A DNA stretch of 64,000 nt. It comes from Promethearchaeota archaeon. GTDB taxonomy: Archaea > Asgardarchaeota > Heimdallarchaeia > Hodarchaeales > Hodarchaeaceae. Positions 1 through 64,000 of the stretch are shown in pieces. The stretch is taken from the NCBI GenBank assembly GCA_048938105.1, contig JBHLMN010000008.1, positions 1 to 64,000 of the forward strand, in the 5' to 3' direction. The translations under genes and the position numbers were made by a program. The notes beneath the pieces are model-generated. The model saw nothing but the letters and a program-made list of their open reading frames with translations. It was not told where the DNA came from and did no database searches. Positions within the stretch are counted from its first letter, which is position 1. The number at the start of each line of letters is the position of its first letter.

Positions 1-1
1 C

Positions 2-1465
2 TCTGCTCACCACAATACGTATTCTGAGAACAATATCTCCCATTGTGGTGGTTATGGAATTTTTACATGGATGGGTACACACAATGATACGTTTTCCAAC
101 AATATCATCTATAATACGTCAACTGGTATTGCATTGGATAATTCTAGTAGCAATACTCTTTCTGGGAATACTATCTTCAATTGTACGGAAGGTATTTGGG
201 TATTTGGGTTCTCGATTTTTAATAACATCAGTACTAATATGATTTATAATAATACAGATTATGGCATTGACTTGGGTGAAAGCTCTGAAAACAATGATGT
301 GGAATGGAATAATATTCTGGACAATAATCAAACAGGAGGCTGTCAGGCGTATGACGAGGGGATAGCGAACACCTTTCGTTATAACTATTGGGATGATTGG
401 ATCAGTCCCGACGAGGATGGGGATGGATTTGTCGATGATCCCTATAACATCGATGGTGGGGATAATCAAGATCTCTTTCCCCGCGCAACGCAAGTACCAG
501 TGGTGACTATCGTCTCACCTCTTGCGCAGATTTATAGAACTAGGATCACTGTAATCCTAGCTGGAAATGCATTCCTCTTCAAGTACTACATTGCGGGAGT
601 AGACAGTTCAAATCAGACCTGGAGCGTGAGTACAAACCGAACGCTAGGGGATAGCACCTACACCCTCCATGTATTTGGATTTGATCCAATAGATAAGTAT
701 ACGACTCATGAGTCAGTCTCCTTTACAATTGACTCGACCCCCCCAAATATTGAAATCCTGAGTCCTTTAAGTACAACCTATAGACAAAAAAGCCTCTCGT
801 TAATCTATAGTATCTCTGATATAACAGAAATTCAAACCACTATCTACGTTGATGGAGTATCCAATACGTCATCCATCCCTAGTGGATTCACTTCCTCCTT
901 CCCAGATGGGAGTTATAATATTACTATCATAGCTGTGGATCAGGTGGGGAATATTGGAGTAGCTAGTGTTTTTTTCACGGTTGACACGAAACCTCCCAAC
1001 ATCAGTATTGATTCTCCGACTACTACAATCTATGTCACTGGGAGTATCATGATAACGCTCTCAGGAGATGATGATGTTATCAACTATTGGTACTATATTG
1101 TGGGGGTTGATAGCGTAAATCAGACATGGGCCTCCGCAATCACACGGAGTTTACCTAATGGTTCGTATACACTTCATGCCTATGGCAATGACTCTGCAGG
1201 GAATGAAGGCCACGTCAGTGTCACATTTATAGTTGAAATTCCTCCCACTACTCCTACTTCAACTGCTCCTACTACGACTCCTCCGACCACTACGACCGAT
1301 GGGGCGAAACCAGCGGATGATCTAGGCACTTTAATTGGTTTGGGGATAATTGTGTTTGGTACTTTAGCTGTTGGTTTTCTCTTCCTCAGGAGACGTGGCC
1401 GAGGGCCACCTGACGCCTCTGTACCTCCAGAAGTCACAGACACTCCCGATAAACTAGAAGAGTAA
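2..1465 (+). CDS. Membrane-anchored surface protein (NosD/CASH-type beta-helix + Ig-like domains + Thr/Pro linker + TM); 5'-truncated by window edge
   Basis: Frame is open from base 2, so the ATG at 71 is internal. Asn/Ile-rich beta-helix repeats, YNYW..DxDGDG..DDPY motif, three Ig-like repeats, PTTT linker, hydrophobic anchor followed by RRRGR. Confidence 0.85.
   Translation, partial: SAHHNTYSENNISHCGGYGIFTWMGTHNDTFSNNIIYNTSTGIALDNSSSNTLSGNTIFNCTEGIWVFGFSIFNNISTNMIYNNTDYGIDLGESSENNDVEWNNILDNNQTGGCQAYDEGIANTFRYNYWDDWISPDEDGDGFVDDPYNIDGGDNQDLFPRATQVPVVTIVSPLAQIYRTRITVILAGNAFLFKYYIAGVDSSNQTWSVSTNRTLGDSTYTLHVFGFDPIDKYTTHESVSFTIDSTPPNIEILSPLSTTYRQKSLSLIYSISDITEIQTTIYVDGVSNTSSIPSGFTSSFPDGSYNITIIAVDQVGNIGVASVFFTVDTKPPNISIDSPTTTIYVTGSIMITLSGDDDVINYWYYIVGVDSVNQTWASAITRSLPNGSYTLHAYGNDSAGNEGHVSVTFIVEIPPTTPTSTAPTTTPPTTTTDGAKPADDLGTLIGLGIIVFGTLAVGFLFLRRRGRGPPDASVPPEVTDTPDKLEE
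1001..1214 (+). repeat. Near-identical DNA block shared with 5214..5424 (last Ig-like domain of the two paralogous adhesins)
   Basis: Long exact runs such as caactattggtactatattgtgggggttgatagcgtaaatcagac occur in both copies; one 3-nt indel (GDDDV vs GDDV). Confidence 0.9.
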
Positions 1466-1637
1466 AGATTCACACTTTTTCCTCTAAGGAGATATTCTTT
1501 TATCTTAATCAAGTTCAATCCCTTACATTCATATACTAAGAATATTTAATAATGATCAGTCAAAGATAATTTTCCTCATTTACCTTCCAGTGTTCCTTTG
1601 TGTATCTGGTTCTTTGGAATAAATGGAGACATAAAGT

Positions 1638-4600
1638 ATGAAAGCAGGAAAAATAGCAATAATCCTAATCCTTTTAATAGTTCTAGTACAAACTCAAGGA
1701 TTTCTACAAGGATCCTATCCTAGTAGAAATGTGTATGAAGGTAGGAGGCAGAAAATAGAGACTAATAGTCACGAACCACTTATTTATTCAGAATCGAATT
1801 TAGGTCTACCAAGTGCGTCTATTAAAGAGACCGTAGAATATGTGGAACAAAATCCACTTGAAATTCTAAACGACAGTGCGTTCGGGCCTAGTGGTTATAA
1901 TTTTACTGGGACTGGAACTGTTAATGATCCATACTTGATCTCAGGTTATAATATTACGAGTTCTTCAGGACCGTTGATTCATGTTGCAAATACGACGAAA
2001 TATTTTCGAATTAGTAACAATTTACTTAAAATAACGCATGGAGGAACCTTCTACAAAGGAAGTGAATACAAGCTCTATCCTACTAATGTAACTTATCCTA
2101 CTGCAATGGCAGCTTGTACAGCACTAGGTGGCCACTTGGTTACCATTTCGGATTGGAAAGAAAATACATTTGTAACAAACCTGGCACAAGATGCGTGGTA
2201 TATTTGGATAGGTCTTACAGATGAAGTTACAGAAGGTACCTTTAAATGGATAACGGGAGAACCCTTTGTTTTTTATAATTGGCTTAAACCCAACCCAAAT
2301 GACTCTGGTGACGCTGGACAAGATCATGTTGTTCTTTATGGGGGATTAGCTGGATCCTACGATTATGGTGTGTTTTACTCAGACGCTACAGGAGGATGGA
2401 ACGATGTGCATTTTAATTACTCTTATTATTATATTTGCGAATGGGAATTTGCGTCAATAGATAATTCAATTTGGGTTAATAATGTTACAAATGGAGAAAT
2501 CCTGGAGAATATTTTTACGAATGCAAAAAATGGTGTTCATCTAGAGAACACAAATAATATTTCGATTGTTAATAATATGATATCTAATCATAGTTCACAC
2601 GCTATTGTTGCTAATCAGTCCAATTTTAATAATTATTCTAATAATATCATTTATAATGGTTTCAATGGCATTATAATGGATAATTCTAGCCAAAATACTC
2701 TTTCCAAAAATTCAATCTCTGTGAGTGAAATTGGAATCACATTCAAGTCTTCCACTCTTAATAATCTATCTGAGAATACTATTTCTGATTGTATTAGTGG
2801 GTTCTATTTAGAATCATCGAATAGTACTAATATTGTTCGTAATACGTTTTATGACTGTTTAAAGACCAGCATTGATCTCCAATCATCTACTGAGAATGTG
2901 ATTGCTTGGAATAATTTCTTTCTGGGTCGTAGGACGGTGATATTTAATGGACACAAATACTTATATTTCATTGATGAACGGAAATATTGGAAAGAGGCCA
3001 AAACTGCATGTGAGCCGCTCGGTGGTCATTTAGTTACCATTACGCATCAAAATGAGTACGATTTTGTATTCGATTTATTAGGTGGGGGAGCAATCTGGCT
3101 TGGCCTTACTGATGAAAAGGTAGAGGGAACATTTGAATGGATTACAGGGGAGTATGTTACTTTTGCAGATCCTTTACTTGCCGATGGTAGTGGGGATTAT
3201 ATCCTTATGTGGACTGGATGGGCACCACTAACGTGGAATGATGTCGATAATGAAGCAACTCAAGTAAACCCACCAGGGGTACGTTATCCATATATCTGTG
3301 AGTGGGATTTCATTGATTATGTCATTGATATTGGAAGTGGGAATAATACCTACCAGTATAATTACTGGGAGAGTTGGGAAGGTCCTGATGATGATTCAAA
3401 TGGAATACACGATATTCCTTACCGTCTTAGCAACCACGGTCTTTCATTTGATGGAACTAATGACTATGCTGAACTGTCAAATTATATCCTTGAAAAGAAT
3501 TTTACAATTGAGTTCTGGGTGAATATAATTGATACTACGTCTTTTCAATGTATCATCTGTAAAGAAACATCAGCTGGATCTTGGATTTTTCTTTTAATGA
3601 TTTCACAAGGCAGTCTCGTTATTTATGATCGAGATAGTTCTGTGTTTTTAGATCTAATTACATCTGGGTGGCAACATTTCGCTATAATCATCGAAGAAGG
3701 ATCATCAACATTTAATTATCATCTTTATCGAAATGGTGTTGCCTTTATTAGCGGTTCTATGGATCTCCTTATTGGATATAATCCTACTGATAAACCGTGG
3801 ACAATAGGGCAAGAATGGGATTGGCCAGAAACTAGTGATCATCTCAAAGGAGCATATGATGATCTTCGTTTTGTAAATCGTTCTCTCACATCAGTAGAAA
3901 TTTACGAGGATTATACCTCTCCTGATAACAATTATCCTGCTCGTACGGGAACCGTTGCCTGGTATCAATTGAATGAAACAAGTGGGACATCTATTCAAGA
4001 TAGTTCAGGGCATGGAAATCACGGAACAACCTACAATGGAGCAGGGTGGAAACAGGCTGTAGATTCATTCCCTCGTATTACTCCTATTTGGATCGATGAT
4101 AATAATGATTTTCCTAATTTCAGTAGTTCAGGTGATGGGACACTAAATAAACCATATAAGATTGAAAATCACTATTTTGTAAGTAACCACACTAATTTAA
4201 TTGAAATACATAATACCACAGCTTACTTCGTGATTCAAAACTCCTTTTTTGATAGTTTAGAAGGCTCTTATGACGCGATTTATCTCAAAAACGTTACTAA
4301 TGGCTGGATCCAGAACAATGAGCTAACAAATGGATATTATGGGATACAGGTGGAATTATCAGAAAGCATCTTAATTGAAAGGAATTTTATTTTTAATGGC
4401 GTAGTGGGGATGACTATACAGTTATCTGTTTCTAATCATATCAAGTGCAATATGATTTACAACAACATAGACTATGGGATTAAGATAGATACTAGCTCTG
4501 AAAATAACATAGTGGAATGGAATATCATTCTGAATAATAATCAAACTGGGCATCAAGCATATGATAAAGGTATAGCAAATGTTTTTCGATATAACTATTG

Positions 4601-5624
4601 GAATGACTGGACAAGTCCCGATGATGATATAGATGGTTTTGTTGATGATCCCTATGATATAGACGGGGGGAATAACCAAGATTTCTTTCCTGTGGCAACT
4701 GAGGTGCCACTGGTAAAAATTATCTCACCTATTGCGCAATTTTACGACATAGATACAGTTTCCGTTATTCTTTCGGGTAATGCATACCATTACATATACT
4801 ACATAGAAGGAGTAGATAGTTCGAATCAAACATGGAGCTCCAGTTCAAGTCGAACACTCGATGACGGCAGCTACATCCTCCATGTATATGGAAGTGATCC
4901 ATTAGATAAGTATACGATCTATGAATCAGTCTCCTTTACGATTGACACGATTCTTCCGAGTATTGATATCAGTAGTCCAATAATGAAAACGTACACGCAA
5001 AAAAGTATAACACTAAGCTATACTGTCTCTGACGCGACAGACACTCATGCCACTATCTATATTAATGATGTTGCCAACACAACAACTATCCCCAGTGGAA
5101 TCACCTCCCACTTCCCAAATGGGGATTATAATATTACTATCATTATTGTGGATCAAGCTGGAAATATCGGAACAGCCAATGTTATTTTTACTGTTGATGC
5201 TGAACCTCCCACCATCAGTATTGATTCTCCAGTCAAGACAACCTATACTACTGGGAGTATCATGATAACCCTCTCAGGAGATGATGTCGTCAACTATTGG
5301 TACTATATTGTGGGGGTTGATAGCGTAAATCAGACGTGGGCCTCCGCAATAACACGGAGTTTACCGAATGGTACGTATACCCTTCATGCCTATGGGAATG
5401 ATTCTGCGGGAAATGAAGTCCACGAGAGTGTCATTTTTGTTGTTGAAATCCCTCCTATGACCACTAGTCTCACTTCAACTGGTCCAACTACAACTCCTCC
5501 GACCACCACGACAGGTGAGACAAAATCAGAGGATGACCTCGGTAATATAATTGGCATGGGGGCTATTGTGATTGCTGTTTTCGCCGTACTTGGCGGTTTC
5601 TACTTCCTCAAGAAGAAACGCTGA
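1638..5624 (+). CDS. Large surface adhesin: signal peptide, two beta-helix modules with two inserted C-type lectin domains and a LamG domain, three Ig-like domains, TM anchor
   Basis: CTLD motifs AC..LGGHLVTI / WIGLTD / WND / YICEW twice; LamG motifs LSFDG..DY, FTIEFWV, WQHFA, DDLRF; SD-like ggag before the ATG; C-terminal TM. Confidence 0.9.
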   Translation: MKAGKIAIILILLIVLVQTQGFLQGSYPSRNVYEGRRQKIETNSHEPLIYSESNLGLPSASIKETVEYVEQNPLEILNDSAFGPSGYNFTGTGTVNDPYLISGYNITSSSGPLIHVANTTKYFRISNNLLKITHGGTFYKGSEYKLYPTNVTYPTAMAACTALGGHLVTISDWKENTFVTNLAQDAWYIWIGLTDEVTEGTFKWITGEPFVFYNWLKPNPNDSGDAGQDHVVLYGGLAGSYDYGVFYSDATGGWNDVHFNYSYYYICEWEFASIDNSIWVNNVTNGEILENIFTNAKNGVHLENTNNISIVNNMISNHSSHAIVANQSNFNNYSNNIIYNGFNGIIMDNSSQNTLSKNSISVSEIGITFKSSTLNNLSENTISDCISGFYLESSNSTNIVRNTFYDCLKTSIDLQSSTENVIAWNNFFLGRRTVIFNGHKYLYFIDERKYWKEAKTACEPLGGHLVTITHQNEYDFVFDLLGGGAIWLGLTDEKVEGTFEWITGEYVTFADPLLADGSGDYILMWTGWAPLTWNDVDNEATQVNPPGVRYPYICEWDFIDYVIDIGSGNNTYQYNYWESWEGPDDDSNGIHDIPYRLSNHGLSFDGTNDYAELSNYILEKNFTIEFWVNIIDTTSFQCIICKETSAGSWIFLLMISQGSLVIYDRDSSVFLDLITSGWQHFAIIIEEGSSTFNYHLYRNGVAFISGSMDLLIGYNPTDKPWTIGQEWDWPETSDHLKGAYDDLRFVNRSLTSVEIYEDYTSPDNNYPARTGTVAWYQLNETSGTSIQDSSGHGNHGTTYNGAGWKQAVDSFPRITPIWIDDNNDFPNFSSSGDGTLNKPYKIENHYFVSNHTNLIEIHNTTAYFVIQNSFFDSLEGSYDAIYLKNVTNGWIQNNELTNGYYGIQVELSESILIERNFIFNGVVGMTIQLSVSNHIKCNMIYNNIDYGIKIDTSSENNIVEWNIILNNNQTGHQAYDKGIANVFRYNYWNDWTSPDDDIDGFVDDPYDIDGGNNQDFFPVATEVPLVKIISPIAQFYDIDTVSVILSGNAYHYIYYIEGVDSSNQTWSSSSSRTLDDGSYILHVYGSDPLDKYTIYESVSFTIDTILPSIDISSPIMKTYTQKSITLSYTVSDATDTHATIYINDVANTTTIPSGITSHFPNGDYNITIIIVDQAGNIGTANVIFTVDAEPPTISIDSPVKTTYTTGSIMITLSGDDVVNYWYYIVGVDSVNQTWASAITRSLPNGTYTLHAYGNDSAGNEVHESVIFVVEIPPMTTSLTSTGPTTTPPTTTTGETKSEDDLGNIIGMGAIVIAVFAVLGGFYFLKKKR
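5214..5424 (+). repeat. Second copy of the block at 1001..1214
   Basis: Direct comparison of the two sequences. Confidence 0.9.
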
Positions 5625-5891
5625 GGCCCGTTTGACACTTCTGATGTTCCTGAAGTTCCTGAAGAATAAAGGATATTTTCCCCTTTTCCCACTCTTCATT
5701 CTTTTTTTTTTAATAATAAATTGATTAATGAAAATTCCAATAAAATTAGAGAGCAAATTCCTTAAAATGAGATGAACTTCAAAGTGCAATACAACATCAG
5801 TAAAGCTAAAGATAACTAAATTATTTTAGAAATTAACCCAAGGTCCTTCATAAATCAAATCCTTAGTTATTTAGGAAAAAATCAATTATAA

Positions 5892-8690
5892 CTAATTTTC
5901 CTCCTTTTCTTCAGGATTATCTCCCTTATCTTCCACATCTTCAGTAGTGATTTCTTTTTTGATTTCTTTTTGTTCCTTAGTTATTTTAGCTGCTTCCTTT
6001 GCGGTAAAGGCCTCTTCTAAGCTTGCTAATTCACGTTTTTGACCTTTCTTATTACCTGTTATCTTATAAATTTCTAAAGCAGCTAAATTATGTTTAATTG
6101 CATTCTTATAATCTTTTTTATTTAAATAACAACGTCCAATTTCTCCTAGTTGACGTGCTTCTTCTGCTTTATCATTTGCCTTCCGTGCTTCCTTAAGTGC
6201 CCGTTTATGTTCTTTGATTGGTTCTGGAAGCATTAATCGTTTAGTACCAAAATAACTTAATGCTCCAATACCACAAATCCCACCTAATGCGAGAATTAAT
6301 CCCAACCACAAATAATCTTCTTCTGGGGCTGCTGGGGTATAAGTCGGAGGGGTATAGGGTGGAGCTGTCCAGGGAATCTGAGTGGTATTTATAGCTCCTG
6401 TAACAGCTCTGGTAATTACACGCACAGTAACTGAATTCTTGACTGTATTCTCATAAGGATCAATAGCTTCGAAAGTGAAAAGATAAGTTCCAATCCCTAG
6501 GTTATCAACAGGATAATCGACTGGTACACCTGGATAGAAGGTTCCAGTTGTTACTTTGAGAGAATCTCGATAAATATTATAGGTACCAGGTTCAACAGAT
6601 AAGACTGTCCAGTTTAAAATATGACCGAGAGTATCTACTTCAAATTCAATATAATCCTCTGTATTACAAGTTACCGATATTGCAGTTGCTTCTAGAACCC
6701 AAACATATACAAGATCAGTTATTGCATTCCCAGTAGTATCGTGTGCGATCAAAGTATAATTATATACTCCTAAATATTGCCCTCCTACATTGACATTTAT
6801 TAATGCTGACGCATTCCATTCCCCCTTAGCAATTGGTGTACCATTTTGATAAACAGTATAAGAACTTGGGTCATCATCAGAGATAAGCCAACTAAGTGTA
6901 TGACTCTTAGGGGAACCATACTGATAATAGAAATTCTCCTCTGGTTCTATTACAAATATAGGAGTTTGATTTCCTATTATAGTTATTACTACAGTGTCAG
7001 TGATGTTACGGCCGCTCGTTTCTGTAAAAACTATGAAATACTCATATTCCCCAATACTCAGATTTGTAGTAGAGATCTCGACGACTAAGTTGAAAAATTG
7101 ATAAATCTCATCCCAGGTGGAAGTATTACTATAAATCTGGTTATTTCGATAGATAGTATAATTAGAAGGAAATGAATCCAAAATTGACCATTCAATAGTC
7201 TCAGATTTTCCCTCTACGACTGCCAAATCGGACGGACGGATAAAAGATTTTAATCCAAGCAATTGTCCATTAATTCTATTGTTCAAATAGGTAATACCAG
7301 GGCTAGATTCGTCGATGAATGCCCAAACGCTTGTATCAATGATACTATTGGCTTCTAGTCTTGAATCACTGGAATCAAGAAGTACAATTCCAAATCCAGA
7401 AATGTCTTTGATCTCGGTCACTTCAGCACCAGATCCCCCTAAGTTTGATGATAAACTATTTTCTGATAAACTTGAGATATCTATTAAGATATTTCCAATC
7501 AGATCAGTTGAAGTTGATGTTTTAACTTGAATTCCATGAGCAGCCTCATAAAAGGAGGATATTTCCGAAATAGTGTTGTTTCTTATTTCCGAATTATCAG
7601 AATTACTGATAGAAATACCTGTTGTGTTGGAATAGACTGATTCAACATTCGAGATGCTATTTAAAGAGATATTTCCACTTGGACAGTTATCTAGAGAAAT
7701 TGCATTAACATCATCGAAGAATGATGGAGATATAAGGTTAGAGAGTTGATTATCAATTATCGATACAAGAGGAGAGTGCGCTACTTTAATTCCTGTTAGT
7801 TTGGAACTTCCACTTATTGAATCAATTATTATGTTGGAAGTGACTAATGATGTACAATTGTTTGCAGAGATTGCAGAGGATTCAGATGTACTTGACGATA
7901 AAGATGTGATATTAGTATCTGAGATAGTAAAAAAATCACAATTATCTAAGAATATGCCCCAAGATGATCTTGAAGTAACATTTGCAACATTAGAAGCATT
8001 TATCGCAAGTGACTGAGCATTAACACCATAAATACCATAGGATGCAGCAGTAGATGTGATATTATTTAATGTAACGTTTTGAATGATGATATTATTACTG
8101 GCTTCAAGAATAAGGCCAAATGCATGGTAAGCTGTGAGGAAACCAGAGTAAGTAGAGTGGAGTCCATCTATTGTGCTATTTATGACGGAAGTATCACTGG
8201 AATCAGTAATGTTAATTCCAGCAACAGAAGAAGTGCTAGTACCAATATTCTGAATGAAGCAATTGTTGATTAAGGAATTAGGACAATTTTCCAATGTTAT
8301 TACTGTGTTTACAGTATTATTAACAGTTAAATCCTGAATTAGCACATTTTGAAGTGTTACATTTTGACTATCAATGATTATTAAGGGATCAGTAATTAGT
8401 CCCTCAATAACCAAATCATCACTGTTTGTTATTGTAACTTGGATATTTTTGACTGAATATGATTGAACAAACGATTGTAAAAAGCCCATGGAGTTAATCG
8501 TAACACCTGGTTCATGAGCTTGAAGAATTATTCGGAGCAGCTGGTCTTCATGTTCAAAGAAAGCTGATACTTTCTTCCCATTTATTGTCAGAATTACTTC
8601 ATTCTCTTGGTTGTGTTTGAAAAGGAGACCAGAAGATGAAAAAATAAGGAGAAGAACTCCAAATATAAGAATATAGCGTGAAAGTCTCAT
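5892..8690 (-). CDS. Membrane protein: right-handed beta-helix, Ig-like repeats, Pro/Thr linker, TM helix, cytoplasmic TPR-like tail
   Basis: N-terminal hydrophobic segment; IxNxxIxN repeats; TM YLWLGLILALGGICGIGALSYFG; EARQLGEIGRCY...AIKHNLAALEIY TPR pattern; gaggtga SD upstream. Confidence 0.85.
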   Translation of the reverse strand: MRLSRYILIFGVLLLIFSSSGLLFKHNQENEVILTINGKKVSAFFEHEDQLLRIILQAHEPGVTINSMGFLQSFVQSYSVKNIQVTITNSDDLVIEGLITDPLIIIDSQNVTLQNVLIQDLTVNNTVNTVITLENCPNSLINNCFIQNIGTSTSSVAGINITDSSDTSVINSTIDGLHSTYSGFLTAYHAFGLILEASNNIIIQNVTLNNITSTAASYGIYGVNAQSLAINASNVANVTSRSSWGIFLDNCDFFTISDTNITSLSSSTSESSAISANNCTSLVTSNIIIDSISGSSKLTGIKVAHSPLVSIIDNQLSNLISPSFFDDVNAISLDNCPSGNISLNSISNVESVYSNTTGISISNSDNSEIRNNTISEISSFYEAAHGIQVKTSTSTDLIGNILIDISSLSENSLSSNLGGSGAEVTEIKDISGFGIVLLDSSDSRLEANSIIDTSVWAFIDESSPGITYLNNRINGQLLGLKSFIRPSDLAVVEGKSETIEWSILDSFPSNYTIYRNNQIYSNTSTWDEIYQFFNLVVEISTTNLSIGEYEYFIVFTETSGRNITDTVVITIIGNQTPIFVIEPEENFYYQYGSPKSHTLSWLISDDDPSSYTVYQNGTPIAKGEWNASALINVNVGGQYLGVYNYTLIAHDTTGNAITDLVYVWVLEATAISVTCNTEDYIEFEVDTLGHILNWTVLSVEPGTYNIYRDSLKVTTGTFYPGVPVDYPVDNLGIGTYLFTFEAIDPYENTVKNSVTVRVITRAVTGAINTTQIPWTAPPYTPPTYTPAAPEEDYLWLGLILALGGICGIGALSYFGTKRLMLPEPIKEHKRALKEARKANDKAEEARQLGEIGRCYLNKKDYKNAIKHNLAALEIYKITGNKKGQKRELASLEEAFTAKEAAKITKEQKEIKKEITTEDVEDKGDNPEEKEEN

Positions 8691-8694
8691 CGAA

Positions 8695-11600
8695 TCACCT
8701 CTTAAAGAAATCTAGGCCTCCTTTTCTTCTAATTAAGAAAGCTGCAATTCCAATAGCACTGACTAATGTCAATGCTCCAGCAGCAATTAATATAACTGCA
8801 CCTAGATCCACCTCAGGTTTCTCTGCGGGTGTTACAGAGAATATTATTGTATTCATCAAGGATTTATTTTCAAAGACTATGTCTGGTGTTGCAGGGTAGG
8901 AATAGTTGAATGCTAAACCAACAACTTGCAGTTCATACTTTCCTTCTTCAAAGGTTAGAGCTTTGTGTGTCCATCGTGAAAAACCTTTGTAGGTCATTGT
9001 ATAATTATCAGACCAGCCAATAGATTCTGTTTCATTTGATTCAGTAGCATTTTTAATTTCTTGGTAACGGAACTGAACATTTTCTAAAGCTGTTAAATTA
9101 AACATTTCAATGTTAATGGGTCCAGCATTGTAAGTTCCCCTGTGCTCTGGTGATTTAAACTGGAGCGGAGAGGTCAATCGATTAACTTCAGCTAAAAATT
9201 CCTCGGGGGAAGTGAATACTAGGGGATCTGTCCCAATCCATAGCTCTAATGAATCACTATAGCCATCATAATCAGTATCGGCATTATAAGGTTGAGTACC
9301 ATATATTAACACCTCTTCTCCGTCCATTAATCCATCGAAATCAGAATCTGGATTACGGTAATCTAGAAAACCTCCATCCATCTTATAGGAGTTATAGATA
9401 AAATATTCGGCCCCATCACTCAAGAGATCATGGTCAAAATCACGCTCATATCCGTCAGGAATGCCATTATTATTTACATCAGGGTTATATGGATCGTAAA
9501 GCGGATCACCATCTATTGCATCGACCTCTAAGCCATCAGGCCATCCATCATCGTCACTATCTGGGTCAAAGGCACTAGTCGCGTACTGGGGATTATATGT
9601 ACTGATTCTAGCTCCCCAACCAGAAGTTGTTTCTTTGCCTAATGCGGTTGTCTCGTTACAATCTAATATCCCATCACCATCCGTATCTCGTTTTGTTGGA
9701 TCTGTTTTATGATATTGAATTTCATCATAATCTGAAATAGTGTCATTATCACTATCAGGAAGATCTGGTCTGAGATGGTTATCAATTTCATACTTATCCC
9801 CAAGTTTATCTCCATCCGTATCAGCTTTAACTGGGGACGATCGGAACGGAAGGACTACAACATAGCCAATAAATGGATGGATAAGAATTTCAATTGGATC
9901 AATGACTAATTCCCGGCCATCATTTATGCCGTCATTGTCTGTGTCGTTATTAATTGGATTCAAGAGAATATTTTCCTGAGAAATCGCAGAAAAATCTCCA
10001 TATCGTAGGTATAGTTCCCAAGAATCCATTAACGAATCATTATCACTATCCATTGAACAAGGATTGGTTCCATAGGTAAAGATCTCATCATAATCAGACA
10101 ATGAAAAAGTTGGGTTGCCTTGAGCATCTGGAAATAGTAGACTATCCCCATCAGAATCTTTGCTATTTGGGTTTGTTCGATAAATAAAAACTTCTTCTCC
10201 GTCTCGTAATCCATCTTGATCCGAGTCATAGTCCATTGGATCTGTGTCATAAGCTAATAATTCATCGCGATCCGTTATATCGTCGTTGTCAGAATCTTCA
10301 TCGACTGGATCAGTTCCATAAACATATATCTCTTCATAGTCCGTAATGCCGTCTATATCCGAATCAGAGCTATGGGGGTTGGAGTGACTGAAGAATAATT
10401 CCCAATAATCGTCTACACCGTCATAATCTGTATCGGGATATAATGGATCAGTGAAATAGCGGAACCATTCGTCTCCATCTAATATTAAGTCATCATCAGT
10501 ATCTGACTTACTAGGATTTGTCCCTAAGAATATTTCAATTCCATCTGGCAAGGAATCTCCATCTGTATCTGGATTAGCGTAATATGTTGTGAACTCGCGC
10601 TCCGGTTGAAGTGTTCCTTCTTTTCCATCTATTAAACCGTCATCATCAGTATCAGAATCTAGAGGATCACTTGCGGGATTCAAGCTTAGCTCATATCCAT
10701 CGGAGTTAAGAAAACGGCCTAGAACACGGGTACGAGATGTTGCAGCTGAATCACCGTCACTATCAGGATTACAAGGATTAGTTTGGAAAACTTTGGACAC
10801 TAATTCCCTAAAACCATCTGGATCAATTTCAACAACGGTTGCTGCAATACCTTGAACCTCAATACCGTCTCGCATATCGCGTAAGTACGTTCTTGTTACG
10901 CTTGTGCCAGCAATAGAACCATCCCAATATTGCGTAAAGGAATCATCATCCGTGTCATTGTCTAATGGGTGTGTATAACCACTTCCAAACACTAACATAG
11001 GTCTATCGGAACCATCAGGATAATTCTCACGATCACCATAATATGGGCCAAATTCTCCCTCTTGTCCATCCAGAAGAAGGTCGTTATCAGTGTCGGGATT
11101 TAAGGGATCTGTGCGGTCATTATAGATAGTATTACCTATTTGTATTTCAGTTACAGAAGGAGTTATTCCAGTCAAATTCCAGGCGTGGGTGATTTCATAA
11201 AAATCAGTGAGACCATCATTATCAGTATCCCGAGAGAATGGGTCTGTCCCATATTCTATTACTTCTTCGAAATCAGTCATACCATCAATATCTGTATCAG
11301 GGTGCCTTGGGTTCGTCTTCAATACCCATTCAACCATGTCAGATAGGCCATCTGCGTCTGTATCTGGCATATTTGGCTCGGTATTTGATACTTTCAATTC
11401 AAATTTATCAGAAAGACCATCTCCATCAGTATCACTATTATTGGGGTCACAAGAAGGTATTGTATTTTCTAGGTCATCTGATAGTCCATCATTATCTGTA
11501 TCAAGTCCTAATGCATTATCCTCAAGATCTTGAGATCCCCGTGAGGGAGACAAATCTAATGGAAAACCTGGTGGATTCCAGCTGAAACCCATGTCCCAAC

Positions 11601-14600
11601 CAAAGAATAAGAACTCCATAACTACATTTACCCATAATGTTATATTTAGAGTAATTACAAAGGGAGCTGAAACTCCAGGAGTTAGATCTTGGAAAAAGGT
11701 TAACTCAATGTCAATTCCAAATTCTACTCCTATTGCAACAATATATAGGTCTAGTTTGATCCCGACAGAGGCTCCTATGCCTAATATTAAGGTTAAAGCG
11801 CCTTGGGCAGGCTCTCCATTGTGAGCAGCCTTTTGTCCTATCTCGAATGCTATTGATAACCAGAGAGTCACTCCTAGCTTATCTAATCCAATATACTTAG
11901 CGACTTTATTTAACGGGCCACCTGCTGCTCCACCTGTTATAATATCAAAAAGGGTAAACTCCCTTGAAACCTTAATATAAATAGCCAATTTCCATTCTAA
12001 TAGTTTCATTGCTTCTTCAGCTGGGAAACCCCCTGCTTCGAATTTAAAGAGCTGAATAGAGAAGAATACCTCCCCAGAAACTTCTAATTCGAGACCAAGA
12101 GAAGAAAGGATGGCATCAAATAACCCACCTTTTCCAGTGGATGCCATTGTTGCTTCTAAACGCGCTGAAAATACAGGTGCAAATATAACGAATTCTATGA
12201 TCTTCTTGAAAAAAGCTCCGACATCTAACTCAAAATCGGTGAGTCCTTTGTAAATTATCTCCTCAATATATTCAACAAACTCATCATTCTTCCATTCAAC
12301 GCCAAGGCTAATTGAGAGTTCGAACTCGAGTTCTATACCGATGTAATCCGCTCCCGCGAATGGTATTTTTCCTCCAACAGTTAGAACAGCCATTTCTTCA
12401 ATTTTCTTAGCAAGTTTTTCTGTCATCTCACCCAGGAGTTCTGCAATATACTGGGATAGAGCAGCCTTAAATTCATTGATGATAAAATCAACGCCATCAG
12501 TAAATAAGCCTTTTATCTTGAATAGTATTCCTACTCCTGTTTCAGCAAGTTTAAGGGTTGATTGCGAGATTCCTGGGAAATTCTTTTCCAAAGAATCAAC
12601 AACTAAATATTTCAGATCCTCTTGTGTTTCTGTTTCATTGTAGACACTGTATCCTCCTAAAATATTTGGACCAACAAGAGCAGTGAATATATTCTGAATA
12701 ATACGCATCGCTACTGTTCCATCAACCCCTAAGTATGAATCAAAGAAAATCGTTCCAGCTTGCATGGCAAGAACCCGAAACATATTCAAAAGACTGTTTC
12801 CTTCTCCAGAAATTAAGGTTTGAGCGACAGTTAATAATAATTCTGCAAGAACATTGACTGCTGATTCAATGTTTGGACTATCAACAAAGAACTCAAGAAG
12901 GGTCACAATTGCTTTCTTTATCTTGTCAGCAAACTTAGCTTGCTTATCTGAATCTTGATTTTCGCCTGAAAGTCCACTGACATCATCTGTCAGAAGCATC
13001 TGAGCTGCTGTGCCGTCAGTAGTGATGGCAATGAATCCGAAAACCGAGTCGAGAATTGAAGAGATAATCTCTTGTTTATTCTCAGCAAGTGTGTCATTTT
13101 CTGTGGAAAAATCAATGAAATCTTTCATGACGGCCTTAAAATCACTTGCAACAGAGGTTGGAAGTGATGGAACCCAAATCCTGCCAAGGATCACAAACGC
13201 ATCTATTAACGCTTGGGATTCATCAGTTGTAGTATCTAGACCTATTCCTCTAAATTGAGTTTCAATTTCACTTCTAATTACGGCTTGGTCAGTCTCTGAA
13301 GAGATGGCAGCATCATTGAAAACCTTCTCTATATCAAAAGCTAATTCAGCTATCTCATTCTCACTAGTGGATTCCCCAAGAAATGTCATCGCGCTAGCAA
13401 TGAAGTCTTTAATTGTAATTATTGTCTTTTTTGACGTATAAAACGATAAAGTACCACATGAATCATTAAAATTATCGAATAATGTCAATCCTAAGCTATA
13501 AAATCGTCCAATCGCATCAAGAGCACTTTTCTCTTTTGCAGTCAACGTGGTATTATCATTGAATTTCATAAGAATATATTCGACGACATTCGGAATTCCT
13601 TGTAACAGTGCCTCAAGGTCTCCAAAAATAAAACCTTTAGCTAACGGTGTTAAAAATGACACGAGGTTTGTTGCTGTTTTTTTAGATTTATTTGTGAATC
13701 CTCCATATACTTCCTTAACCCAACTCCATGTAGACATATTCAAGACTTTTTCCGTGGCAAAGCTAACTATTTCGCTAATTGGTTCATCTACAAGTTCTAG
13801 TGTGGTTTTGTTGATTAATCTATCAGCTATTTCAACGCCATTCATTAGTGTGGCTTCAAGGATTTGTAATATTGATTGAATAGTCGTTGAGTTAACTGCA
13901 GTACTCGCAACAGAAAAGATGGCTGTTATGGTAGATTTTGCTAAATCTAATATATCATCAACATCTCCACGTAGTAAATATAAAGCATCTACCACAACAG
14001 GAATGAATGGTTTCATAATTTCGGGGATAGGTGCTATGGCCATAATAGATTCAAGTAATCCTTTAATTGTCTTTTTGACATCACCACCCCCCTCAGATGA
14101 GTCAGCTAGAAGCATTCCTAACTGTTTGATTGTATTAACTATATCTGTAGCCACTTCGGGATCTATACCAAGTTTATTTCCTCCTAGTTTGATTAATACA
14201 TTCAAGACAGTGTCAATGATATCAGCAGAGGCCCCTTCTAATCCACTAAACAACGGAATATCCGTAATCGTAAAATCATCTTGAACAGATTCAGTTTCCT
14301 TGGTATTATAGATTCGTAAGCTAGTTTGAGGTATGGGAGTTGTAGTGTCATTAAAACATCTTGTGGAATTATCAGGTAGTATTTGATATGCATCAGTCAT
14401 TTTAGCAAGTTTAGCATTCCAGTTCCGAAGGCGAGCTTCGTCATCATATTCACCGAGAGGATCTGGTATGTTTTCTGGGTCTATAACTCCATTTATCAAT
14501 CGGTTCATATTTCTACCAAAATATTCTATACCAAGGATTCTAAAGTCCTCAGCACATCTTTCATAGGCTATTCCATTTTCTTTTTTGTCAAGGATTTCTC

Positions 14601-15150
14601 CCACTTCCCAGAGATTAAAGAAGTAGGACTGTTCTGCACCGATAACTTGACTTCCTTCGATTCGGACATTCGTCTGTTCAACAGGAACTTCGTTACGTAA
14701 AAGATTAGTTGCCCCCGAACCGAATATATGGTAAGAAAATTGATTTTTAGATAGTGTGTCAGCAATTTTTTTCCAACTAACTATTTCTTCCCCAATGTTT
14801 ACTCCTTGAAGACTTCCATTAATAAAATATAATTTAATCCAATATTCTCTATCCATGATATTGTACTGTAAATGCTTCCAGTTTGTAACAGCGATAATGT
14901 AGGTATTAAGATAGACTAGGCTGACAGAAGTGAATGTATTAAACGCAGTAGAAGTTAAGAGGTCACAATTAGGGTCATAATATATTGCTATCTTTTTAGG
15001 AAGATCCCAACCCGAATATCCCTTCTCTGAAGGATCTATTCGATATAAATTATTGTTTAATGCAGTAACTTTTACAATATTAACTCCTAGAATTGCTAAG
15101 AATAGCATTGCAAAGCAGAAAGATCTTAATGACTTATAAGTGGGTTTCAC
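8695..15150 (-). CDS. Giant membrane-anchored surface protein: alpha/beta N-domain, long helical region, amphipathic beta-strand region, about 770 aa of Ca-binding DxDxDG (TSP3-like) repeats, Ig-like domain, TM
   Basis: 2151-aa ORF; GTG start overlaps the upstream stop (GTGA) with aggagg SD; dozens of P..DTDxDGLxDxxE repeats; TM followed by RRK. Confidence 0.9.
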   Translation of the reverse strand: MKPTYKSLRSFCFAMLFLAILGVNIVKVTALNNNLYRIDPSEKGYSGWDLPKKIAIYYDPNCDLLTSTAFNTFTSVSLVYLNTYIIAVTNWKHLQYNIMDREYWIKLYFINGSLQGVNIGEEIVSWKKIADTLSKNQFSYHIFGSGATNLLRNEVPVEQTNVRIEGSQVIGAEQSYFFNLWEVGEILDKKENGIAYERCAEDFRILGIEYFGRNMNRLINGVIDPENIPDPLGEYDDEARLRNWNAKLAKMTDAYQILPDNSTRCFNDTTTPIPQTSLRIYNTKETESVQDDFTITDIPLFSGLEGASADIIDTVLNVLIKLGGNKLGIDPEVATDIVNTIKQLGMLLADSSEGGGDVKKTIKGLLESIMAIAPIPEIMKPFIPVVVDALYLLRGDVDDILDLAKSTITAIFSVASTAVNSTTIQSILQILEATLMNGVEIADRLINKTTLELVDEPISEIVSFATEKVLNMSTWSWVKEVYGGFTNKSKKTATNLVSFLTPLAKGFIFGDLEALLQGIPNVVEYILMKFNDNTTLTAKEKSALDAIGRFYSLGLTLFDNFNDSCGTLSFYTSKKTIITIKDFIASAMTFLGESTSENEIAELAFDIEKVFNDAAISSETDQAVIRSEIETQFRGIGLDTTTDESQALIDAFVILGRIWVPSLPTSVASDFKAVMKDFIDFSTENDTLAENKQEIISSILDSVFGFIAITTDGTAAQMLLTDDVSGLSGENQDSDKQAKFADKIKKAIVTLLEFFVDSPNIESAVNVLAELLLTVAQTLISGEGNSLLNMFRVLAMQAGTIFFDSYLGVDGTVAMRIIQNIFTALVGPNILGGYSVYNETETQEDLKYLVVDSLEKNFPGISQSTLKLAETGVGILFKIKGLFTDGVDFIINEFKAALSQYIAELLGEMTEKLAKKIEEMAVLTVGGKIPFAGADYIGIELEFELSISLGVEWKNDEFVEYIEEIIYKGLTDFELDVGAFFKKIIEFVIFAPVFSARLEATMASTGKGGLFDAILSSLGLELEVSGEVFFSIQLFKFEAGGFPAEEAMKLLEWKLAIYIKVSREFTLFDIITGGAAGGPLNKVAKYIGLDKLGVTLWLSIAFEIGQKAAHNGEPAQGALTLILGIGASVGIKLDLYIVAIGVEFGIDIELTFFQDLTPGVSAPFVITLNITLWVNVVMEFLFFGWDMGFSWNPPGFPLDLSPSRGSQDLEDNALGLDTDNDGLSDDLENTIPSCDPNNSDTDGDGLSDKFELKVSNTEPNMPDTDADGLSDMVEWVLKTNPRHPDTDIDGMTDFEEVIEYGTDPFSRDTDNDGLTDFYEITHAWNLTGITPSVTEIQIGNTIYNDRTDPLNPDTDNDLLLDGQEGEFGPYYGDRENYPDGSDRPMLVFGSGYTHPLDNDTDDDSFTQYWDGSIAGTSVTRTYLRDMRDGIEVQGIAATVVEIDPDGFRELVSKVFQTNPCNPDSDGDSAATSRTRVLGRFLNSDGYELSLNPASDPLDSDTDDDGLIDGKEGTLQPEREFTTYYANPDTDGDSLPDGIEIFLGTNPSKSDTDDDLILDGDEWFRYFTDPLYPDTDYDGVDDYWELFFSHSNPHSSDSDIDGITDYEEIYVYGTDPVDEDSDNDDITDRDELLAYDTDPMDYDSDQDGLRDGEEVFIYRTNPNSKDSDGDSLLFPDAQGNPTFSLSDYDEIFTYGTNPCSMDSDNDSLMDSWELYLRYGDFSAISQENILLNPINNDTDNDGINDGRELVIDPIEILIHPFIGYVVVLPFRSSPVKADTDGDKLGDKYEIDNHLRPDLPDSDNDTISDYDEIQYHKTDPTKRDTDGDGILDCNETTALGKETTSGWGARISTYNPQYATSAFDPDSDDDGWPDGLEVDAIDGDPLYDPYNPDVNNNGIPDGYERDFDHDLLSDGAEYFIYNSYKMDGGFLDYRNPDSDFDGLMDGEEVLIYGTQPYNADTDYDGYSDSLELWIGTDPLVFTSPEEFLAEVNRLTSPLQFKSPEHRGTYNAGPINIEMFNLTALENVQFRYQEIKNATESNETESIGWSDNYTMTYKGFSRWTHKALTFEEGKYELQVVGLAFNYSYPATPDIVFENKSLMNTIIFSVTPAEKPEVDLGAVILIAAGALTLVSAIGIAAFLIRRKGGLDFFKR

Positions 15151-18100
15151 TTCTTAAACCTCCTTTTTTCATCGTTCCAAGTCCGCTTTCGTCGAATAAT
15201 TTCAATTGAAAATCCTGTAGCCATTACCACTCCCGTTGAGAATGAGAATATGGTAATTAGAAACAGATCTTCACCATTCTCTTCTTTGTAGATAGATGAG
15301 GACGACGAAAATGCCACACTATCATCGATTTCTATAGGACTTATTATTAAATCAGTGAATTCTGCAGCTGCTCCAACCGATATTGATCTTCCTTGGGGAT
15401 CAGCAATTGCAATTGTTCCATCTATTAATGTCGCAACCATGACAGGTTTACGTGATGTATCCACATTCCATATTTTCACTGAAGAAATGAGTGAACTGAA
15501 GGAATATATTTCATTTACATTATCATTAGAAAGATTTTTGACCACTAGAGCGTTCCCAGTGATCAAAATCAGCTCATTTTCTCCTTTACCATCTAGATTT
15601 GAGAATTGATGATCATAAGAGCCAAGGTAGTAATTAATTTCTTCTTTAATTAATGGAATTAAGAAAAGCTCTTCTTTATATATTTTAATACCATCATTAC
15701 GAGTTGTGAGTAATATATTAGTAGCTAATTCTTCTCTTACAATACTCCAGCTTATTACATCCATAATTGGCAAATTATATGTTTTTTTATCTAAATCCCC
15801 GTTTGGTAACCACGAATAGTGTATTAGTTGAGACTTGTTCGAGAGAAGGTATACTTCTGTTACTTGCTCCTCATTTTCAAGTGTTTTAACAAATAACCAG
15901 GTACCTCCAAGTGATGGTGCTGGAAACATTCCCCCAGTAACAGATGCTGTAGGTAAATCAATAATATGAGCATTCCCAAGATAATCGAGGGCTATAATAT
16001 GTGTTATAATACCTGGTAATGAAGGATTTAAAGAGGCAACATCCCAATAAGTCAAATAAGCTGAATTTGTGTAATTCCAAATAAATGCATTCGTTTGATA
16101 ATCATACAGAGAAAATATACTTTTACTACCAAGTATTGTCTGCATTAACAAAAGATCCGAGTTTAATCCTAGATTTACAGCAGATATGTTTTCAGCTTTC
16201 GTAATTTTCTCACTAACTATCTTTGTACTAGTTTTGTCTAATACAATAAGATTACCTGTATTTGTTTTATAAGCTAGCCCATAAGATTGTTTTATTTCGT
16301 CCAAAATGAGTCCTGTTGCGCTAATTCTCGAGAAAGGTTCAATTTGAACCCTCCAAAATTCTACCTGTAATGATCTTAAAATAAGCGTACCGTTTGTATA
16401 AGCAACTAAAAGTTTTTCTGTGTTATCAAGAGATACTTTTACAGGGATTACGTATGCTTCTCCGAAATTATAGATATTTGTTGCAGTTTTAAGAATGTAC
16501 GGAGTCTCTGTAATGATATTTACAGCAGAAGATAATTTTCCTATTACTTTCGACGAATCACAAGTCCCATTTGCATAACTAACCCAAAATGATATTTCTT
16601 CATCAAAACCCATTCCTACTGCTGCAGAATTATCATCACTAGGCATCCATGTCACATCTGATCCATCACGAGAGATTCCAAATATACCTGAATATTTACA
16701 TTGGGCAAACAATAGCGTTTTGTCTGTATTCGCGGTTTCGATCTCAAAGTTTATTAAAGGATTTTTAAAATATCTACTCCAAAGGATTGTACCCCCACTT
16801 GCAATATTTAAGGCAAATATACCACTTGAGAACCCTTTTGTTGGAATTAACGCACTAGATATTGTATCATTAAATTCAGGGATAGCTAAAATTAAGTCAT
16901 TCAAAGAGTCATTATTAACATCATATGGGATTATTTGCAGTAATTCGATATTTGTACCTTGTAAAATTGGCAAAGTATCATTTAATCTTATTTGCTTTGT
17001 TTCAGTATTCCAAACTTCAATCCTGCTTTTAGGATTTTTGTTGTTATAGTTATCAAGAATCACTAGTAAAATATCTAGTTGACCATCCAAATTGAAGTCA
17101 CCTAATATAGATCTCGAATTCGCATCAAACTTTACTAGTGAAGTGTGGTCAAATGAATTTAGCACTGATCCATTGTGATGAAGAACATTGATTTTTCTAT
17201 AGGTGGCAAAATCACTAGAGCTAACCCCAATATAAGTCTCATTCTTAAAAATACAAGAAGATATGTCGAAATATCCTAAGGATTGGTCATCTATCGAAGG
17301 ATTATTCCATATTTTATCTCCCTTTAAGGTTTGGATTGCCCTAACATCTGTTGTGGTAGCCAAAATAAGATCCTGAATAGCATCTTGGTTTACATCAACG
17401 AATATATGGCTATTTGTTGGGCTATTACTTTGTGCAGATATCCAGTAGCGTTTTGAACCATTCAGATTTAATCCTAAAACACCTTTTGACGAAATACACA
17501 CAATGACTTGATCAGAACCGTTGTTAATTAGATTAAAATCATCTAATTTACCTTGAATACTTCTATGCCAAATCAAATTATTGGTCATTAAGTCCCACGC
17601 AATTAATCCCCTACCATAAGTGCGATCAGCGATTACGAGGTCTAAATTGGTGTCATTGTTACAATCAACCAAATAATTCTCTGAAATATTTGGAGGTAAT
17701 GAATAGTACAGGTCAGTTCCAGGGTTTCCAAATGTACGTGAATTTTCCCAGTCATCGCCGCTATCTGTGTCATGTAAGTTTAGACGTCTTATGGTTTGAT
17801 TATTCGCCGTTAAATCGTACCCTTGGATTTGAGCAGCGAATCCCCATGAAACTTCATCGACTATCGTTCCGCTATGCTCTAGAGTTAAAGTATCACCAAC
17901 TGTGCTAAGAGTAAAGTCTGATTTTTCTATATCTGGTGTTATAGAATACAAGGAATTAATTGTAGCACTATTCTTAGCTATAACGAAATAGCCTTTAGCT
18001 GAGATATTTCTAGAGACAAGAGGAGGTAATGTAAATGAATAACTGCTGGTAGAAATTTTCCAACCAGAAAGATCAACAGCTGAAGATGTAGGATTGTAAA

Positions 18101-21100
18101 GTTCAATCCAAATTGCTTCTGGATCAGCAGGATTATACATCACTTCTGTGATTAGAATGTCGGTACTAACTGGAAATTCCACTGTTATATTTTCATCTCT
18201 CTCTGTAATTAAGTAGATATCATTAATTGGTTGTTCTTGATTTTTCAATTCAAAAGAAAATACATCACCCCCAAGAACAGTGAATATTAATTCTGGCCAA
18301 CCATTTCCATTGGTATCAGCGATTGCTACAGAGCCTGTTTCCCTTTTAATATCTGTATCAGATACAAGATATTGCACATACGAACTATTTACCTGTTCAG
18401 GACTAGCTGAAAGAAATGAGGGAGGTTCATATTGCCATTTCTGAGTATAATAGTATTCTCCAGCCAATTCATCTTGAGAGATTTCTAATAATGAAACACG
18501 TGTGTCATGGGAAATGAACAATTCTGTTCTCAAATCATTATCAGAATCACCAACTGCTATTGCTCGTACATTTGATATGTCATCATAGTCAAACCAGATA
18601 CCATTTACCAATTGGCCTATCCACTGTTGAGTTACCAGATGATGCGGAGCTCCATAGTAATCTACTAAATTCCCAAAATATTTGAGATCTGAGCCTTCAG
18701 GCAACAAGAATCTCGTTACAAATTGATAATAAATACCTCCAGTATTATCTGTAGTTACTCGGGGTCTGATAATTTGACGATTAATTACAGGTACCTGCGA
18801 CTCCTTCGTTCTTAAGGATCCATAAATATCATATTGCTCTAAATTGGGATCATCACTAAACAAGACATATTCTTGAGACCAACTGTCACCACTATCCTTA
18901 CTAAATGAAAGAATTAACTCAGATTTACCACCACTCACATGTTCACAACATAGAAAGATATTATTGGGATTATCAAGCATTTTTGTTACAGATACATAAT
19001 CATAATCTTCTGTACCTGAAATTACTGAAACAATACCTTGATTTTGATAAGTACTGTTCAGTATAGTGTAATAAATTTGCTTAGAAGCAAAAGAGTTCCT
19101 TGGAGAACCTGAAAAGAATAATCCAATTTGATTATTTATTACTACAAAATCAATCGAAGAAACAGTATAATTCTCATTAATTCCTAATTGATCTGTAAGG
19201 TTTGTCTTAGTCCAGTCTGTAGTATTAATGTATTGTACATAAAGATTCTTAGAAATACTAGTGGTTGTCTCGATGTCATTAGCAATATAAGCGACAAGAA
19301 TGTCTCCATTGATCTCAACAACTGCAACATCTTCATAAACAACTGTATAATACAATTCAAACGTGGAACCATTAGTATTCATTATTGAATCAACTTCAAA
19401 ATTAGTTGTAAGAGGAGTTCCCGTGGAAGTAAATTGTCTTATATTCACACTTCTGCCATAAATACTCTGAGAACCATCACTAGGTGATACATATTCTACA
19501 ATCCAAGCAACTGTAATGGTACCTGATTTACCTTGTGTAATAGCTGGCCGATATTCATACATTGATGGTGCTGCAGAATAATTTCCTTGTCCAGGTTGGC
19601 CAGAAGGTAAAACATTAAGCCAATCTGATGGTAAATTAGTATCTCTTGGGATAATACTTCCTATATAACCCACAGAATCATTTCTGACCAGAGAAGTACC
19701 ACTCGCAATTAAATTCCAATATGAACCACCGCCCCATTCAATAAGATCTTCAATTTCATTGTCATTGTTAATTAATTGTAATTGGCCATCATCACCTAAG
19801 TTTAAAGAAGAATTTTCTAAGTTCGGACTAGGAGCGCTCGGATATTGAGAAGTAAATTCTATTTCATCATTTACAATGACAAAATAATCATAGGCATAGA
19901 TAGTTCCATTTAATGGAACAGAAAAAGAACTAGTTTCATTGGCAAAATCTAATCTCCATCCATCTAATGAGATATTGTGACAACTTGGATTATATAATTC
20001 TACCCACTGTTGAGAAGCAACCACAGGGTAATAGACTTCTGTTATGAGAATGATAAGAGATTCGCTTATTTGGTACTCTGGATCTTTGAATATGCCTGAA
20101 GTAGTTGGGTCTTGAGATATTGTATAATAAAGCTTTCCGCCTCCCGTTGTGCCGTTCTGTAAAATACCACCGATATCTTGATGTAATACAGGATCATGAG
20201 TATTTTCTTCAACTCCATAAATTGAAAAATACTCATTTCCTCCCTGAAGATGAAAGATGTCTTGACTACGAGGAGCGAGACCAGTAGGAGATTGATAGGT
20301 ATCAAAAACTGGCGAAACCTGCTGTGATTGACCATAATTTGGATCTGATGAAATATAGCTAAGTAATGTGAATTGGAAGATATCTGGGTCATTATTAGCC
20401 TCCCAAATATCCAATCCATGGCCATGAGCAATAATTAATTCAATAAATCCATCATAGTCAGCGTCCGTTGTCTCTAGTGCATTTACAATCGTTGATATTG
20501 CAGGAAAATCGAAAATTTTGTGAATATCCCCATAATTTGAATCCAATGCTAGTAGAAAACCTTCTTCACTTGTTTCACTCGAATTTTGACCACCAATCCA
20601 TAATTCGATATTTTCGTCTTGATTAAGATCAGCAAAGAGCAAGGTTCGAATATCTAAAAACGGATAATCAGTGGGAACACCTGGTACTCCGTAAAAACCT
20701 GAACCAGATACTGATTGAAAACTTTCTACAAAACAATGTTGGGGATCTGCCCGTAACAAACATAGATAATTCTTTGCTGCAATAGCGACCATAGAACCCC
20801 TTCCATCAAAATCAGGAGTTATAGCTAGCGCTGTAAACTGTGTAATAGAAGTATCATTAATTATGTATTGATAATCTTTTTCAAAAATTAATTTGTATTC
20901 ATCATTGTAGCCAGTAGCTTCAAATATGTATATACTCAACGCTGCTGTTATGATAAACTCTTCATTTCCATCTTTATCGTAATCTAAACCACTAGCTAAT
21001 AAATTACCATGATCATAGAGAGTTTTCCTAAAATCTCCTGATACTCCCTCTAAATCTTGGAAAGCATATGGGGAATAAGTTGTTTCTTCCGTATGGTTTA

Positions 21101-28638: not shown

Positions 28639-30843
28639 TTAATTCACCTCTTCTTTTTGAGGGGGAGTGAGTAGGATCCTTGCATCCACACATAACACGC
28701 CTTTACCCTTTTCAAATGCTAAACAGGGGTTGATTTCAATGTCTGAAATATCTGGAATTGATTGGATGATCTTACTGAGTTTCATGACGACATCAACGCA
28801 GCCTTCGATGTCTTTTCTCGCCTCTCCACGTACCCCTAACAAGAGGGGGTATGATCTTATCTGTTTAACCATTTGATCTGCATCTCTCCAGGAGAGTGGT
28901 ACTGCCCTAAATGCGACGTCTTTTAACACTTCAACATAAATCCCTCCCAATCCAAACATCACAGTTGGTCCAAAAATCGCGTCGATACGGGCTCCAATAA
29001 TGGTCTCAATTGCTTCATCCATTTTTATCATAGTGACTATTTCTACACCCTGTATCTCTGCGTTTGGTTTATAATTATGGCAGGATCTCATGATAGCCTC
29101 ATAAGCATCAATTACTTCTTCTCTGTTTTCCAAGTTAAGAGCAACACCTCCCGCGTCAGATTTGTGAATAATATCCTTAGAAACAATTTTCATCACGACT
29201 GGATAACCAATCTGTTCTGCATATTGAATGGCTTCCTTTAAGTCCTTAGCGACGTAACTCTTAGGCGTTGGGATACCAGCAGCTTCCATAACTTGTATGG
29301 CTTCTGGCACGAGTAAGAATTGTCTTCCCTTTTTTCTGACCTCATTGATTACTTCTTGAATCGTTGTAACATCAATATTAACTTCTAGTTTATCATATTC
29401 AGCGAAATGTTTGGCATAAGTCAATGTCCGATAATTTGAATAGACTGCCCCTAAACACGATACTGCCTGATAAACGTCTGGAAAAATCGGAACACCTAGG
29501 CTTTTCAGACTAAAAAGCCCACGTTCGAACTCAGAACCGCCAAAAAATGAAAATACTAGAGGTTTGGTTGGTTTTGCCTCAATATACTTCTTTTGAACTA
29601 CTGCTGATAATTGGTCACAATCAAAGATAGCTGTTTCACAACCCAAGCATATAATTGAATGAATGTCCTCCCCATCTAGTGCAGCCTGTAGAGCTTGTTC
29701 ATAGAAATCGTTTGATGCCCCCCCTGTAATGTCTACAGGATTTTTTGTTGATCCAAAAGATGGAGTTACTGGCCCAAAGATTTTTTTCAGCACAGCCTGA
29801 TCATCATAAAGGTTAACTCCGTACATCTCACATGCATCTGTTGCCAGAACCCCTATTCCCCCTCCATTTGTGACAATGACTGCATTCTCCCCTTTTGGTA
29901 TACCAGTTTGAATTGATAAGAATTTAGCCCAATCTAAAGCTTCTTGAACACTTAACGCCCGAAGAGCGCCAACTTGTTTCATAATATCAGAGAAGACATT
30001 ATCTTCACCTGCTAGGGATCCTGTATGAGAAGCAGCTGCAAGTGCACCCCTTTTTGATCTGCCAGATTTAATAATTATAATTGGTTTTATTTTGGTTGCT
30101 TCTCTAAGTATACGGATCAATTTCTCCCCCTCCTTAATACCTTCGATGTATAATAAGATCACTTTAGTTAGGTCATCAGTCATCAAATATTCGATAAGGT
30201 CAGCTTCATCAATATCTGATTTGTTTCCAACTGAAACTATAGCTGAGAGGCCAATGCCCTCTGTCTCCGTTTTTCCAATCATAGCAACGCCCAATGCTCC
30301 ACTTTGGGTTACAATAGCAACTTGCCCAGGTTCAATATCCTTTGCACCAAAAGTTGCGTTTATTGGTGATTTAATCGAATAAATACCGAAAATATTTGGC
30401 CCCAGGACACGCATACCATTCTCTTTCGCAAATCGTACAATCTTTTCTTCCTCTTCAATATCACCAATTTCGGAAAAACCAGAGGTTATAATGGAGAGGA
30501 ATTTACAATTCTTAGTAGCTAATTCTTGAACTGCGTTAAAAACAAATTTTGCTGGAATACAAATCGTTGCGAGGTCGATATCTCCATCAACCTCTTCAAT
30601 TGATTCATATAACCGATGTCCTAGGAGTTCTCCTCCTTTGGGGTTTATAGGGAAAATCTTGCCCTGATATTTACTATAAAGGATGTTATCTAGGACTTTG
30701 TAGCCAATCTTGTTAGGATTTGTAGAACACCCTACAATTGCGACAGATCGTGGTTCAAAAAGATATTTGATTGATGGAACTGTGGTTTTATTGGTACTCT
30801 CCAACAATTTCTTATAACCCACCGGTATCAATACTGTGATCAA
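28639..30843 (-). CDS. acdAB: ADP-forming acetyl-CoA synthetase (acetate--CoA ligase), fused alpha+beta
   Basis: PRSVAIVG, RVLGPN, QSGALG, GNKSD, SHTGSLAG, NGGG, NPVD, HKSDAGGV, GPTVMFGLGG, EINP. Exact start codon is uncertain. Confidence 0.9.
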   Translation of the reverse strand: MITVLIPVGYKKLLESTNKTTVPSIKYLFEPRSVAIVGCSTNPNKIGYKVLDNILYSKYQGKIFPINPKGGELLGHRLYESIEEVDGDIDLATICIPAKFVFNAVQELATKNCKFLSIITSGFSEIGDIEEEEKIVRFAKENGMRVLGPNIFGIYSIKSPINATFGAKDIEPGQVAIVTQSGALGVAMIGKTETEGIGLSAIVSVGNKSDIDEADLIEYLMTDDLTKVILLYIEGIKEGEKLIRILREATKIKPIIIIKSGRSKRGALAAASHTGSLAGEDNVFSDIMKQVGALRALSVQEALDWAKFLSIQTGIPKGENAVIVTNGGGIGVLATDACEMYGVNLYDDQAVLKKIFGPVTPSFGSTKNPVDITGGASNDFYEQALQAALDGEDIHSIICLGCETAIFDCDQLSAVVQKKYIEAKPTKPLVFSFFGGSEFERGLFSLKSLGVPIFPDVYQAVSCLGAVYSNYRTLTYAKHFAEYDKLEVNIDVTTIQEVINEVRKKGRQFLLVPEAIQVMEAAGIPTPKSYVAKDLKEAIQYAEQIGYPVVMKIVSKDIIHKSDAGGVALNLENREEVIDAYEAIMRSCHNYKPNAEIQGVEIVTMIKMDEAIETIIGARIDAIFGPTVMFGLGGIYVEVLKDVAFRAVPLSWRDADQMVKQIRSYPLLLGVRGEARKDIEGCVDVVMKLSKIIQSIPDISDIEINPCLAFEKGKGVLCVDARILLTPPQKEEVN

Positions 30844-30967
30844 ACTCTATTGAACATAAGGTTTCCAAGTAGAAGATGTTAATGTTGGATAACTATTTCT
30901 TTATTCAAGTCAGGATAAATTCTTTAAATATTTTGGTTGATGTATTTAAGTTTAAGGAGATATACAT

Positions 30968-32872
30968 TCAGAAAACCATTTTGAGCTCATAAACTCCATT
31001 GGAAATTCTTTTACCGAGATCTGGGAAATTTTTTTCAAATAAATGAAGCATTCCTCGATTTTCCACCAGAACTTCTGCTGTAAATCCTAGTAGACCTGCT
31101 GTTTTAGCTAAATAGGTTAGATATAACAACAATTCAGTACCAATCCCCATTCTTTGATGATCATCTCTAACCACAAAAGCTACTTCTGCGAAATGGAAAG
31201 TTCGATCTATACCGTATTGAGAAACACCCACGATATTTTCCACCTCTCCCTTTTTTAGTACCGCCACAACTACCATTTCTTGGGAGAAATCTATTATGCA
31301 AAACTCCTGTAAACGTGTATGGGGAACGTCCTTGCGGACAGACATGAATCGACGATATAACGATTGATCAGTCAAATCATAAAAAAAATCTTTGAGAAGG
31401 GGTTCATCACTAATTTTCACAGGTCTAAGTAAGATCTCAAGTCCTTTTTTCGTGGTTCTCCATGTTTCTAGGTGTTCAGGATACTCTCCTTTTTTACCAG
31501 GAATAAAAGCTTGGTCTTTATAGATCAGATTAAATTCCTTAGCTCTTTTGATAAGTTCAGGCCTAAACCTAGGGTGAGCAATTGAAATGAGTTGCATAGC
31601 TCGTTCTCGAATATTTTTTCCATGAAGATAAGCAATTCCATATTCCGTTACAACGAAGTGGATATCTCCCCGATTAAGAGTGACCCCGGCCCCTTCGGAT
31701 AAGAAAGGCACAATTCTCGAAAGTGTTCCATTTTCAGCAGTGGATTGAAGTGTTAGTATTGATTTACCCCTCTTAGCAAGAATTGCACCACGCATGAAAT
31801 CCGCTTGCCCCCCAATTCCACTATAGAAGGTTCTTCCTATTGATTCAGCTGAAGCTTGTCCTGTAAGATCTATTTGCAAAGCACTATTGATGGCTGTCAT
31901 CTTATAATGACGAGCAATGATGAGGGGATCATTCGTGTAATCAATTACCTTGAATTCAATTGCAGGATTATCATGAATATATTCATAGGTTTTCTTTTTA
32001 CCCATACAAAAAGAAGCTACTGCTTTACCTCGATTAACGGTCTTCTGCGTATTGTCTACAATACCATTCTTCATTAAATCCACAAGACCATCCGAAACTA
32101 ACTCTGTATGAACCCCAAGGTGATTTTTTTCACTCAAATTAGCCATTACAGCGTCAGGAATTGAACCATAACCAACTTGAATCGTGTCACCATCTTGAAT
32201 AAGACGTGCTACATAATTCCCTATTTTAGATGCAATATCAGCATGTGATTCCTCACTTGTGGGTATTGGGTCATACTCGAGAATAGGTTCATCATATGGT
32301 ATTATGTAATCAATATCTTCGATATGAATGAATCCATCACCATGAACACGGGGCATATGAGAATTTATTTGAGCAATAACTAATGATGCCTTCTCTGTTG
32401 CAGCTTTAACAATATCTACTGATACTCCAAGATTAACATACTCATGTTCATCAGGGGGGGAACACTGTATCAAAGCAACATCTATAGGTACCAAGCCGTT
32501 AGAAAATAATTTAGGAGTATTAGATAAAAAAATAGGAGTATAATCGGATAAACCCGTATTTATAGACTTTCTAGTAGGAGCAGCAACGAAAAATGAATTG
32601 TACCGAAAATTCTGTTGGTATCGTGCATTAGCATAAGGTGCAACTCCTAAATTCCACCAGGAAAGAACTTCAGTATCAAAAAAAGCTTTGGGATGCGACT
32701 CTAAATATGAAGCAAGACGGCTAATGAGATATTGAGGTTCTGCACATGCAGTAGATATAAAAATTCGGTCACCTCTATGGATATTTTGAAAAATCTGTTT
32801 TTCAGAAGCAAATTTCTGTGGGTAATCTTGCTTCAATTTGTCATAATTGTCTCTATTATTACCTAAAGCCAT
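30968..32872 (-). CDS. Acetyl-CoA hydrolase/CoA-transferase fused to a C-terminal Pat-like GNAT acetyltransferase
   Basis: QVGYGSIP, GVHTE, IDLTGQ, SGIGGQADF, VVTEYG, IAHPRFR; then LRP..D..L..FF..L...SLYRRF and EVAFVVRDDHQRMGIG GNAT motif. Confidence 0.9.
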   Translation of the reverse strand: MALGNNRDNYDKLKQDYPQKFASEKQIFQNIHRGDRIFISTACAEPQYLISRLASYLESHPKAFFDTEVLSWWNLGVAPYANARYQQNFRYNSFFVAAPTRKSINTGLSDYTPIFLSNTPKLFSNGLVPIDVALIQCSPPDEHEYVNLGVSVDIVKAATEKASLVIAQINSHMPRVHGDGFIHIEDIDYIIPYDEPILEYDPIPTSEESHADIASKIGNYVARLIQDGDTIQVGYGSIPDAVMANLSEKNHLGVHTELVSDGLVDLMKNGIVDNTQKTVNRGKAVASFCMGKKKTYEYIHDNPAIEFKVIDYTNDPLIIARHYKMTAINSALQIDLTGQASAESIGRTFYSGIGGQADFMRGAILAKRGKSILTLQSTAENGTLSRIVPFLSEGAGVTLNRGDIHFVVTEYGIAYLHGKNIRERAMQLISIAHPRFRPELIKRAKEFNLIYKDQAFIPGKKGEYPEHLETWRTTKKGLEILLRPVKISDEPLLKDFFYDLTDQSLYRRFMSVRKDVPHTRLQEFCIIDFSQEMVVVAVLKKGEVENIVGVSQYGIDRTFHFAEVAFVVRDDHQRMGIGTELLLYLTYLAKTAGLLGFTAEVLVENRGMLHLFEKNFPDLGKRISNGVYELKMVF

Positions 32873-33011
32873 CACTAACACTCCAAGTTATCCATTAGTC
32901 AATTTTGATCTTCCTTGGTAGACAATTATTACTTTTGTTGAGTGTGATATAAATTAACACCTCTCGAGATTGTAATAACATTTTTGAATTGGAGTTCCTC
33001 CAATAATAATT

Positions 33012-34979
33012 ATGAGGGATCATCAACATATTATACTAATTTGTCTATTACTTTCAGTATTTTTGTATTCTCCTATCTCAGTTCGTTCAACCACTAATAA
33101 GAATAATGTTAAATGTGTGACTGATACGCCTATAACTCCTTTCTTTAATATTACTCTCCTTACCCCTGATAATTATGATAAACGTATTGAATGGGCACAG
33201 GTAATAGAACAAGAATTCCCTAAGATTGGTATAGGTGTAAAATATCATGACATCGCACCTAGAAAAGTTATTGATGAGGAACGGTTGGTGATAAATCCAG
33301 AGACAGGAATGTATAATACATATGATGAAGGAGGGTTCGATATTATTACTGATGGATTAATGTGGGGGTTTAACCTTCAGTGGGACGCTTATCAAGAGGT
33401 TTATCCTTATATCACATACGAGGAGGGATATCAATCACCAGGTATGGATGAGTTAATGCCTATATACTATTCAACATTCAATAATACTAAAAGATTAGAG
33501 ACACTCAAACAAATTCAAGCAACACTGCATGAAGATCAACCCGAGATCGTAATACTCTATCCTGCTGGAATTTGGGCTTTCAATCCAAGCTGGGATATTT
33601 TATATGAAGATGTTTTGGCTATCCAATTCTATAGAATGCGGAGCGGTTGGGCTGACTTTGGTTTTAATGGATATGATCCTATCGTATTTGGAAGAATTGA
33701 TCCTGGTCCTTATACTACTATTAACTTTGAAACTCTTTTTCAGGATTTCGAATGGGGGTATTTCTTCACTGTAATTCCTTCTATGATATGGCAAGGGCTC
33801 TATGAAAGAAACCAGACAGATAACTTCAATTGGGTTCCATTAATAGCGAAACAAATGCCTATATGGAGTGAGGACAATAAATTAGCAACTATTATATTAC
33901 GAGATGATGTTTTCTTTGCCGACGGTCATCAACTTACAAGTCATGACGTTGTAGAGACTTATCGGTTTCATTTAACCCCAAGCTATTCTCCTTTTTCTTA
34001 TGGTGTGTTCAACTATTTTTTTGGATTTAATGAATCAATCATTGCCATAGACGATTTTACTGTTCAGTTTAATTTTACAGAGGCGATAGATGATTTTCCT
34101 TATCCTCTTGAATTTTTTGATTATGGTATCCTCCCAATTCACATCTGGGGAAATCACACTCACCCAGCTGTTGCTGATTATAACTTTGATGCAGCGTTAG
34201 CAGCTAATATGACTAAATTGTACGAATTTTGTATTGGAACAGGGCCCTATAGATATAAATTCGTCAATATGACAGAACCCCGAGTTGAATTACAAGCGGT
34301 CAATAATTATTGGAACGGGGATGTTCAGACCAACGAGATCCATTTTGAGATTTATGAGTATGATTATACTAAAGGTTATTGTAGAGACGAAGATCAGGCT
34401 ATTGCTGATTTACAAAGCGGAAAGACTCATATCTTAGGAAGAAATATCATTCAGAATCTATCTAAAGTTCAAGGACTTGACTATTATGTTCTTCCCAACT
34501 CAAATTTAATCCCTGGTGAGATGGATACACCAATTCAAGAATTGTTTCTTAACTTGTATCATCCCATTTTAGGCACGGGGGTGAAAACGCCGTTAGGTAT
34601 TACAACCCCCTCACGTGCGGGAGAAGCTGCTAAGTATATTCGTCAGGCAATCAGCCATGTTATCCCTAGGCAACGAATCATTGACGAGATTCTTTTAGGA
34701 GTTGGAATACCTGGGTTAACTCTCGTTAATCCTATTTGTTTGGGTTTTGATGATTCTCTCGAACCTTATGAGTATAATATAGCGAAGGCAAAGGAGTTAC
34801 TTACAAAAGCAGGGTATAAATACCCTCCTGAGCCATCTACTACATCATCTACAACGTCAACGACATCAACGATTTCTGCTGCCAATTCCTCCTTTGAATT
34901 AATGATTTTAATCGCTAGTATGACTTCATTTGGAATCTATAATGCTGTAAAACATCATAAACGTCGTCATCAAAAATAA
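33012..34979 (+). CDS. ABC transporter substrate-binding protein, family 5 (DppA/OppA-like), circularly permuted, C-terminal anchor
   Basis: PLIA..P.WSED..TIILRDDVFFADG..LTSHDV, IGTGPY, IRQAISH, YNIAKAKELLTKAG; Ser/Thr linker and hydrophobic tail. Confidence 0.85.
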   Translation: MRDHQHIILICLLLSVFLYSPISVRSTTNKNNVKCVTDTPITPFFNITLLTPDNYDKRIEWAQVIEQEFPKIGIGVKYHDIAPRKVIDEERLVINPETGMYNTYDEGGFDIITDGLMWGFNLQWDAYQEVYPYITYEEGYQSPGMDELMPIYYSTFNNTKRLETLKQIQATLHEDQPEIVILYPAGIWAFNPSWDILYEDVLAIQFYRMRSGWADFGFNGYDPIVFGRIDPGPYTTINFETLFQDFEWGYFFTVIPSMIWQGLYERNQTDNFNWVPLIAKQMPIWSEDNKLATIILRDDVFFADGHQLTSHDVVETYRFHLTPSYSPFSYGVFNYFFGFNESIIAIDDFTVQFNFTEAIDDFPYPLEFFDYGILPIHIWGNHTHPAVADYNFDAALAANMTKLYEFCIGTGPYRYKFVNMTEPRVELQAVNNYWNGDVQTNEIHFEIYEYDYTKGYCRDEDQAIADLQSGKTHILGRNIIQNLSKVQGLDYYVLPNSNLIPGEMDTPIQELFLNLYHPILGTGVKTPLGITTPSRAGEAAKYIRQAISHVIPRQRIIDEILLGVGIPGLTLVNPICLGFDDSLEPYEYNIAKAKELLTKAGYKYPPEPSTTSSTTSTTSTISAANSSFELMILIASMTSFGIYNAVKHHKRRHQK

Positions 34980-35036
34980 ATCATATTATTATAAGTGTCA
35001 TGTTTTCTCATTCAGAAATAATGGATCTGAAAACAT

Positions 35037-38000
35037 ATGACTAAAAATCTCATATTAATCATTTTTAGGATAATAATTGGTTTTTCTTTGATAATTGCTT
35101 TAAACCCCCTTGTTATTCATAAATCAAGAATTGCTCAGAGTAATAATTTACTTATTCATTCAGTAGATTGTTGTAAAGACCAAATTATTCCTAAATTCCA
35201 CGATTTTCACAACAAGAGGATTTTTATTAATGAACTTCTGAATGAAGATTTGGTTTACAGTATTACAACTGATAGTCTAGCGAATATCTTAGTAACTGGT
35301 AGCTGCTATCGGAAAGAAACGGATTTAGATGTATATCTGACAAAATTCTCCTCTACAGGGGATTATCTTTGGACCAGATCTCTCAATGGAAGTTCTAAAG
35401 ACATTGGAACTGATATAGCTGTTGATAAGAAAGGTAATATTATCATCACTGGAGTAACTTATTCAATTAATTTTCCAACAACACCAGATGCCATAAAAGG
35501 GCCTCCCCGAATATTTTATGAATCTGATCCCTTTGTTACAAAATATTCACCATCAGGAACGATCATGTGGAGCACATGTCTTGGAGGATCTGCATATGAT
35601 TCAGGAATTACGAGTCTTGCAGTCGATAGTCATAATAATATTGTTATAGTTGGTCAGGTGCACTCTGATGACATTAATATTAGCAGTGACTGTTTTGATC
35701 CCACGTATAATGATGGGAACGACGTATTTATCGCAAAAATCAATGAAAATGGTTCCCTCATATGGTGTACTTATCTGGGTGGATCGTCTCATGACTATCC
35801 TATTGACCAATTAGTAGTTTATCCTGAACAGCCGAATGAAATAGATGTGGTGATCGATAGCAACGATAATATCATTGTTTCTAGTTCAACTGAATCAGAC
35901 GACTTTCCGACAACAGTAAATGCTTTTAATAGGACCTACGGAGGAGGAGGAGATATTTTTCTTTCAAAATTTAATACTACTGGCTTTCTGCTTTGGAGTA
36001 CTTTTATAGGAGGAAATAGCATAGAAAATGGCCATAGTGTTACAGTTGACACAGAGGATAATATTCTCATTACTGGTGGTACATATTCAACCAATTTTCC
36101 CACAAAAAGTGCTTACCAAGCAACGAATAAAGGCGATTATGATATTTTCCTTTCAAAATTTAGTTCTACTGGTTCTTTACTATGGAGTACTTTTCTAGGA
36201 GGGGCAAGAGACGATAGAGGCCACTCTGTCGTTGTTGACAATTCGAATGAAATTTATATAACGGGACGTACGAAATCAAATGATTATCCCACGACAGAGA
36301 GCTCTTATGACGTTACTTTTGGGGGGGGAGCTAAATTAGGAGATGCATTTTTAACAAAATTAACTAATTCTGGAGAAGTGGTTTGGAGTACTTACATTGG
36401 TGGAGAAGATGATGATGCTGGAGCAGAAATAACAATAGATAACAACAATAATCTCATTATTACAGGTAATACGGCTTCAGAGAATTTGGAATCATATAAT
36501 AGTTCTTACTTATATTCGTTTGGAGGACTTAAGGATGGTTTTTTCTCAAAATTTCAATCGACTGGTGAAATTATATCACTTACACGTGCTTTAGTAGTGA
36601 CGGAACCAAGTAGTGATCCTGATAATGATGAACTCATAAATAAAGATGAATTTAAATACTTAACAGATCCTTTTAACCCAGATACTGATAATGATACTAT
36701 GACGGATAAAGCAGAAGTGGATGCAGGCTTAGAACCGCTCATAGATGATGCAGATGAGGATTATGATGCAGATGGATTAACAAATATTGAAGAAATGTAT
36801 CGCCATACGAACGTATCGAATCCTGATACTGATGGAGATGGGATGGATGATTGGTGGGAAATCGAAATGGCGTTAATTCCCTATATAAACGATACCCAAG
36901 GCGATAAAGATGACGATGGAATGCCAAACTATTGGGAATACCAAATGGGTTTACATGCAAACTATAATGATTCCGCTAATGATCCTGACAATGATGGGTT
37001 ATCAAATCTGGGAGAGTATCAGAATAAAACTAATCCTAATAAATTTGATACAGATAATGATAGTTTGCCTGATGGATGGGAAGTAAAAAATAAATTGGAT
37101 CCTCTCAATCCTGCTGATGCAAACCATGATTCTGATGGAGATGGGTTTCCAAATATGTTAGAATACCAACTAGGATTCAATCCCCAAAGTCCTATTGAAT
37201 TATATGGTGGTTTATTCCTAGTTTTCATTGTATTATGCCTGGTAGCAGGACTGTTTCTTCGAACAAGAAAATTAAATCAAGAAGCTGTTTTGTTAGGATT
37301 TGAAAACAATGCTGATAAGAAAGCTGCTATTAGAGCCGGGTTTAAAACAGTCAAAGAACGATCTGAGGCCCAAGCTGCTGGCTTTTTAACTGCTGACATA
37401 TACAATATAGTAAAAGCCGCTGGTTGGTTTACTGTTGCGGAAATGGTGGGAGATTGGAAAAATGAATTCTCAGCTACTAGAAAAGAAATCACAGACGAAG
37501 ATATACAGGATTTTAATCAATCAGTACAAGAGTCAATTTCACCCCTTCATCTCAGTGAAATTGAATCAGAGTTTAAACCGTTGTTTGAGAAAATTAAGGG
37601 TAAAAAAACGCGATTAATCCAGATATCTTCATTACAACAGTCTTTAGCAACAAGCTACGAGTCAAGTAAGACTCCTTTGCTAATTGGTATCTCTTTAGAT
37701 GAGTTGAATACTCATAGTACTCAATCAGCCTCTCTTCTCCAATTTTTGAATGAGTGTGAGGAGAGAATTAATAATTCAATATCTCATCGTCTTGAGTTCT
37801 TTACTCCTTGGTCAAGACTCCTAACTTTAATTCAACTCACTGAGGATCGTACTCCCGTTAAACTGAGTGAGATCGCGAATATCGTTAATTGTCCAGAGGA
37901 ACAGGCTGAGGAATTAATTACCCTTTTATTAAAAGAAAATGATTATATTGGTAAGTTTGACGATAAGGATAAAGTGTATATAAAAGGTCATGATGTGAAT

Positions 38001-38060
38001 GAATTAATCCAAAACTATATTAAACTAGTAAAAGAATTTATGGAGGACTATGAAGAATAA
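35037..38060 (+). CDS. Membrane protein: SBBP beta-propeller repeats + DxDxDG Ca-binding repeats + TM + cytoplasmic helical/winged-helix domain
   Basis: WSTxLGG..D.G..VAVD..NNI.ITG.T.S.NFPT repeats; DTDGDGM.D.WE repeats; TM LYGGLFLVFIVLCLVAGLFL; VKLSEIANIVNCP..QAEELI. Confidence 0.85.
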   Translation: MTKNLILIIFRIIIGFSLIIALNPLVIHKSRIAQSNNLLIHSVDCCKDQIIPKFHDFHNKRIFINELLNEDLVYSITTDSLANILVTGSCYRKETDLDVYLTKFSSTGDYLWTRSLNGSSKDIGTDIAVDKKGNIIITGVTYSINFPTTPDAIKGPPRIFYESDPFVTKYSPSGTIMWSTCLGGSAYDSGITSLAVDSHNNIVIVGQVHSDDINISSDCFDPTYNDGNDVFIAKINENGSLIWCTYLGGSSHDYPIDQLVVYPEQPNEIDVVIDSNDNIIVSSSTESDDFPTTVNAFNRTYGGGGDIFLSKFNTTGFLLWSTFIGGNSIENGHSVTVDTEDNILITGGTYSTNFPTKSAYQATNKGDYDIFLSKFSSTGSLLWSTFLGGARDDRGHSVVVDNSNEIYITGRTKSNDYPTTESSYDVTFGGGAKLGDAFLTKLTNSGEVVWSTYIGGEDDDAGAEITIDNNNNLIITGNTASENLESYNSSYLYSFGGLKDGFFSKFQSTGEIISLTRALVVTEPSSDPDNDELINKDEFKYLTDPFNPDTDNDTMTDKAEVDAGLEPLIDDADEDYDADGLTNIEEMYRHTNVSNPDTDGDGMDDWWEIEMALIPYINDTQGDKDDDGMPNYWEYQMGLHANYNDSANDPDNDGLSNLGEYQNKTNPNKFDTDNDSLPDGWEVKNKLDPLNPADANHDSDGDGFPNMLEYQLGFNPQSPIELYGGLFLVFIVLCLVAGLFLRTRKLNQEAVLLGFENNADKKAAIRAGFKTVKERSEAQAAGFLTADIYNIVKAAGWFTVAEMVGDWKNEFSATRKEITDEDIQDFNQSVQESISPLHLSEIESEFKPLFEKIKGKKTRLIQISSLQQSLATSYESSKTPLLIGISLDELNTHSTQSASLLQFLNECEERINNSISHRLEFFTPWSRLLTLIQLTEDRTPVKLSEIANIVNCPEEQAEELITLLLKENDYIGKFDDKDKVYIKGHDVNELIQNYIKLVKEFMEDYEE

Positions 38061-38098
38061 CTTTACAGATATTCTATACCTAATGGCAAAAAAATCTG

Positions 38099-39262
38099 TT
38101 AATTAAAGGTACCAGGAAAATACGTCATCCCTCCACCGCAAAATAGACAGGTGGTCATCCCTTGTTCCTTCATTTGTAAATAACCTTTTTCACAGATCGC
38201 TCTAAAGCAATTATTGCATTGATAATGTGCATGGGAGACAGGTGAGTCTTCATCGTGGATTTCACAATGATATTTATCTGAACCAAGAACCAACACATCA
38301 TCATCTACGGTGTCATAAGTTCCTCCTGTTTCTATGAATCCTTGGAGTGATTGACGACTGATTAATCTGCTAATAATCTCATGTGTTAAACCCACTTCCA
38401 ACCTAGATATTTTTGCGATTCTTTGAATAGGAATTTGACTGCTTTCTTCAACCTCATAAAGTGTTGAAATGGTATCAATAACCATTTTTTCATGTTCAGA
38501 GATATTTTTCTCGTGCTTCCGATAATCTAAATATGTTCGGGTTTTCTCCTTAAGTGAGGAATATGATAGCCTTTCTTTAAGCTTCAGAGCCTTAAAATCA
38601 TTGACAACTCTTCTAGATACTGTTTTAATTCCTTGTCGTGAAACATTATACCTTTGAACTTTATAATATTCACTTAATGAGGTTTTCATTTCTTTCGGAT
38701 TATATGATGATTGAGCATCCGTCTCTTTAAATATCCTAGGAACTGGTATTAGAGAACCGTTACAATAGGGACATGTATTACTATTTCCTTTCCGATAACA
38801 ATCACTACAGATAAATCGGAGACACTGGACACACTGAAAGTGAAGTTCAAAAACGTCATGTTCCATCTGGTCTATTTGACACCAATAATAATCTTGTCGT
38901 AGAACGAGGGTGTCATCACTGATGTTATCAGGGGTTTGATTCTCCTCGATATAACCATCGATAAGACGTTGTTCAATAAACTCTTGGATAATAAAAATAA
39001 TATCATTCTCAGGTAATTTAACTTCCTCCGCGATCACAGCAATCCCTATCCGTCCCTTATGAATCTTATTGAGACTACCAATAGCAATGAATGTTCGTTT
39101 GATTGGATTGGATGATATTTTATACTCTTGGTCGAATTTTTGGAATTGATTAGCCTCCTTTTCGACCCTCTTTCTTAATGATGCCTTTATTCTGTCTGTT
39201 AATCCGTCATTAGATTCTGGCACCTTGAAAACCCTGTTTAATTCTAACTTCTTTGAAATCAT
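38099..39262 (-). CDS. Tandem [PCI-like winged helix + Cys/His zinc-finger (RING/B-box-like)] protein
   Basis: Two internal repeats: I.I..IA....L....I...I..LI....I.G.I, then CxxD/H...QCxxCxRxICxxC/G...CxxC. Confidence 0.75.
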   Translation of the reverse strand: MISKKLELNRVFKVPESNDGLTDRIKASLRKRVEKEANQFQKFDQEYKISSNPIKRTFIAIGSLNKIHKGRIGIAVIAEEVKLPENDIIFIIQEFIEQRLIDGYIEENQTPDNISDDTLVLRQDYYWCQIDQMEHDVFELHFQCVQCLRFICSDCYRKGNSNTCPYCNGSLIPVPRIFKETDAQSSYNPKEMKTSLSEYYKVQRYNVSRQGIKTVSRRVVNDFKALKLKERLSYSSLKEKTRTYLDYRKHEKNISEHEKMVIDTISTLYEVEESSQIPIQRIAKISRLEVGLTHEIISRLISRQSLQGFIETGGTYDTVDDDVLVLGSDKYHCEIHDEDSPVSHAHYQCNNCFRAICEKGYLQMKEQGMTTCLFCGGGMTYFPGTFN

Positions 39263-39432
39263 AACACAAATTTTGTGCTTTGTGTCATTTTTCGATTATT
39301 ATTCATTCTTCAAATATAATTGGTATATATTTAAAGATTACATTAGGGGGAGAAAAAACATCAATTAATAACATCTTTAAACAGAAAATTTCGCTTCTAC
39401 ATAATGGAATAAGAAAATTCAAGGAATATCAC

Positions 39433-39558
39433 ATGTACTGTCCACGCTGTCGTTCTCAAGGTAAAACAATTAAAATGAGATCATCTAAGCGCAGTTTCCA
39501 TAAAAAAACTAAATGGTTATGTCCTGATTGTGGGCTAGTGAGAATGGAAAAGCGTTGA
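39433..39558 (+). CDS. Small basic zinc-ribbon protein (41 aa)
   Basis: MYCPRC...WLCPDCG with two CxxC pairs; aagga upstream of the ATG. The longer 92-aa ORF start looks spurious. Confidence 0.65.
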   Translation: MYCPRCRSQGKTIKMRSSKRSFHKKTKWLCPDCGLVRMEKR

Positions 39559-39610
39559 ACACTTTTTTGTACACAAAGATAGATAAGAATTTTGAAGGTG
39601 TCAGTAAGGA

Positions 39611-40552
39611 TTGACCATATCTTTAGGTATTTCAATATCTTATTCAAGATTTCTCTCTCAAAAGAAAGCTTCGGAGAAATTCCAAGAAATTAAAGAGAAT
39701 AAAATCAATGCAATTGAGTTCGGATTGTTAAATTGCGTCCTCGGAAAGTCACAGATCCCAGGTACTGTTCCTTATCCTTCTGAAAGTCAAGTAAAAGCAG
39801 CGACGGAAATTGTACCATCTGATCTATATTATTTGTCAATTCATGCGCCTTACCGAATTTCTGCTACTTCTGAGGATCCCAAGAAACTACAGTACTCCAA
39901 ATCGAATATTTCTAAATCCCTATTGATTGCTGATTGGCTTGATGCTCATCATGTCACTTTTCATTGTGGTAGTTTTAAACGTAAACACAATAATGCTCAT
40001 GTTCAAAGAGTCCTTGAGGACTGGGAGGCATGGCGACAACATAAAGGTTATAATGCAAAGATGGCTCCGGAAGTAGGGGGTAAATTTAATGCCTTTGCTG
40101 ATTTCTTCACATTAGTTGAAATAGCTGGAACCATTGATAATTGTCTGATTACATGGGATATTAGTCATGATTTCGCACGTGGAGGTAATATAACAACAGA
40201 AGATGGGATACTTAACCGACTTAGTCTTCTTGATCAGATATTTGCCCTCAATCCTAATAATCGCTTACCCATGCATTTCTCAGGCATGGTGGTTGGGAAA
40301 GCAGGAGAGGCACATCATACACTCTTAGATCATGGAACAGGAGTGCCTTGGAAATTGGTGTTTTCGGTTCTCAAAGAACAGGAATACCTAGGCAAAGTTA
40401 GTTTAATCTGTGAAAGTAAAGTTCCTAAGAATGAGAAGATAAAAGGTAATTCTTTGACAGATGCAATTCGGGCACGAGATTTTCTAGAATCTGATAAATT
40501 GGAAAAGACTTACAAAGGCAAACCAGGCCATCTAGATTATTACTTCAGCTGA
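39611..40552 (+). CDS. nfo: Endonuclease IV-like TIM-barrel protein (archaeal AP endonuclease family 2)
   Basis: SIHAPY, FHCG, PEVGGK, DISH..ARG, HFSG, HH, ICES metal-ligand pattern. Confidence 0.75.
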   Translation: MTISLGISISYSRFLSQKKASEKFQEIKENKINAIEFGLLNCVLGKSQIPGTVPYPSESQVKAATEIVPSDLYYLSIHAPYRISATSEDPKKLQYSKSNISKSLLIADWLDAHHVTFHCGSFKRKHNNAHVQRVLEDWEAWRQHKGYNAKMAPEVGGKFNAFADFFTLVEIAGTIDNCLITWDISHDFARGGNITTEDGILNRLSLLDQIFALNPNNRLPMHFSGMVVGKAGEAHHTLLDHGTGVPWKLVFSVLKEQEYLGKVSLICESKVPKNEKIKGNSLTDAIRARDFLESDKLEKTYKGKPGHLDYYFS

Positions 40553-40697
40553 AAATCAGATGATATCAGCCAAATCCTTAGAGGGAAAGATACTTTAATC
40601 TATTTATAGAAAGTGCGTTTGCGAAATAAAATCATTAAAATTAAGAAATACTATAAAAGTTATAAGAAGAGATCAATCATCACAGTTGGTAATAATA

Positions 40698-41894
40698 ATG
40701 ACCGTCTTCAAAATTCCACAAAGGAGATTCGAATCTCGTCAAGAGAAATTAGTAGAAATTCTTAAAGGGCTTAAATTACAAAGTTTCATAATCATAAGCC
40801 CTACTTCTATATATTATCTTACTGGTTTTGCGATGATTCCCACTGAGCGTCCATTTATACTCGTTTTTAAGGATTCTAGCATCAACTTTTTTGTACCAGA
40901 ATTAGAGAAACAGCATGTTTCAGAAGAAGTTCCAACAGCAGAATATATCGGAAGCTATTTCGAGTATCCTGACGTTATTCATCCTATGACTCATTTCAAA
41001 GATTTTGTTAAAGATGATTTGAAGATTTCTGGTAAATTAGGAGCGGAAGGCGCTGGAGCTAGAGGAATGTGGGGATATCAAGGACCTAAGTTTCAAGAAG
41101 TTCTAAAGATGGATGTCGCTATTCATCCTGATTTAGTAACAAATATGAGGATCATTAAGGATCCCGACGAATTAGCCTGCCTTCATGAATGTGCTCGTTG
41201 GGGGAACTTGGCTCATCAATTACTTCAAGAATATACTGCAATAGGTGAAAACGAAATTGATGTCTCTTTTAAAGCCAGTCATGAAGCTTCCAAGGAAATG
41301 CGTGAGATTCTAGGCCCCGAATATTCCCCTATAGGTTATGGGGGACAACCATGTGGCGCTGGATATCGAGGACAGATAGGTACATACTCTGCTATTCCCC
41401 ATGCTATGACAAGAAATGCAGTATTCCAAAAAGGTGACACTCTAGTGACAGGCGCAAGTGCCAATGTTGCGGGGTACCACTCAGAATTAGAGAGGACAAT
41501 GTTCATGGGAGACCCTAATGAAAAACAGCGTGGGTACTTTGCTGTTATGATGAAAGCTCAACAAGCTGCTTTCGATACATTAGGACCAGAAGTGCCGCTT
41601 TCTAAAGTTGACCAAGCCACTAGAACAGTTTTTAAAGAGGCGGGGGTGATGCACCTAGTACAACATCATACTGGACATTCAATTGGTCTTGAAGGACATG
41701 AACGTCCTTTCTTAGATGTTGGTTTGAACGATATGATAAAACCAGGGATGGTATTCACGGTAGAACCAGGTATTTACGATCGCTCAATTGGCGGATTTCG
41801 TCACTCTGATACAATTGTGATAACTGATGATGGAATAGATATTATTACTGATGAATATTCAAGAGATTTAGAATCACTCATTATTGCCCATTAG
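40698..41894 (+). CDS. Xaa-Pro peptidase / M24 family protein
   Basis: IYYLTGF, MRIIKD..E, GYHSELERT, HHTGHSIGL..HE, TVEPG, RHSD. Confidence 0.9.
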   Translation: MTVFKIPQRRFESRQEKLVEILKGLKLQSFIIISPTSIYYLTGFAMIPTERPFILVFKDSSINFFVPELEKQHVSEEVPTAEYIGSYFEYPDVIHPMTHFKDFVKDDLKISGKLGAEGAGARGMWGYQGPKFQEVLKMDVAIHPDLVTNMRIIKDPDELACLHECARWGNLAHQLLQEYTAIGENEIDVSFKASHEASKEMREILGPEYSPIGYGGQPCGAGYRGQIGTYSAIPHAMTRNAVFQKGDTLVTGASANVAGYHSELERTMFMGDPNEKQRGYFAVMMKAQQAAFDTLGPEVPLSKVDQATRTVFKEAGVMHLVQHHTGHSIGLEGHERPFLDVGLNDMIKPGMVFTVEPGIYDRSIGGFRHSDTIVITDDGIDIITDEYSRDLESLIIAH

Positions 41895-41903
41895 AGGATT
41901 AAA

Positions 41904-42269
41904 ATGGACACAAATCTGAAAAGAGGCGTTGAACTGATCAAACAGGTCGATAATTCAACTGCAATAGTATTTCTACTTAAAGCATTAAAAAAAGATCCGT
42001 CAAATCCAGAAATTTTCCGTCATCTTGGTTTAGCTTATTTTAATCTAGGTAACTTCGATGAAGCTCTCCTACACTGGAAAAAAGCAATCGAGCTAGACCC
42101 AACTCACCATCAAACAATATGGTCCTTAGGTAATCTACATGAGATAGAACACAGATATGATGAAGCTTACCAATGTTATAGCCAAGCAGCAGAAATTGCG
42201 AAACAGGGGTCATATCCCAAGAAAGCTGAACGTTATAGAGAGTGGGCAGCTAGGATTAAGAGGAAGTAA
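41904..42269 (+). CDS. TPR repeat protein
   Basis: LGLAY..LG.FDEA..W.KAIELDP TPR consensus. Confidence 0.85.
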   Translation: MDTNLKRGVELIKQVDNSTAIVFLLKALKKDPSNPEIFRHLGLAYFNLGNFDEALLHWKKAIELDPTHHQTIWSLGNLHEIEHRYDEAYQCYSQAAEIAKQGSYPKKAERYREWAARIKRK

Positions 42270-42362
42270 GAGCGAAAACACCAAATAAAACACTTTTTTG
42301 TATGAGGATAAGCATTTTTTGTTTAATATTCTGTCGAAGAGTTTTTTTCCCTAACAAATAAA

Positions 42363-42370
42363 TTTATAAA
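42363..42370 (+). promoter_or_regulatory. Candidate archaeal TATA box for the RIO-kinase leader transcript
   Basis: TTTATAAA preceded by an A-rich BRE-like run, 26 nt upstream of the ATG at 42397. Confidence 0.5.
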
Positions 42371-42396
42371 CAAAAGACAAAAGATTGGAATCATCA

Positions 42397-42712
42397 ATGG
42401 AACGAGGTGTTTCTTGCAGTGAGATATGAAAATAAAATAATGAGAAATCTTGTTTTAAGTAAAAGCGAGCAAACACCAGTTATTGTCGCTTAAGTCAATA
42501 ACTTTCATAACTCCTTTTGTTTTCGCTTCTTCTTTAACAAGCAGTCTCTTCTGAGTTATTGTGTTGTTTTACAGAGATTACTTGTTAGCTCAAGTTAGTT
42601 AATGAGTGGTCTCTGATATACGTAGTGGGCACTCTCAAAGTCATTATTGCTCAGTGGGCGCTCTAAATAATTCAGGATTCTCATCTCAAGAATAATCTCA
42701 ATTGATAGAAAG
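42397..42712 (+). promoter_or_regulatory. Structured 5' leader with chained uORFs upstream of the RIO kinase (candidate attenuator)
   Basis: uORFs 42397-42429, 42426-42440 and 42440-42493 overlap by ATGA and TAATG; several stems; U-rich tract at 42511-42535. Confidence 0.45.
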
Positions 42713-43690
42713 ATGAAATGGAAGATATCAAATTTGAGTACAGACCGTAATCAAAGACTTGGATTTGGAAGATTTGGAAAAACTGCCCATGGTAGAGAAG
42801 AATCCTATCAGAGTCGAAGGATTAAAACCAAACACCAATTAAAAGAGATTACTATTACTGAAGCTAAGAATCAGCTCTTAGCTACTGGTGAAATTCGTAA
42901 AATACTTTCAGTAATTGGTGGTGGTAAAGAGGCAACAGTCCTTCTTGCTGAAAATAATGAGGAAGAATTAGTATGTGCGAAGGTATTCCGATATTTCACG
43001 AGTACCATAAGAAAACGTCTTCATGGGACTAAACATCTTCTTCCAAGTGATATGGCGATTTTAGCTGCAAAACAGGAATATTGGAATTTATATGAAATGA
43101 ACCTTCATATTCCGGTACCTAAACCACGATTACTTGTCGATAATGTTGTTATCATGGATTTCATTGCTGAAGAGAGAGGATCAATTAGACCAGCCCCGCT
43201 TCTTAGAGAAGTTGATCTAAAGATGTATGATCCTGAAGAGCTTTTCCATGAATCTATTGATATACTTGCTAACTTATTTTTGAAAGGTTATTTCATTCAT
43301 GGAGATTATAGTGAGCATAACTTAATGTTTACACAGGAAGGTACTCTTATCACAATGGACGTTTCTCAATCAGTTCAATTTAACACTAAGACTTTTATAA
43401 ATACCCCTTTGAGAATTAGAATTGACAGGGCCGTTGAATTCCTCAAAATTGATATAGAAAATATTAATCGCTTTTTCAGGAGAACCTACCATATAGCTAT
43501 TGATCCTAGTGAAGTAATCGAAGCCATCATTAATGAATTACCCCAGAATTTACAAAATTTCTTAAATGAAAAGACTTTGGAAATTTATCCTTCTGCTATG
43601 TATTCTTCTGAAATGTATTTAGGGAAAGAAGGATATCGGGATGAGTTAGTATTTCAAAGGACAGGTACAAGTCGTCAACGACCAAAATAG
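42713..43690 (+). CDS. rio1: RIO-family atypical Ser/Thr kinase/ATPase
   Basis: GGGKEATV, AKVFR, VPKP, MDFI, IHGDYSEHN, MDVSQ, D..NINRFF. Confidence 0.85.
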   Translation: MKWKISNLSTDRNQRLGFGRFGKTAHGREESYQSRRIKTKHQLKEITITEAKNQLLATGEIRKILSVIGGGKEATVLLAENNEEELVCAKVFRYFTSTIRKRLHGTKHLLPSDMAILAAKQEYWNLYEMNLHIPVPKPRLLVDNVVIMDFIAEERGSIRPAPLLREVDLKMYDPEELFHESIDILANLFLKGYFIHGDYSEHNLMFTQEGTLITMDVSQSVQFNTKTFINTPLRIRIDRAVEFLKIDIENINRFFRRTYHIAIDPSEVIEAIINELPQNLQNFLNEKTLEIYPSAMYSSEMYLGKEGYRDELVFQRTGTSRQRPK

Positions 43691-43722
43691 CAATATTGAG
43701 AAAGAATCGGTGAACATAAGTA

Positions 43723-43941
43723 TTGAAATTTCATGAGAAAGGGGTTGAAAAATTAGAGGAAACAGATAGCTATATTTCTAACCAGATTTCTATTATTTTT
43801 AATTTGAAAAGGAAAAATATTTTATCTGATCAACCACACATTGAACCTTTAAGTAGAATAGAAGAGAATGAAATGAACATGTACATCGTTAAGGCTCAGG
43901 AAATTGTGACAAAGTGGAATGAGGGATTGGAAAACGATTAG
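43723..43941 (+). CDS. Short hypothetical protein or gene remnant
   Basis: 72-aa TTG-start ORF filling the gap between co-oriented genes; no motif recognised. Confidence 0.3.
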   Translation: MKFHEKGVEKLEETDSYISNQISIIFNLKRKNILSDQPHIEPLSRIEENEMNMYIVKAQEIVTKWNEGLEND

Positions 43942-43968
43942 TACAAAGAATAGGAGAAGAAGAAGAGA

Positions 43969-44799
43969 ATGAAATTCAATAAAATTGACGAACACCTTAT
44001 TTGGACGGATGTTGGTTATGGAAATAGTGTAGTAATAGACCTAGGAAAAAAAGTGTTTGTGATAGATTCTATGTTTAACTGGGAGTTAGCAACAGAATGG
44101 CGAAGCCTTGTTGAACAAAATTTTTGTAAACCCATATCAGGATTGATACTTACACATCATCATGCTGATCATACCTTTGGAAACCAAGTATTTTCGGATT
44201 TACCTATCATTTCAAGTCTTGAAATTCGAGATATGACAAAGGAATTTGAAGAAGAAGTGTGGATGAAAGAAACACAAGAGGATCTTGCTGAATGGGAAGC
44301 AGGGGGATATGGTGTAAAAAACCTACAGCTCACACATTCAAATCTCTGTTTTGAGAAAAAGCTTTATTTGTATGGAGAAAGAAAATTGGAGCTTATTCAA
44401 GCCAATGGTCACACTAGTGGTAGTACTTATTTATGGGAACCTGAAACTAGGACGCTAATTGCTGGTGATTTGGTTTTCAACAAACAATTTCCTTATGGGG
44501 GAGATGAAACATGTGATATAGTAGTATGGCAAAAGGTTATTGAGAATCTAATTGCTCTAGAACCAGAAATTATCATCAGTGGTCATGGGCCAGTCGCGAC
44601 TATCAAGGATCTTGAAGAAATTAATGAGTTTTTCTTGAGGAGTATTGATTTTATAAAAAATAAGCTAGAGGAAGGATTAGATTTACAAGAAATTACGGAG
44701 GATCCACATTTTCCCGAATACTATTCTCTTGATCGTCTTGAAAGGAAAAAAGTATCAATTGAAAGATGGATGCAGTTTTTTCAAGAAGAGAAAGGATAG
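43969..44799 (+). CDS. MBL-fold metallo-hydrolase (cyclase/glyoxalase II-like)
   Basis: THHHADH, GHT, AGDL, SGHG. Confidence 0.9.
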   Translation: MKFNKIDEHLIWTDVGYGNSVVIDLGKKVFVIDSMFNWELATEWRSLVEQNFCKPISGLILTHHHADHTFGNQVFSDLPIISSLEIRDMTKEFEEEVWMKETQEDLAEWEAGGYGVKNLQLTHSNLCFEKKLYLYGERKLELIQANGHTSGSTYLWEPETRTLIAGDLVFNKQFPYGGDETCDIVVWQKVIENLIALEPEIIISGHGPVATIKDLEEINEFFLRSIDFIKNKLEEGLDLQEITEDPHFPEYYSLDRLERKKVSIERWMQFFQEEKG

Positions 44800-44831
44800 G
44801 ATTACATTCCCCCCTGGAGTAGAATAATGAA

Positions 44832-45662
44832 ATGATTGAGCTTGAAATGAATAATTTTGACGAAATTCGATCTCTTTTTTCTTGTTCGGATCATCTTCGT
44901 TTTACTATTGATGCCGTTATTGCTGGAAATAGTCCTGGAAGAATCTGGGTAGATAATCACAACAAACCCACTGTTGCACTTCTTTGGGATACCTATCATT
45001 GTTATTATCTTGGGGGAACTGCAAATAATGATCAATTCAATGTTGATCTAAAGGAACTGCTATTTGATGAAATAATTCCTGTAGTAATTGAAAAAAATAG
45101 GGAGATTTACAAAGTAGAGTATTCATATAAGGAATGGGAGCCCATCCTTGAGAAAATTCTTGAAACCAAATTCCCTGTAAAGGTAGCTCGTAAATTTTTC
45201 ATCTTGGATACCCTATTAACTCGTCAATGGAAAGAGATTCTTCCTTCAAACTTTAAGGTGAGAAAAATCGATAAGAATCTTTTTGAAAGTGATATTCGAT
45301 ATATTGAAAGAATAAGGGATGAGATAAACGAATGTTGGTATTCTGTTGATGATTTCTTAGCGAGAGGATTTGGTTTCTGTTTGATTTATAGTTCGAAAGA
45401 GATGGAGGAAGTTCAAGGTTGGTGTACAGGGGAATACTTCAGTGAAGGAAAGTGTGGGATTGGTATAGAAACCTTTCAAGGCTATCGAAGAAGAGGTTTT
45501 GCCACAGCTATGGCTTCAGCTTTTGTGGAACATAGTTTATCTATCAATATTCAACCTTATTGGGATGCATCTGCAGATAACCATGCATCGGTACGTGTGG
45601 CTGAAAAAGTGGGTTTTAAGCAAATTCAGGACTATTATGTGTTATTTGGGACTTTTAAATAA
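44832..45662 (+). CDS. GNAT family N-acetyltransferase
   Basis: GFGFC, IGIET...YRRRGFA, PYWD..DN.AS.RVAEKVGF. Confidence 0.85.
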   Translation: MIELEMNNFDEIRSLFSCSDHLRFTIDAVIAGNSPGRIWVDNHNKPTVALLWDTYHCYYLGGTANNDQFNVDLKELLFDEIIPVVIEKNREIYKVEYSYKEWEPILEKILETKFPVKVARKFFILDTLLTRQWKEILPSNFKVRKIDKNLFESDIRYIERIRDEINECWYSVDDFLARGFGFCLIYSSKEMEEVQGWCTGEYFSEGKCGIGIETFQGYRRRGFATAMASAFVEHSLSINIQPYWDASADNHASVRVAEKVGFKQIQDYYVLFGTFK

Positions 45663-45668
45663 GCTCAA

Positions 45669-46409
45669 TTATCTTTTTTTTCCCACTGTCAAGATGTATA
45701 TCACAAACTGCTTTTCTCCATCAAGATCAAGGATATTGTTTAATTCTTTGTCCTCAAAAGCAGCAATTGCACAAACACCACAGCCAATATTCTCGGCTGC
45801 TAGGTACAGGTTTTGACCGACATGTCCTGCATCAATGTGCAAGTATCGGTATCCTCTCACTCCATATCTCCATGTCATCCTTTCTACAATTGCTACTAAG
45901 AGAAAAGTAACCCCACATGTTTTTACTTGTGATTGATCGAGAGCTGCATTTGTTATCTTTTCTGCAATGTTTTCTTCTAAATTTAATGGAACAAGCTTAT
46001 GGTCAATGGCCAGAAATCTGTAGAGACCTTGTTGCAGTCCGTCAACTCTATTCACTAATAGATAAGTTTCAAAAGCATGACGGGCTCCAGCAGAGGGAAC
46101 TGTGCGGAGAGTAGCCCTGGATCCCATTATCTCCTTAACTCCCTGAGTACACCAAAGCAACCATGATAATTCTATCAAAGAAAGCGAATGATCAGAATAT
46201 TTTCGTACACTCTTACGAGCTTCTATTACTTCTCGTAAGCTTATAGCCATAATTTCTAATTCTTGTGGTTTTGGTAAATCGATTACTTGTTTTGATAAAT
46301 CATAATCTAACTCTAATGGTGGCTGGGAAAGTCCTTTGCTTTGAGCCGACGGCCCCATAAATTCATACTGGGTTTTCTTCATAAATTCTTGACCAATTTT
46401 CTCAGACAT
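45669..46409 (-). CDS. SagB/ThcOx-family nitroreductase-like dehydrogenase
   Basis: RKSVRKY, LLWCTQG, RTVPSAGARH, YRY..IDAGHVGQNLYL; start set at MSEKIG. Confidence 0.9.
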   Translation of the reverse strand: MSEKIGQEFMKKTQYEFMGPSAQSKGLSQPPLELDYDLSKQVIDLPKPQELEIMAISLREVIEARKSVRKYSDHSLSLIELSWLLWCTQGVKEIMGSRATLRTVPSAGARHAFETYLLVNRVDGLQQGLYRFLAIDHKLVPLNLEENIAEKITNAALDQSQVKTCGVTFLLVAIVERMTWRYGVRGYRYLHIDAGHVGQNLYLAAENIGCGVCAIAAFEDKELNNILDLDGEKQFVIYILTVGKKR

Positions 46410-46790
46410 TAGTAGCCCTCTAATTTTATTTTGTAATCCTTCTTTCAATGTCGTGTTATTAAATGGGAATAAGAACCTTATTATATTTGATTTGTGAATT
46501 ATCAAAAACAGCTTGAGGATTTACTAATAATTCATTTAAAAGAAAATGATTTGAGAAATAAGAAGAGCTATACAAGAAATTTTATGAATCTAATCTATCG
46601 CAGCTTAAAGTGAAAGAAAGGGGTTGGATTCGACTTTCATAATCGAATGACCGAGACATAATAAATAAAAGAATGTCATTTGATAGTTATTGATAGGGAG
46701 AGAAATCGGTCAATTTAAAATTAAGAGATCAGAATATTTGCCCCTATCTAAGGATTTAAAAATTCAAATCATCTTTTAATTGATCAATGC

Positions 46791-47378
46791 GTGATGAAAA
46801 TGAGAAGGTTTTCCATAATTCTCATACTGGTAACAGTTGCTAGTCTTTTAATAGTTGGGTTTGTCATTTTTTGGGTATTTAACCTTGAAGGAAAAGATAC
46901 TTCTTTTAGAATAACAAGTCCAGCATTTAGTAATGGAACATACATTCCTGATGAATTCACGTGTCATGGATCAGATATAAATCCAGAATTAAATATACTT
47001 AATACACCAAATGGAACAATAACTTTAGCATTGATAATGGATGACCCAGATGCTCAGGATATTCCATGGGTGAGTCGTATTTGGATTCATTGGGTTGTTT
47101 GGAATATCCCTTCCTCAACTGAAGTAATTCCTGAAGGAGACCTTCCTGAAGGTGCTATTCAAGGCCTTAATAGTTGGAGTAGTAATGATTATGGTGGACC
47201 TTGTCCCCCTGCATGGCGTGATCATAGATATTTTTTCAAAGTTTATGCCTTGGATATCGAATTAAACCTTCCTGCTAATTCGACTGGAAAGGGCAGCCTT
47301 TTAGCTGCAATGGAAGGGCATATTATTGATCAAGCTGTATTAATGGGACGTTTCGCAGGCGATGAGGTTAATACCTAA
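46791..47378 (+). CDS. YbhB/YbcL (PEBP/Raf kinase inhibitor-like) protein with N-terminal TM
   Basis: ITSPAF, DDPDA, WIHW, YGGPCPP, HRYFF. Confidence 0.9.
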   Translation: MMKMRRFSIILILVTVASLLIVGFVIFWVFNLEGKDTSFRITSPAFSNGTYIPDEFTCHGSDINPELNILNTPNGTITLALIMDDPDAQDIPWVSRIWIHWVVWNIPSSTEVIPEGDLPEGAIQGLNSWSSNDYGGPCPPAWRDHRYFFKVYALDIELNLPANSTGKGSLLAAMEGHIIDQAVLMGRFAGDEVNT

Positions 47379-47430
47379 TAGTTGTTTGATTCGGTATTAA
47401 TTGAGAATCATAAAAAAAAGAAGGGGGAAT

Positions 47431-50400
47431 TTATCTCTGGTGTCTTCTTAATGTTATTAGGATGGCTGCACTGAGTAATGGGATGATCATGAACCCTGGA
47501 GACACTTCTGGTACTGATTCTGATGTATCTGTTCCCGTTGTCGTAGTTTCTGTGGTTTTTGTTTTGGCAGGCTGCGATGTTGTTGGAGTAGTAGGTGGTA
47601 CTGATGTTGTTGTAGGTGGTACTGATGTCGTTGTGGGTGGTACTGATGTTGTTGTGGGTGGTACTGATGTTGTTGTCGTGGGAGGCACTGTAGTTGTAGG
47701 TGGTGTTGTGGTGCTGATGGTGGTAGTGGTGGTAACTATATATTCTGAAGTAAAGGATAATTCACTGGAAAAAGCCGAATTACCAACCATATCCTCTGCA
47801 TAGACCTTAACAATTACTGTGGTTCCTTCCTCAAAGGTGGGTAAGTCTAAAGCGAAATTATTATCGGTAATAAAATTCATCTTAGACACTATCCAGCTAT
47901 TCCCAAAGTCAGTACTATAGTGAGTTTCAACCCTTAAGAGGCCAGAATCTACATCTTCAACATCAGTAGATACAATTACAATAGTAGTCGGATCAATGTT
48001 AGCAGTTGGTGTAATCCATACATTCATTATATTTGGTGCCGTACTATCAGATAGGATAGTAAAGAAATAGGTCATAGAAGTATAAGTAAAACCGGCTTTA
48101 TCAACTACCTTTATGTAAAATTTAACTAATGATCCGATAGCAAAAGGACCAATTATAGATTCGAAATCTGAGTATCCTATTTGCGTTACAGCGGCTGAAA
48201 CTTCAGGAGTACTATCCACTGAGTAGAAAACTTCTACAGACTCAAGTTCAAGTAACGATTGTCCCCAATCCAGAACAGAGAATGTCAGATGTAAATCTTG
48301 GTTGTTATATAAGTGAGTTCCATCGTAAAGATTGTGGTGAATAGAGACGATTTCAGGAGGGTATATATCATCAACCCATACTTCGTCAAAGTATCTGTTA
48401 GCTGATGGATGAGTCCAATTGAGCATGTTATTAACTAAAGTGATTGTTTGAAGATCTACTCTAAAGTTCTCAGTGACTTTACCAAACATATTCTTGTAAT
48501 CAGCAAAGATGGCTTCCCCAGAGAAGATTGCCTTGGACATACCATTTGGTCCAGTATGCCATTCAGCAGCTAGTAGTGTGTAGGATCCTCCAACAAGGGG
48601 AGGATAACCTTCCCAAACATTGTCTGCATCGTGATCCTGATCCATAATAGTACCTGATCCCGAAGTGTTCCAGATCCAATCAGTATAGGGGAGATCTTCC
48701 CAATTAGGCATATCATTAATACCATCGGTAGTACCATTATAAGGCACCACGGGGCATGGGGCATGGAATAGTCCATACTTTACTTCTGAAATGTCGAAAG
48801 CTGTCCAATCTGGGTTGGTTGTGTTTGCAATGATACGATGAATAGCACCATCATTGCTACAATTATCCATAAGGCAATCATCTTGAAGAATAATGTGTAA
48901 TCCCAATTCAACTGCGAGAATGTTCATATCAAAAGGATTATACAAGGCATCATAATCCGAATCGCCTGCAAACCAAATAGCGTGGTCACCCGAATGCCAC
49001 CACATCTTTATTAATGTCCTCTCGCTTTCCGTGAGATATTTTGGTGCATTAAGAATCAAGATATCAGTTACTTCTAAAATAATCCCATTAAGATAATTAG
49101 TGGCAATGACGTTATATCCCCAAGCGGACGCATTCGCAGTGAATCCCTCTATAGCTGTATGATAAGCTTCATTACCATTAAAGACCACGATGTTCGGACC
49201 ACGACCCGTAAATCCTGATGGATCTACAATCCACTTAAACATCCTTTCAATAAGGGTAATCGTGGTGAGTTGAGCAAAACCATTCGCGGAAACCTTACCA
49301 AACATGTTTTTATAGTCGGAAAAGATAGCTTCCCCAGAGAAAATCGCCTTGGATTTATTATTTGGTCCAGTATGCCATTCAGCCGCAAGGAGGGAAATTG
49401 ATCCATTAGTGAGGGGAGGAATAAATTCCCAAGTGTTGTCTCCATCAAAGTCTTGGTCAAGGACTTTACCAAACCGAGAGGTGTTCCAAATCCAATCAGC
49501 ATAAGGAAGGTCGTCCCAAGAAGGCATACCATTTATTCCATCAGTAGTACCATTATAAGGCACCACGGGGCATGGGGCATGGAAGGAGCCATTATAAATA
49601 CCTGTTAAATCGAATTGTGTCCAGCTAGGATTGGTTTCATTAGCTATAACACGGTAGCTAGCATCATCATTGTGGATAGGATCTTCAATGGCATCATCTT
49701 GGAGAATGATATGTAATCCAAGCTCCACGGAGAGATTGTTCATAGCTGAAGGAATATAGATACCACCATAATCAGAATCCCCTGTAAACCAAATAGCATG
49801 ATCTCCAGAGTTCCACCATTTTATGATATATCCTTTTTCTTCCTCGGATATAGTCTTTTGTGCGTTGAGAAGCAGGATATCAGTCATTACTAAAGAATCA
49901 TGGGTTAGAGTTGTGATATCATGGACAAAATAGCCCCATTCTGTAGCGTTTGTCTTAAATCCTTCTATTGAAGTGTGGTCTGCTCCATTTCCATTCCATA
50001 CAGTAATTATGTAATTCCTTGGTATTAATTCAACATCAATAGGGGTATTATCAACTGCCCATGTGATCATTCTTTGAATGAGGGTAATTGTGGAGAGTTG
50101 AGTAAGACCTGTTACGGAAATATAGCTAAACATATTCTTGTAATCAGCAAAGATGGCTTCCCCAGAGAAGATTGCCTTGGATTTATTATTTGGTCCCGTA
50201 TGCCATTCGGCAGCAAGGAGAGGGAAGGATCCATTTGTGAAGGGAGGAATATATTCCCATTTGTTGTCTCCATCAAAGTCTTGGTCAAGGACTTTACCAA
50301 ACCGAGAGGTGTTCCAAATCCAATCAGCATAAGGAAGGTCATCCCAAGAAGGCATATCATTAATTCCATCAGTGGTGCCATTATAAGGCACGACGGGGCA

Positions 50401-51021
50401 TGGACCATGAAAGGAGCCGTTATAAATACCTGTTAAATCAAACTCTGTCCAGTTAGGATTGGTTTCGTTGGCTAAAATACGGTAGACAGCACGGTCATTG
50501 TTGATAGGATCTTCCATGGCATCATCCTGAAGAATTATGTGCAGCCCAAGTTGTACAGAAAGATTGTTCATGGCTGAAGGGATATAGATACCACCATAAT
50601 CAGAATCCCCCACAAACCAGATAGTGGCATCTGTGGAGTTCCACCAAGATTTAATTAAGGTAGATTCGTCCTCAGTGTAGAAATTTTGAGCATTTAGGAT
50701 TAACATTTCTGCAGAGTTCAGTACTGCTGGTTCAAGAATAGTGGTGGTATACACTTCATAACCCCAAGCTGACGCGTTATCTTTAAAACCCTCCACAGCT
50801 GTATGTATGGAGCCATTACCGTTAAAAATAACAATCCGTGGCAGACGTGAGGTTAAGCTCAAGGTTCCTCCTTGAAAATATGCTATTGCTAAAATATTTA
50901 GAGAAATTACTATCAGAAGAATTTTATTCTTAGTGATAAACTTCAATAATCTTACACATCCTACTAGTGGGTTAAATGAGGAAAAAAAACTTGAAAACTT
51001 TGACTTTTGACTGTGATTCAC
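47431..51021 (-). CDS. Surface protein with three tandem GIFT/DUF4350-like domains, two Ig-like domains, Pro/Thr linker and PGF-CTERM-like sorting signal
   Basis: Three 276-aa-scale repeats (LILNA...E...I..WW...IWF.GDSDY...MN.L..LGL); ends SPGF-hydrophobic-RRHQR. Start codon uncertain. Confidence 0.8.
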   Translation of the reverse strand: MNHSQKSKFSSFFSSFNPLVGCVRLLKFITKNKILLIVISLNILAIAYFQGGTLSLTSRLPRIVIFNGNGSIHTAVEGFKDNASAWGYEVYTTTILEPAVLNSAEMLILNAQNFYTEDESTLIKSWWNSTDATIWFVGDSDYGGIYIPSAMNNLSVQLGLHIILQDDAMEDPINNDRAVYRILANETNPNWTEFDLTGIYNGSFHGPCPVVPYNGTTDGINDMPSWDDLPYADWIWNTSRFGKVLDQDFDGDNKWEYIPPFTNGSFPLLAAEWHTGPNNKSKAIFSGEAIFADYKNMFSYISVTGLTQLSTITLIQRMITWAVDNTPIDVELIPRNYIITVWNGNGADHTSIEGFKTNATEWGYFVHDITTLTHDSLVMTDILLLNAQKTISEEEKGYIIKWWNSGDHAIWFTGDSDYGGIYIPSAMNNLSVELGLHIILQDDAIEDPIHNDDASYRVIANETNPSWTQFDLTGIYNGSFHAPCPVVPYNGTTDGINGMPSWDDLPYADWIWNTSRFGKVLDQDFDGDNTWEFIPPLTNGSISLLAAEWHTGPNNKSKAIFSGEAIFSDYKNMFGKVSANGFAQLTTITLIERMFKWIVDPSGFTGRGPNIVVFNGNEAYHTAIEGFTANASAWGYNVIATNYLNGIILEVTDILILNAPKYLTESERTLIKMWWHSGDHAIWFAGDSDYDALYNPFDMNILAVELGLHIILQDDCLMDNCSNDGAIHRIIANTTNPDWTAFDISEVKYGLFHAPCPVVPYNGTTDGINDMPNWEDLPYTDWIWNTSGSGTIMDQDHDADNVWEGYPPLVGGSYTLLAAEWHTGPNGMSKAIFSGEAIFADYKNMFGKVTENFRVDLQTITLVNNMLNWTHPSANRYFDEVWVDDIYPPEIVSIHHNLYDGTHLYNNQDLHLTFSVLDWGQSLLELESVEVFYSVDSTPEVSAAVTQIGYSDFESIIGPFAIGSLVKFYIKVVDKAGFTYTSMTYFFTILSDSTAPNIMNVWITPTANIDPTTIVIVSTDVEDVDSGLLRVETHYSTDFGNSWIVSKMNFITDNNFALDLPTFEEGTTVIVKVYAEDMVGNSAFSSELSFTSEYIVTTTTTISTTTPPTTTVPPTTTTSVPPTTTSVPPTTTSVPPTTTSVPPTTPTTSQPAKTKTTETTTTGTDTSESVPEVSPGFMIIPLLSAAILITLRRHQR
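47591..47674 (-). repeat. 21-bp tandem repeat x4 encoding TTTSVPP (linker)
   Basis: Units gt(a/g)ggtggtactgatgt(t/c)gtt at 47591, 47612, 47633, 47654. Confidence 0.9.
48410..50830 (-). repeat. Intragenic triplication (about 0.82 kb units) with exact-identity blocks
   Basis: 49434-49512 equals 50262-50340 (79 bp); 48484-48537 equals 50128-50181 (54 bp). Confidence 0.9.
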
Positions 51022-51310
51022 AAATCATTTATGGGGTTAGGTTTTTACTAGTTCCACCTTTATATCTTTTTTGAAAAAGTGTTCTATTAGAAAATCGCCG
51101 TTACATTAGAGTTCACTCGGTTTTTCTACCTATTTCTTTTCTTATTCGATAACAATGAAGATTTTGATTAATTTGACTGATAGAAATGATATCTAAGATT
51201 CTTACCGTTTTATTTTATTTTTTAACTCATATAATGCAAATTGTTTAGAATATAATTATTTTTTAAGTAAGATCTAAGACTCAAAAGGTCTCAATGCCTA
51301 TATTGAAAGG

Positions 51311-51366
51311 TTTAAAAACTAGTTTTTACTTGATATTAGCTAAGATAATACTTCCGATAATAGTAT
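51311..51366 (+). promoter_or_regulatory. Candidate PadR promoter/operator
   Basis: TTTAAAAA overlaps a perfect 14-bp palindrome AAAAACTAGTTTTT (51314-51327); ATACT-N9-AGTAT at 51348-51366. Confidence 0.4.
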
Positions 51367-51378
51367 GGGCTGAAGATT

Positions 51379-51762
51379 ATGTCCTTAAAAGAGTCTTTAA
51401 CCGATGATTTGACGAATTGGGTTGCCAAGGAAATTAATCAACTTTCAGGCAGTACTCTTCGCTTAGCATTACTTGCAATCATCAAGAAACATCAATCAAC
51501 TGGCATCTATGGATATGCTATTGGGGAAGAGCTCTTTTCGGATACTAAAGGGGAGTTAGACGGGACAAAAGCCACTTTCTATGCCATTCTTCGACGGTTG
51601 GAGAAAGACCAATTAGTAACATCCGAACTTCAAATGTCTCCAACTGGACCTGCGAGGAAATATTACCGTTTAACTCCTAAAGGTGAGAGAGCATATAATG
51701 CTCTCTGGCAGAATTGGATTCATTATTATGGAATTCTAGAACGTTTAATTGAAGAAAAATAG
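51379..51762 (+). CDS. PadR family transcriptional regulator
   Basis: YGYAI, TFYAILRRLE, GPARKYYRLT.KG. Confidence 0.9.
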   Translation: MSLKESLTDDLTNWVAKEINQLSGSTLRLALLAIIKKHQSTGIYGYAIGEELFSDTKGELDGTKATFYAILRRLEKDQLVTSELQMSPTGPARKYYRLTPKGERAYNALWQNWIHYYGILERLIEEK

Positions 51763-51774
51763 GAAAGATTGACC

Positions 51775-52842
51775 ATGAGTAAACAATCTGAAAGTGTTGA
51801 ACAATATTTAGAACAAGTAGGGATGTATTTAGAACCCTTAGCTGATAGAGATCAGATTATTAGGGAGTTACGATCTCACATCTGGGATCAAGCAAATAGA
51901 CTGTCCGAAGAAAACAAGGGACTTTCTGTACAAGCAGCATTTGATCAAGCCATTCTTCTAATGGAGGACCCACAAACCCTTGCAGCTAAATTTCTTGAGG
52001 AAGAATCGAGTGATTTTGCTGTTGATTGGAAATCTCCTCTTAAAGTACCTGAAGCTAAGGTTCGTAACGAACAATTCCTAGTCTTGGCTATTGTTGGTTT
52101 TGCTGCAGTTCTTATAATGTCTTTGACGATTCAGATCATCTCCAATGATCTATTAGTGTCCCTTATAGCTGTTGTAATAGGAATTCTCGCGATTGGGATG
52201 TTCACCTTTGGATTGTACCAAAGTGATGAAAAATTGTTCCAGGAGCAATTAACACGGTTTCGGGCGTTATTTCAGAGGCCTGAAAGCTCAAAACAAGGAA
52301 TGAAGGGCGATATTTCATTTATTCGCGAAAAATCCGTGTTGATTCGAGACGTGGGATTCTGGAGTGCTTTTGGCGAACATTTGGGGGGATTTTTTGGAGG
52401 AATTTTCATCGCCTTTCTCATAGGAGTCATATTTGTTTTGGATACCTCAAACCTCTTACCCTTGTTTAATGAGAATTGGTACACCATTGGGGCCCTAGCT
52501 ACATACGTTGTATTGGGATCTAGTTTGGCATACAGTGCATTTATGGTCGTGTTCGGTCGAATTCGAACCACACGGTTGCTATCTGCTGCAAAAAACGTTA
52601 TTGGTTTTTCTTGTGCAATAATATTAGTCGTATATTATCCATTCACGCTTAAATTAGCGATTTTAGCTCAGAATATTCCTGAAGTGATGACTGATCCAGA
52701 TTTTCTACTTATCGTGAGTAAAGCTGATCTTTTTCTCCAAATGATTATTGGTATTTCAGGTATAATTTCGGGAATTTCAGCGTTGTATGATATGTTTAAA
52801 TTTGGTGCATGGAAACCAAGTGATCGAAAATCGTTGATCTAA
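51775..52842 (+). CDS. HAAS-signalling-domain membrane protein (PadR partner)
   Basis: YLEQV..L....DQIIRELRSHI...DPQTLA followed by about six TM segments; directly downstream of PadR. Confidence 0.75.
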   Translation: MSKQSESVEQYLEQVGMYLEPLADRDQIIRELRSHIWDQANRLSEENKGLSVQAAFDQAILLMEDPQTLAAKFLEEESSDFAVDWKSPLKVPEAKVRNEQFLVLAIVGFAAVLIMSLTIQIISNDLLVSLIAVVIGILAIGMFTFGLYQSDEKLFQEQLTRFRALFQRPESSKQGMKGDISFIREKSVLIRDVGFWSAFGEHLGGFFGGIFIAFLIGVIFVLDTSNLLPLFNENWYTIGALATYVVLGSSLAYSAFMVVFGRIRTTRLLSAAKNVIGFSCAIILVVYYPFTLKLAILAQNIPEVMTDPDFLLIVSKADLFLQMIIGISGIISGISALYDMFKFGAWKPSDRKSLI

Positions 52843-52862
52843 TCATTCTCTTCTCTTTTTCT

Positions 52863-53036
52863 TCAAGTAATATTGATTCAAAACTAACCGAGGAGTTTCT
52901 CCAACTCCTTTTAGAGCTGCAAAAACGTCGTACTCTTACAGTTATCATGGCATCTCACGATCCTCAAGTTCTAAAGATAGCAGAAAAAGAGATTGAGTTA
53001 AAAGATGGGCAGTGTGTCAAAGTTACTGAGTATTAA
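52863..53036 (+). pseudogene. C-terminal remnant of a LolD/MacB-type ABC ATPase
   Basis: Translates SNIDSKLTEEFLQLLLELQKRRTLTVIMASHDPQVLKIAEKEIELKDG...EY*: D-loop end, H-loop (SHD) and LKDG; no Walker A/B and no start. Confidence 0.8.
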
Positions 53037-53283
53037 ACAATCTCCTTAAACGCTTAATACAAATATATTTAGTCTATTCCTCTTTAGTAAATTCTAGCCT
53101 CAAAGGCGGGTAAATTTCCTTCTCCTATAAGTCTAAGCTGCATACTATTAGTTTTGAATGAAGATAGACAACCTTATAAAGGAAAATCTAAGTGATCTTT
53201 GTATAATAAAGTCATTTTGAGAATAAATATAGAGAGTCTTTTTACATTATGTTTAAAAGTTATCAATCCCAAATCTGAAGTAG

Positions 53284-54147
53284 ATGGCAATCATGCCCAT
53301 AATTGCATCATCAGATGTAGAAGAATCGACTGACGAAGAAATCCTGAAAGAATTAAGGAACCTATTAAGCTTAAAAGGTATTGATTCTGAGGAAAATGTT
53401 CTTACAACGTGGAAATCACTTCTAAAAATGAAGGAGGAACTATCACTTCCCTCCTTAAATCCCATTAAGCAACATTATTATTTCTATCAACAATTAATAG
53501 ATATCCAAAAAGTCTTAAATCTCTCCTTTATGGCTGACAAGGAAGGTATCAAAAAAATCATTGATGATGCAAAATTAGATATAAAAGGAAATTATCTAAA
53601 GAATGCCAGTGAAAAACTGAAACAAGCCTCTCAATTGATATCACGCTTAGGAACTAAGGAGAGGGAAGCAAAGAAGCTAACAGAGGATTCATCACAGGAA
53701 ATAAAAATTGATTTTAAACAATTAAATCAGCTTTATATTGAAATAAATACTCTACGTAAATTCTATAAACTACCTGAAACAACCCCCATGCTAGATATTA
53801 TAACCATGATTAAACGGCAATCTTTGCAAGAATTAGCATTGCTAGGTATTGATTCTGATTCTCTTATTCTTAAAGTTCTATTATTTGATTTAACGCCGTC
53901 TAAGCAAAAAGTTTCACAAGTTCAAGAGAGATTAACAATAGAAAATGACTTAGATCATAATATTTATGAGATATTAGTCGCTTATGGCCCTCTTTCTCGC
54001 CCTGAAATTGTACAATTGACGGGTATTGCACGTAGCTCAATCTATGATAGCTTACAACGATTGATAGTGAAAGGATTTGCAGTTCAGTATAAAGAAAAGA
54101 GAAGTCACACTGGCCGTCCAGCAACGGTGTTTGATGCATTAATATAA
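53284..54147 (+). CDS. Helical protein with C-terminal TrmB-type HTH (putative transcription regulator)
   Basis: IYEILV..GPLSRPEIVQLTGIARSSIYDSLQRL..KG...GRP. Confidence 0.8.
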   Translation: MAIMPIIASSDVEESTDEEILKELRNLLSLKGIDSEENVLTTWKSLLKMKEELSLPSLNPIKQHYYFYQQLIDIQKVLNLSFMADKEGIKKIIDDAKLDIKGNYLKNASEKLKQASQLISRLGTKEREAKKLTEDSSQEIKIDFKQLNQLYIEINTLRKFYKLPETTPMLDIITMIKRQSLQELALLGIDSDSLILKVLLFDLTPSKQKVSQVQERLTIENDLDHNIYEILVAYGPLSRPEIVQLTGIARSSIYDSLQRLIVKGFAVQYKEKRSHTGRPATVFDALI

Positions 54148-54209
54148 AATTTGATTAACACAAATTACGAATTAAATAACTCGTTATTCAATAAGTAAAG
54201 ATTAATGTA

Positions 54210-56030
54210 TCAGAATGGTTTTGTTAAATTTTCTTCTGCAATCATAAAGTGAACCATTTTAGCAATCGGATAATGGTCCTTTTGGATAGAACTAACCGAG
54301 CTTCCAACTGTTGCTTTATAAAACAAAGAAAATAAATTATTTGTATCCTGAGGAGAAAAATGATTACGTAAGAACGGATTACGGAATGATTTTCCTCTTG
54401 GTACATGCAGGTCTTCAAGTCTGAAATCAGGAACGTTTGTATTATTAAATCCAATGAGTTTCTTTAAATTCTTTGCCGTATTACCATTAATAGGAATACT
54501 CCTATCGTTATTGGTTAGATCTGATAGGATAAAGTATAATCCTGTTTGCATACCAAGAATACCCCAAAGAAGGAAGTCGTCAAATCCTTGAATGAATGAT
54601 AATGCAGTTCTGATAGTAAACAATATGGTTGCGAAAAGCCAAGATAGGACAATTGCATTTCTTTTATTAAGGCTAATTCCATTAAAATATTCGTGATATA
54701 TTCTCCAAAGGTAAGCTTTTAGCATTAAATAAGAGGTAAAGACCAAAAAACTCATAACTTTTATCTGTGTTTGTCTTTCATTTTTAAAGTAGATAGCTTT
54801 GGTTGGTACATCTTGTATACGAATTCCAGCCACATCTAAACGACATAACCAGTCTCCTGGATAACCGTAACCTTGACGAGCTTTAGTCCAATCAATGAGG
54901 GGAATCACATTTCTATGAATAGCTGTATAACCCATCTGGGAATCAAATAAACCAATGCGTCCCGATGCTATTATTGTTATAATAGAACAGAGAATATTAC
55001 CAATTATTCGTAATTTAGGCATTTCTCTAAAAGCATTGCCTTTTAAAGAAGGATTTTTATAAATAAATCTATTTCCTTTTGTATAATCAGCTTCCCTTTT
55101 TACAATAGGCTGAATTAAGCTTTGGAGGTCTTCCATCTCCATCTGAGCATCCCCACCAATAACAACGAAAATGTCATAACCATCCTCGTAGGCATTTATG
55201 TAACCTGAAATTATAGCGCCTCCTACTCCCTTATTCTCAAAATGATTGATTAATGATATACGGTGATCTCTTGACATCATTTCCTTTACTTTTGTTGATG
55301 TACTATCTGTACTGGCGTCGTTCACTACATAGATTTTTTGTACTAATTTAGGGATATTTGACAAGGTTCTTTGGATTAATTTTTCTTCATTATGAGCTGG
55401 GATAACCATGGCAACATTTGGATTATATGAGATTCTCGTTGAAGGAGAAAACCCATTTAAAAGAAGAGAATATTTATTATGGACATTATTAATAAGAATC
55501 ATTGCGAATATTGCCTGTATTGCACTAAGAAAACAATAAATGCATTCTATATTGGATGTATCATTAGTTAAAACTATACTACTAATGAGAATAGAAGGAA
55601 ATACAGTTAGTATAGTTAATGCAAATGTTACCTTTTTAATTTTAGTGTTATTTCGATCTATTGTCAAATAAAATAATATAAAGACCATAAATAAGTTGAA
55701 ATAAAACATCCAATTCATTAATTGCAATATATTCGAATCTAAAGTATTACTAGAGGTAAATGTAAAAAGTAATAGATTGAAACCAAGGCCTATTGCTCCA
55801 AATAAGGTAAATTGTTGATAATTTAAGGTTCCGAAGATATAATCGTAATTGGTCTTAATCAAAACAGCTATACTGAGGATTAATGAATATAGTAATAGCA
55901 AAAATCCTGTTATTTTAGAAATAACAGATAGATTATATATTATTGATATTATATTTGATGAAATAACCGTTAATGTAGAAAATAATATAATAGCGTTAAT
56001 CTTGTTTCTGTTCAAGCATTCTCCAACCAA
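54210..56030 (-). CDS. Glycosyltransferase family 2 with N-terminal multi-TM region
   Basis: VIPAHNEE, VVNDASTD, NKGVGGA, GGDAQM, KGNRF, DSQMGY. Confidence 0.85.
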   Translation of the reverse strand: MVGECLNRNKINAIILFSTLTVISSNIISIIYNLSVISKITGFLLLLYSLILSIAVLIKTNYDYIFGTLNYQQFTLFGAIGLGFNLLLFTFTSSNTLDSNILQLMNWMFYFNLFMVFILFYLTIDRNNTKIKKVTFALTILTVFPSILISSIVLTNDTSNIECIYCFLSAIQAIFAMILINNVHNKYSLLLNGFSPSTRISYNPNVAMVIPAHNEEKLIQRTLSNIPKLVQKIYVVNDASTDSTSTKVKEMMSRDHRISLINHFENKGVGGAIISGYINAYEDGYDIFVVIGGDAQMEMEDLQSLIQPIVKREADYTKGNRFIYKNPSLKGNAFREMPKLRIIGNILCSIITIIASGRIGLFDSQMGYTAIHRNVIPLIDWTKARQGYGYPGDWLCRLDVAGIRIQDVPTKAIYFKNERQTQIKVMSFLVFTSYLMLKAYLWRIYHEYFNGISLNKRNAIVLSWLFATILFTIRTALSFIQGFDDFLLWGILGMQTGLYFILSDLTNNDRSIPINGNTAKNLKKLIGFNNTNVPDFRLEDLHVPRGKSFRNPFLRNHFSPQDTNNLFSLFYKATVGSSVSSIQKDHYPIAKMVHFMIAEENLTKPF

Positions 56031-56349
56031 TTTATTCCCTATTTTTGACTCTAGTTAACAAAGATTCGATGGTTTACTGTTCTTCCGTATGTCGCGTATT
56101 AGATGGTGCTAGACTTGAGATCAGCAATTGTAATTGAATTTCTTTTTCCGTATTCATATCTCTTTCAGTGTTAACTCGTTAGAAAGAACCTTACACATGG
56201 CTATAAATATTTTTCCAGCATCTATGAACATTAATATCGATATAACAATCCGTATTTGTCCCCCTATTTATAATTTTCTGAATAAAGAATTGTATGATTC
56301 AGAAGCGTAAGTAAATGTACACACACGATTAATCTTTAAATATAAGCCA

Positions 56350-56695
56350 AGAACCAACAAATTACTGGATGTAGCATCTGATTACGATGATCGGCATTCT
56401 AAGTTACTTACAATTATATTTCCGACAAAACTGTTGACACAACTTTTTTTTCCGACAATACATCTATTGAAGAACTTATAAAGCTATAAAAACTGCATTA
56501 ATTAAATCTATATATACGATTATTGTAATATAAATCTATCTTCAGTACAAACTTAGTTAAGTCTAATCATCGTTAAAGATATTAGGACCAGTAAATTATT
56601 AGATGTAGCTAGATACCCAAATTGGCAAACCAAAGTTGGAAAGACTTCTATTCCGACTAAATAGTAACTTTAGCTTTTTTTTCCGACAAAACATC
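56350..56695. repeat. Degenerate direct repeat (offset about 231 bp), each unit carrying two TTCCGAC motifs 30 bp apart
   Basis: TCCGAC at 56421, 56451, 56652, 56682; shared upstream box aaatta(c/t)t(g/a)gatgtagc at about 56359 and 56593. Confidence 0.7.
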
Positions 56696-57287
56696 AATAG
56701 TTTTTGTTAAATGGCTTTTGTCGAATTTTTGATAGTGTTTTGCAAAAAAACAACAAAACCTTTATATTTGTTTCTAAGTATAATACTTGTAGTAAAAAAT
56801 AAATTTAAGAGATCGTCATGGATAAATACTGGAAATACCCTCACTTATAAAATAAAAAAGGATAATATTACAAATATCGCAGGTAAAAGCTGGTTTACTC
56901 ACGTAAATAAATCAGGCTTTGTCTTAAAAGATTCCAATTATTCTTCATGTTGTTTCAACATGATTACATGGAAAATTTGTCTTAATACTAAAAAAATATA
57001 AAACCATTTCAATAGAATGATCTGTAAAAGGACACGAACATTGACAATAAGGATAAGCATCTGAAAGCATTTTGAACTAACTGAATTTAATCTTTCATAG
57101 AAAAAGATAAGTTTTCTATGAATTTTATCACATTCAATACAACTTCTTCGTGCGTTAATATTGACAAGTACTCCCCCTCACATTTATTCAGGTGATCATT
57201 ATCAAAAGAAGAAACTGATAAAAGAATGAAGCGAAATTTGACTCTTTTTTCATTTATTAGAAAAAAAGCATATTATCTTATTCAAAA

Positions 57288-57422
57288 TCATTTTAGATTA
57301 TACAACCTGAGTATGCATAATATTAGAATGATCAAAATTATAATTATAACTGTTTTCTTGATTTTTCGTTTGATTAAGGCCCATTCCTCTTCATTTATGC
57401 TCATTGAATCGCCTGTACTCAT
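57288..57422 (-). CDS. Small single-TM peptide (44 aa)
   Basis: MSTGDSMSINEEEWALIKRKIKKTVIIIILIILILCILRLYNLK*; agggag SD upstream. Confidence 0.4.
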   Translation of the reverse strand: MSTGDSMSINEEEWALIKRKIKKTVIIIILIILILCILRLYNLK

Positions 57423-57709
57423 TTTTAACACTCCCTAAATGAGCCAAATAATAATAGGAAGGCCACTTACAATGATTAATAAAGTGGTATTAGAATCTAT
57501 GTAAGATTTCATCTATTATGAAAAATCATGTTTGCTTCTAATGAGAATTTATAAGTTCTTATTTATTTTAGTACAGCTATCGTTTAGTATTTCTTATATC
57601 TTTTACTTCTGGATTTTTATATAAATCTTGAGGGGTGGTTCTTGTAATCGGTTCGTTTGTAGAGAAAGCTATCTATTCCTTTCAACTAGTGCTATTCATT
57701 CATCATAGA

Positions 57710-58099
57710 CTATTTATTTAATCTCTCAAAACACTCATTACATATATTTTTTGTGTATTCCTCTGTGAAAGGAATGAGATCACTGAACGCTTTAACCCTT
57801 TTTCCGCAATTATTACATTTTGGAAAACCACGGATGAAGAATTGAACAACTCTACTAGGACAAAAGTGCGTGGTTTCAAATTTTCTTTCTTTCCCTAGTT
57901 ATCTCATATCCCCATTAACTCGTATTGCATACATTAAAGGATACATTCCTACATAAGCCTCTCCGCAAATAGGCTTATCTGGGGTTCGATATTCAGCTAT
58001 AAAAGTTTCACCAATTTTATGGTCTACTCTGCATGGAGATTTTACCTTAATGACCTTAATTTGAAAACTCATTGGTTCATACCATTCATCTTCACTCAT
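57710..58099 (-). pseudogene. TIGR04076-like protein with C-terminal zinc finger, interrupted by an in-frame TAA at 57899-57901
   Basis: IKVIKVKSPC..DHKIGETF....ICGEA; after the stop the frame continues LGKERKFETTHFCPSRVVQF...CNNCG...CNECFERLNK*. Confidence 0.75.
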
Positions 58100-58109
58100 T
58101 TCAAGATCA

Positions 58110-58904
58110 TTATTCCATTAAATTTTCGTGTTGGTGGAGAATTTTGAGCGTCTCTACCGCTACGTGTGCTTGAACTTTGCATGTCTTAATATACTCCTTA
58201 TCTAAATATGAAATATTCCATCCTTTTTCTAGATCAATATAGGGTTGTAAAAGTGCACCAATCGGGATTTTTTTTGCTTTAGCTATTGAATAAAGTGTTG
58301 CAACTTCACCATTTTCCATAGATATGCAGCCTTTTTTGCGAAATTCATCCATCGAATCTGGGGTAATCCGATAGATTGCTTCACATGCTCCTACTCCTCC
58401 TTCCTTCCAATTTGTACCTATTTTGTTCAATGTTGTAGTAAGAGCATTAAATGCCCGTGGTTCGTTCTCAATCCTCCAGTTCTTATTCTCATAATGCACT
58501 GATGTACCATCGATGCCGATAGCAAAACTGGGTAGATGTAACTGTCCTTTCAATAAATAATTTTCTCCTAGTCCCCAAGAAGCACAAACAAGGATGATAT
58601 TCTTTGCACCAAAATAAATTAATTCCTCAGTAAATGCTGCCAAAGGAGATGCTCCCATAGGTGGTATAAACACAGCAAGGTCATACTCGATTTTTCCTTT
58701 CACACTTTTTTGTGATGATGAATATGGACTAAGCATCTCTCCTTTCCACTTCCATTCCTGTAGATTATATGTCTTTGTTAATTCTTCTAATACTGTGTTG
58801 CTGAATGTTAATATAATTGAAGAAGGGACGGTAATGTCAGAACGAGGTATATTTCGGCTTTTAGCTATTCTTAAAATGTCTGCTGGATTAAGTATATACA
58901 TCAA
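58110..58904 (-). CDS. Nucleoside phosphorylase (PNP/UDP family)
   Basis: MGASP...EELI.FGAK.II.V, A.GIDGTS.HY, AIYR, SMENGE. Confidence 0.8.
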   Translation of the reverse strand: MMYILNPADILRIAKSRNIPRSDITVPSSIILTFSNTVLEELTKTYNLQEWKWKGEMLSPYSSSQKSVKGKIEYDLAVFIPPMGASPLAAFTEELIYFGAKNIILVCASWGLGENYLLKGQLHLPSFAIGIDGTSVHYENKNWRIENEPRAFNALTTTLNKIGTNWKEGGVGACEAIYRITPDSMDEFRKKGCISMENGEVATLYSIAKAKKIPIGALLQPYIDLEKGWNISYLDKEYIKTCKVQAHVAVETLKILHQHENLME

Positions 58905-59511
58905 AGATCATCCTAGTATTTTGAATATATGTTTAAAAGCAAAAATAGAAATGAGAAAAGGATTTGATCAATTTCCTTTCCTCAGTACTAAATTAGAGAA
59001 AACTTGAATTCCTATACAAGGGTGTACTTTAGTACGAAAGAGTGTGAAAGAATTCTTTCATATTATCCTCCTTTTCTATATTAATAAAGCGTATGATCTG
59101 TGCAAATGCTATTTTTATCAGCCTCCTAATATTAAAAATAGTGAGGATACAACCTCATATTACGTATATCAAAGTAAAAAGAATAGTAGAGGCTTCCCTC
59201 AAGTAAAAAAGGAGGAGGAAGGAAGATTTCGTTATCTCCTTTCCTCTATAAAATAGAAATAGGAAGGTTTCTTCTTTTATGAATAACTACTTCGATTTTT
59301 TCTCACAGAGCACCTTAATAAAGGAATTGATACGTGCAAAGTTTCCTTCTTTCGATATTATAGTCTGATATATATATTTCAAATGAAAAAAAGTTTGATT
59401 ATTTTATATTAATATCTGAATACTCTCATAATTAGTCTTTTAATAAGAAACTTCGGGATTATTAACCAATTAGATGAGTGTTACGATCAGTTTTACGCTT
59501 AATATGACGAT

Positions 59512-60669
59512 TCACATACATCCAAGGTTCCTTGCGATGACAAGGCGTTGAATTTCAGAAGTACCTTCTCCAATCTCTAATAAGCGTTGGTCTCGGTAAA
59601 AACGTTCAATAGGATACTCCTTCATTAATCCATAACCCCCGTGAAGTTGGACAGCTTGATGAACAACCCGTTTAGAAACCTCTGAACAGTATAATTTAGC
59701 CATAGCAGCTAGTTTCTTATATTCTTCACGCCCTTGATCAAAAAAACAGGTAGCTTTGTAAAGTAAATTTCTTGCTGCTTCAATCTCCGTTGCCATATCC
59801 GCCAGTTTAAAAGCGTTAATTTGAAATTTTGAGATCGGTTTACCAAATTGTTTTCTTTGCTTAGCATACTCTAAAGCAAGTTCAAAGGCGCCTTGAGCAC
59901 ACCCTAATCCCATTGCTCCAATAGAGAGTCTTCCTTTGTCAAGGGTGTCTAGCATTTGGTGAAACCCCTCGCCACGAGACCCAAGCATATTACTCTCTGG
60001 CACCTTACAGTCTGTAAAGTACAGCTCAGAAGTGATTGAAGCACGCCAACATATTTTTTTGTGCATTGTTCGGGTTTCAAATCCTTCAGTTCCTTGGTCG
60101 AGTAAAAAACAAGTGTACTCGCGGCCACGTCCATCAGCTCTAGTACCAGTAATCGTTTGAACAGTTGAACCAAGCGATGCTTCTGTAGAACCGTTGGTTA
60201 TAAAAATCTTAGACCCATTAATAATCCATTCATCACCCTCTTTTATAGCTCTTGTTTTTGTACCTCCTGCGTCGCTTCCTGCTTCAGGTTCTGTGAGCCC
60301 AAATCCCCATAGCTTCTCTCCTGTTGTAAGTTTCGGCAAATAATACTCCTTTTGCTCCTTAGTTCCGAAATAGTATATTGGTCCAATACCTAGTGAATTA
60401 TGAGCGGCTACTGTTGCTGCTTGAGAACCATCCACACGTGCTATCTCTTCAACTGCCACAATATATGAAAGATAAGAGAGGCCACTGCCCCCATATTCTT
60501 CAGGAATACTTACTCCCATTAATCCCAAGTCTCCCATCTTCTTAGTTAATTCTAGTGAGAATTCTTCTTTTTCGTCAAGTTCTGCTGCTATAGGTTGAAT
60601 CTCTTTTTCAGCAAACTCCCGGACCGCTTCACGCATCATCATGGATTCTTCTGGTAAATCAAAATTCAT
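59512..60669 (-). CDS. Acyl-CoA dehydrogenase
   Basis: FGLTEPEAGSD, INGSKIFITNG, RKQFGKPI, HGGYG, IGEGTSEIQR. Confidence 0.95.
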   Translation of the reverse strand: MNFDLPEESMMMREAVREFAEKEIQPIAAELDEKEEFSLELTKKMGDLGLMGVSIPEEYGGSGLSYLSYIVAVEEIARVDGSQAATVAAHNSLGIGPIYYFGTKEQKEYYLPKLTTGEKLWGFGLTEPEAGSDAGGTKTRAIKEGDEWIINGSKIFITNGSTEASLGSTVQTITGTRADGRGREYTCFLLDQGTEGFETRTMHKKICWRASITSELYFTDCKVPESNMLGSRGEGFHQMLDTLDKGRLSIGAMGLGCAQGAFELALEYAKQRKQFGKPISKFQINAFKLADMATEIEAARNLLYKATCFFDQGREEYKKLAAMAKLYCSEVSKRVVHQAVQLHGGYGLMKEYPIERFYRDQRLLEIGEGTSEIQRLVIARNLGCM

Positions 60670-60826
60670 ACTTCTTTCACCTGATGGATTCTAGGTTTTT
60701 TTTGGTCGAATTGGCTATTTGTCCTTAGATTTGTGATAGAAAAAAGTCTAAGAACCTTCAATGGCCTCCCAATTTTAAACTTTCATTCTCAATTTTCTAT
60801 CTTATTGGTATTAAGATATACTTCAT

Positions 60827-61198
60827 TTAGGACTCGTCATCATTCTTTAGAAAAATAGAATACCATAACAATCCTATTATCCCTAAAAAGAGGCCAATAA
60901 CAGCACCAATCAGAAGTAGGATGAAAATTATGCCACTAAATGGAAAATTGAGAGGTGGTCTCCCTGAGTTATCAAGAGGCTCATTAAATACACCAGTATT
61001 ATAAGTTCCCCCCAAGAATAATATGATAAATAGAATTAAAGAGCAAAAAAGACCCATTATTAAGAAGAAAAGAGGACCCCCCACAGAAAGCTTAGAACCA
61101 CCAAATATCTTCAGATATAGAGAACTCTGCTTTCTTTGTTTATGATCTCCTAACAAAAAACTCACCTTTTTGTGAATATTGTTCAGGTAATTCCTCAC
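60827..61198 (-). CDS. Small two-TM membrane protein
   Basis: Two hydrophobic segments; the true start is probably downstream, near 61085. Confidence 0.5.
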   Translation of the reverse strand: MRNYLNNIHKKVSFLLGDHKQRKQSSLYLKIFGGSKLSVGGPLFFLIMGLFCSLILFIILFLGGTYNTGVFNEPLDNSGRPPLNFPFSGIIFILLLIGAVIGLFLGIIGLLWYSIFLKNDDES

Positions 61199-61351
61199 TT
61201 CATTTTAAAATGTTTTGAAAAAGTTCGTGCCAAATTAAGATATATGTAACAGTTCCATGGAATTATTAAACAATATCCAGTAATAAAAAGAAAACAAAAT
61301 GACTAAAGAGTATCAACAGGCTACTGATGATACTTATTAAGGTTATTGATC

Positions 61352-62241
61352 TTAAATATCTAAGAATAGGTTGAGCTTTCTCAACACATCATCGTTCCTA
61401 TTCACAACCTGCTTTATAGTCATTTGCCATCCAACTGAGGCTAATCCAAACCAGATTGCTATAAGAAAGGGAACTATTGTCCACCAACGCTTCACGAGAC
61501 AGAATGGGTAATGATGTGGCTCACCAAGGGATTGATCAAGCAGTTTTTTTAGAAGCAAAGATCCACATAGGAGCAATAAATTCTTGTACTGATATTACAA
61601 AAAGAGGGGCTGTTAAAACCGCTGATACTAGGGAGCCTATTAAGAATAGTGGATTATAGATTTGTAGATATTGTAATAAAGCGATTAATGACAATAGTAT
61701 CATAGTAGCAAGAAAAGTGATAAAGGCTGTCTCTGGTTCTAGAACATGTAAGGGGTTGTAATCAACCGAGGCCAGAGTCAGCTAGCAATAATGGGAGCAT
61801 CACAAAGGAATATAATTTGGAAAGGAATGGTGTTAATACAAGTTTTTCTGTTTTTTTATTTATGTGATCAAGAAACAACCATGATTCATAAATGAAAGGA
61901 ACTATTAATTTTACAACAAAGTTTAAGAATCCAATAGAGGGAATTGAGGCGTCTAACACTCCATATGGGTACATAGCTTCAGGAATAATAGGTACCAGTG
62001 ATATTAGGACATAATAAAAGTAGAATACGTTAAGAGAACGTGAGACCAGGAGAATAACAGCTATCATACTTAGTAAATAATAATAATTTTCTTTTTCCTT
62101 TTCCAAATTGTGATAATTATTAATTTCTTTTTTGTGCTTTAAGATTTTATATTCTAAATAGGCACCATATCCAGATAATAAAAGAGTTATAAAACCTAGT
62201 AACAATTCAATGGCAATATGGAAATTCCAAATTATATTCAA
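61352..62241 (-). pseudogene. Frameshifted polytopic membrane protein (GAMC..G / HHCPFC-type family)
   Basis: Three consecutive frames: 62241-61762, then VDYNPLHV...MWIFASKK, then LLDQSLGEPHHYPFCLVK. Shifts near 61766 and in the A7 run near 61545. Confidence 0.7.
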
Positions 62242-62358
62242 AGAACTCCAAAGTAGTAGAAATTCTTATTGTAATAGCTTAGCTATCAATATCTTTAAAA
62301 TCATTATGGAGATAAAGTGCCAAAACAATGGTATTCTATCTGTTGGGGCGTTTATGAA

Positions 62359-62772
62359 ATGGCCTCAGTGAAGAAAATCATCATAGTGGTGATTATTACA
62401 TCAATAGTGATAATAGGAGGAGTTATCGGGATAAATCTGGTAAGAATGACTACTGATGTGGATTCACCAAGGTTAATTTCTGTAGAATATAATCCTAATC
62501 TCAAGGTGAACACATCCACAACAATTCAGATTTTTGTTGAAGATATATCAGGTATTGAATCGTGTAAGATCTATTATAGTATGAATGGTAGTGCTTGGGT
62601 TTCTAGAGAGCTTCGACATTACATTATCATTTGTTGTCCTCCTAGATATCTAATCAGATTAAGGCCTTTTAGATCCACTGGTATTCAATGGGATTTTTAT
62701 TTTGAAATCATAGATAAAAAGAATAATATATTAATCTCTGAAATTTACAGTTTTATTATTGTTGATTCTTAA
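62359..62772 (+). CDS. Secreted/membrane-anchored Ig-like hypothetical protein with CCPP motif
   Basis: N-terminal TM; D.DSP..I....VED.SGI....IYYS.NG..W pattern as in other Ig-like repeats in this window. Confidence 0.7.
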   Translation: MASVKKIIIVVIITSIVIIGGVIGINLVRMTTDVDSPRLISVEYNPNLKVNTSTTIQIFVEDISGIESCKIYYSMNGSAWVSRELRHYIIICCPPRYLIRLRPFRSTGIQWDFYFEIIDKKNNILISEIYSFIIVDS

Positions 62773-63041
62773 AATCGATATATGGAGGAATTTAACAAAA
62801 GAAAAACTTTTTTCCAAGTAAAATGGAATTGACTCTAAAAATAAAAAGAAAAGCGTTAATAAAACAAATTTATTGTGGAAAAATCGATTACTTTCTATCT
62901 TTTTGATACTATTTATAAGAGCTAAAGAATAAAAAGACATTCTTATTAAAGACTAAGAAATACAATAAAAAAGAGAAATAAACCCGACTTTTATATTAAG
63001 AGTTGTATAAATTCGAATAATGTGCTGCGAGAAGAACAAGA

Positions 63042-64000
63042 ATGGATAAGCGGTTAGTTGTTATATCAGCAGGAGTTGACCTATCACCATTGATGTTAGA
63101 ATTCCTCCAGGCTGGTCTTAGATTCGCAATAATTCTTAATACTACCGCTGATTTTTCGTTATCAAATAATGAGGCAAAAGATAGTGGAGAGGAAGTATGG
63201 TATCACCACGAAATTGTAAAACTGGCAAATGCAGTGGTACCTGATGATTTAACAAAAAGTTCATTGGCCAAGGTTTTTTCACAACCAGCTCAGACCCGAA
63301 TAACACTAAGCGATGCTGAGATGTTCTTAGTCCAATGGGTTAGCGAAAGAAAAAAGGCAAAACAAAGTTTTCATGACTTTTTTAAAGCATTAAACGAATA
63401 TGCTGGTATGCATCTTGAAGTTTATCCCTTAAAATTTCCTGAAGAAGTTGTTACAATCAAAACACCTACTTCACAAGTTCCGTTGCGATATTTCCAAATT
63501 ACTGGCTATGTAGATCGGAAAGCAGAGCAAAAAACCGATCTTGAGGAACTCCAAAAACTCTTAGTTGAAAGTCAGGAAATTAAAGAGAAAAAGAAAGGTA
63601 TAAAACCTATTGAAATCTTTGGATTAAATCTAAATCGAGACATCTTAACTGAAGAAGCGAGAAAAATCATCACTGAAGCTGATGCAATCCTTTGGCTAGC
63701 AGGAGATCCTTGTTCATTAGCTCTCCTCCTTTTACACAAAGAGTTCACCAAAACTGTGAAAGAATCAAAAGCTCCAGCTACATTGATTTGTCCTAGTCAA
63801 TTCAGTTTTCGGGAGCAATTCATACTACAATTATTGGGAGTCAAACCCACATTACTTGGAATTGCAGAACTAAGTACAGGGATTGTAGACAACCTCGTAG
63901 TTGGCCCTGAAGAGGCTAGTGAGGTTACATCTCTCCGTTCTAAAGGCTTTAATGTTATTATGGAAGATATCAGTAAAACAGAGGGTAAGAAAGGCTTATC
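63042..64000 (+). CDS. CofD/YvcK-fold protein, divergent; 3'-truncated by window edge
   Basis: Open frame from ATG 63042 (absent from the ORF track): RLVVISAG, IILNTTAD, EARKIITEADAILWLAGDP, TLICP, LGVKPTLLGIAE..IVDNLVV, colinear with CofD. Confidence 0.7.
   Translation, partial: MDKRLVVISAGVDLSPLMLEFLQAGLRFAIILNTTADFSLSNNEAKDSGEEVWYHHEIVKLANAVVPDDLTKSSLAKVFSQPAQTRITLSDAEMFLVQWVSERKKAKQSFHDFFKALNEYAGMHLEVYPLKFPEEVVTIKTPTSQVPLRYFQITGYVDRKAEQKTDLEELQKLLVESQEIKEKKKGIKPIEIFGLNLNRDILTEEARKIITEADAILWLAGDPCSLALLLLHKEFTKTVKESKAPATLICPSQFSFREQFILQLLGVKPTLLGIAELSTGIVDNLVVGPEEASEVTSLRSKGFNVIMEDISKTEGKKGL

What the first reader, a model, noticed from the sequence alone, without database searches (positions are those of the whole stretch)
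5892..24773. 19-kb translationally coupled operon of three giant membrane-anchored proteins: candidate adhesion and signalling apparatus
Seen: genes of 3208, 2151 and 932 aa joined by a GTGA overlap (15147-15150) and a 4-nt gap (8691-8694), each junction with an SD. All three have an N-terminal export signal and a C-terminal TM. They combine FG-GAP Ca-binding propellers (the repeat family of integrin alpha heads), an animal-like C-type lectin, lamin-tail domains, a TSP3-like Ca stalk, an unassigned helical/beta-sheet head, and a beta-helix with a cytoplasmic TPR. A longin-like gene lies just upstream on the same strand. Inference: a stoichiometric multi-subunit cell-contact complex with an intracellular output in an Asgard archaeon. 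I know of no described system with this composition.
Basis: partly seen in the sequence, partly recalled or inferred. Interest (0 to 1): 0.85.

Follow-up and report, generated by a model that had tools for sequence, protein, structure and literature searches.

The report
Heimdall-lineage copy of Asgard giant surface-protein operon
Three tightly coupled giant genes in a Heimdallarchaeia (Asgard) genome encode membrane-anchored, calcium-repeat surface proteins; two of them are a diverged second copy of a gene pair that stays adjacent, and is sometimes fused, across Asgard lineages, so they are undescribed but untested candidates for the cell-contact molecules of eukaryotes' closest relatives.

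Summary
Genes of 3208 (A), 2151 (B) and 932 aa (C) lie on the minus strand. They are joined by a GTGA overlap and a 4-nt gap, each with an SD-like site. Pfam confirms FG-GAP, C-type lectin, two LTDs, TSP3 repeats and a beta-helix.

A and B are not a one-off. B's head matches 98 of 399 genomes of the phylum. In about 20 loci that I examined an A-type gene abuts it. In one genome the two are fused, with a two-TM hairpin. The window cassette is a Heimdallarchaeia paralogue with the gene order swapped and lectin/LTD insertions. The older B'-A'-C' cassette lies on another contig of this genome.

C is lineage-specific. Its cytoplasmic TPR-like tail falls below the Pfam cut-off but is conserved in the five same-genus orthologues compared. 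In four relatives a 650-965-aa cytoplasmic TPR protein (D) follows C; D was not found in this genome.

Physical complex formation, adhesion and signalling remain inferences. I obtained no expression data, and the complex prediction gave no answer.

This scan has already reported the B'/A' pair on other DNA (e1-546922, e1-2678428, e1-4831972). I found no paper describing it. The cassette is not an aloposon and not an integrin.

The parts
15147..24773 (-). Gene A, 3208 aa: a multi-propeller surface giant. It has an N-terminal hydrophobic segment, an FG-GAP propeller, a C-type lectin, a second FG-GAP region, LTD, an unassigned region with one Asp-box-like motif, LTD, a further propeller, about 500 unassigned aa, a TM and a basic tail.
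   Evidence: orthologues
24847..24856 (-). TTTTATAATA, a candidate archaeal TATA box 74-83 nt upstream of A's ATG. Read by eye and not tested.
   Evidence: sequence reading only
23439..24551 (-). A aa about 75-445: first FG-GAP beta-propeller. It is the part best conserved with the A' paralogues (41% identity to own A').
23037..23372 (-). A aa 468-579: canonical C-type lectin domain with EPS...WND at the Ca/sugar site. It is reported only in the genus-g1 A orthologues and is absent from the Pfam list of the L031 A-type gene.
20397..21893 (-). A aa 961-1459: second FG-GAP-type propeller region, conserved with A' (38% identity).
19731..20051 (-). A aa 1575-1681: lamin-tail domain 1.
17841..18167 (-). 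A aa 2203-2311: lamin-tail domain 2.
16854..17621 (-). A aa 2385-2640: PQQ/FG-GAP-like propeller.
15210..15266 (-). A aa 3170-3188: C-terminal TM helix, followed by the tail RRKRTWNDEKRRFKK.
15147..15163 (-). A/B junction: GGAGG (15159-15163), 8-nt spacer, GTG start of B, and the GTGA overlap with A's stop.
   Evidence: the same 4-nt overlap occurs in orthologous loci
8695..15150 (-). Gene B, 2151 aa: signal peptide, family-specific head (alpha/beta domain, helical region, amphipathic beta domain), about 26 TSP3-type Ca repeats, a membrane-proximal domain, TM and a short basic tail.
14503..15003 (-). B aa about 50-216: flavodoxin-like three-layer alpha/beta domain (PurE-like or CHAT-like shape, Z about 10).
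12391..14253 (-). B aa about 300-920: roughly 600 aa of amphipathic helices. This is the most divergent part of the head.
11611..12390 (-). B aa 921-1180: nine long beta strands with strict one-face hydrophobicity. This is the best-conserved part of the head.
9211..11583 (-). B aa about 1190-1980: TSP3-type calcium-binding repeat stalk (30 DxDxD motifs, 17% Asp).
8728..8814 (-). B aa 2113-2141: C-terminal TM helix.
8691..8701 (-). B/C junction: GAGGTGA (an SD-like site that includes B's TGA stop) and the 4-nt gap before C's ATG.
5892..8690 (-). Gene C, 932 aa: signal peptide, right-handed beta-helix, three Ig-like repeats, Pro-rich linker, TM and a 118-aa cytoplasmic tail.
7266..7844 (-). C aa 283-475: Beta_helix/NosD match.
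6396..7253 (-). C aa about 480-765: Ig-like repeats shared with many other 1200-1750-aa proteins of this genome.
6249..6314 (-). C aa 793-814: TM helix.
6021..6233 (-). C aa about 820-890: conserved cytoplasmic TPR-like motif (about 1.5-2 repeats).
5876..5881 (-). T6 run 11 nt after C's stop codon: an oligo-T, archaeal-type termination signal (by reading). The next gene is convergent.
   Evidence: (sequence)

Best explanation
The region is one operon for three single-pass, probably N-glycosylated, calcium-binding cell-surface proteins that work as a unit.

A (multi-propeller giant) and B (TSP3-stalk giant with a family-specific head) are a Heimdallarchaeia-specific paralogue of an Asgard B'/A' gene pair. 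That pair is always adjacent and occasionally fused. I infer that A and B sit side by side in the membrane as a heteromeric surface assembly. In this assembly B holds an amphipathic alpha/beta head at the far end of a Ca2+-stiffened stalk. A contributes propellers, a glycan-binding C-type lectin and LTD modules.

The most likely role is contact with partner cells, matrix or surfaces, as part of the non-crystalline coat seen on Asgard cells.

C is a lineage-specific accessory subunit (beta-helix plus Ig repeats). In relatives, its conserved cytoplasmic TPR-like tail probably docks a large cytoplasmic TPR protein (D), which would give the unit a link to the cell interior.

Shown: gene structure, coupling, domain content, synteny, fusion and paralogy. 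Predicted from sequence: topology. Inferred: physical association, Ca dependence, glycan or cell binding, and the C-D link.
For: Coupling:
- The overlap, the gap and the SD-like sites are present.
- The 4-nt A/B overlap recurs in the orthologous loci L028, L029, L056, L057 and L062.

Surface location:
- N-terminal hydrophobic segments and C-terminal TMs with basic tails.
- N-x-S/T sequon density of 1.2-2.5 per 100 aa, against 0-0.4 in four cytoplasmic enzymes and regulators of the window.
- K+R content of 6-7%, against 11-14% in those proteins.

Linkage of A and B:
- B's head matches 98 of 399 genomes and 39 of 85 genera of the phylum.
- In 12 of 12 distant loci, including Ca. Lokiarchaeum ossiferum NEF87_004127, an A'-type gene abuts B'.
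- The same adjacency holds in the Heimdall-lineage loci.
- In G346 the two are one ORF of more than 4456 aa. It keeps B's TM, a 70-aa Lys-rich loop and A's N-terminal hydrophobic segment. That hairpin leaves both ectodomains outside.

Paralogy:
- This genome's contig C14 carries B'(2213 aa)-A'(3057 aa)-C'(958 aa).
- A quick ML tree splits the B clade from the B' sequences with SH-aLRT 100.
- In G072 both cassettes lie in one run, B'-A'-C'-A-B-C-D.

Lectin: it is a canonical CTLD. The best single-domain PDB matches include surfactant proteins A and D, CD23 and DC-SIGN at E about 1e-13 to 1e-9, and the WND motif is present.

C tail and D:
- The motif is conserved in 5 of 5 genus-g1 orthologues.
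- D follows C in four of them. D is a TPR_12-type protein with no N-terminal hydrophobic signal segment, scored at E 1.5e-91 in L028.
- The G060 C tail aligns to D's C-terminal TPR units at 36% identity.

Context: cultured Asgard cells lack a regular S-layer (L. ossiferum) and carry unidentified 'complex surface proteins'. They also adhere while crawling (PMC9834061, PMC13716822).
Against: - I have no expression or protein data for this or any orthologue.
- Adjacency and fusion show joint function, not a stable complex.
- The family is patchy: about 25% of genomes in the phylum, 0 of 135 in family f20, and only 11 of 20 genomes in the window's own genus. It is therefore dispensable.
- An earlier check in this scan noted that MK-D1 lacks the pair yet still contacts partners (e1-546922; I did not test this).
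- 'Surface' rests on hydropathy, sequon density and domain types only.
- The tails of A and B are too short to signal.
- D was not found in this genome, so the cytoplasmic link, if real, is incomplete here.
- The TPR assignment for C's tail is below Pfam's cut-off.
- Beta-helix, lectin and the one Asp-box-like motif in A would equally fit glycan capture or degradation.
Confidence: 0.55

Rival explanations
1. The three proteins are co-regulated but independent envelope components. They would be parts of a loose glycoprotein coat (an S-layer substitute) that are transcribed together for economy and form no specific A-B-C complex.
For: - The window and genome are full of similar giant surface proteins that share modules: Ig repeats in more than 15 proteins, lectin copies at 2034-3413, and beta-helix and SBBP/TSP3 proteins.
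- The third gene is interchangeable: C, C' (PPC repeats), or C-like genes with a Lys-rich tail.
- The complex prediction gave no answer, so nothing supports binding directly.
Against: - A-B adjacency persists across deep Asgard divergence at only 22-27% identity in the B head.
- Close spacing is conserved: 4-nt overlaps in the A-B cassettes, and abutting or overlapping genes in the distant loci.
- There is an in-frame fusion with matching membrane topology.
- When the cassette duplicated, both genes were duplicated and kept together.
This pattern is typical of subunits of one assembly, not of mere co-regulation.
Confidence: 0.22
2. The operon is an extracellular glycan-capture or glycan-degradation apparatus for feeding. 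The lectin and propellers would bind polysaccharide and C's beta-helix would act as a lyase or hydrolase, all held at the cell surface.
For: - Beta_helix/NosD-type right-handed beta-helices are the fold of many polysaccharide lyases and hydrolases (family knowledge).
- C matches them.
- A contains a CTLD and one Asp-box-like motif, SKDSGDSW.
- Neighbouring genes include another lectin/LamG/beta-helix protein and a solute-binding protein.
Against: - No catalytic family (glycoside hydrolase, polysaccharide lyase or sialidase) is matched at any threshold.
- The lectin and C are recent additions to an older B'/A' core that has neither.
- The conserved cytoplasmic tail of C and the TPR partner D are not explained by a feeding role.
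Confidence: 0.1
3. B's distal head is a lipid-handling or membrane-inserting device, either a large-lipid-transfer-protein-like cavity or a beta-barrel-like inserter. The A-B unit would tether and act on a partner cell's membrane.
For: - Nine long strands each have one strongly apolar face: family-averaged Kyte-Doolittle +2.2 to +3.7 in eight of them (+1.2 in the shortest), against -0.6 to -1.9 on the other face.
- This is the best-conserved part of the head.
- Foldseek on the whole head lists MTP, lipovitellin and vitellogenin first, at E 1e-3 to 2e-2.
- The isolated domain (pLDDT 79.5) resembles only membrane beta-barrels, at Z up to 11.6.
Against: - All the matches are weak: TM about 0.1 for the lipid-transfer proteins, and rmsd 4-7 A with TM 0.5 or less for the barrels.
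- Interspersed amphipathic helices could simply bury the apolar face as an ordinary core.
- An earlier check in this scan reported no oily cavity in the homologous head (e1-546922; not re-tested here because I could not inspect coordinates).
- There is no sequence relative in the PDB or the ESM Atlas.
Confidence: 0.08
4. The giant genes are cargo of a mobile element of the aloposon type (tandem giants Otus and Ephialtes) described in Heimdallarchaeum genomes.
For: Tandem giant genes in a Heimdallarchaeia genome, and the aloposons were described in that group (PMC8813620).
Against: - Aloposons are defined by proteins of 3000-6000 aa, a tRNA integration site downstream, and four conserved upstream genes including a MinD/ParA ATPase.
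- No tRNA is present in the window or in seven related loci.
- The neighbours are PAS-domain and acetyl-CoA metabolism genes.
- The pair is vertically distributed across the phylum.
- GC content is unremarkable.
Confidence: 0.02

Closest known systems
Asgard B'/A' giant pair (for example Ca. Lokiarchaeum ossiferum NEF87_004127 / UYP47842.1 and its downstream neighbour). Annotated 'hypothetical', uncharacterised, and noted so far only by this scan.
   Same: - B architecture is the same end to end: alpha/beta domain, helical region, amphipathic beta domain, TSP3 stalk and TM. B is 34% identical to the window genome's own B'.
- A shares the N-terminal and second FG-GAP propellers (38-41% identity).
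- Tight coupling and both ectodomains outside the cell.
   Different: - The gene order is swapped (A then B).
- A has gained a C-terminal TM, a C-type lectin and two LTDs.
- The third gene is a beta-helix/Ig/TPR-tail protein instead of a PPC-repeat protein.
- The B clade sits on a long branch.
Integrin alpha/beta heterodimers (metazoa and other eukaryotes)
   Same: Two single-pass type-I subunits, FG-GAP Ca-binding propeller repeats in one of them, and short cytoplasmic tails. It is a plausible analogue as a two-subunit contact receptor.
   Different: - The partner B has no betaI/vWA domain, hybrid domain or EGF repeats.
- A has several propellers and no thigh or calf legs recognised by Pfam.
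- No talin- or kindlin-type tail motifs.
- FG-GAP repeats are widespread in prokaryotes (PMC3192720, PMC8023676).
Giant Ca2+-dependent repeat adhesins of bacteria (RTX-type LapA and MpIBP class; from my own knowledge)
   Same: A very long, Ca-stiffened repeat stalk presents ligand-binding modules (lectin-like, propeller) far from the cell.
   Different: Those are single polypeptides exported by a type I secretion system and retained in an outer membrane. Here there are two or three C-terminally TM-anchored proteins in a single-membrane archaeon, with TSP3 rather than RTX or BIg repeats.
Aloposon giants Otus and Ephialtes (Wu et al. 2022, PMC8813620)
   Same: Tandem giant genes in Heimdallarchaeum-group genomes.
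   Different: No tRNA site, no ParA-type upstream module, different sizes, chromosomal context, and a phylum-wide vertical distribution.
'Badge' protein LOKIASV2_13140 of Nerearchaeum marumarumayae (preprint 10.1101/2025.07.22.663070)
   Same: A very large predicted surface protein of an Asgard archaeon with large beta-sheet domains and a novel predicted fold.
   Different: No partner, stalk or operon is described for it.

Membership tests
Asgard B'/A' coupled giant pair (as defined by this scan; unpublished) | B-type protein of about 2000-2300 aa with the head (alpha/beta, helical, beta) followed by a TSP3 stalk and a C-terminal TM | tested here: met
   Full-length alignment to own B' (E 1e-227, 34% identity) and to 12 distant B' proteins. 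The profile search returned 147 clusters at E 0.001 or better, all that were traced being Asgard.
Asgard B'/A' coupled giant pair (as defined by this scan; unpublished) | An FG-GAP multi-propeller giant encoded immediately adjacent, with coupled spacing | tested here: met
   GTGA overlap in the window. A is 38-41% identical to own A' over residues 64-416 and 961-1459.
Asgard B'/A' coupled giant pair (as defined by this scan; unpublished) | Canonical gene order, B then A | tested here: not met
   The window, L028, L029, G072, G060, G056 and G053 have A then B. L031 keeps B then A. The cassette is therefore a derived variant of the family.
Integrin alpha/beta | FG-GAP beta-propeller in the alpha-like subunit | tested here: met
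   FG-GAP and FG-GAP_3 score above their cut-offs (39.9 and 45.1 bits).
Integrin alpha/beta | Beta subunit with a betaI (vWA-like) domain, plus hybrid, PSI and EGF modules | tested here: not met
   Pfam on B and C finds only TSP3_bac and Beta_helix. B's head has no PDB relative by sequence.
Integrin alpha/beta | Alpha-subunit thigh and calf legs and a conserved membrane-proximal tail motif | tested here: not met
   No Integrin_alpha2 or calf match at E 0.05 or better. The tail is RRKRTWNDEKRRFKK.
Bacterial TSP3 repeat (PF18884) | Tandem Asp-rich DxDxDG-type Ca-binding repeats above the Pfam cut-off | tested here: met
   82 bits against a cut-off of 25. There are 30 DxDxD motifs with about 23-aa spacing. 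Calcium binding itself was not tested.
C-type lectin domain (PF00059) | CTLD sequence profile and the Ca/sugar-site motifs (EPN or QPD, and WND) | tested here: met
   51.8 bits against a cut-off of 22.6. The best single-domain PDB matches are animal CTLDs at E 3e-13. WND is present, and EPS replaces EPN, so sugar specificity is unknown.
Aloposon (Wu et al. 2022) | tRNA integration site downstream of the giant genes | tested here: not met
   No tRNA in the window or in seven related loci.
Aloposon (Wu et al. 2022) | Four conserved upstream genes including a MinD/ParA ATPase | tested here: not met
   The upstream genes are a 145-aa roadblock/longin-like lead, a PAS protein, an AAA_26-DRTGG protein and an ADP-forming acyl-CoA synthetase.
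Aloposon (Wu et al. 2022) | Homology to Otus or Ephialtes | not testable with these tools
Large lipid transfer proteins (MTP, vitellogenin, apoB) | Helical domain plus open amphipathic beta sheets enclosing a lipid cavity | tested here: inconclusive
   Foldseek E 9.7e-4 to 2e-2 but TM about 0.1 on a model with pLDDT 62.6. No sequence match.
Transmembrane beta-barrels (autotransporter, Omp85, TonB-dependent receptor type) | Closed barrel of amphipathic strands in an outer membrane | tested here: inconclusive
   Z 8-11.6 over 160-225 residues at rmsd 3.4-8.5 A and Atlas TM 0.5 or less. Closure of the sheet could not be inspected. Asgard cells imaged so far have a single membrane (PMC9834061).
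TPR (cytoplasmic tail of C) | TPR profile above the Pfam cut-off | tested here: not met
   TPR_12 scores 19.9 bits against a cut-off of 30.1. The motif is conserved in 5 of 5 orthologues and one tail aligns to D's TPR units, so it is TPR-like but sub-threshold.

The most novel reading that the evidence does not exclude
The A-B(-C-D) cassette is a Heimdallarchaeia-specific elaboration of an ancestral Asgard contact machine. A's lectin and propellers would recognise a partner cell's glycans. B's stalk-borne amphipathic head would engage or extract lipid from the partner's membrane. C's TPR tail together with D would couple the event to the cytoplasm or cytoskeleton. That would be a prokaryotic, non-homologous analogue of an adhesion-receptor complex, in the lineage nearest to eukaryotes.
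Probability: 0.08. Interest if true: 0.92.

Novelty: new variant of a known kind. Interest (0 to 1): 0.6.

Why it matters
Cultured Asgard archaea show unidentified 'complex surface proteins' on their cell envelope, and L. ossiferum lacks an ordered S-layer (PMC9834061). They attach to syntrophic partners through their protrusions (10.1101/2025.02.26.640444) and crawl while adhering to surfaces (PMC13716822). None of the molecules responsible has been identified.

A gene pair that is kept adjacent across much of the phylum, is fused in some genomes, and is duplicated and decorated with a canonical C-type lectin and a cytoplasmic TPR link in Heimdallarchaeia gives concrete candidates. These can be tested in existing cultures by proteomics, antibody labelling and cryo-ET.

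The head of B also has no relative among solved structures or in the large ESM Atlas clusters. Even the conservative reading therefore adds a new protein family of unknown fold and function. The limits are equally clear: everything functional is inference, and the family is patchy rather than universal.

Tried and rejected
- **Complex prediction.** I sent B's alpha/beta domain, B's beta domain and A's first propeller, each with an alignment. The verdict was 'no answer' (score 0.00), which is uninformative.
- **Expression data.** I therefore have no co-transcription data and did not use read laying.
- **ESM Atlas feature search with B's head**. The best score was 0.82, which is noise level.
- **Sequence searches against the PDB.** Three unassigned regions of A gave nothing. 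The B head profile gave only designed helical repeats.
- **Aloposon reading.** Rejected on its defining features.
- **Conserved Promethearchaeota S-layer protein.** The Hodarchaeales preprint describes homotetramers with a central pore. I considered this unlikely for proteins of 2151-3208 aa, but the identity of those proteins is not in the main text, so I did not test it.
- **'Badge' protein kinship.** No sequence was available.
- **D orthologue in this genome.** An HMM built from four D proteins found only generic TPR proteins, 82 bits or less. D is therefore 'not found with this query'.
- **Literature.** Searches for a description of the pair found none. NEF87_004127 is not mentioned in any held paper.

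Full report
**Observation**

- A: 15147-24773(-), 3208 aa.
- B: 8695-15150(-), 2151 aa, GTG start.
- C: 5892-8690(-), 932 aa.

The A/B junction reads GGAGG, then 8 nt, then GTGA, so B's start overlaps A's stop. The B/C junction reads GAGGTGA, then ttcg, then ATG. A T6 run follows C's stop by 11 nt, and the next gene is convergent. A TTTTATAATA lies 74-83 nt upstream of A. These last two are readings by eye, not tests.

Hydropathy gives N-terminal hydrophobic segments and one C-terminal TM with a basic tail in each protein; A's N-terminal segment was read by eye because it falls below the scan threshold. N-x-S/T sequons are 3 to 10 times denser than in four cytoplasmic proteins of the window, and K+R content is about half. 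Both fit an extracellular, glycosylated location.

Pfam confirms FG-GAP repeats, a C-type lectin, two lamin-tail domains and a further propeller in A, TSP3 repeats in B, and a beta-helix in C. The lectin is a canonical CTLD. Its best single-domain matches by sequence among solved structures are animal collectins, CD23 and DC-SIGN. It keeps WND but has EPS in place of EPN.

Two items are weaker:
- C's 'TPR' tail is below the Pfam cut-off (19.9 against 30.1 bits).
- The 'longin-like' upstream gene has no meaningful Pfam match. It has only language-model neighbours named Roadblock/LAMTOR2 or carrying Fuz_longin_1. It is 293 nt away from A and is not syntenic in relatives.

**What the genes belong to**

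B's head (residues 30-1180) has only 17 relatives in the word-indexed search. The named ones are MAGs labelled Heimdallarchaeota, Hodarchaeales, Odinarchaeota or Hermodarchaeota. It has 147 clusters among 1.84 billion representatives.

A six-frame search of 399 genomes of the phylum finds it in 98 genomes and 39 of 85 genera. Typical open frames are 2050-2260 aa. The distribution is patchy: 11 of 20 genomes in the window's genus and 0 of 135 in family f20.

I fetched 12 distant loci. In every one a B'-type gene is followed, abutting or overlapping, by an A'-type FG-GAP giant. One of these is Ca. Lokiarchaeum ossiferum B-35 (NEF87_004127, 'hypothetical protein').

In G346 the two are a single ORF of more than 4456 aa. 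The junction keeps B's TM (2100-2124), a 70-residue Lys-rich loop and A's N-terminal hydrophobic segment (2195-2224). That hairpin leaves both ectodomains outside the cell. Three more genomes have open frames of 4700-4900 aa at the match.

**Paralogy**

The window's own genome has a second cassette on contig C14: B' (2213 aa), A' (3057 aa, no C-terminal TM) and C' (958 aa, PPC repeats plus TM), again tightly coupled.

A quick ML tree of 26 heads separates a B clade (14 sequences, all from the 17 named or unnamed relatives) from the B' sequences. The branch has SH-aLRT 100 and length 1.5. The B' copies from the window's class whose families also carry the B type group together among the other B'. 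The tree is midpoint-rooted and the careful search did not finish.

In the same-genus genome G072 the two cassettes lie in one co-directional run, B'-A'-C'-A-B-C-D. G067, a single 4.9-Mb contig of the same genus, also has both about 25 kb apart. It matches the closed Heimdallarchaeota record CP070695 in length and coordinates.

The A-then-B order with a third gene downstream is also found in family f6 (G056, G053), with 4-nt overlaps. Locus L031 keeps B-then-A. The lectin and LTD modules are reported only in the genus-g1 A orthologues and are absent from the Pfam list of the L031 A-type gene.

**The third and fourth genes**

C has orthologues (29-31% identity) in four genus-g1 loci. Their cytoplasmic tails share a TPR-like motif that looks better conserved than the ectodomain.

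In those four loci, C is followed by D, a 650-965-aa protein. D has no N-terminal hydrophobic signal segment. The L028 copy is made of TPR_12-type repeats (E 1.5e-91). The G060 C tail aligns with D's C-terminal TPRs at 36% identity.

The third genes of family f6 and of L031 have Lys-rich tails and no D. So the TPR tail and D co-occur, except in the window, where D is not adjacent and was not found elsewhere in the genome.

**B's head**

With 16 sequences the 1151-residue head folds at pLDDT 62.6. It has three parts:
- A confident flavodoxin-like alpha/beta domain (Z about 10 to PurE and a CHAT domain).
- About 600 aa of helices.
- A beta region.

Refolded alone with 40 sequences, the beta region reaches pLDDT 79.5. 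It has nine long strands, each with one strongly apolar face. Its nearest shapes in the PDB and the ESM Atlas are outer-membrane beta-barrels, but only at Z 11.6 or less, rmsd 4-7 A, and TM 0.5 or less.

The whole-head Foldseek list is led by MTP, lipovitellin and vitellogenin at E about 1e-3, but with TM about 0.1. I treat both resemblances as leads only.

**Interpretation**

Conserved adjacency across deep divergence, coupled spacing, joint duplication and an in-frame fusion with consistent topology make it likely that A and B act as one membrane-anchored unit. The modules (Ca-repeat stalk, propellers, lectin, Ig, beta-helix) are those of contact or binding proteins.

Cultured Asgard cells carry unidentified complex surface proteins, attach to partners and crawl by adhesion (PMC9834061, 10.1101/2025.02.26.640444, PMC13716822). 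The adhesion or contact reading is therefore the most economical one, but it is inference.

The rivals are independent coat proteins, glycan capture or degradation, and a lipid or membrane-active head. They are set out with their tests in the rival explanations. The aloposon reading fails on its defining features. Integrin membership fails on the beta-subunit and leg features.

**Prior knowledge**

I found no paper describing the pair.

This scan has reported the B'/A' pair before on other genomes (e1-546922, e1-2678428, e1-4831972, and others). The B'-A'-C' cassette of this same genome is noted as e1-5540306.

A later check of e1-546922 warned that the pair is not pan-Asgard and lacks expression evidence. 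My own count (25% of genomes) agrees.

What is new here:
- The Heimdall-lineage paralogous cassette with swapped gene order.
- The lectin and LTD insertions.
- The conserved TPR tail of C.
- The associated cytoplasmic TPR protein D.

Noticed in passing
window 1638-5624 (+): A convergent 1328-aa surface protein with two C-type lectin domains, a LamG-type domain, NosD/beta-helix and a Big_13 domain. Its lectins are 39-51% identical to A's lectin, so the lectin module is shared among unrelated scaffolds in this genome.
   Followed up: partly
window 25067-25504 (-): A 145-aa protein with no meaningful Pfam match. Its nearest ESM-Atlas clusters are Promethearchaeota proteins, one named Roadblock/LAMTOR2 (0.93) and one with Fuz_longin_1 on 34% of members (0.92). 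It is not part of the operon: the gap to A is 293 nt and it is not syntenic in relatives.
   Followed up: partly
window 35037-38060 (+): A 1007-aa protein with SBBP propeller repeats and a TSP3-type repeat. It also matches B's stalk. It is another member of the window's surface-protein island.
   Followed up: no
L058-L060 (G072:C4:126001-186000): Seven giant genes lie in one co-directional run of roughly 50 kb: B'-A'-C'-A-B-C-D. In the window's genome the run is split between contigs C14 and C49.
   Followed up: yes
L050 (G346:C38:156001-176000), minus strand: A B'-A' fusion ORF of more than 4456 aa with a two-TM hairpin at the junction. Open frames of 4700-4900 aa in G363, G345 and G355 suggest the same fusion.
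   Followed up: partly
proteins P0097, P0122, P0125, P0129, P0130, P0134, P0137: The N-terminal alpha/beta domain of B (profile positions about 20-200) recurs alone at the N-terminus of other proteins of 1500-2000 aa. It is therefore a separable module.
   Followed up: no
own genome contigs C53, C27, C42, C6, C61: At least 15 proteins of 1200-1750 aa carry tandem copies of the Ig-like repeat found in C (residues 480-765). This is a large paralogous family of surface proteins.
   Followed up: no
L025:7136-7216 (G000:C14): The start of A' is ambiguous. One ATG lies 2 nt after B's stop. A second ATG lies 18 nt further on, with a GGAGG before it. I used the second.
   Followed up: partly

Follow-up and report, generated by a model that had tools for sequence, protein, structure and literature searches.

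An amphipathic helix array and beta wall in a conserved Asgard surface protein: a possible helix-plugged hydrophobic groove

We describe a 2151-aa protein of an Asgard archaeon whose head combines an array of amphipathic helices with a 10-stranded antiparallel beta wall, one face of which is hydrophobic. The explanation that we tentatively favour, with considerable reserve, is that this head forms a hydrophobic groove, plugged by helices, that serves lipid binding or membrane contact. It would be the membrane-distal part of one chain in a conserved, Asgard-specific two-protein surface complex, spaced off the single membrane of the cell by TSP3 calcium repeats and supplied with ligand recognition by an FG-GAP partner chain. 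The helical array would be expandable, and the conserved wall would clasp a 56-residue helix and several short amphipathic helices with its strictly hydrophobic face. At rest these helices would shield the greasy face; once the head meets a lipid surface or a hydrophobic ligand, the groove and the conserved hairpin tips (FLF and aliphatic) on the side of the wall remote from the stalk may accommodate lipid tails or attach to a membrane. Such an action would resemble that of lipid binders of the LolA, TULIP or large lipid transfer protein (LLTP) type and be unlike that of a pore.

Eukaryotes arose from within the Asgard archaea. Should the head prove to bind lipids or membranes, it becomes directly testable how the archaeal host of eukaryogenesis exchanged lipids or came into close membrane contact with bacteria; otherwise the family still represents a new extracellular domain and defines a conserved surface complex of two chains. 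In the passages of PMC9834061 drawn on here, cultured Asgard cells are described as having no S-layer, with 'complex surface proteins' protruding from their single membrane, and it is through these poorly understood proteins that syntrophic partners are touched. The present family is a concrete candidate for one of these structures, since its length and architecture, and its arrangement with the FG-GAP partner, are conserved in 37 of the 85 genera of the phylum while its records carry the label 'hypothetical protein' only.

Architecture of the protein and its amphipathic pattern

The features of the gene are collected in Table 1, with positions counted in the window, by which we mean the whole 64-kb stretch of DNA analysed. 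The gene starts with a GTG that overlaps the stop codon of the giant gene upstream, and the 2151-aa form is already recorded in an NCBI-sourced collection. Because the chain has an N-terminal signal, a C-terminal transmembrane helix with a basic tail and calcium repeats, its head is presumably extracellular; judged by its sequence, the signal peptide would be cleaved.

Table 1. Positions of the gene, of the parts of its product and of the partner gene in the window.
Feature	Residues (aa)	Position	Strand	Remarks
Whole gene		8695..15150	(-)	2151-aa ORF
N-terminal signal peptide or signal anchor	1-33	15052..15150	(-)	KD peak aa 13-31, basic n-region
N-domain	45-250	14401..15018	(-)	Rossmann-like alpha/beta/alpha, AlphaFold2 (AF2) pLDDT above 90; outside the initially annotated region
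Amphipathic helical array	307-918	12397..14232	(-)	25 helices, GRAVY about +0.29
Long helix	863-918	12397..12564	(-)	56 residues, amphipathic end to end
Amphipathic beta wall	921-1191	11578..12390	(-)	10 antiparallel strands, 8-19 residues; short inserted helices; GRAVY +0.57
Strand 5-strand 6 connection	1066-1091	11878..11955	(-)	TLxD..TGGxGGGxLN..YIGLD, most conserved element of the head
LYIV hairpin tip, strands 7/8	1135-1138	11737..11748	(-)	family consensus aliphatic plus small residues
FLFF hairpin tip, strands 9/10	1180-1183	11602..11613	(-)	F1180 91%, L1181 100%, F1182 86% conserved
TSP3-type calcium-binding repeat region	1196-1980	9211..11565	(-)	presumed stalk; Pfam PF18884 E 2.5e-23
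Unassigned membrane-proximal region	1981-2110	8821..9210	(-)	described from sequence only
C-terminal transmembrane helix	2118-2136	8743..8799	(-)	KD19 2.44; then short basic tail
Partner gene	3208 aa in total	15147..24773	(-)	FG-GAP propeller, C-type lectin, lamin-tail domain

The initial annotation had singled out the minus-strand region 11570-14270, which corresponds to aa 294-1193, as helices followed by strands, and this order is borne out by structure prediction. Two independent AF2 runs, one on an alignment of 57 sequences (A1, pLDDT 78.3) and one on an alignment of 36 (A2, pLDDT 76.7), both placed 25 helices within aa 307-918 and 10 strands of 8-19 residues within aa 921-1191, the beta module being folded confidently in the absence of any ligand. 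All six strings that had been quoted from the region are present in the protein (aa 937-953, 1020-1035, 1119-1135, 1140-1152, LYIV at 1135-1138 and FLFF at 1180-1183). The head had been described as unassigned, and it gave no match in Pfam, NCBIfam or PDB sequence searches, with none in Pfam for the helical and beta parts even at E<=10; the Pfam and NCBIfam matches found on the protein are to TSP3 repeats only and lie beyond aa 1214.

The strands of the wall show one hydrophobic face beyond what chance would give, as had been proposed. At the family level the 69 strand positions of the hydrophobic face have a mean KD of +2.56 and 6% charged residues, whereas the 69 positions of the other face have a mean KD of -1.08, 31% charged residues and 44% G/A/S/T. 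When the 2094 genomic ORFs with 300 aa or more are ranked by residues in strict alternating runs per 270 aa (median 0, 99th percentile 20), the gene comes second with 61 and is surpassed only by its own paralogue with 66. GRAVY of the beta part ranges from +0.36 to +0.89 across 36 family members, with a median of +0.62. In hydrophobicity the head far exceeds the remaining surface proteins encoded in the window. The other giants there are less hydrophobic and carry beta-rich Pfam domains, which on a loose check agrees with the earlier remark that large all-helical ectodomains are rare among them. Amphipathicity extends to the helices: in the long helix 23 of 56 positions are hydrophobic at the family level and the hydrophobic moment peaks at 95-105 degrees, and the helices inserted in the beta module are amphipathic as well. 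The hydrophobic stripes of the wall span 14-19 residues, its edge strands are short (9 and 8 residues), and the wall is gently curved and probably open.

Family, gene pairing and conservation

Relatives of the head are restricted to Asgard archaea as far as they are named: 83 were found among 1.84 billion representatives, and of 399 genomes from the phylum 84 carry the family. In 72 of 98 loci the gene has an FG-GAP giant as its same-strand neighbour, and in five genomes of one genus both partners are contained in single ORFs of 4271-4901 aa. Three paralogue types share the N-domain and the beta module and differ in the helical array, whose length lies between roughly 130 and roughly 620 aa. 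As roughly 500 aa of helices are absent from the shorter paralogue type and constitute a lineage-specific expansion, part of the helical stretch may be a spacer-like elaboration, and an array that shrinks to about 130 aa is not an obligate cavity wall.

Within the head the most conserved elements are the hydrophobic tips and the glycine-rich strand 5/6 connection (entropy 1.33, with G1088 and L1089 at 97%). L1181 of the FLF tip is found in all 36 sequences, which agrees with the earlier remark on hydrophobic hairpin tips. According to strand topology, the conserved tips and the glycine-rich connection would share one end of the wall, opposite the stalk exit. The hydrophobic face is the better conserved one (entropy 1.49 versus 2.24 for the other face). 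Together with the amphipathic 56-residue helix that precedes the wall, this is compatible with a face that is covered at rest; the difference in conservation is equally expected from a plain buried core.

Explanations for the hydrophobic face

The proposal of a lipid groove or a membrane-acting sheet is upheld in part: fold matches and conserved tips speak for it, while the LLTP matches are weak and the hydrophobic face is better conserved. In an unbiased search of 48,161 chains the top 50 matches of the beta module were membrane beta-barrel walls only, so that an ordinary beta-sandwich or plain spacer does not describe the beta part; for some of the helices the spacer description may hold. 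By rmsd the module fits best to barrels of 14-16 and more strands and poorly to 12-stranded ones, an indirect indication with regard to barrel closure. LBP matches the beta module only marginally (E 0.077, probability 0.06).

The strongest competitor, which we consider quite possible but doubtful, is a structural or docking scaffold, a large but ordinary domain of two layers whose core is fully buried and which holds the N-domain in place and/or docks the FG-GAP partner; the hydrophobicity would then reflect large interfaces within and between chains, not lipids. In favour of such a scaffold are a hydrophobic face better conserved than the polar one, confident folding without ligand, tight pairing with the partner gene up to the point of fusion and the retention of N-domain and beta module in all three paralogue types, and the long helix and the inserted helices could cover much of the face. 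A rough area estimate, however, puts the sheet face at about 2400 square angstrom, of which the in-module helices would shield no more than about 60%. Soluble two-layer domains very rarely reach a GRAVY of +0.57, which is close to the family median; the conserved hairpin tips are fully hydrophobic, and the fold searches rank membrane-embedded walls and lipid carriers highest, not soluble scaffolds.

The helix-plugged groove can also be extended to an integrin-like two-chain machine of the whole phylum, in which contact with a partner cell, be it a syntrophic bacterium or another archaeon, opens the plug. The outer-membrane-like wall would then remove lipids or other hydrophobic compounds from the foreign membrane, trade them with it or insert itself there for docking. 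We regard this extension as unlikely; if true, it would amount to a new route of inter-species lipid traffic or membrane tethering.

That the wall inserts into membranes was the other half of the original proposal, as a pore or a fusion-like sheet, and it finds no counterpart in the structure searches: neither pore-forming toxin folds nor class I-III/fusexin fusogen folds appear in the top-50 lists, the toxin TcdA1 matches the whole head at E 0.034 with a probability of 0.11, and the BFVD viral structure library gave 0 matches at E <=1e-3. For such a device, be it a beta pore or a tether or fusogen, the helices would have to peel off and a single or oligomeric wall push its hydrophobic face into the membrane of a contacted cell. 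The hydrophobic stripes of the strands exceed what a bilayer needs, the module is tethered at both ends inside a 2151-aa chain, and the genome is without Omp85/BAM (PF01103 had 0 matches in this 99%-complete genome, and the control was positive in 7 of 14 reference genomes). The conservation pattern also speaks against it, since typical lipid-facing surfaces show the opposite trend and are less conserved than the polar face. We consider membrane insertion improbable.

Very improbable is a true but highly divergent homologue of the animal LLTPs (vitellogenin, MTP, apoB). With the whole head as query, ranks 1-5 in Foldseek are all LLTPs (MTP, lipovitellin, vitellogenin; E 6.4e-4 to 2.4e-3, probability 0.72-0.94, about 700-790 aligned columns), the order of helical array and amphipathic sheets is alike, and MTP is rank 11 for the beta module alone. 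The TM scores are nevertheless only 0.06-0.11, and in a second structure comparison no LLTP is among the 50 highest Z-scores, which puts them below 8.8. The loci of the family have no Vitellogenin_N or Vit_open_b-sht match, the N-domain is Rossmann-like in place of the LLTP beta-barrel, and the short paralogues can dispense with the helical array. Finally, cargo of an aloposon-type mobile element, as suggested by tandem giant genes in a genome of the Heimdall group and known from Heimdallarchaeum, is extremely improbable in view of 0 tRNA genes in the window, metabolic neighbour genes, a protein of only 2151 aa and the fixed arrangement of the pair across genera, which points to vertical inheritance.

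Comparison with known systems

Aloposons are described in the relevant passages of PMC8813620 as tandem genes of 3000-6000 aa, and the Otus/Ephialtes pairs of Ca. Heimdallarchaeum share with our locus the tandem giants in a Heimdall-group Asgard. The proteins studied here are smaller, have no tRNA target and are spread across the phylum in fixed arrangement. The upstream genes seem to fit metabolism better than the four-gene aloposon cassette with its MinD/ParA-like ATPase: the direct upstream neighbour of the giant genes is a divergent PAS gene, and the next gene (AAA_26+DRTGG) has a weak CbiA/MinD-family match (E 1.8e-7) but lies within an acetyl-CoA synthetase cluster.

With integrin-type heterodimers the pair has in common two co-encoded single-pass chains, one of which carries an N-terminal FG-GAP propeller; this integrin alpha-chain feature is present in the partner by Pfam. 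The other chain can be likened to integrins and myxobacterial TSP3 adhesins by its Rossmann-like N-terminus, whose listed fold matches are SAVED-CHAT, PurE, lobes of sugar-binding proteins and legumain, and by the calcium-binding repeat stalks on both chains. Neither VWA, Integrin_beta nor beta-I/MIDAS was found in the protein by Pfam or among the fold matches of the N-domain, and integrins have nothing like the helix array and beta wall. The TSP3 feature is clearly present (PF18884, outside the initially annotated region), while the adhesin equivalogs stay below cut-off with partial matches (CglD 144 bits versus 400, MtsD 25 versus 800, MtsC 19 versus 350).

START/Bet v 1, TULIP/BPI and LolA domains consist of a curved antiparallel sheet that grips an amphipathic helix with a hydrophobic space in between, much as the module would. 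None of these folds is in the top-50 lists for the beta module, which is about twice as large, presumably extracellular and tethered. A survey of Asgard START proteins lists 14 cytosolic shuttle classes, and its abstract and section 5 make no mention of the head family (PMC12139934).

The LLTPs (MTP 6i7s, lipovitellin 1lsh, honeybee vitellogenin 9ens) resemble the head in that their large amphipathic sheets come after an extended array of amphipathic helices, and differ in their N-terminal domain, a beta-barrel (N-sheet) there and alpha/beta/alpha here (aa 45-250). In the genome as a whole, PF01347 is matched only by 80-aa partial stretches of three other loci, and no match to PF09172 is better than E 0.5.

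Outer-membrane and autotransporter barrels (CymA 4d5b; the beta-domains of EspP, Hbp and BrkA; PgaA; PopA) share the long-stranded antiparallel meander with alternating hydrophobic and polar faces. Sequence similarity to them was found neither in Pfam at E<=10 nor in PDB sequence searches, and a C-terminal barrel with beta-signal is absent, as about 960 residues, the transmembrane helix among them, still come after the end of the module at aa 1191. In contrast to these barrels the module is internal, presumably extracellular, made of 10 strands and probably not closed, its better conserved face is the hydrophobic one, and its host is a single-membrane archaeon without Omp85. In an organism that has neither, the head unites traits of bacterial outer-membrane barrels with those of animal lipid carriers.

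Layout of the head protein and searches with its sequence

The region 11570-14270 belongs to a 2151-aa surface protein whose GTG-start form is present in an NCBI-sourced sequence collection, and all strings quoted in the initial annotation were found in its translation. We infer an N-out, single-pass protein with the flagged region, here called the head, at the far end. About 630 aa of amphipathic helices followed by about 270 aa of alternating-pattern strands had been proposed for the head, and this holds in the predicted structure, where AlphaFold2 places helices at aa 307-918 and strands at aa 921-1191 (beta module). Two runs were carried out. The first covered aa 1-1200 and used an alignment of 57 sequences (pLDDT 78.3, pTM 0.51); the second covered aa 861-1200 and used an independent alignment of 36 sequences taken from genome loci (pLDDT 76.7, pTM 0.58). 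They agree on 25 helices, the last one comprising 56 residues (863-918), and on 10 antiparallel strands of 8-19 residues each, strands 2, 3 and 5 being followed by short inserted helices. No internal repeats were detected in the head by self-BLAST. VIA structure searches with the whole head, in which the helical array was compared as part of the head, had no helical match among their top 50.

Coordinates of the head protein, its partner and other loci
Feature	Position	Strand	Length	Remark
Head protein ORF	8695..15150	-	2151 aa
Flagged region	11570-14270	-		aa 294-1193 of the protein
Basic/hydrophobic signal	aa 1-33
N-domain	aa 45-250			Rossmann-like, AlphaFold2 pLDDT >90
Disordered linker	between N-domain and helices
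Helices	aa 307-918			25 helices, AlphaFold2
Strands	aa 921-1191			10 antiparallel, AlphaFold2
TSP3 calcium-binding repeats	C-terminal to strands		~785 aa	Pfam PF18884, E 2.5e-23
Membrane-proximal stretch without assignment	between TSP3 repeats and TM helix		~130 residues
TM helix	aa 2118-2136			KD 2.44
Short basic tail	C-terminal to TM helix
FG-GAP partner	15147..24773	-	3208 aa
Gene pair, window	8695-24773	-
Gene pair, own paralogue	G000:C14:62607-70458
Gene pair, further loci	L015-L020
Third, shorter paralogue type	L041:4371-9116; L042:3759-8720	+; +	1582-1654 aa
Alternating ORF, rank 3	G000:C6:205434-210068	-	1544 aa
Alternating ORF, rank 4	G000:C53:26573-31621	+	1682 aa
Vitellogenin_N match	G000:C51:2250-2477	+		in 501-aa ORF
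AAA_26 + DRTGG protein	27598-28638	-

The description of the head as unassigned was likewise borne out, as neither Pfam nor NCBIfam gave a match and the sole phmmer match in the PDB was a designed nanopore (E 0.65). The profile of the 36-sequence alignment retrieved only bile-acid symporters from the PDB (E 2.3), which we attribute to composition. The window's sequence is absent from the ESM Atlas, and a database homologue, P0002, had neither a model nor a usable match there. Literature searches, with most subscription journals outside their coverage, found no description of the family; the available part of a survey of Asgard START lipid-transfer proteins deals with different classes, which are cytosolic (PMC12139934).

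Distribution of the family and its FG-GAP partner

HMMER over 1.84 billion representatives yielded 83 proteins at E <=1e-3, 44 of them at <=1e-30, mostly 2000-2300 aa long and with the head at the N-terminus. Ten clusters were looked up and 5 of them carry organism names, every one Asgard (two Hodarchaeales, one Heimdallarchaeota, one 'Asgardarchaeia' and one under the label Odinarchaeota) and annotated as 'hypothetical protein'. Of 399 genomes from the window's phylum, 84 contain the beta module; these represent 37 of 85 genera and include 23 of 89 high-quality genomes. The ORFs are almost always 2050-2260 aa long. Distant members share 32-34% identity along ~2100 aa, and the window's own genome carries one paralogue with 27% identity on another contig (C14). 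No RNA datasets were listed, the runs being sediment and mangrove metagenomes, of which one may be the source sample. In the shorter paralogue type both the N-domain and the TSP3 region are retained, along with the first conserved helix motif, the long helix and the beta module. It has ~130 aa in place of the ~650 aa of the head protein, so that ~500 aa of helices represent a lineage expansion. In the metagenomic member P0011 (2800 aa) an NlpC/P60 peptidase domain (aa 706-784, E 3.7e-7) precedes the shared helix-plus-beta module, and the stalk carries PKD domains.

The gene upstream of the head protein encodes FG-GAP, C-type lectin and lamin-tail domains, and homologues of this partner adjoin family members in all five other genomes inspected by ORF map. 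Its FG-GAP N-terminus was found in 80 of 399 genomes and both genes together in 72. Adjacency was counted for the 98 of 113 family loci with E <=1e-20 (the 15 weaker rows were dropped) against every partner row except the two weakest. The partner is adjacent in 72 of these 98 loci: in 67 it directly follows on the same strand (median offset 4216 nt), and in 5 it lies upstream as in the window. The remaining 26 have no partner on their contig and strand within 16 kb. The common order, with the family gene first, is also seen at the paralogue on C14, and the window copy is swapped. Each of the shorter-type genes is followed by an FG-GAP partner of its own, which is shorter as well (1941-1983 aa). 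In one genus, five genomes have both matches within a single ORF of 4271-4901 aa, a layout shared by a 4348-aa metagenomic protein. These fusions argue for a physical partnership of the two chains.

The hydrophobic face of the sheet

The alternating strand pattern is far from chance. At family level one strand face (69 positions) has a mean KD of +2.56 with 6% charged residues, the alternate face (69 positions) a mean KD of -1.08 with 31% charged and 44% G/A/S/T. When strict alternating runs were ranked over the 2094 genome ORFs of at least 300 aa, the paralogue came first (66 residues per 270 aa) and the head gene second (61), the 99th percentile being 20. Ranks 3 and 4 are ORFs on C6 and C53 (48 and 38 residues per 270 aa); neither is hydrophobic overall or similar to the head protein by BLAST. 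The helices have a GRAVY of +0.29 and the beta part one of +0.57 (+0.36 to +0.89 across 36 family members), as compared to -0.6 to +0.3 for the window's other surface giants.

Positions of the hydrophobic face (entropy 1.49, top-residue frequency 0.60, n=75) are better conserved than those of the opposite face (2.24, 0.43, n=73). The 56-residue helix is amphipathic from end to end and hydrophobic at 23 of 56 positions, and the helices inserted in the beta module are amphipathic or hydrophobic; on the simplest reading the greasy sheet face grips all of these. By a rough estimate made without coordinates, the face would measure ~2400 square angstroms and the in-module helices could cover ~1500, which leaves space that the array, the partner or a ligand could fill. 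The best-conserved elements of the head, namely the connection of strands 5 and 6 (TLxD..TGGxGGGxLN..YIGLD), the FLF hairpin tip between strands 9 and 10 (L1181 in 100%) and the aliphatic tip of strands 7 and 8, are placed by strand topology at the end opposite the stalk exit.

We tentatively favour a helix-plugged hydrophobic groove, serving lipids or other hydrophobic ligands or membrane docking, and carried by one of the two chains of a conserved Asgard surface complex. Such a groove would act like a carrier, not a pore. Nearly as likely is that the face forms the buried core of a scaffold or docks the partner.

Fold comparison with known systems

With the beta module alone, Foldseek gave pre-cleavage EspP as top match (E 3.7e-4, TM 0.30; MTP at rank 11), and wide barrels were fitted better than 12-stranded ones. 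This better fit and the short edge strands suggest an open, weakly curved wall.

A pore or fusogen, as raised in the initial annotation, is unlikely. Omp85 is absent from the window's genome, and the viral structure library returned nothing at E <=1e-3 and no fusogen-like match.

True homology to large lipid transfer proteins (LLTPs) appears very improbable. Foldseek with the whole head placed LLTPs at ranks 1-5, ahead of membrane barrels: MTP 6i7s_H (E 6.4e-4), lipovitellin 1lsh (8.4e-4), MTP, honeybee vitellogenin (1.9e-3) and MTP (2.4e-3). These matches span ~700-790 columns, but their TM-scores are just 0.06-0.11. In a second structure comparison of the whole head no LLTP was among the top 50 by Z. 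LLTP Pfam models gave no match at the head-family loci of the genome. Elsewhere in the genome, Vitellogenin_N reaches the cut-off (24 bits) on C51 over only 80 profile positions (466-545), probably a helical-repeat artefact unrelated to the head.

Mobile-element cargo can practically be dismissed: set against the aloposon description in the available part of PMC8813620, the window lacks tRNA genes (0 found) and the locus has metabolic genes as neighbours. The AAA_26 + DRTGG protein shows a weak CbiA/MinD-family match; its gene adjoins an ADP-forming acetyl-CoA synthetase and an acetyl-CoA hydrolase/GNAT fusion, and the setting resembles a metabolic gene cluster more than the cassette of a mobile element.

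For both the LLTP and the outer-membrane beta-barrel (OMP) families, membership failed on defining features that were tested. What remains between these families and the head is a likeness in the possible working mode, which stands as a lead.
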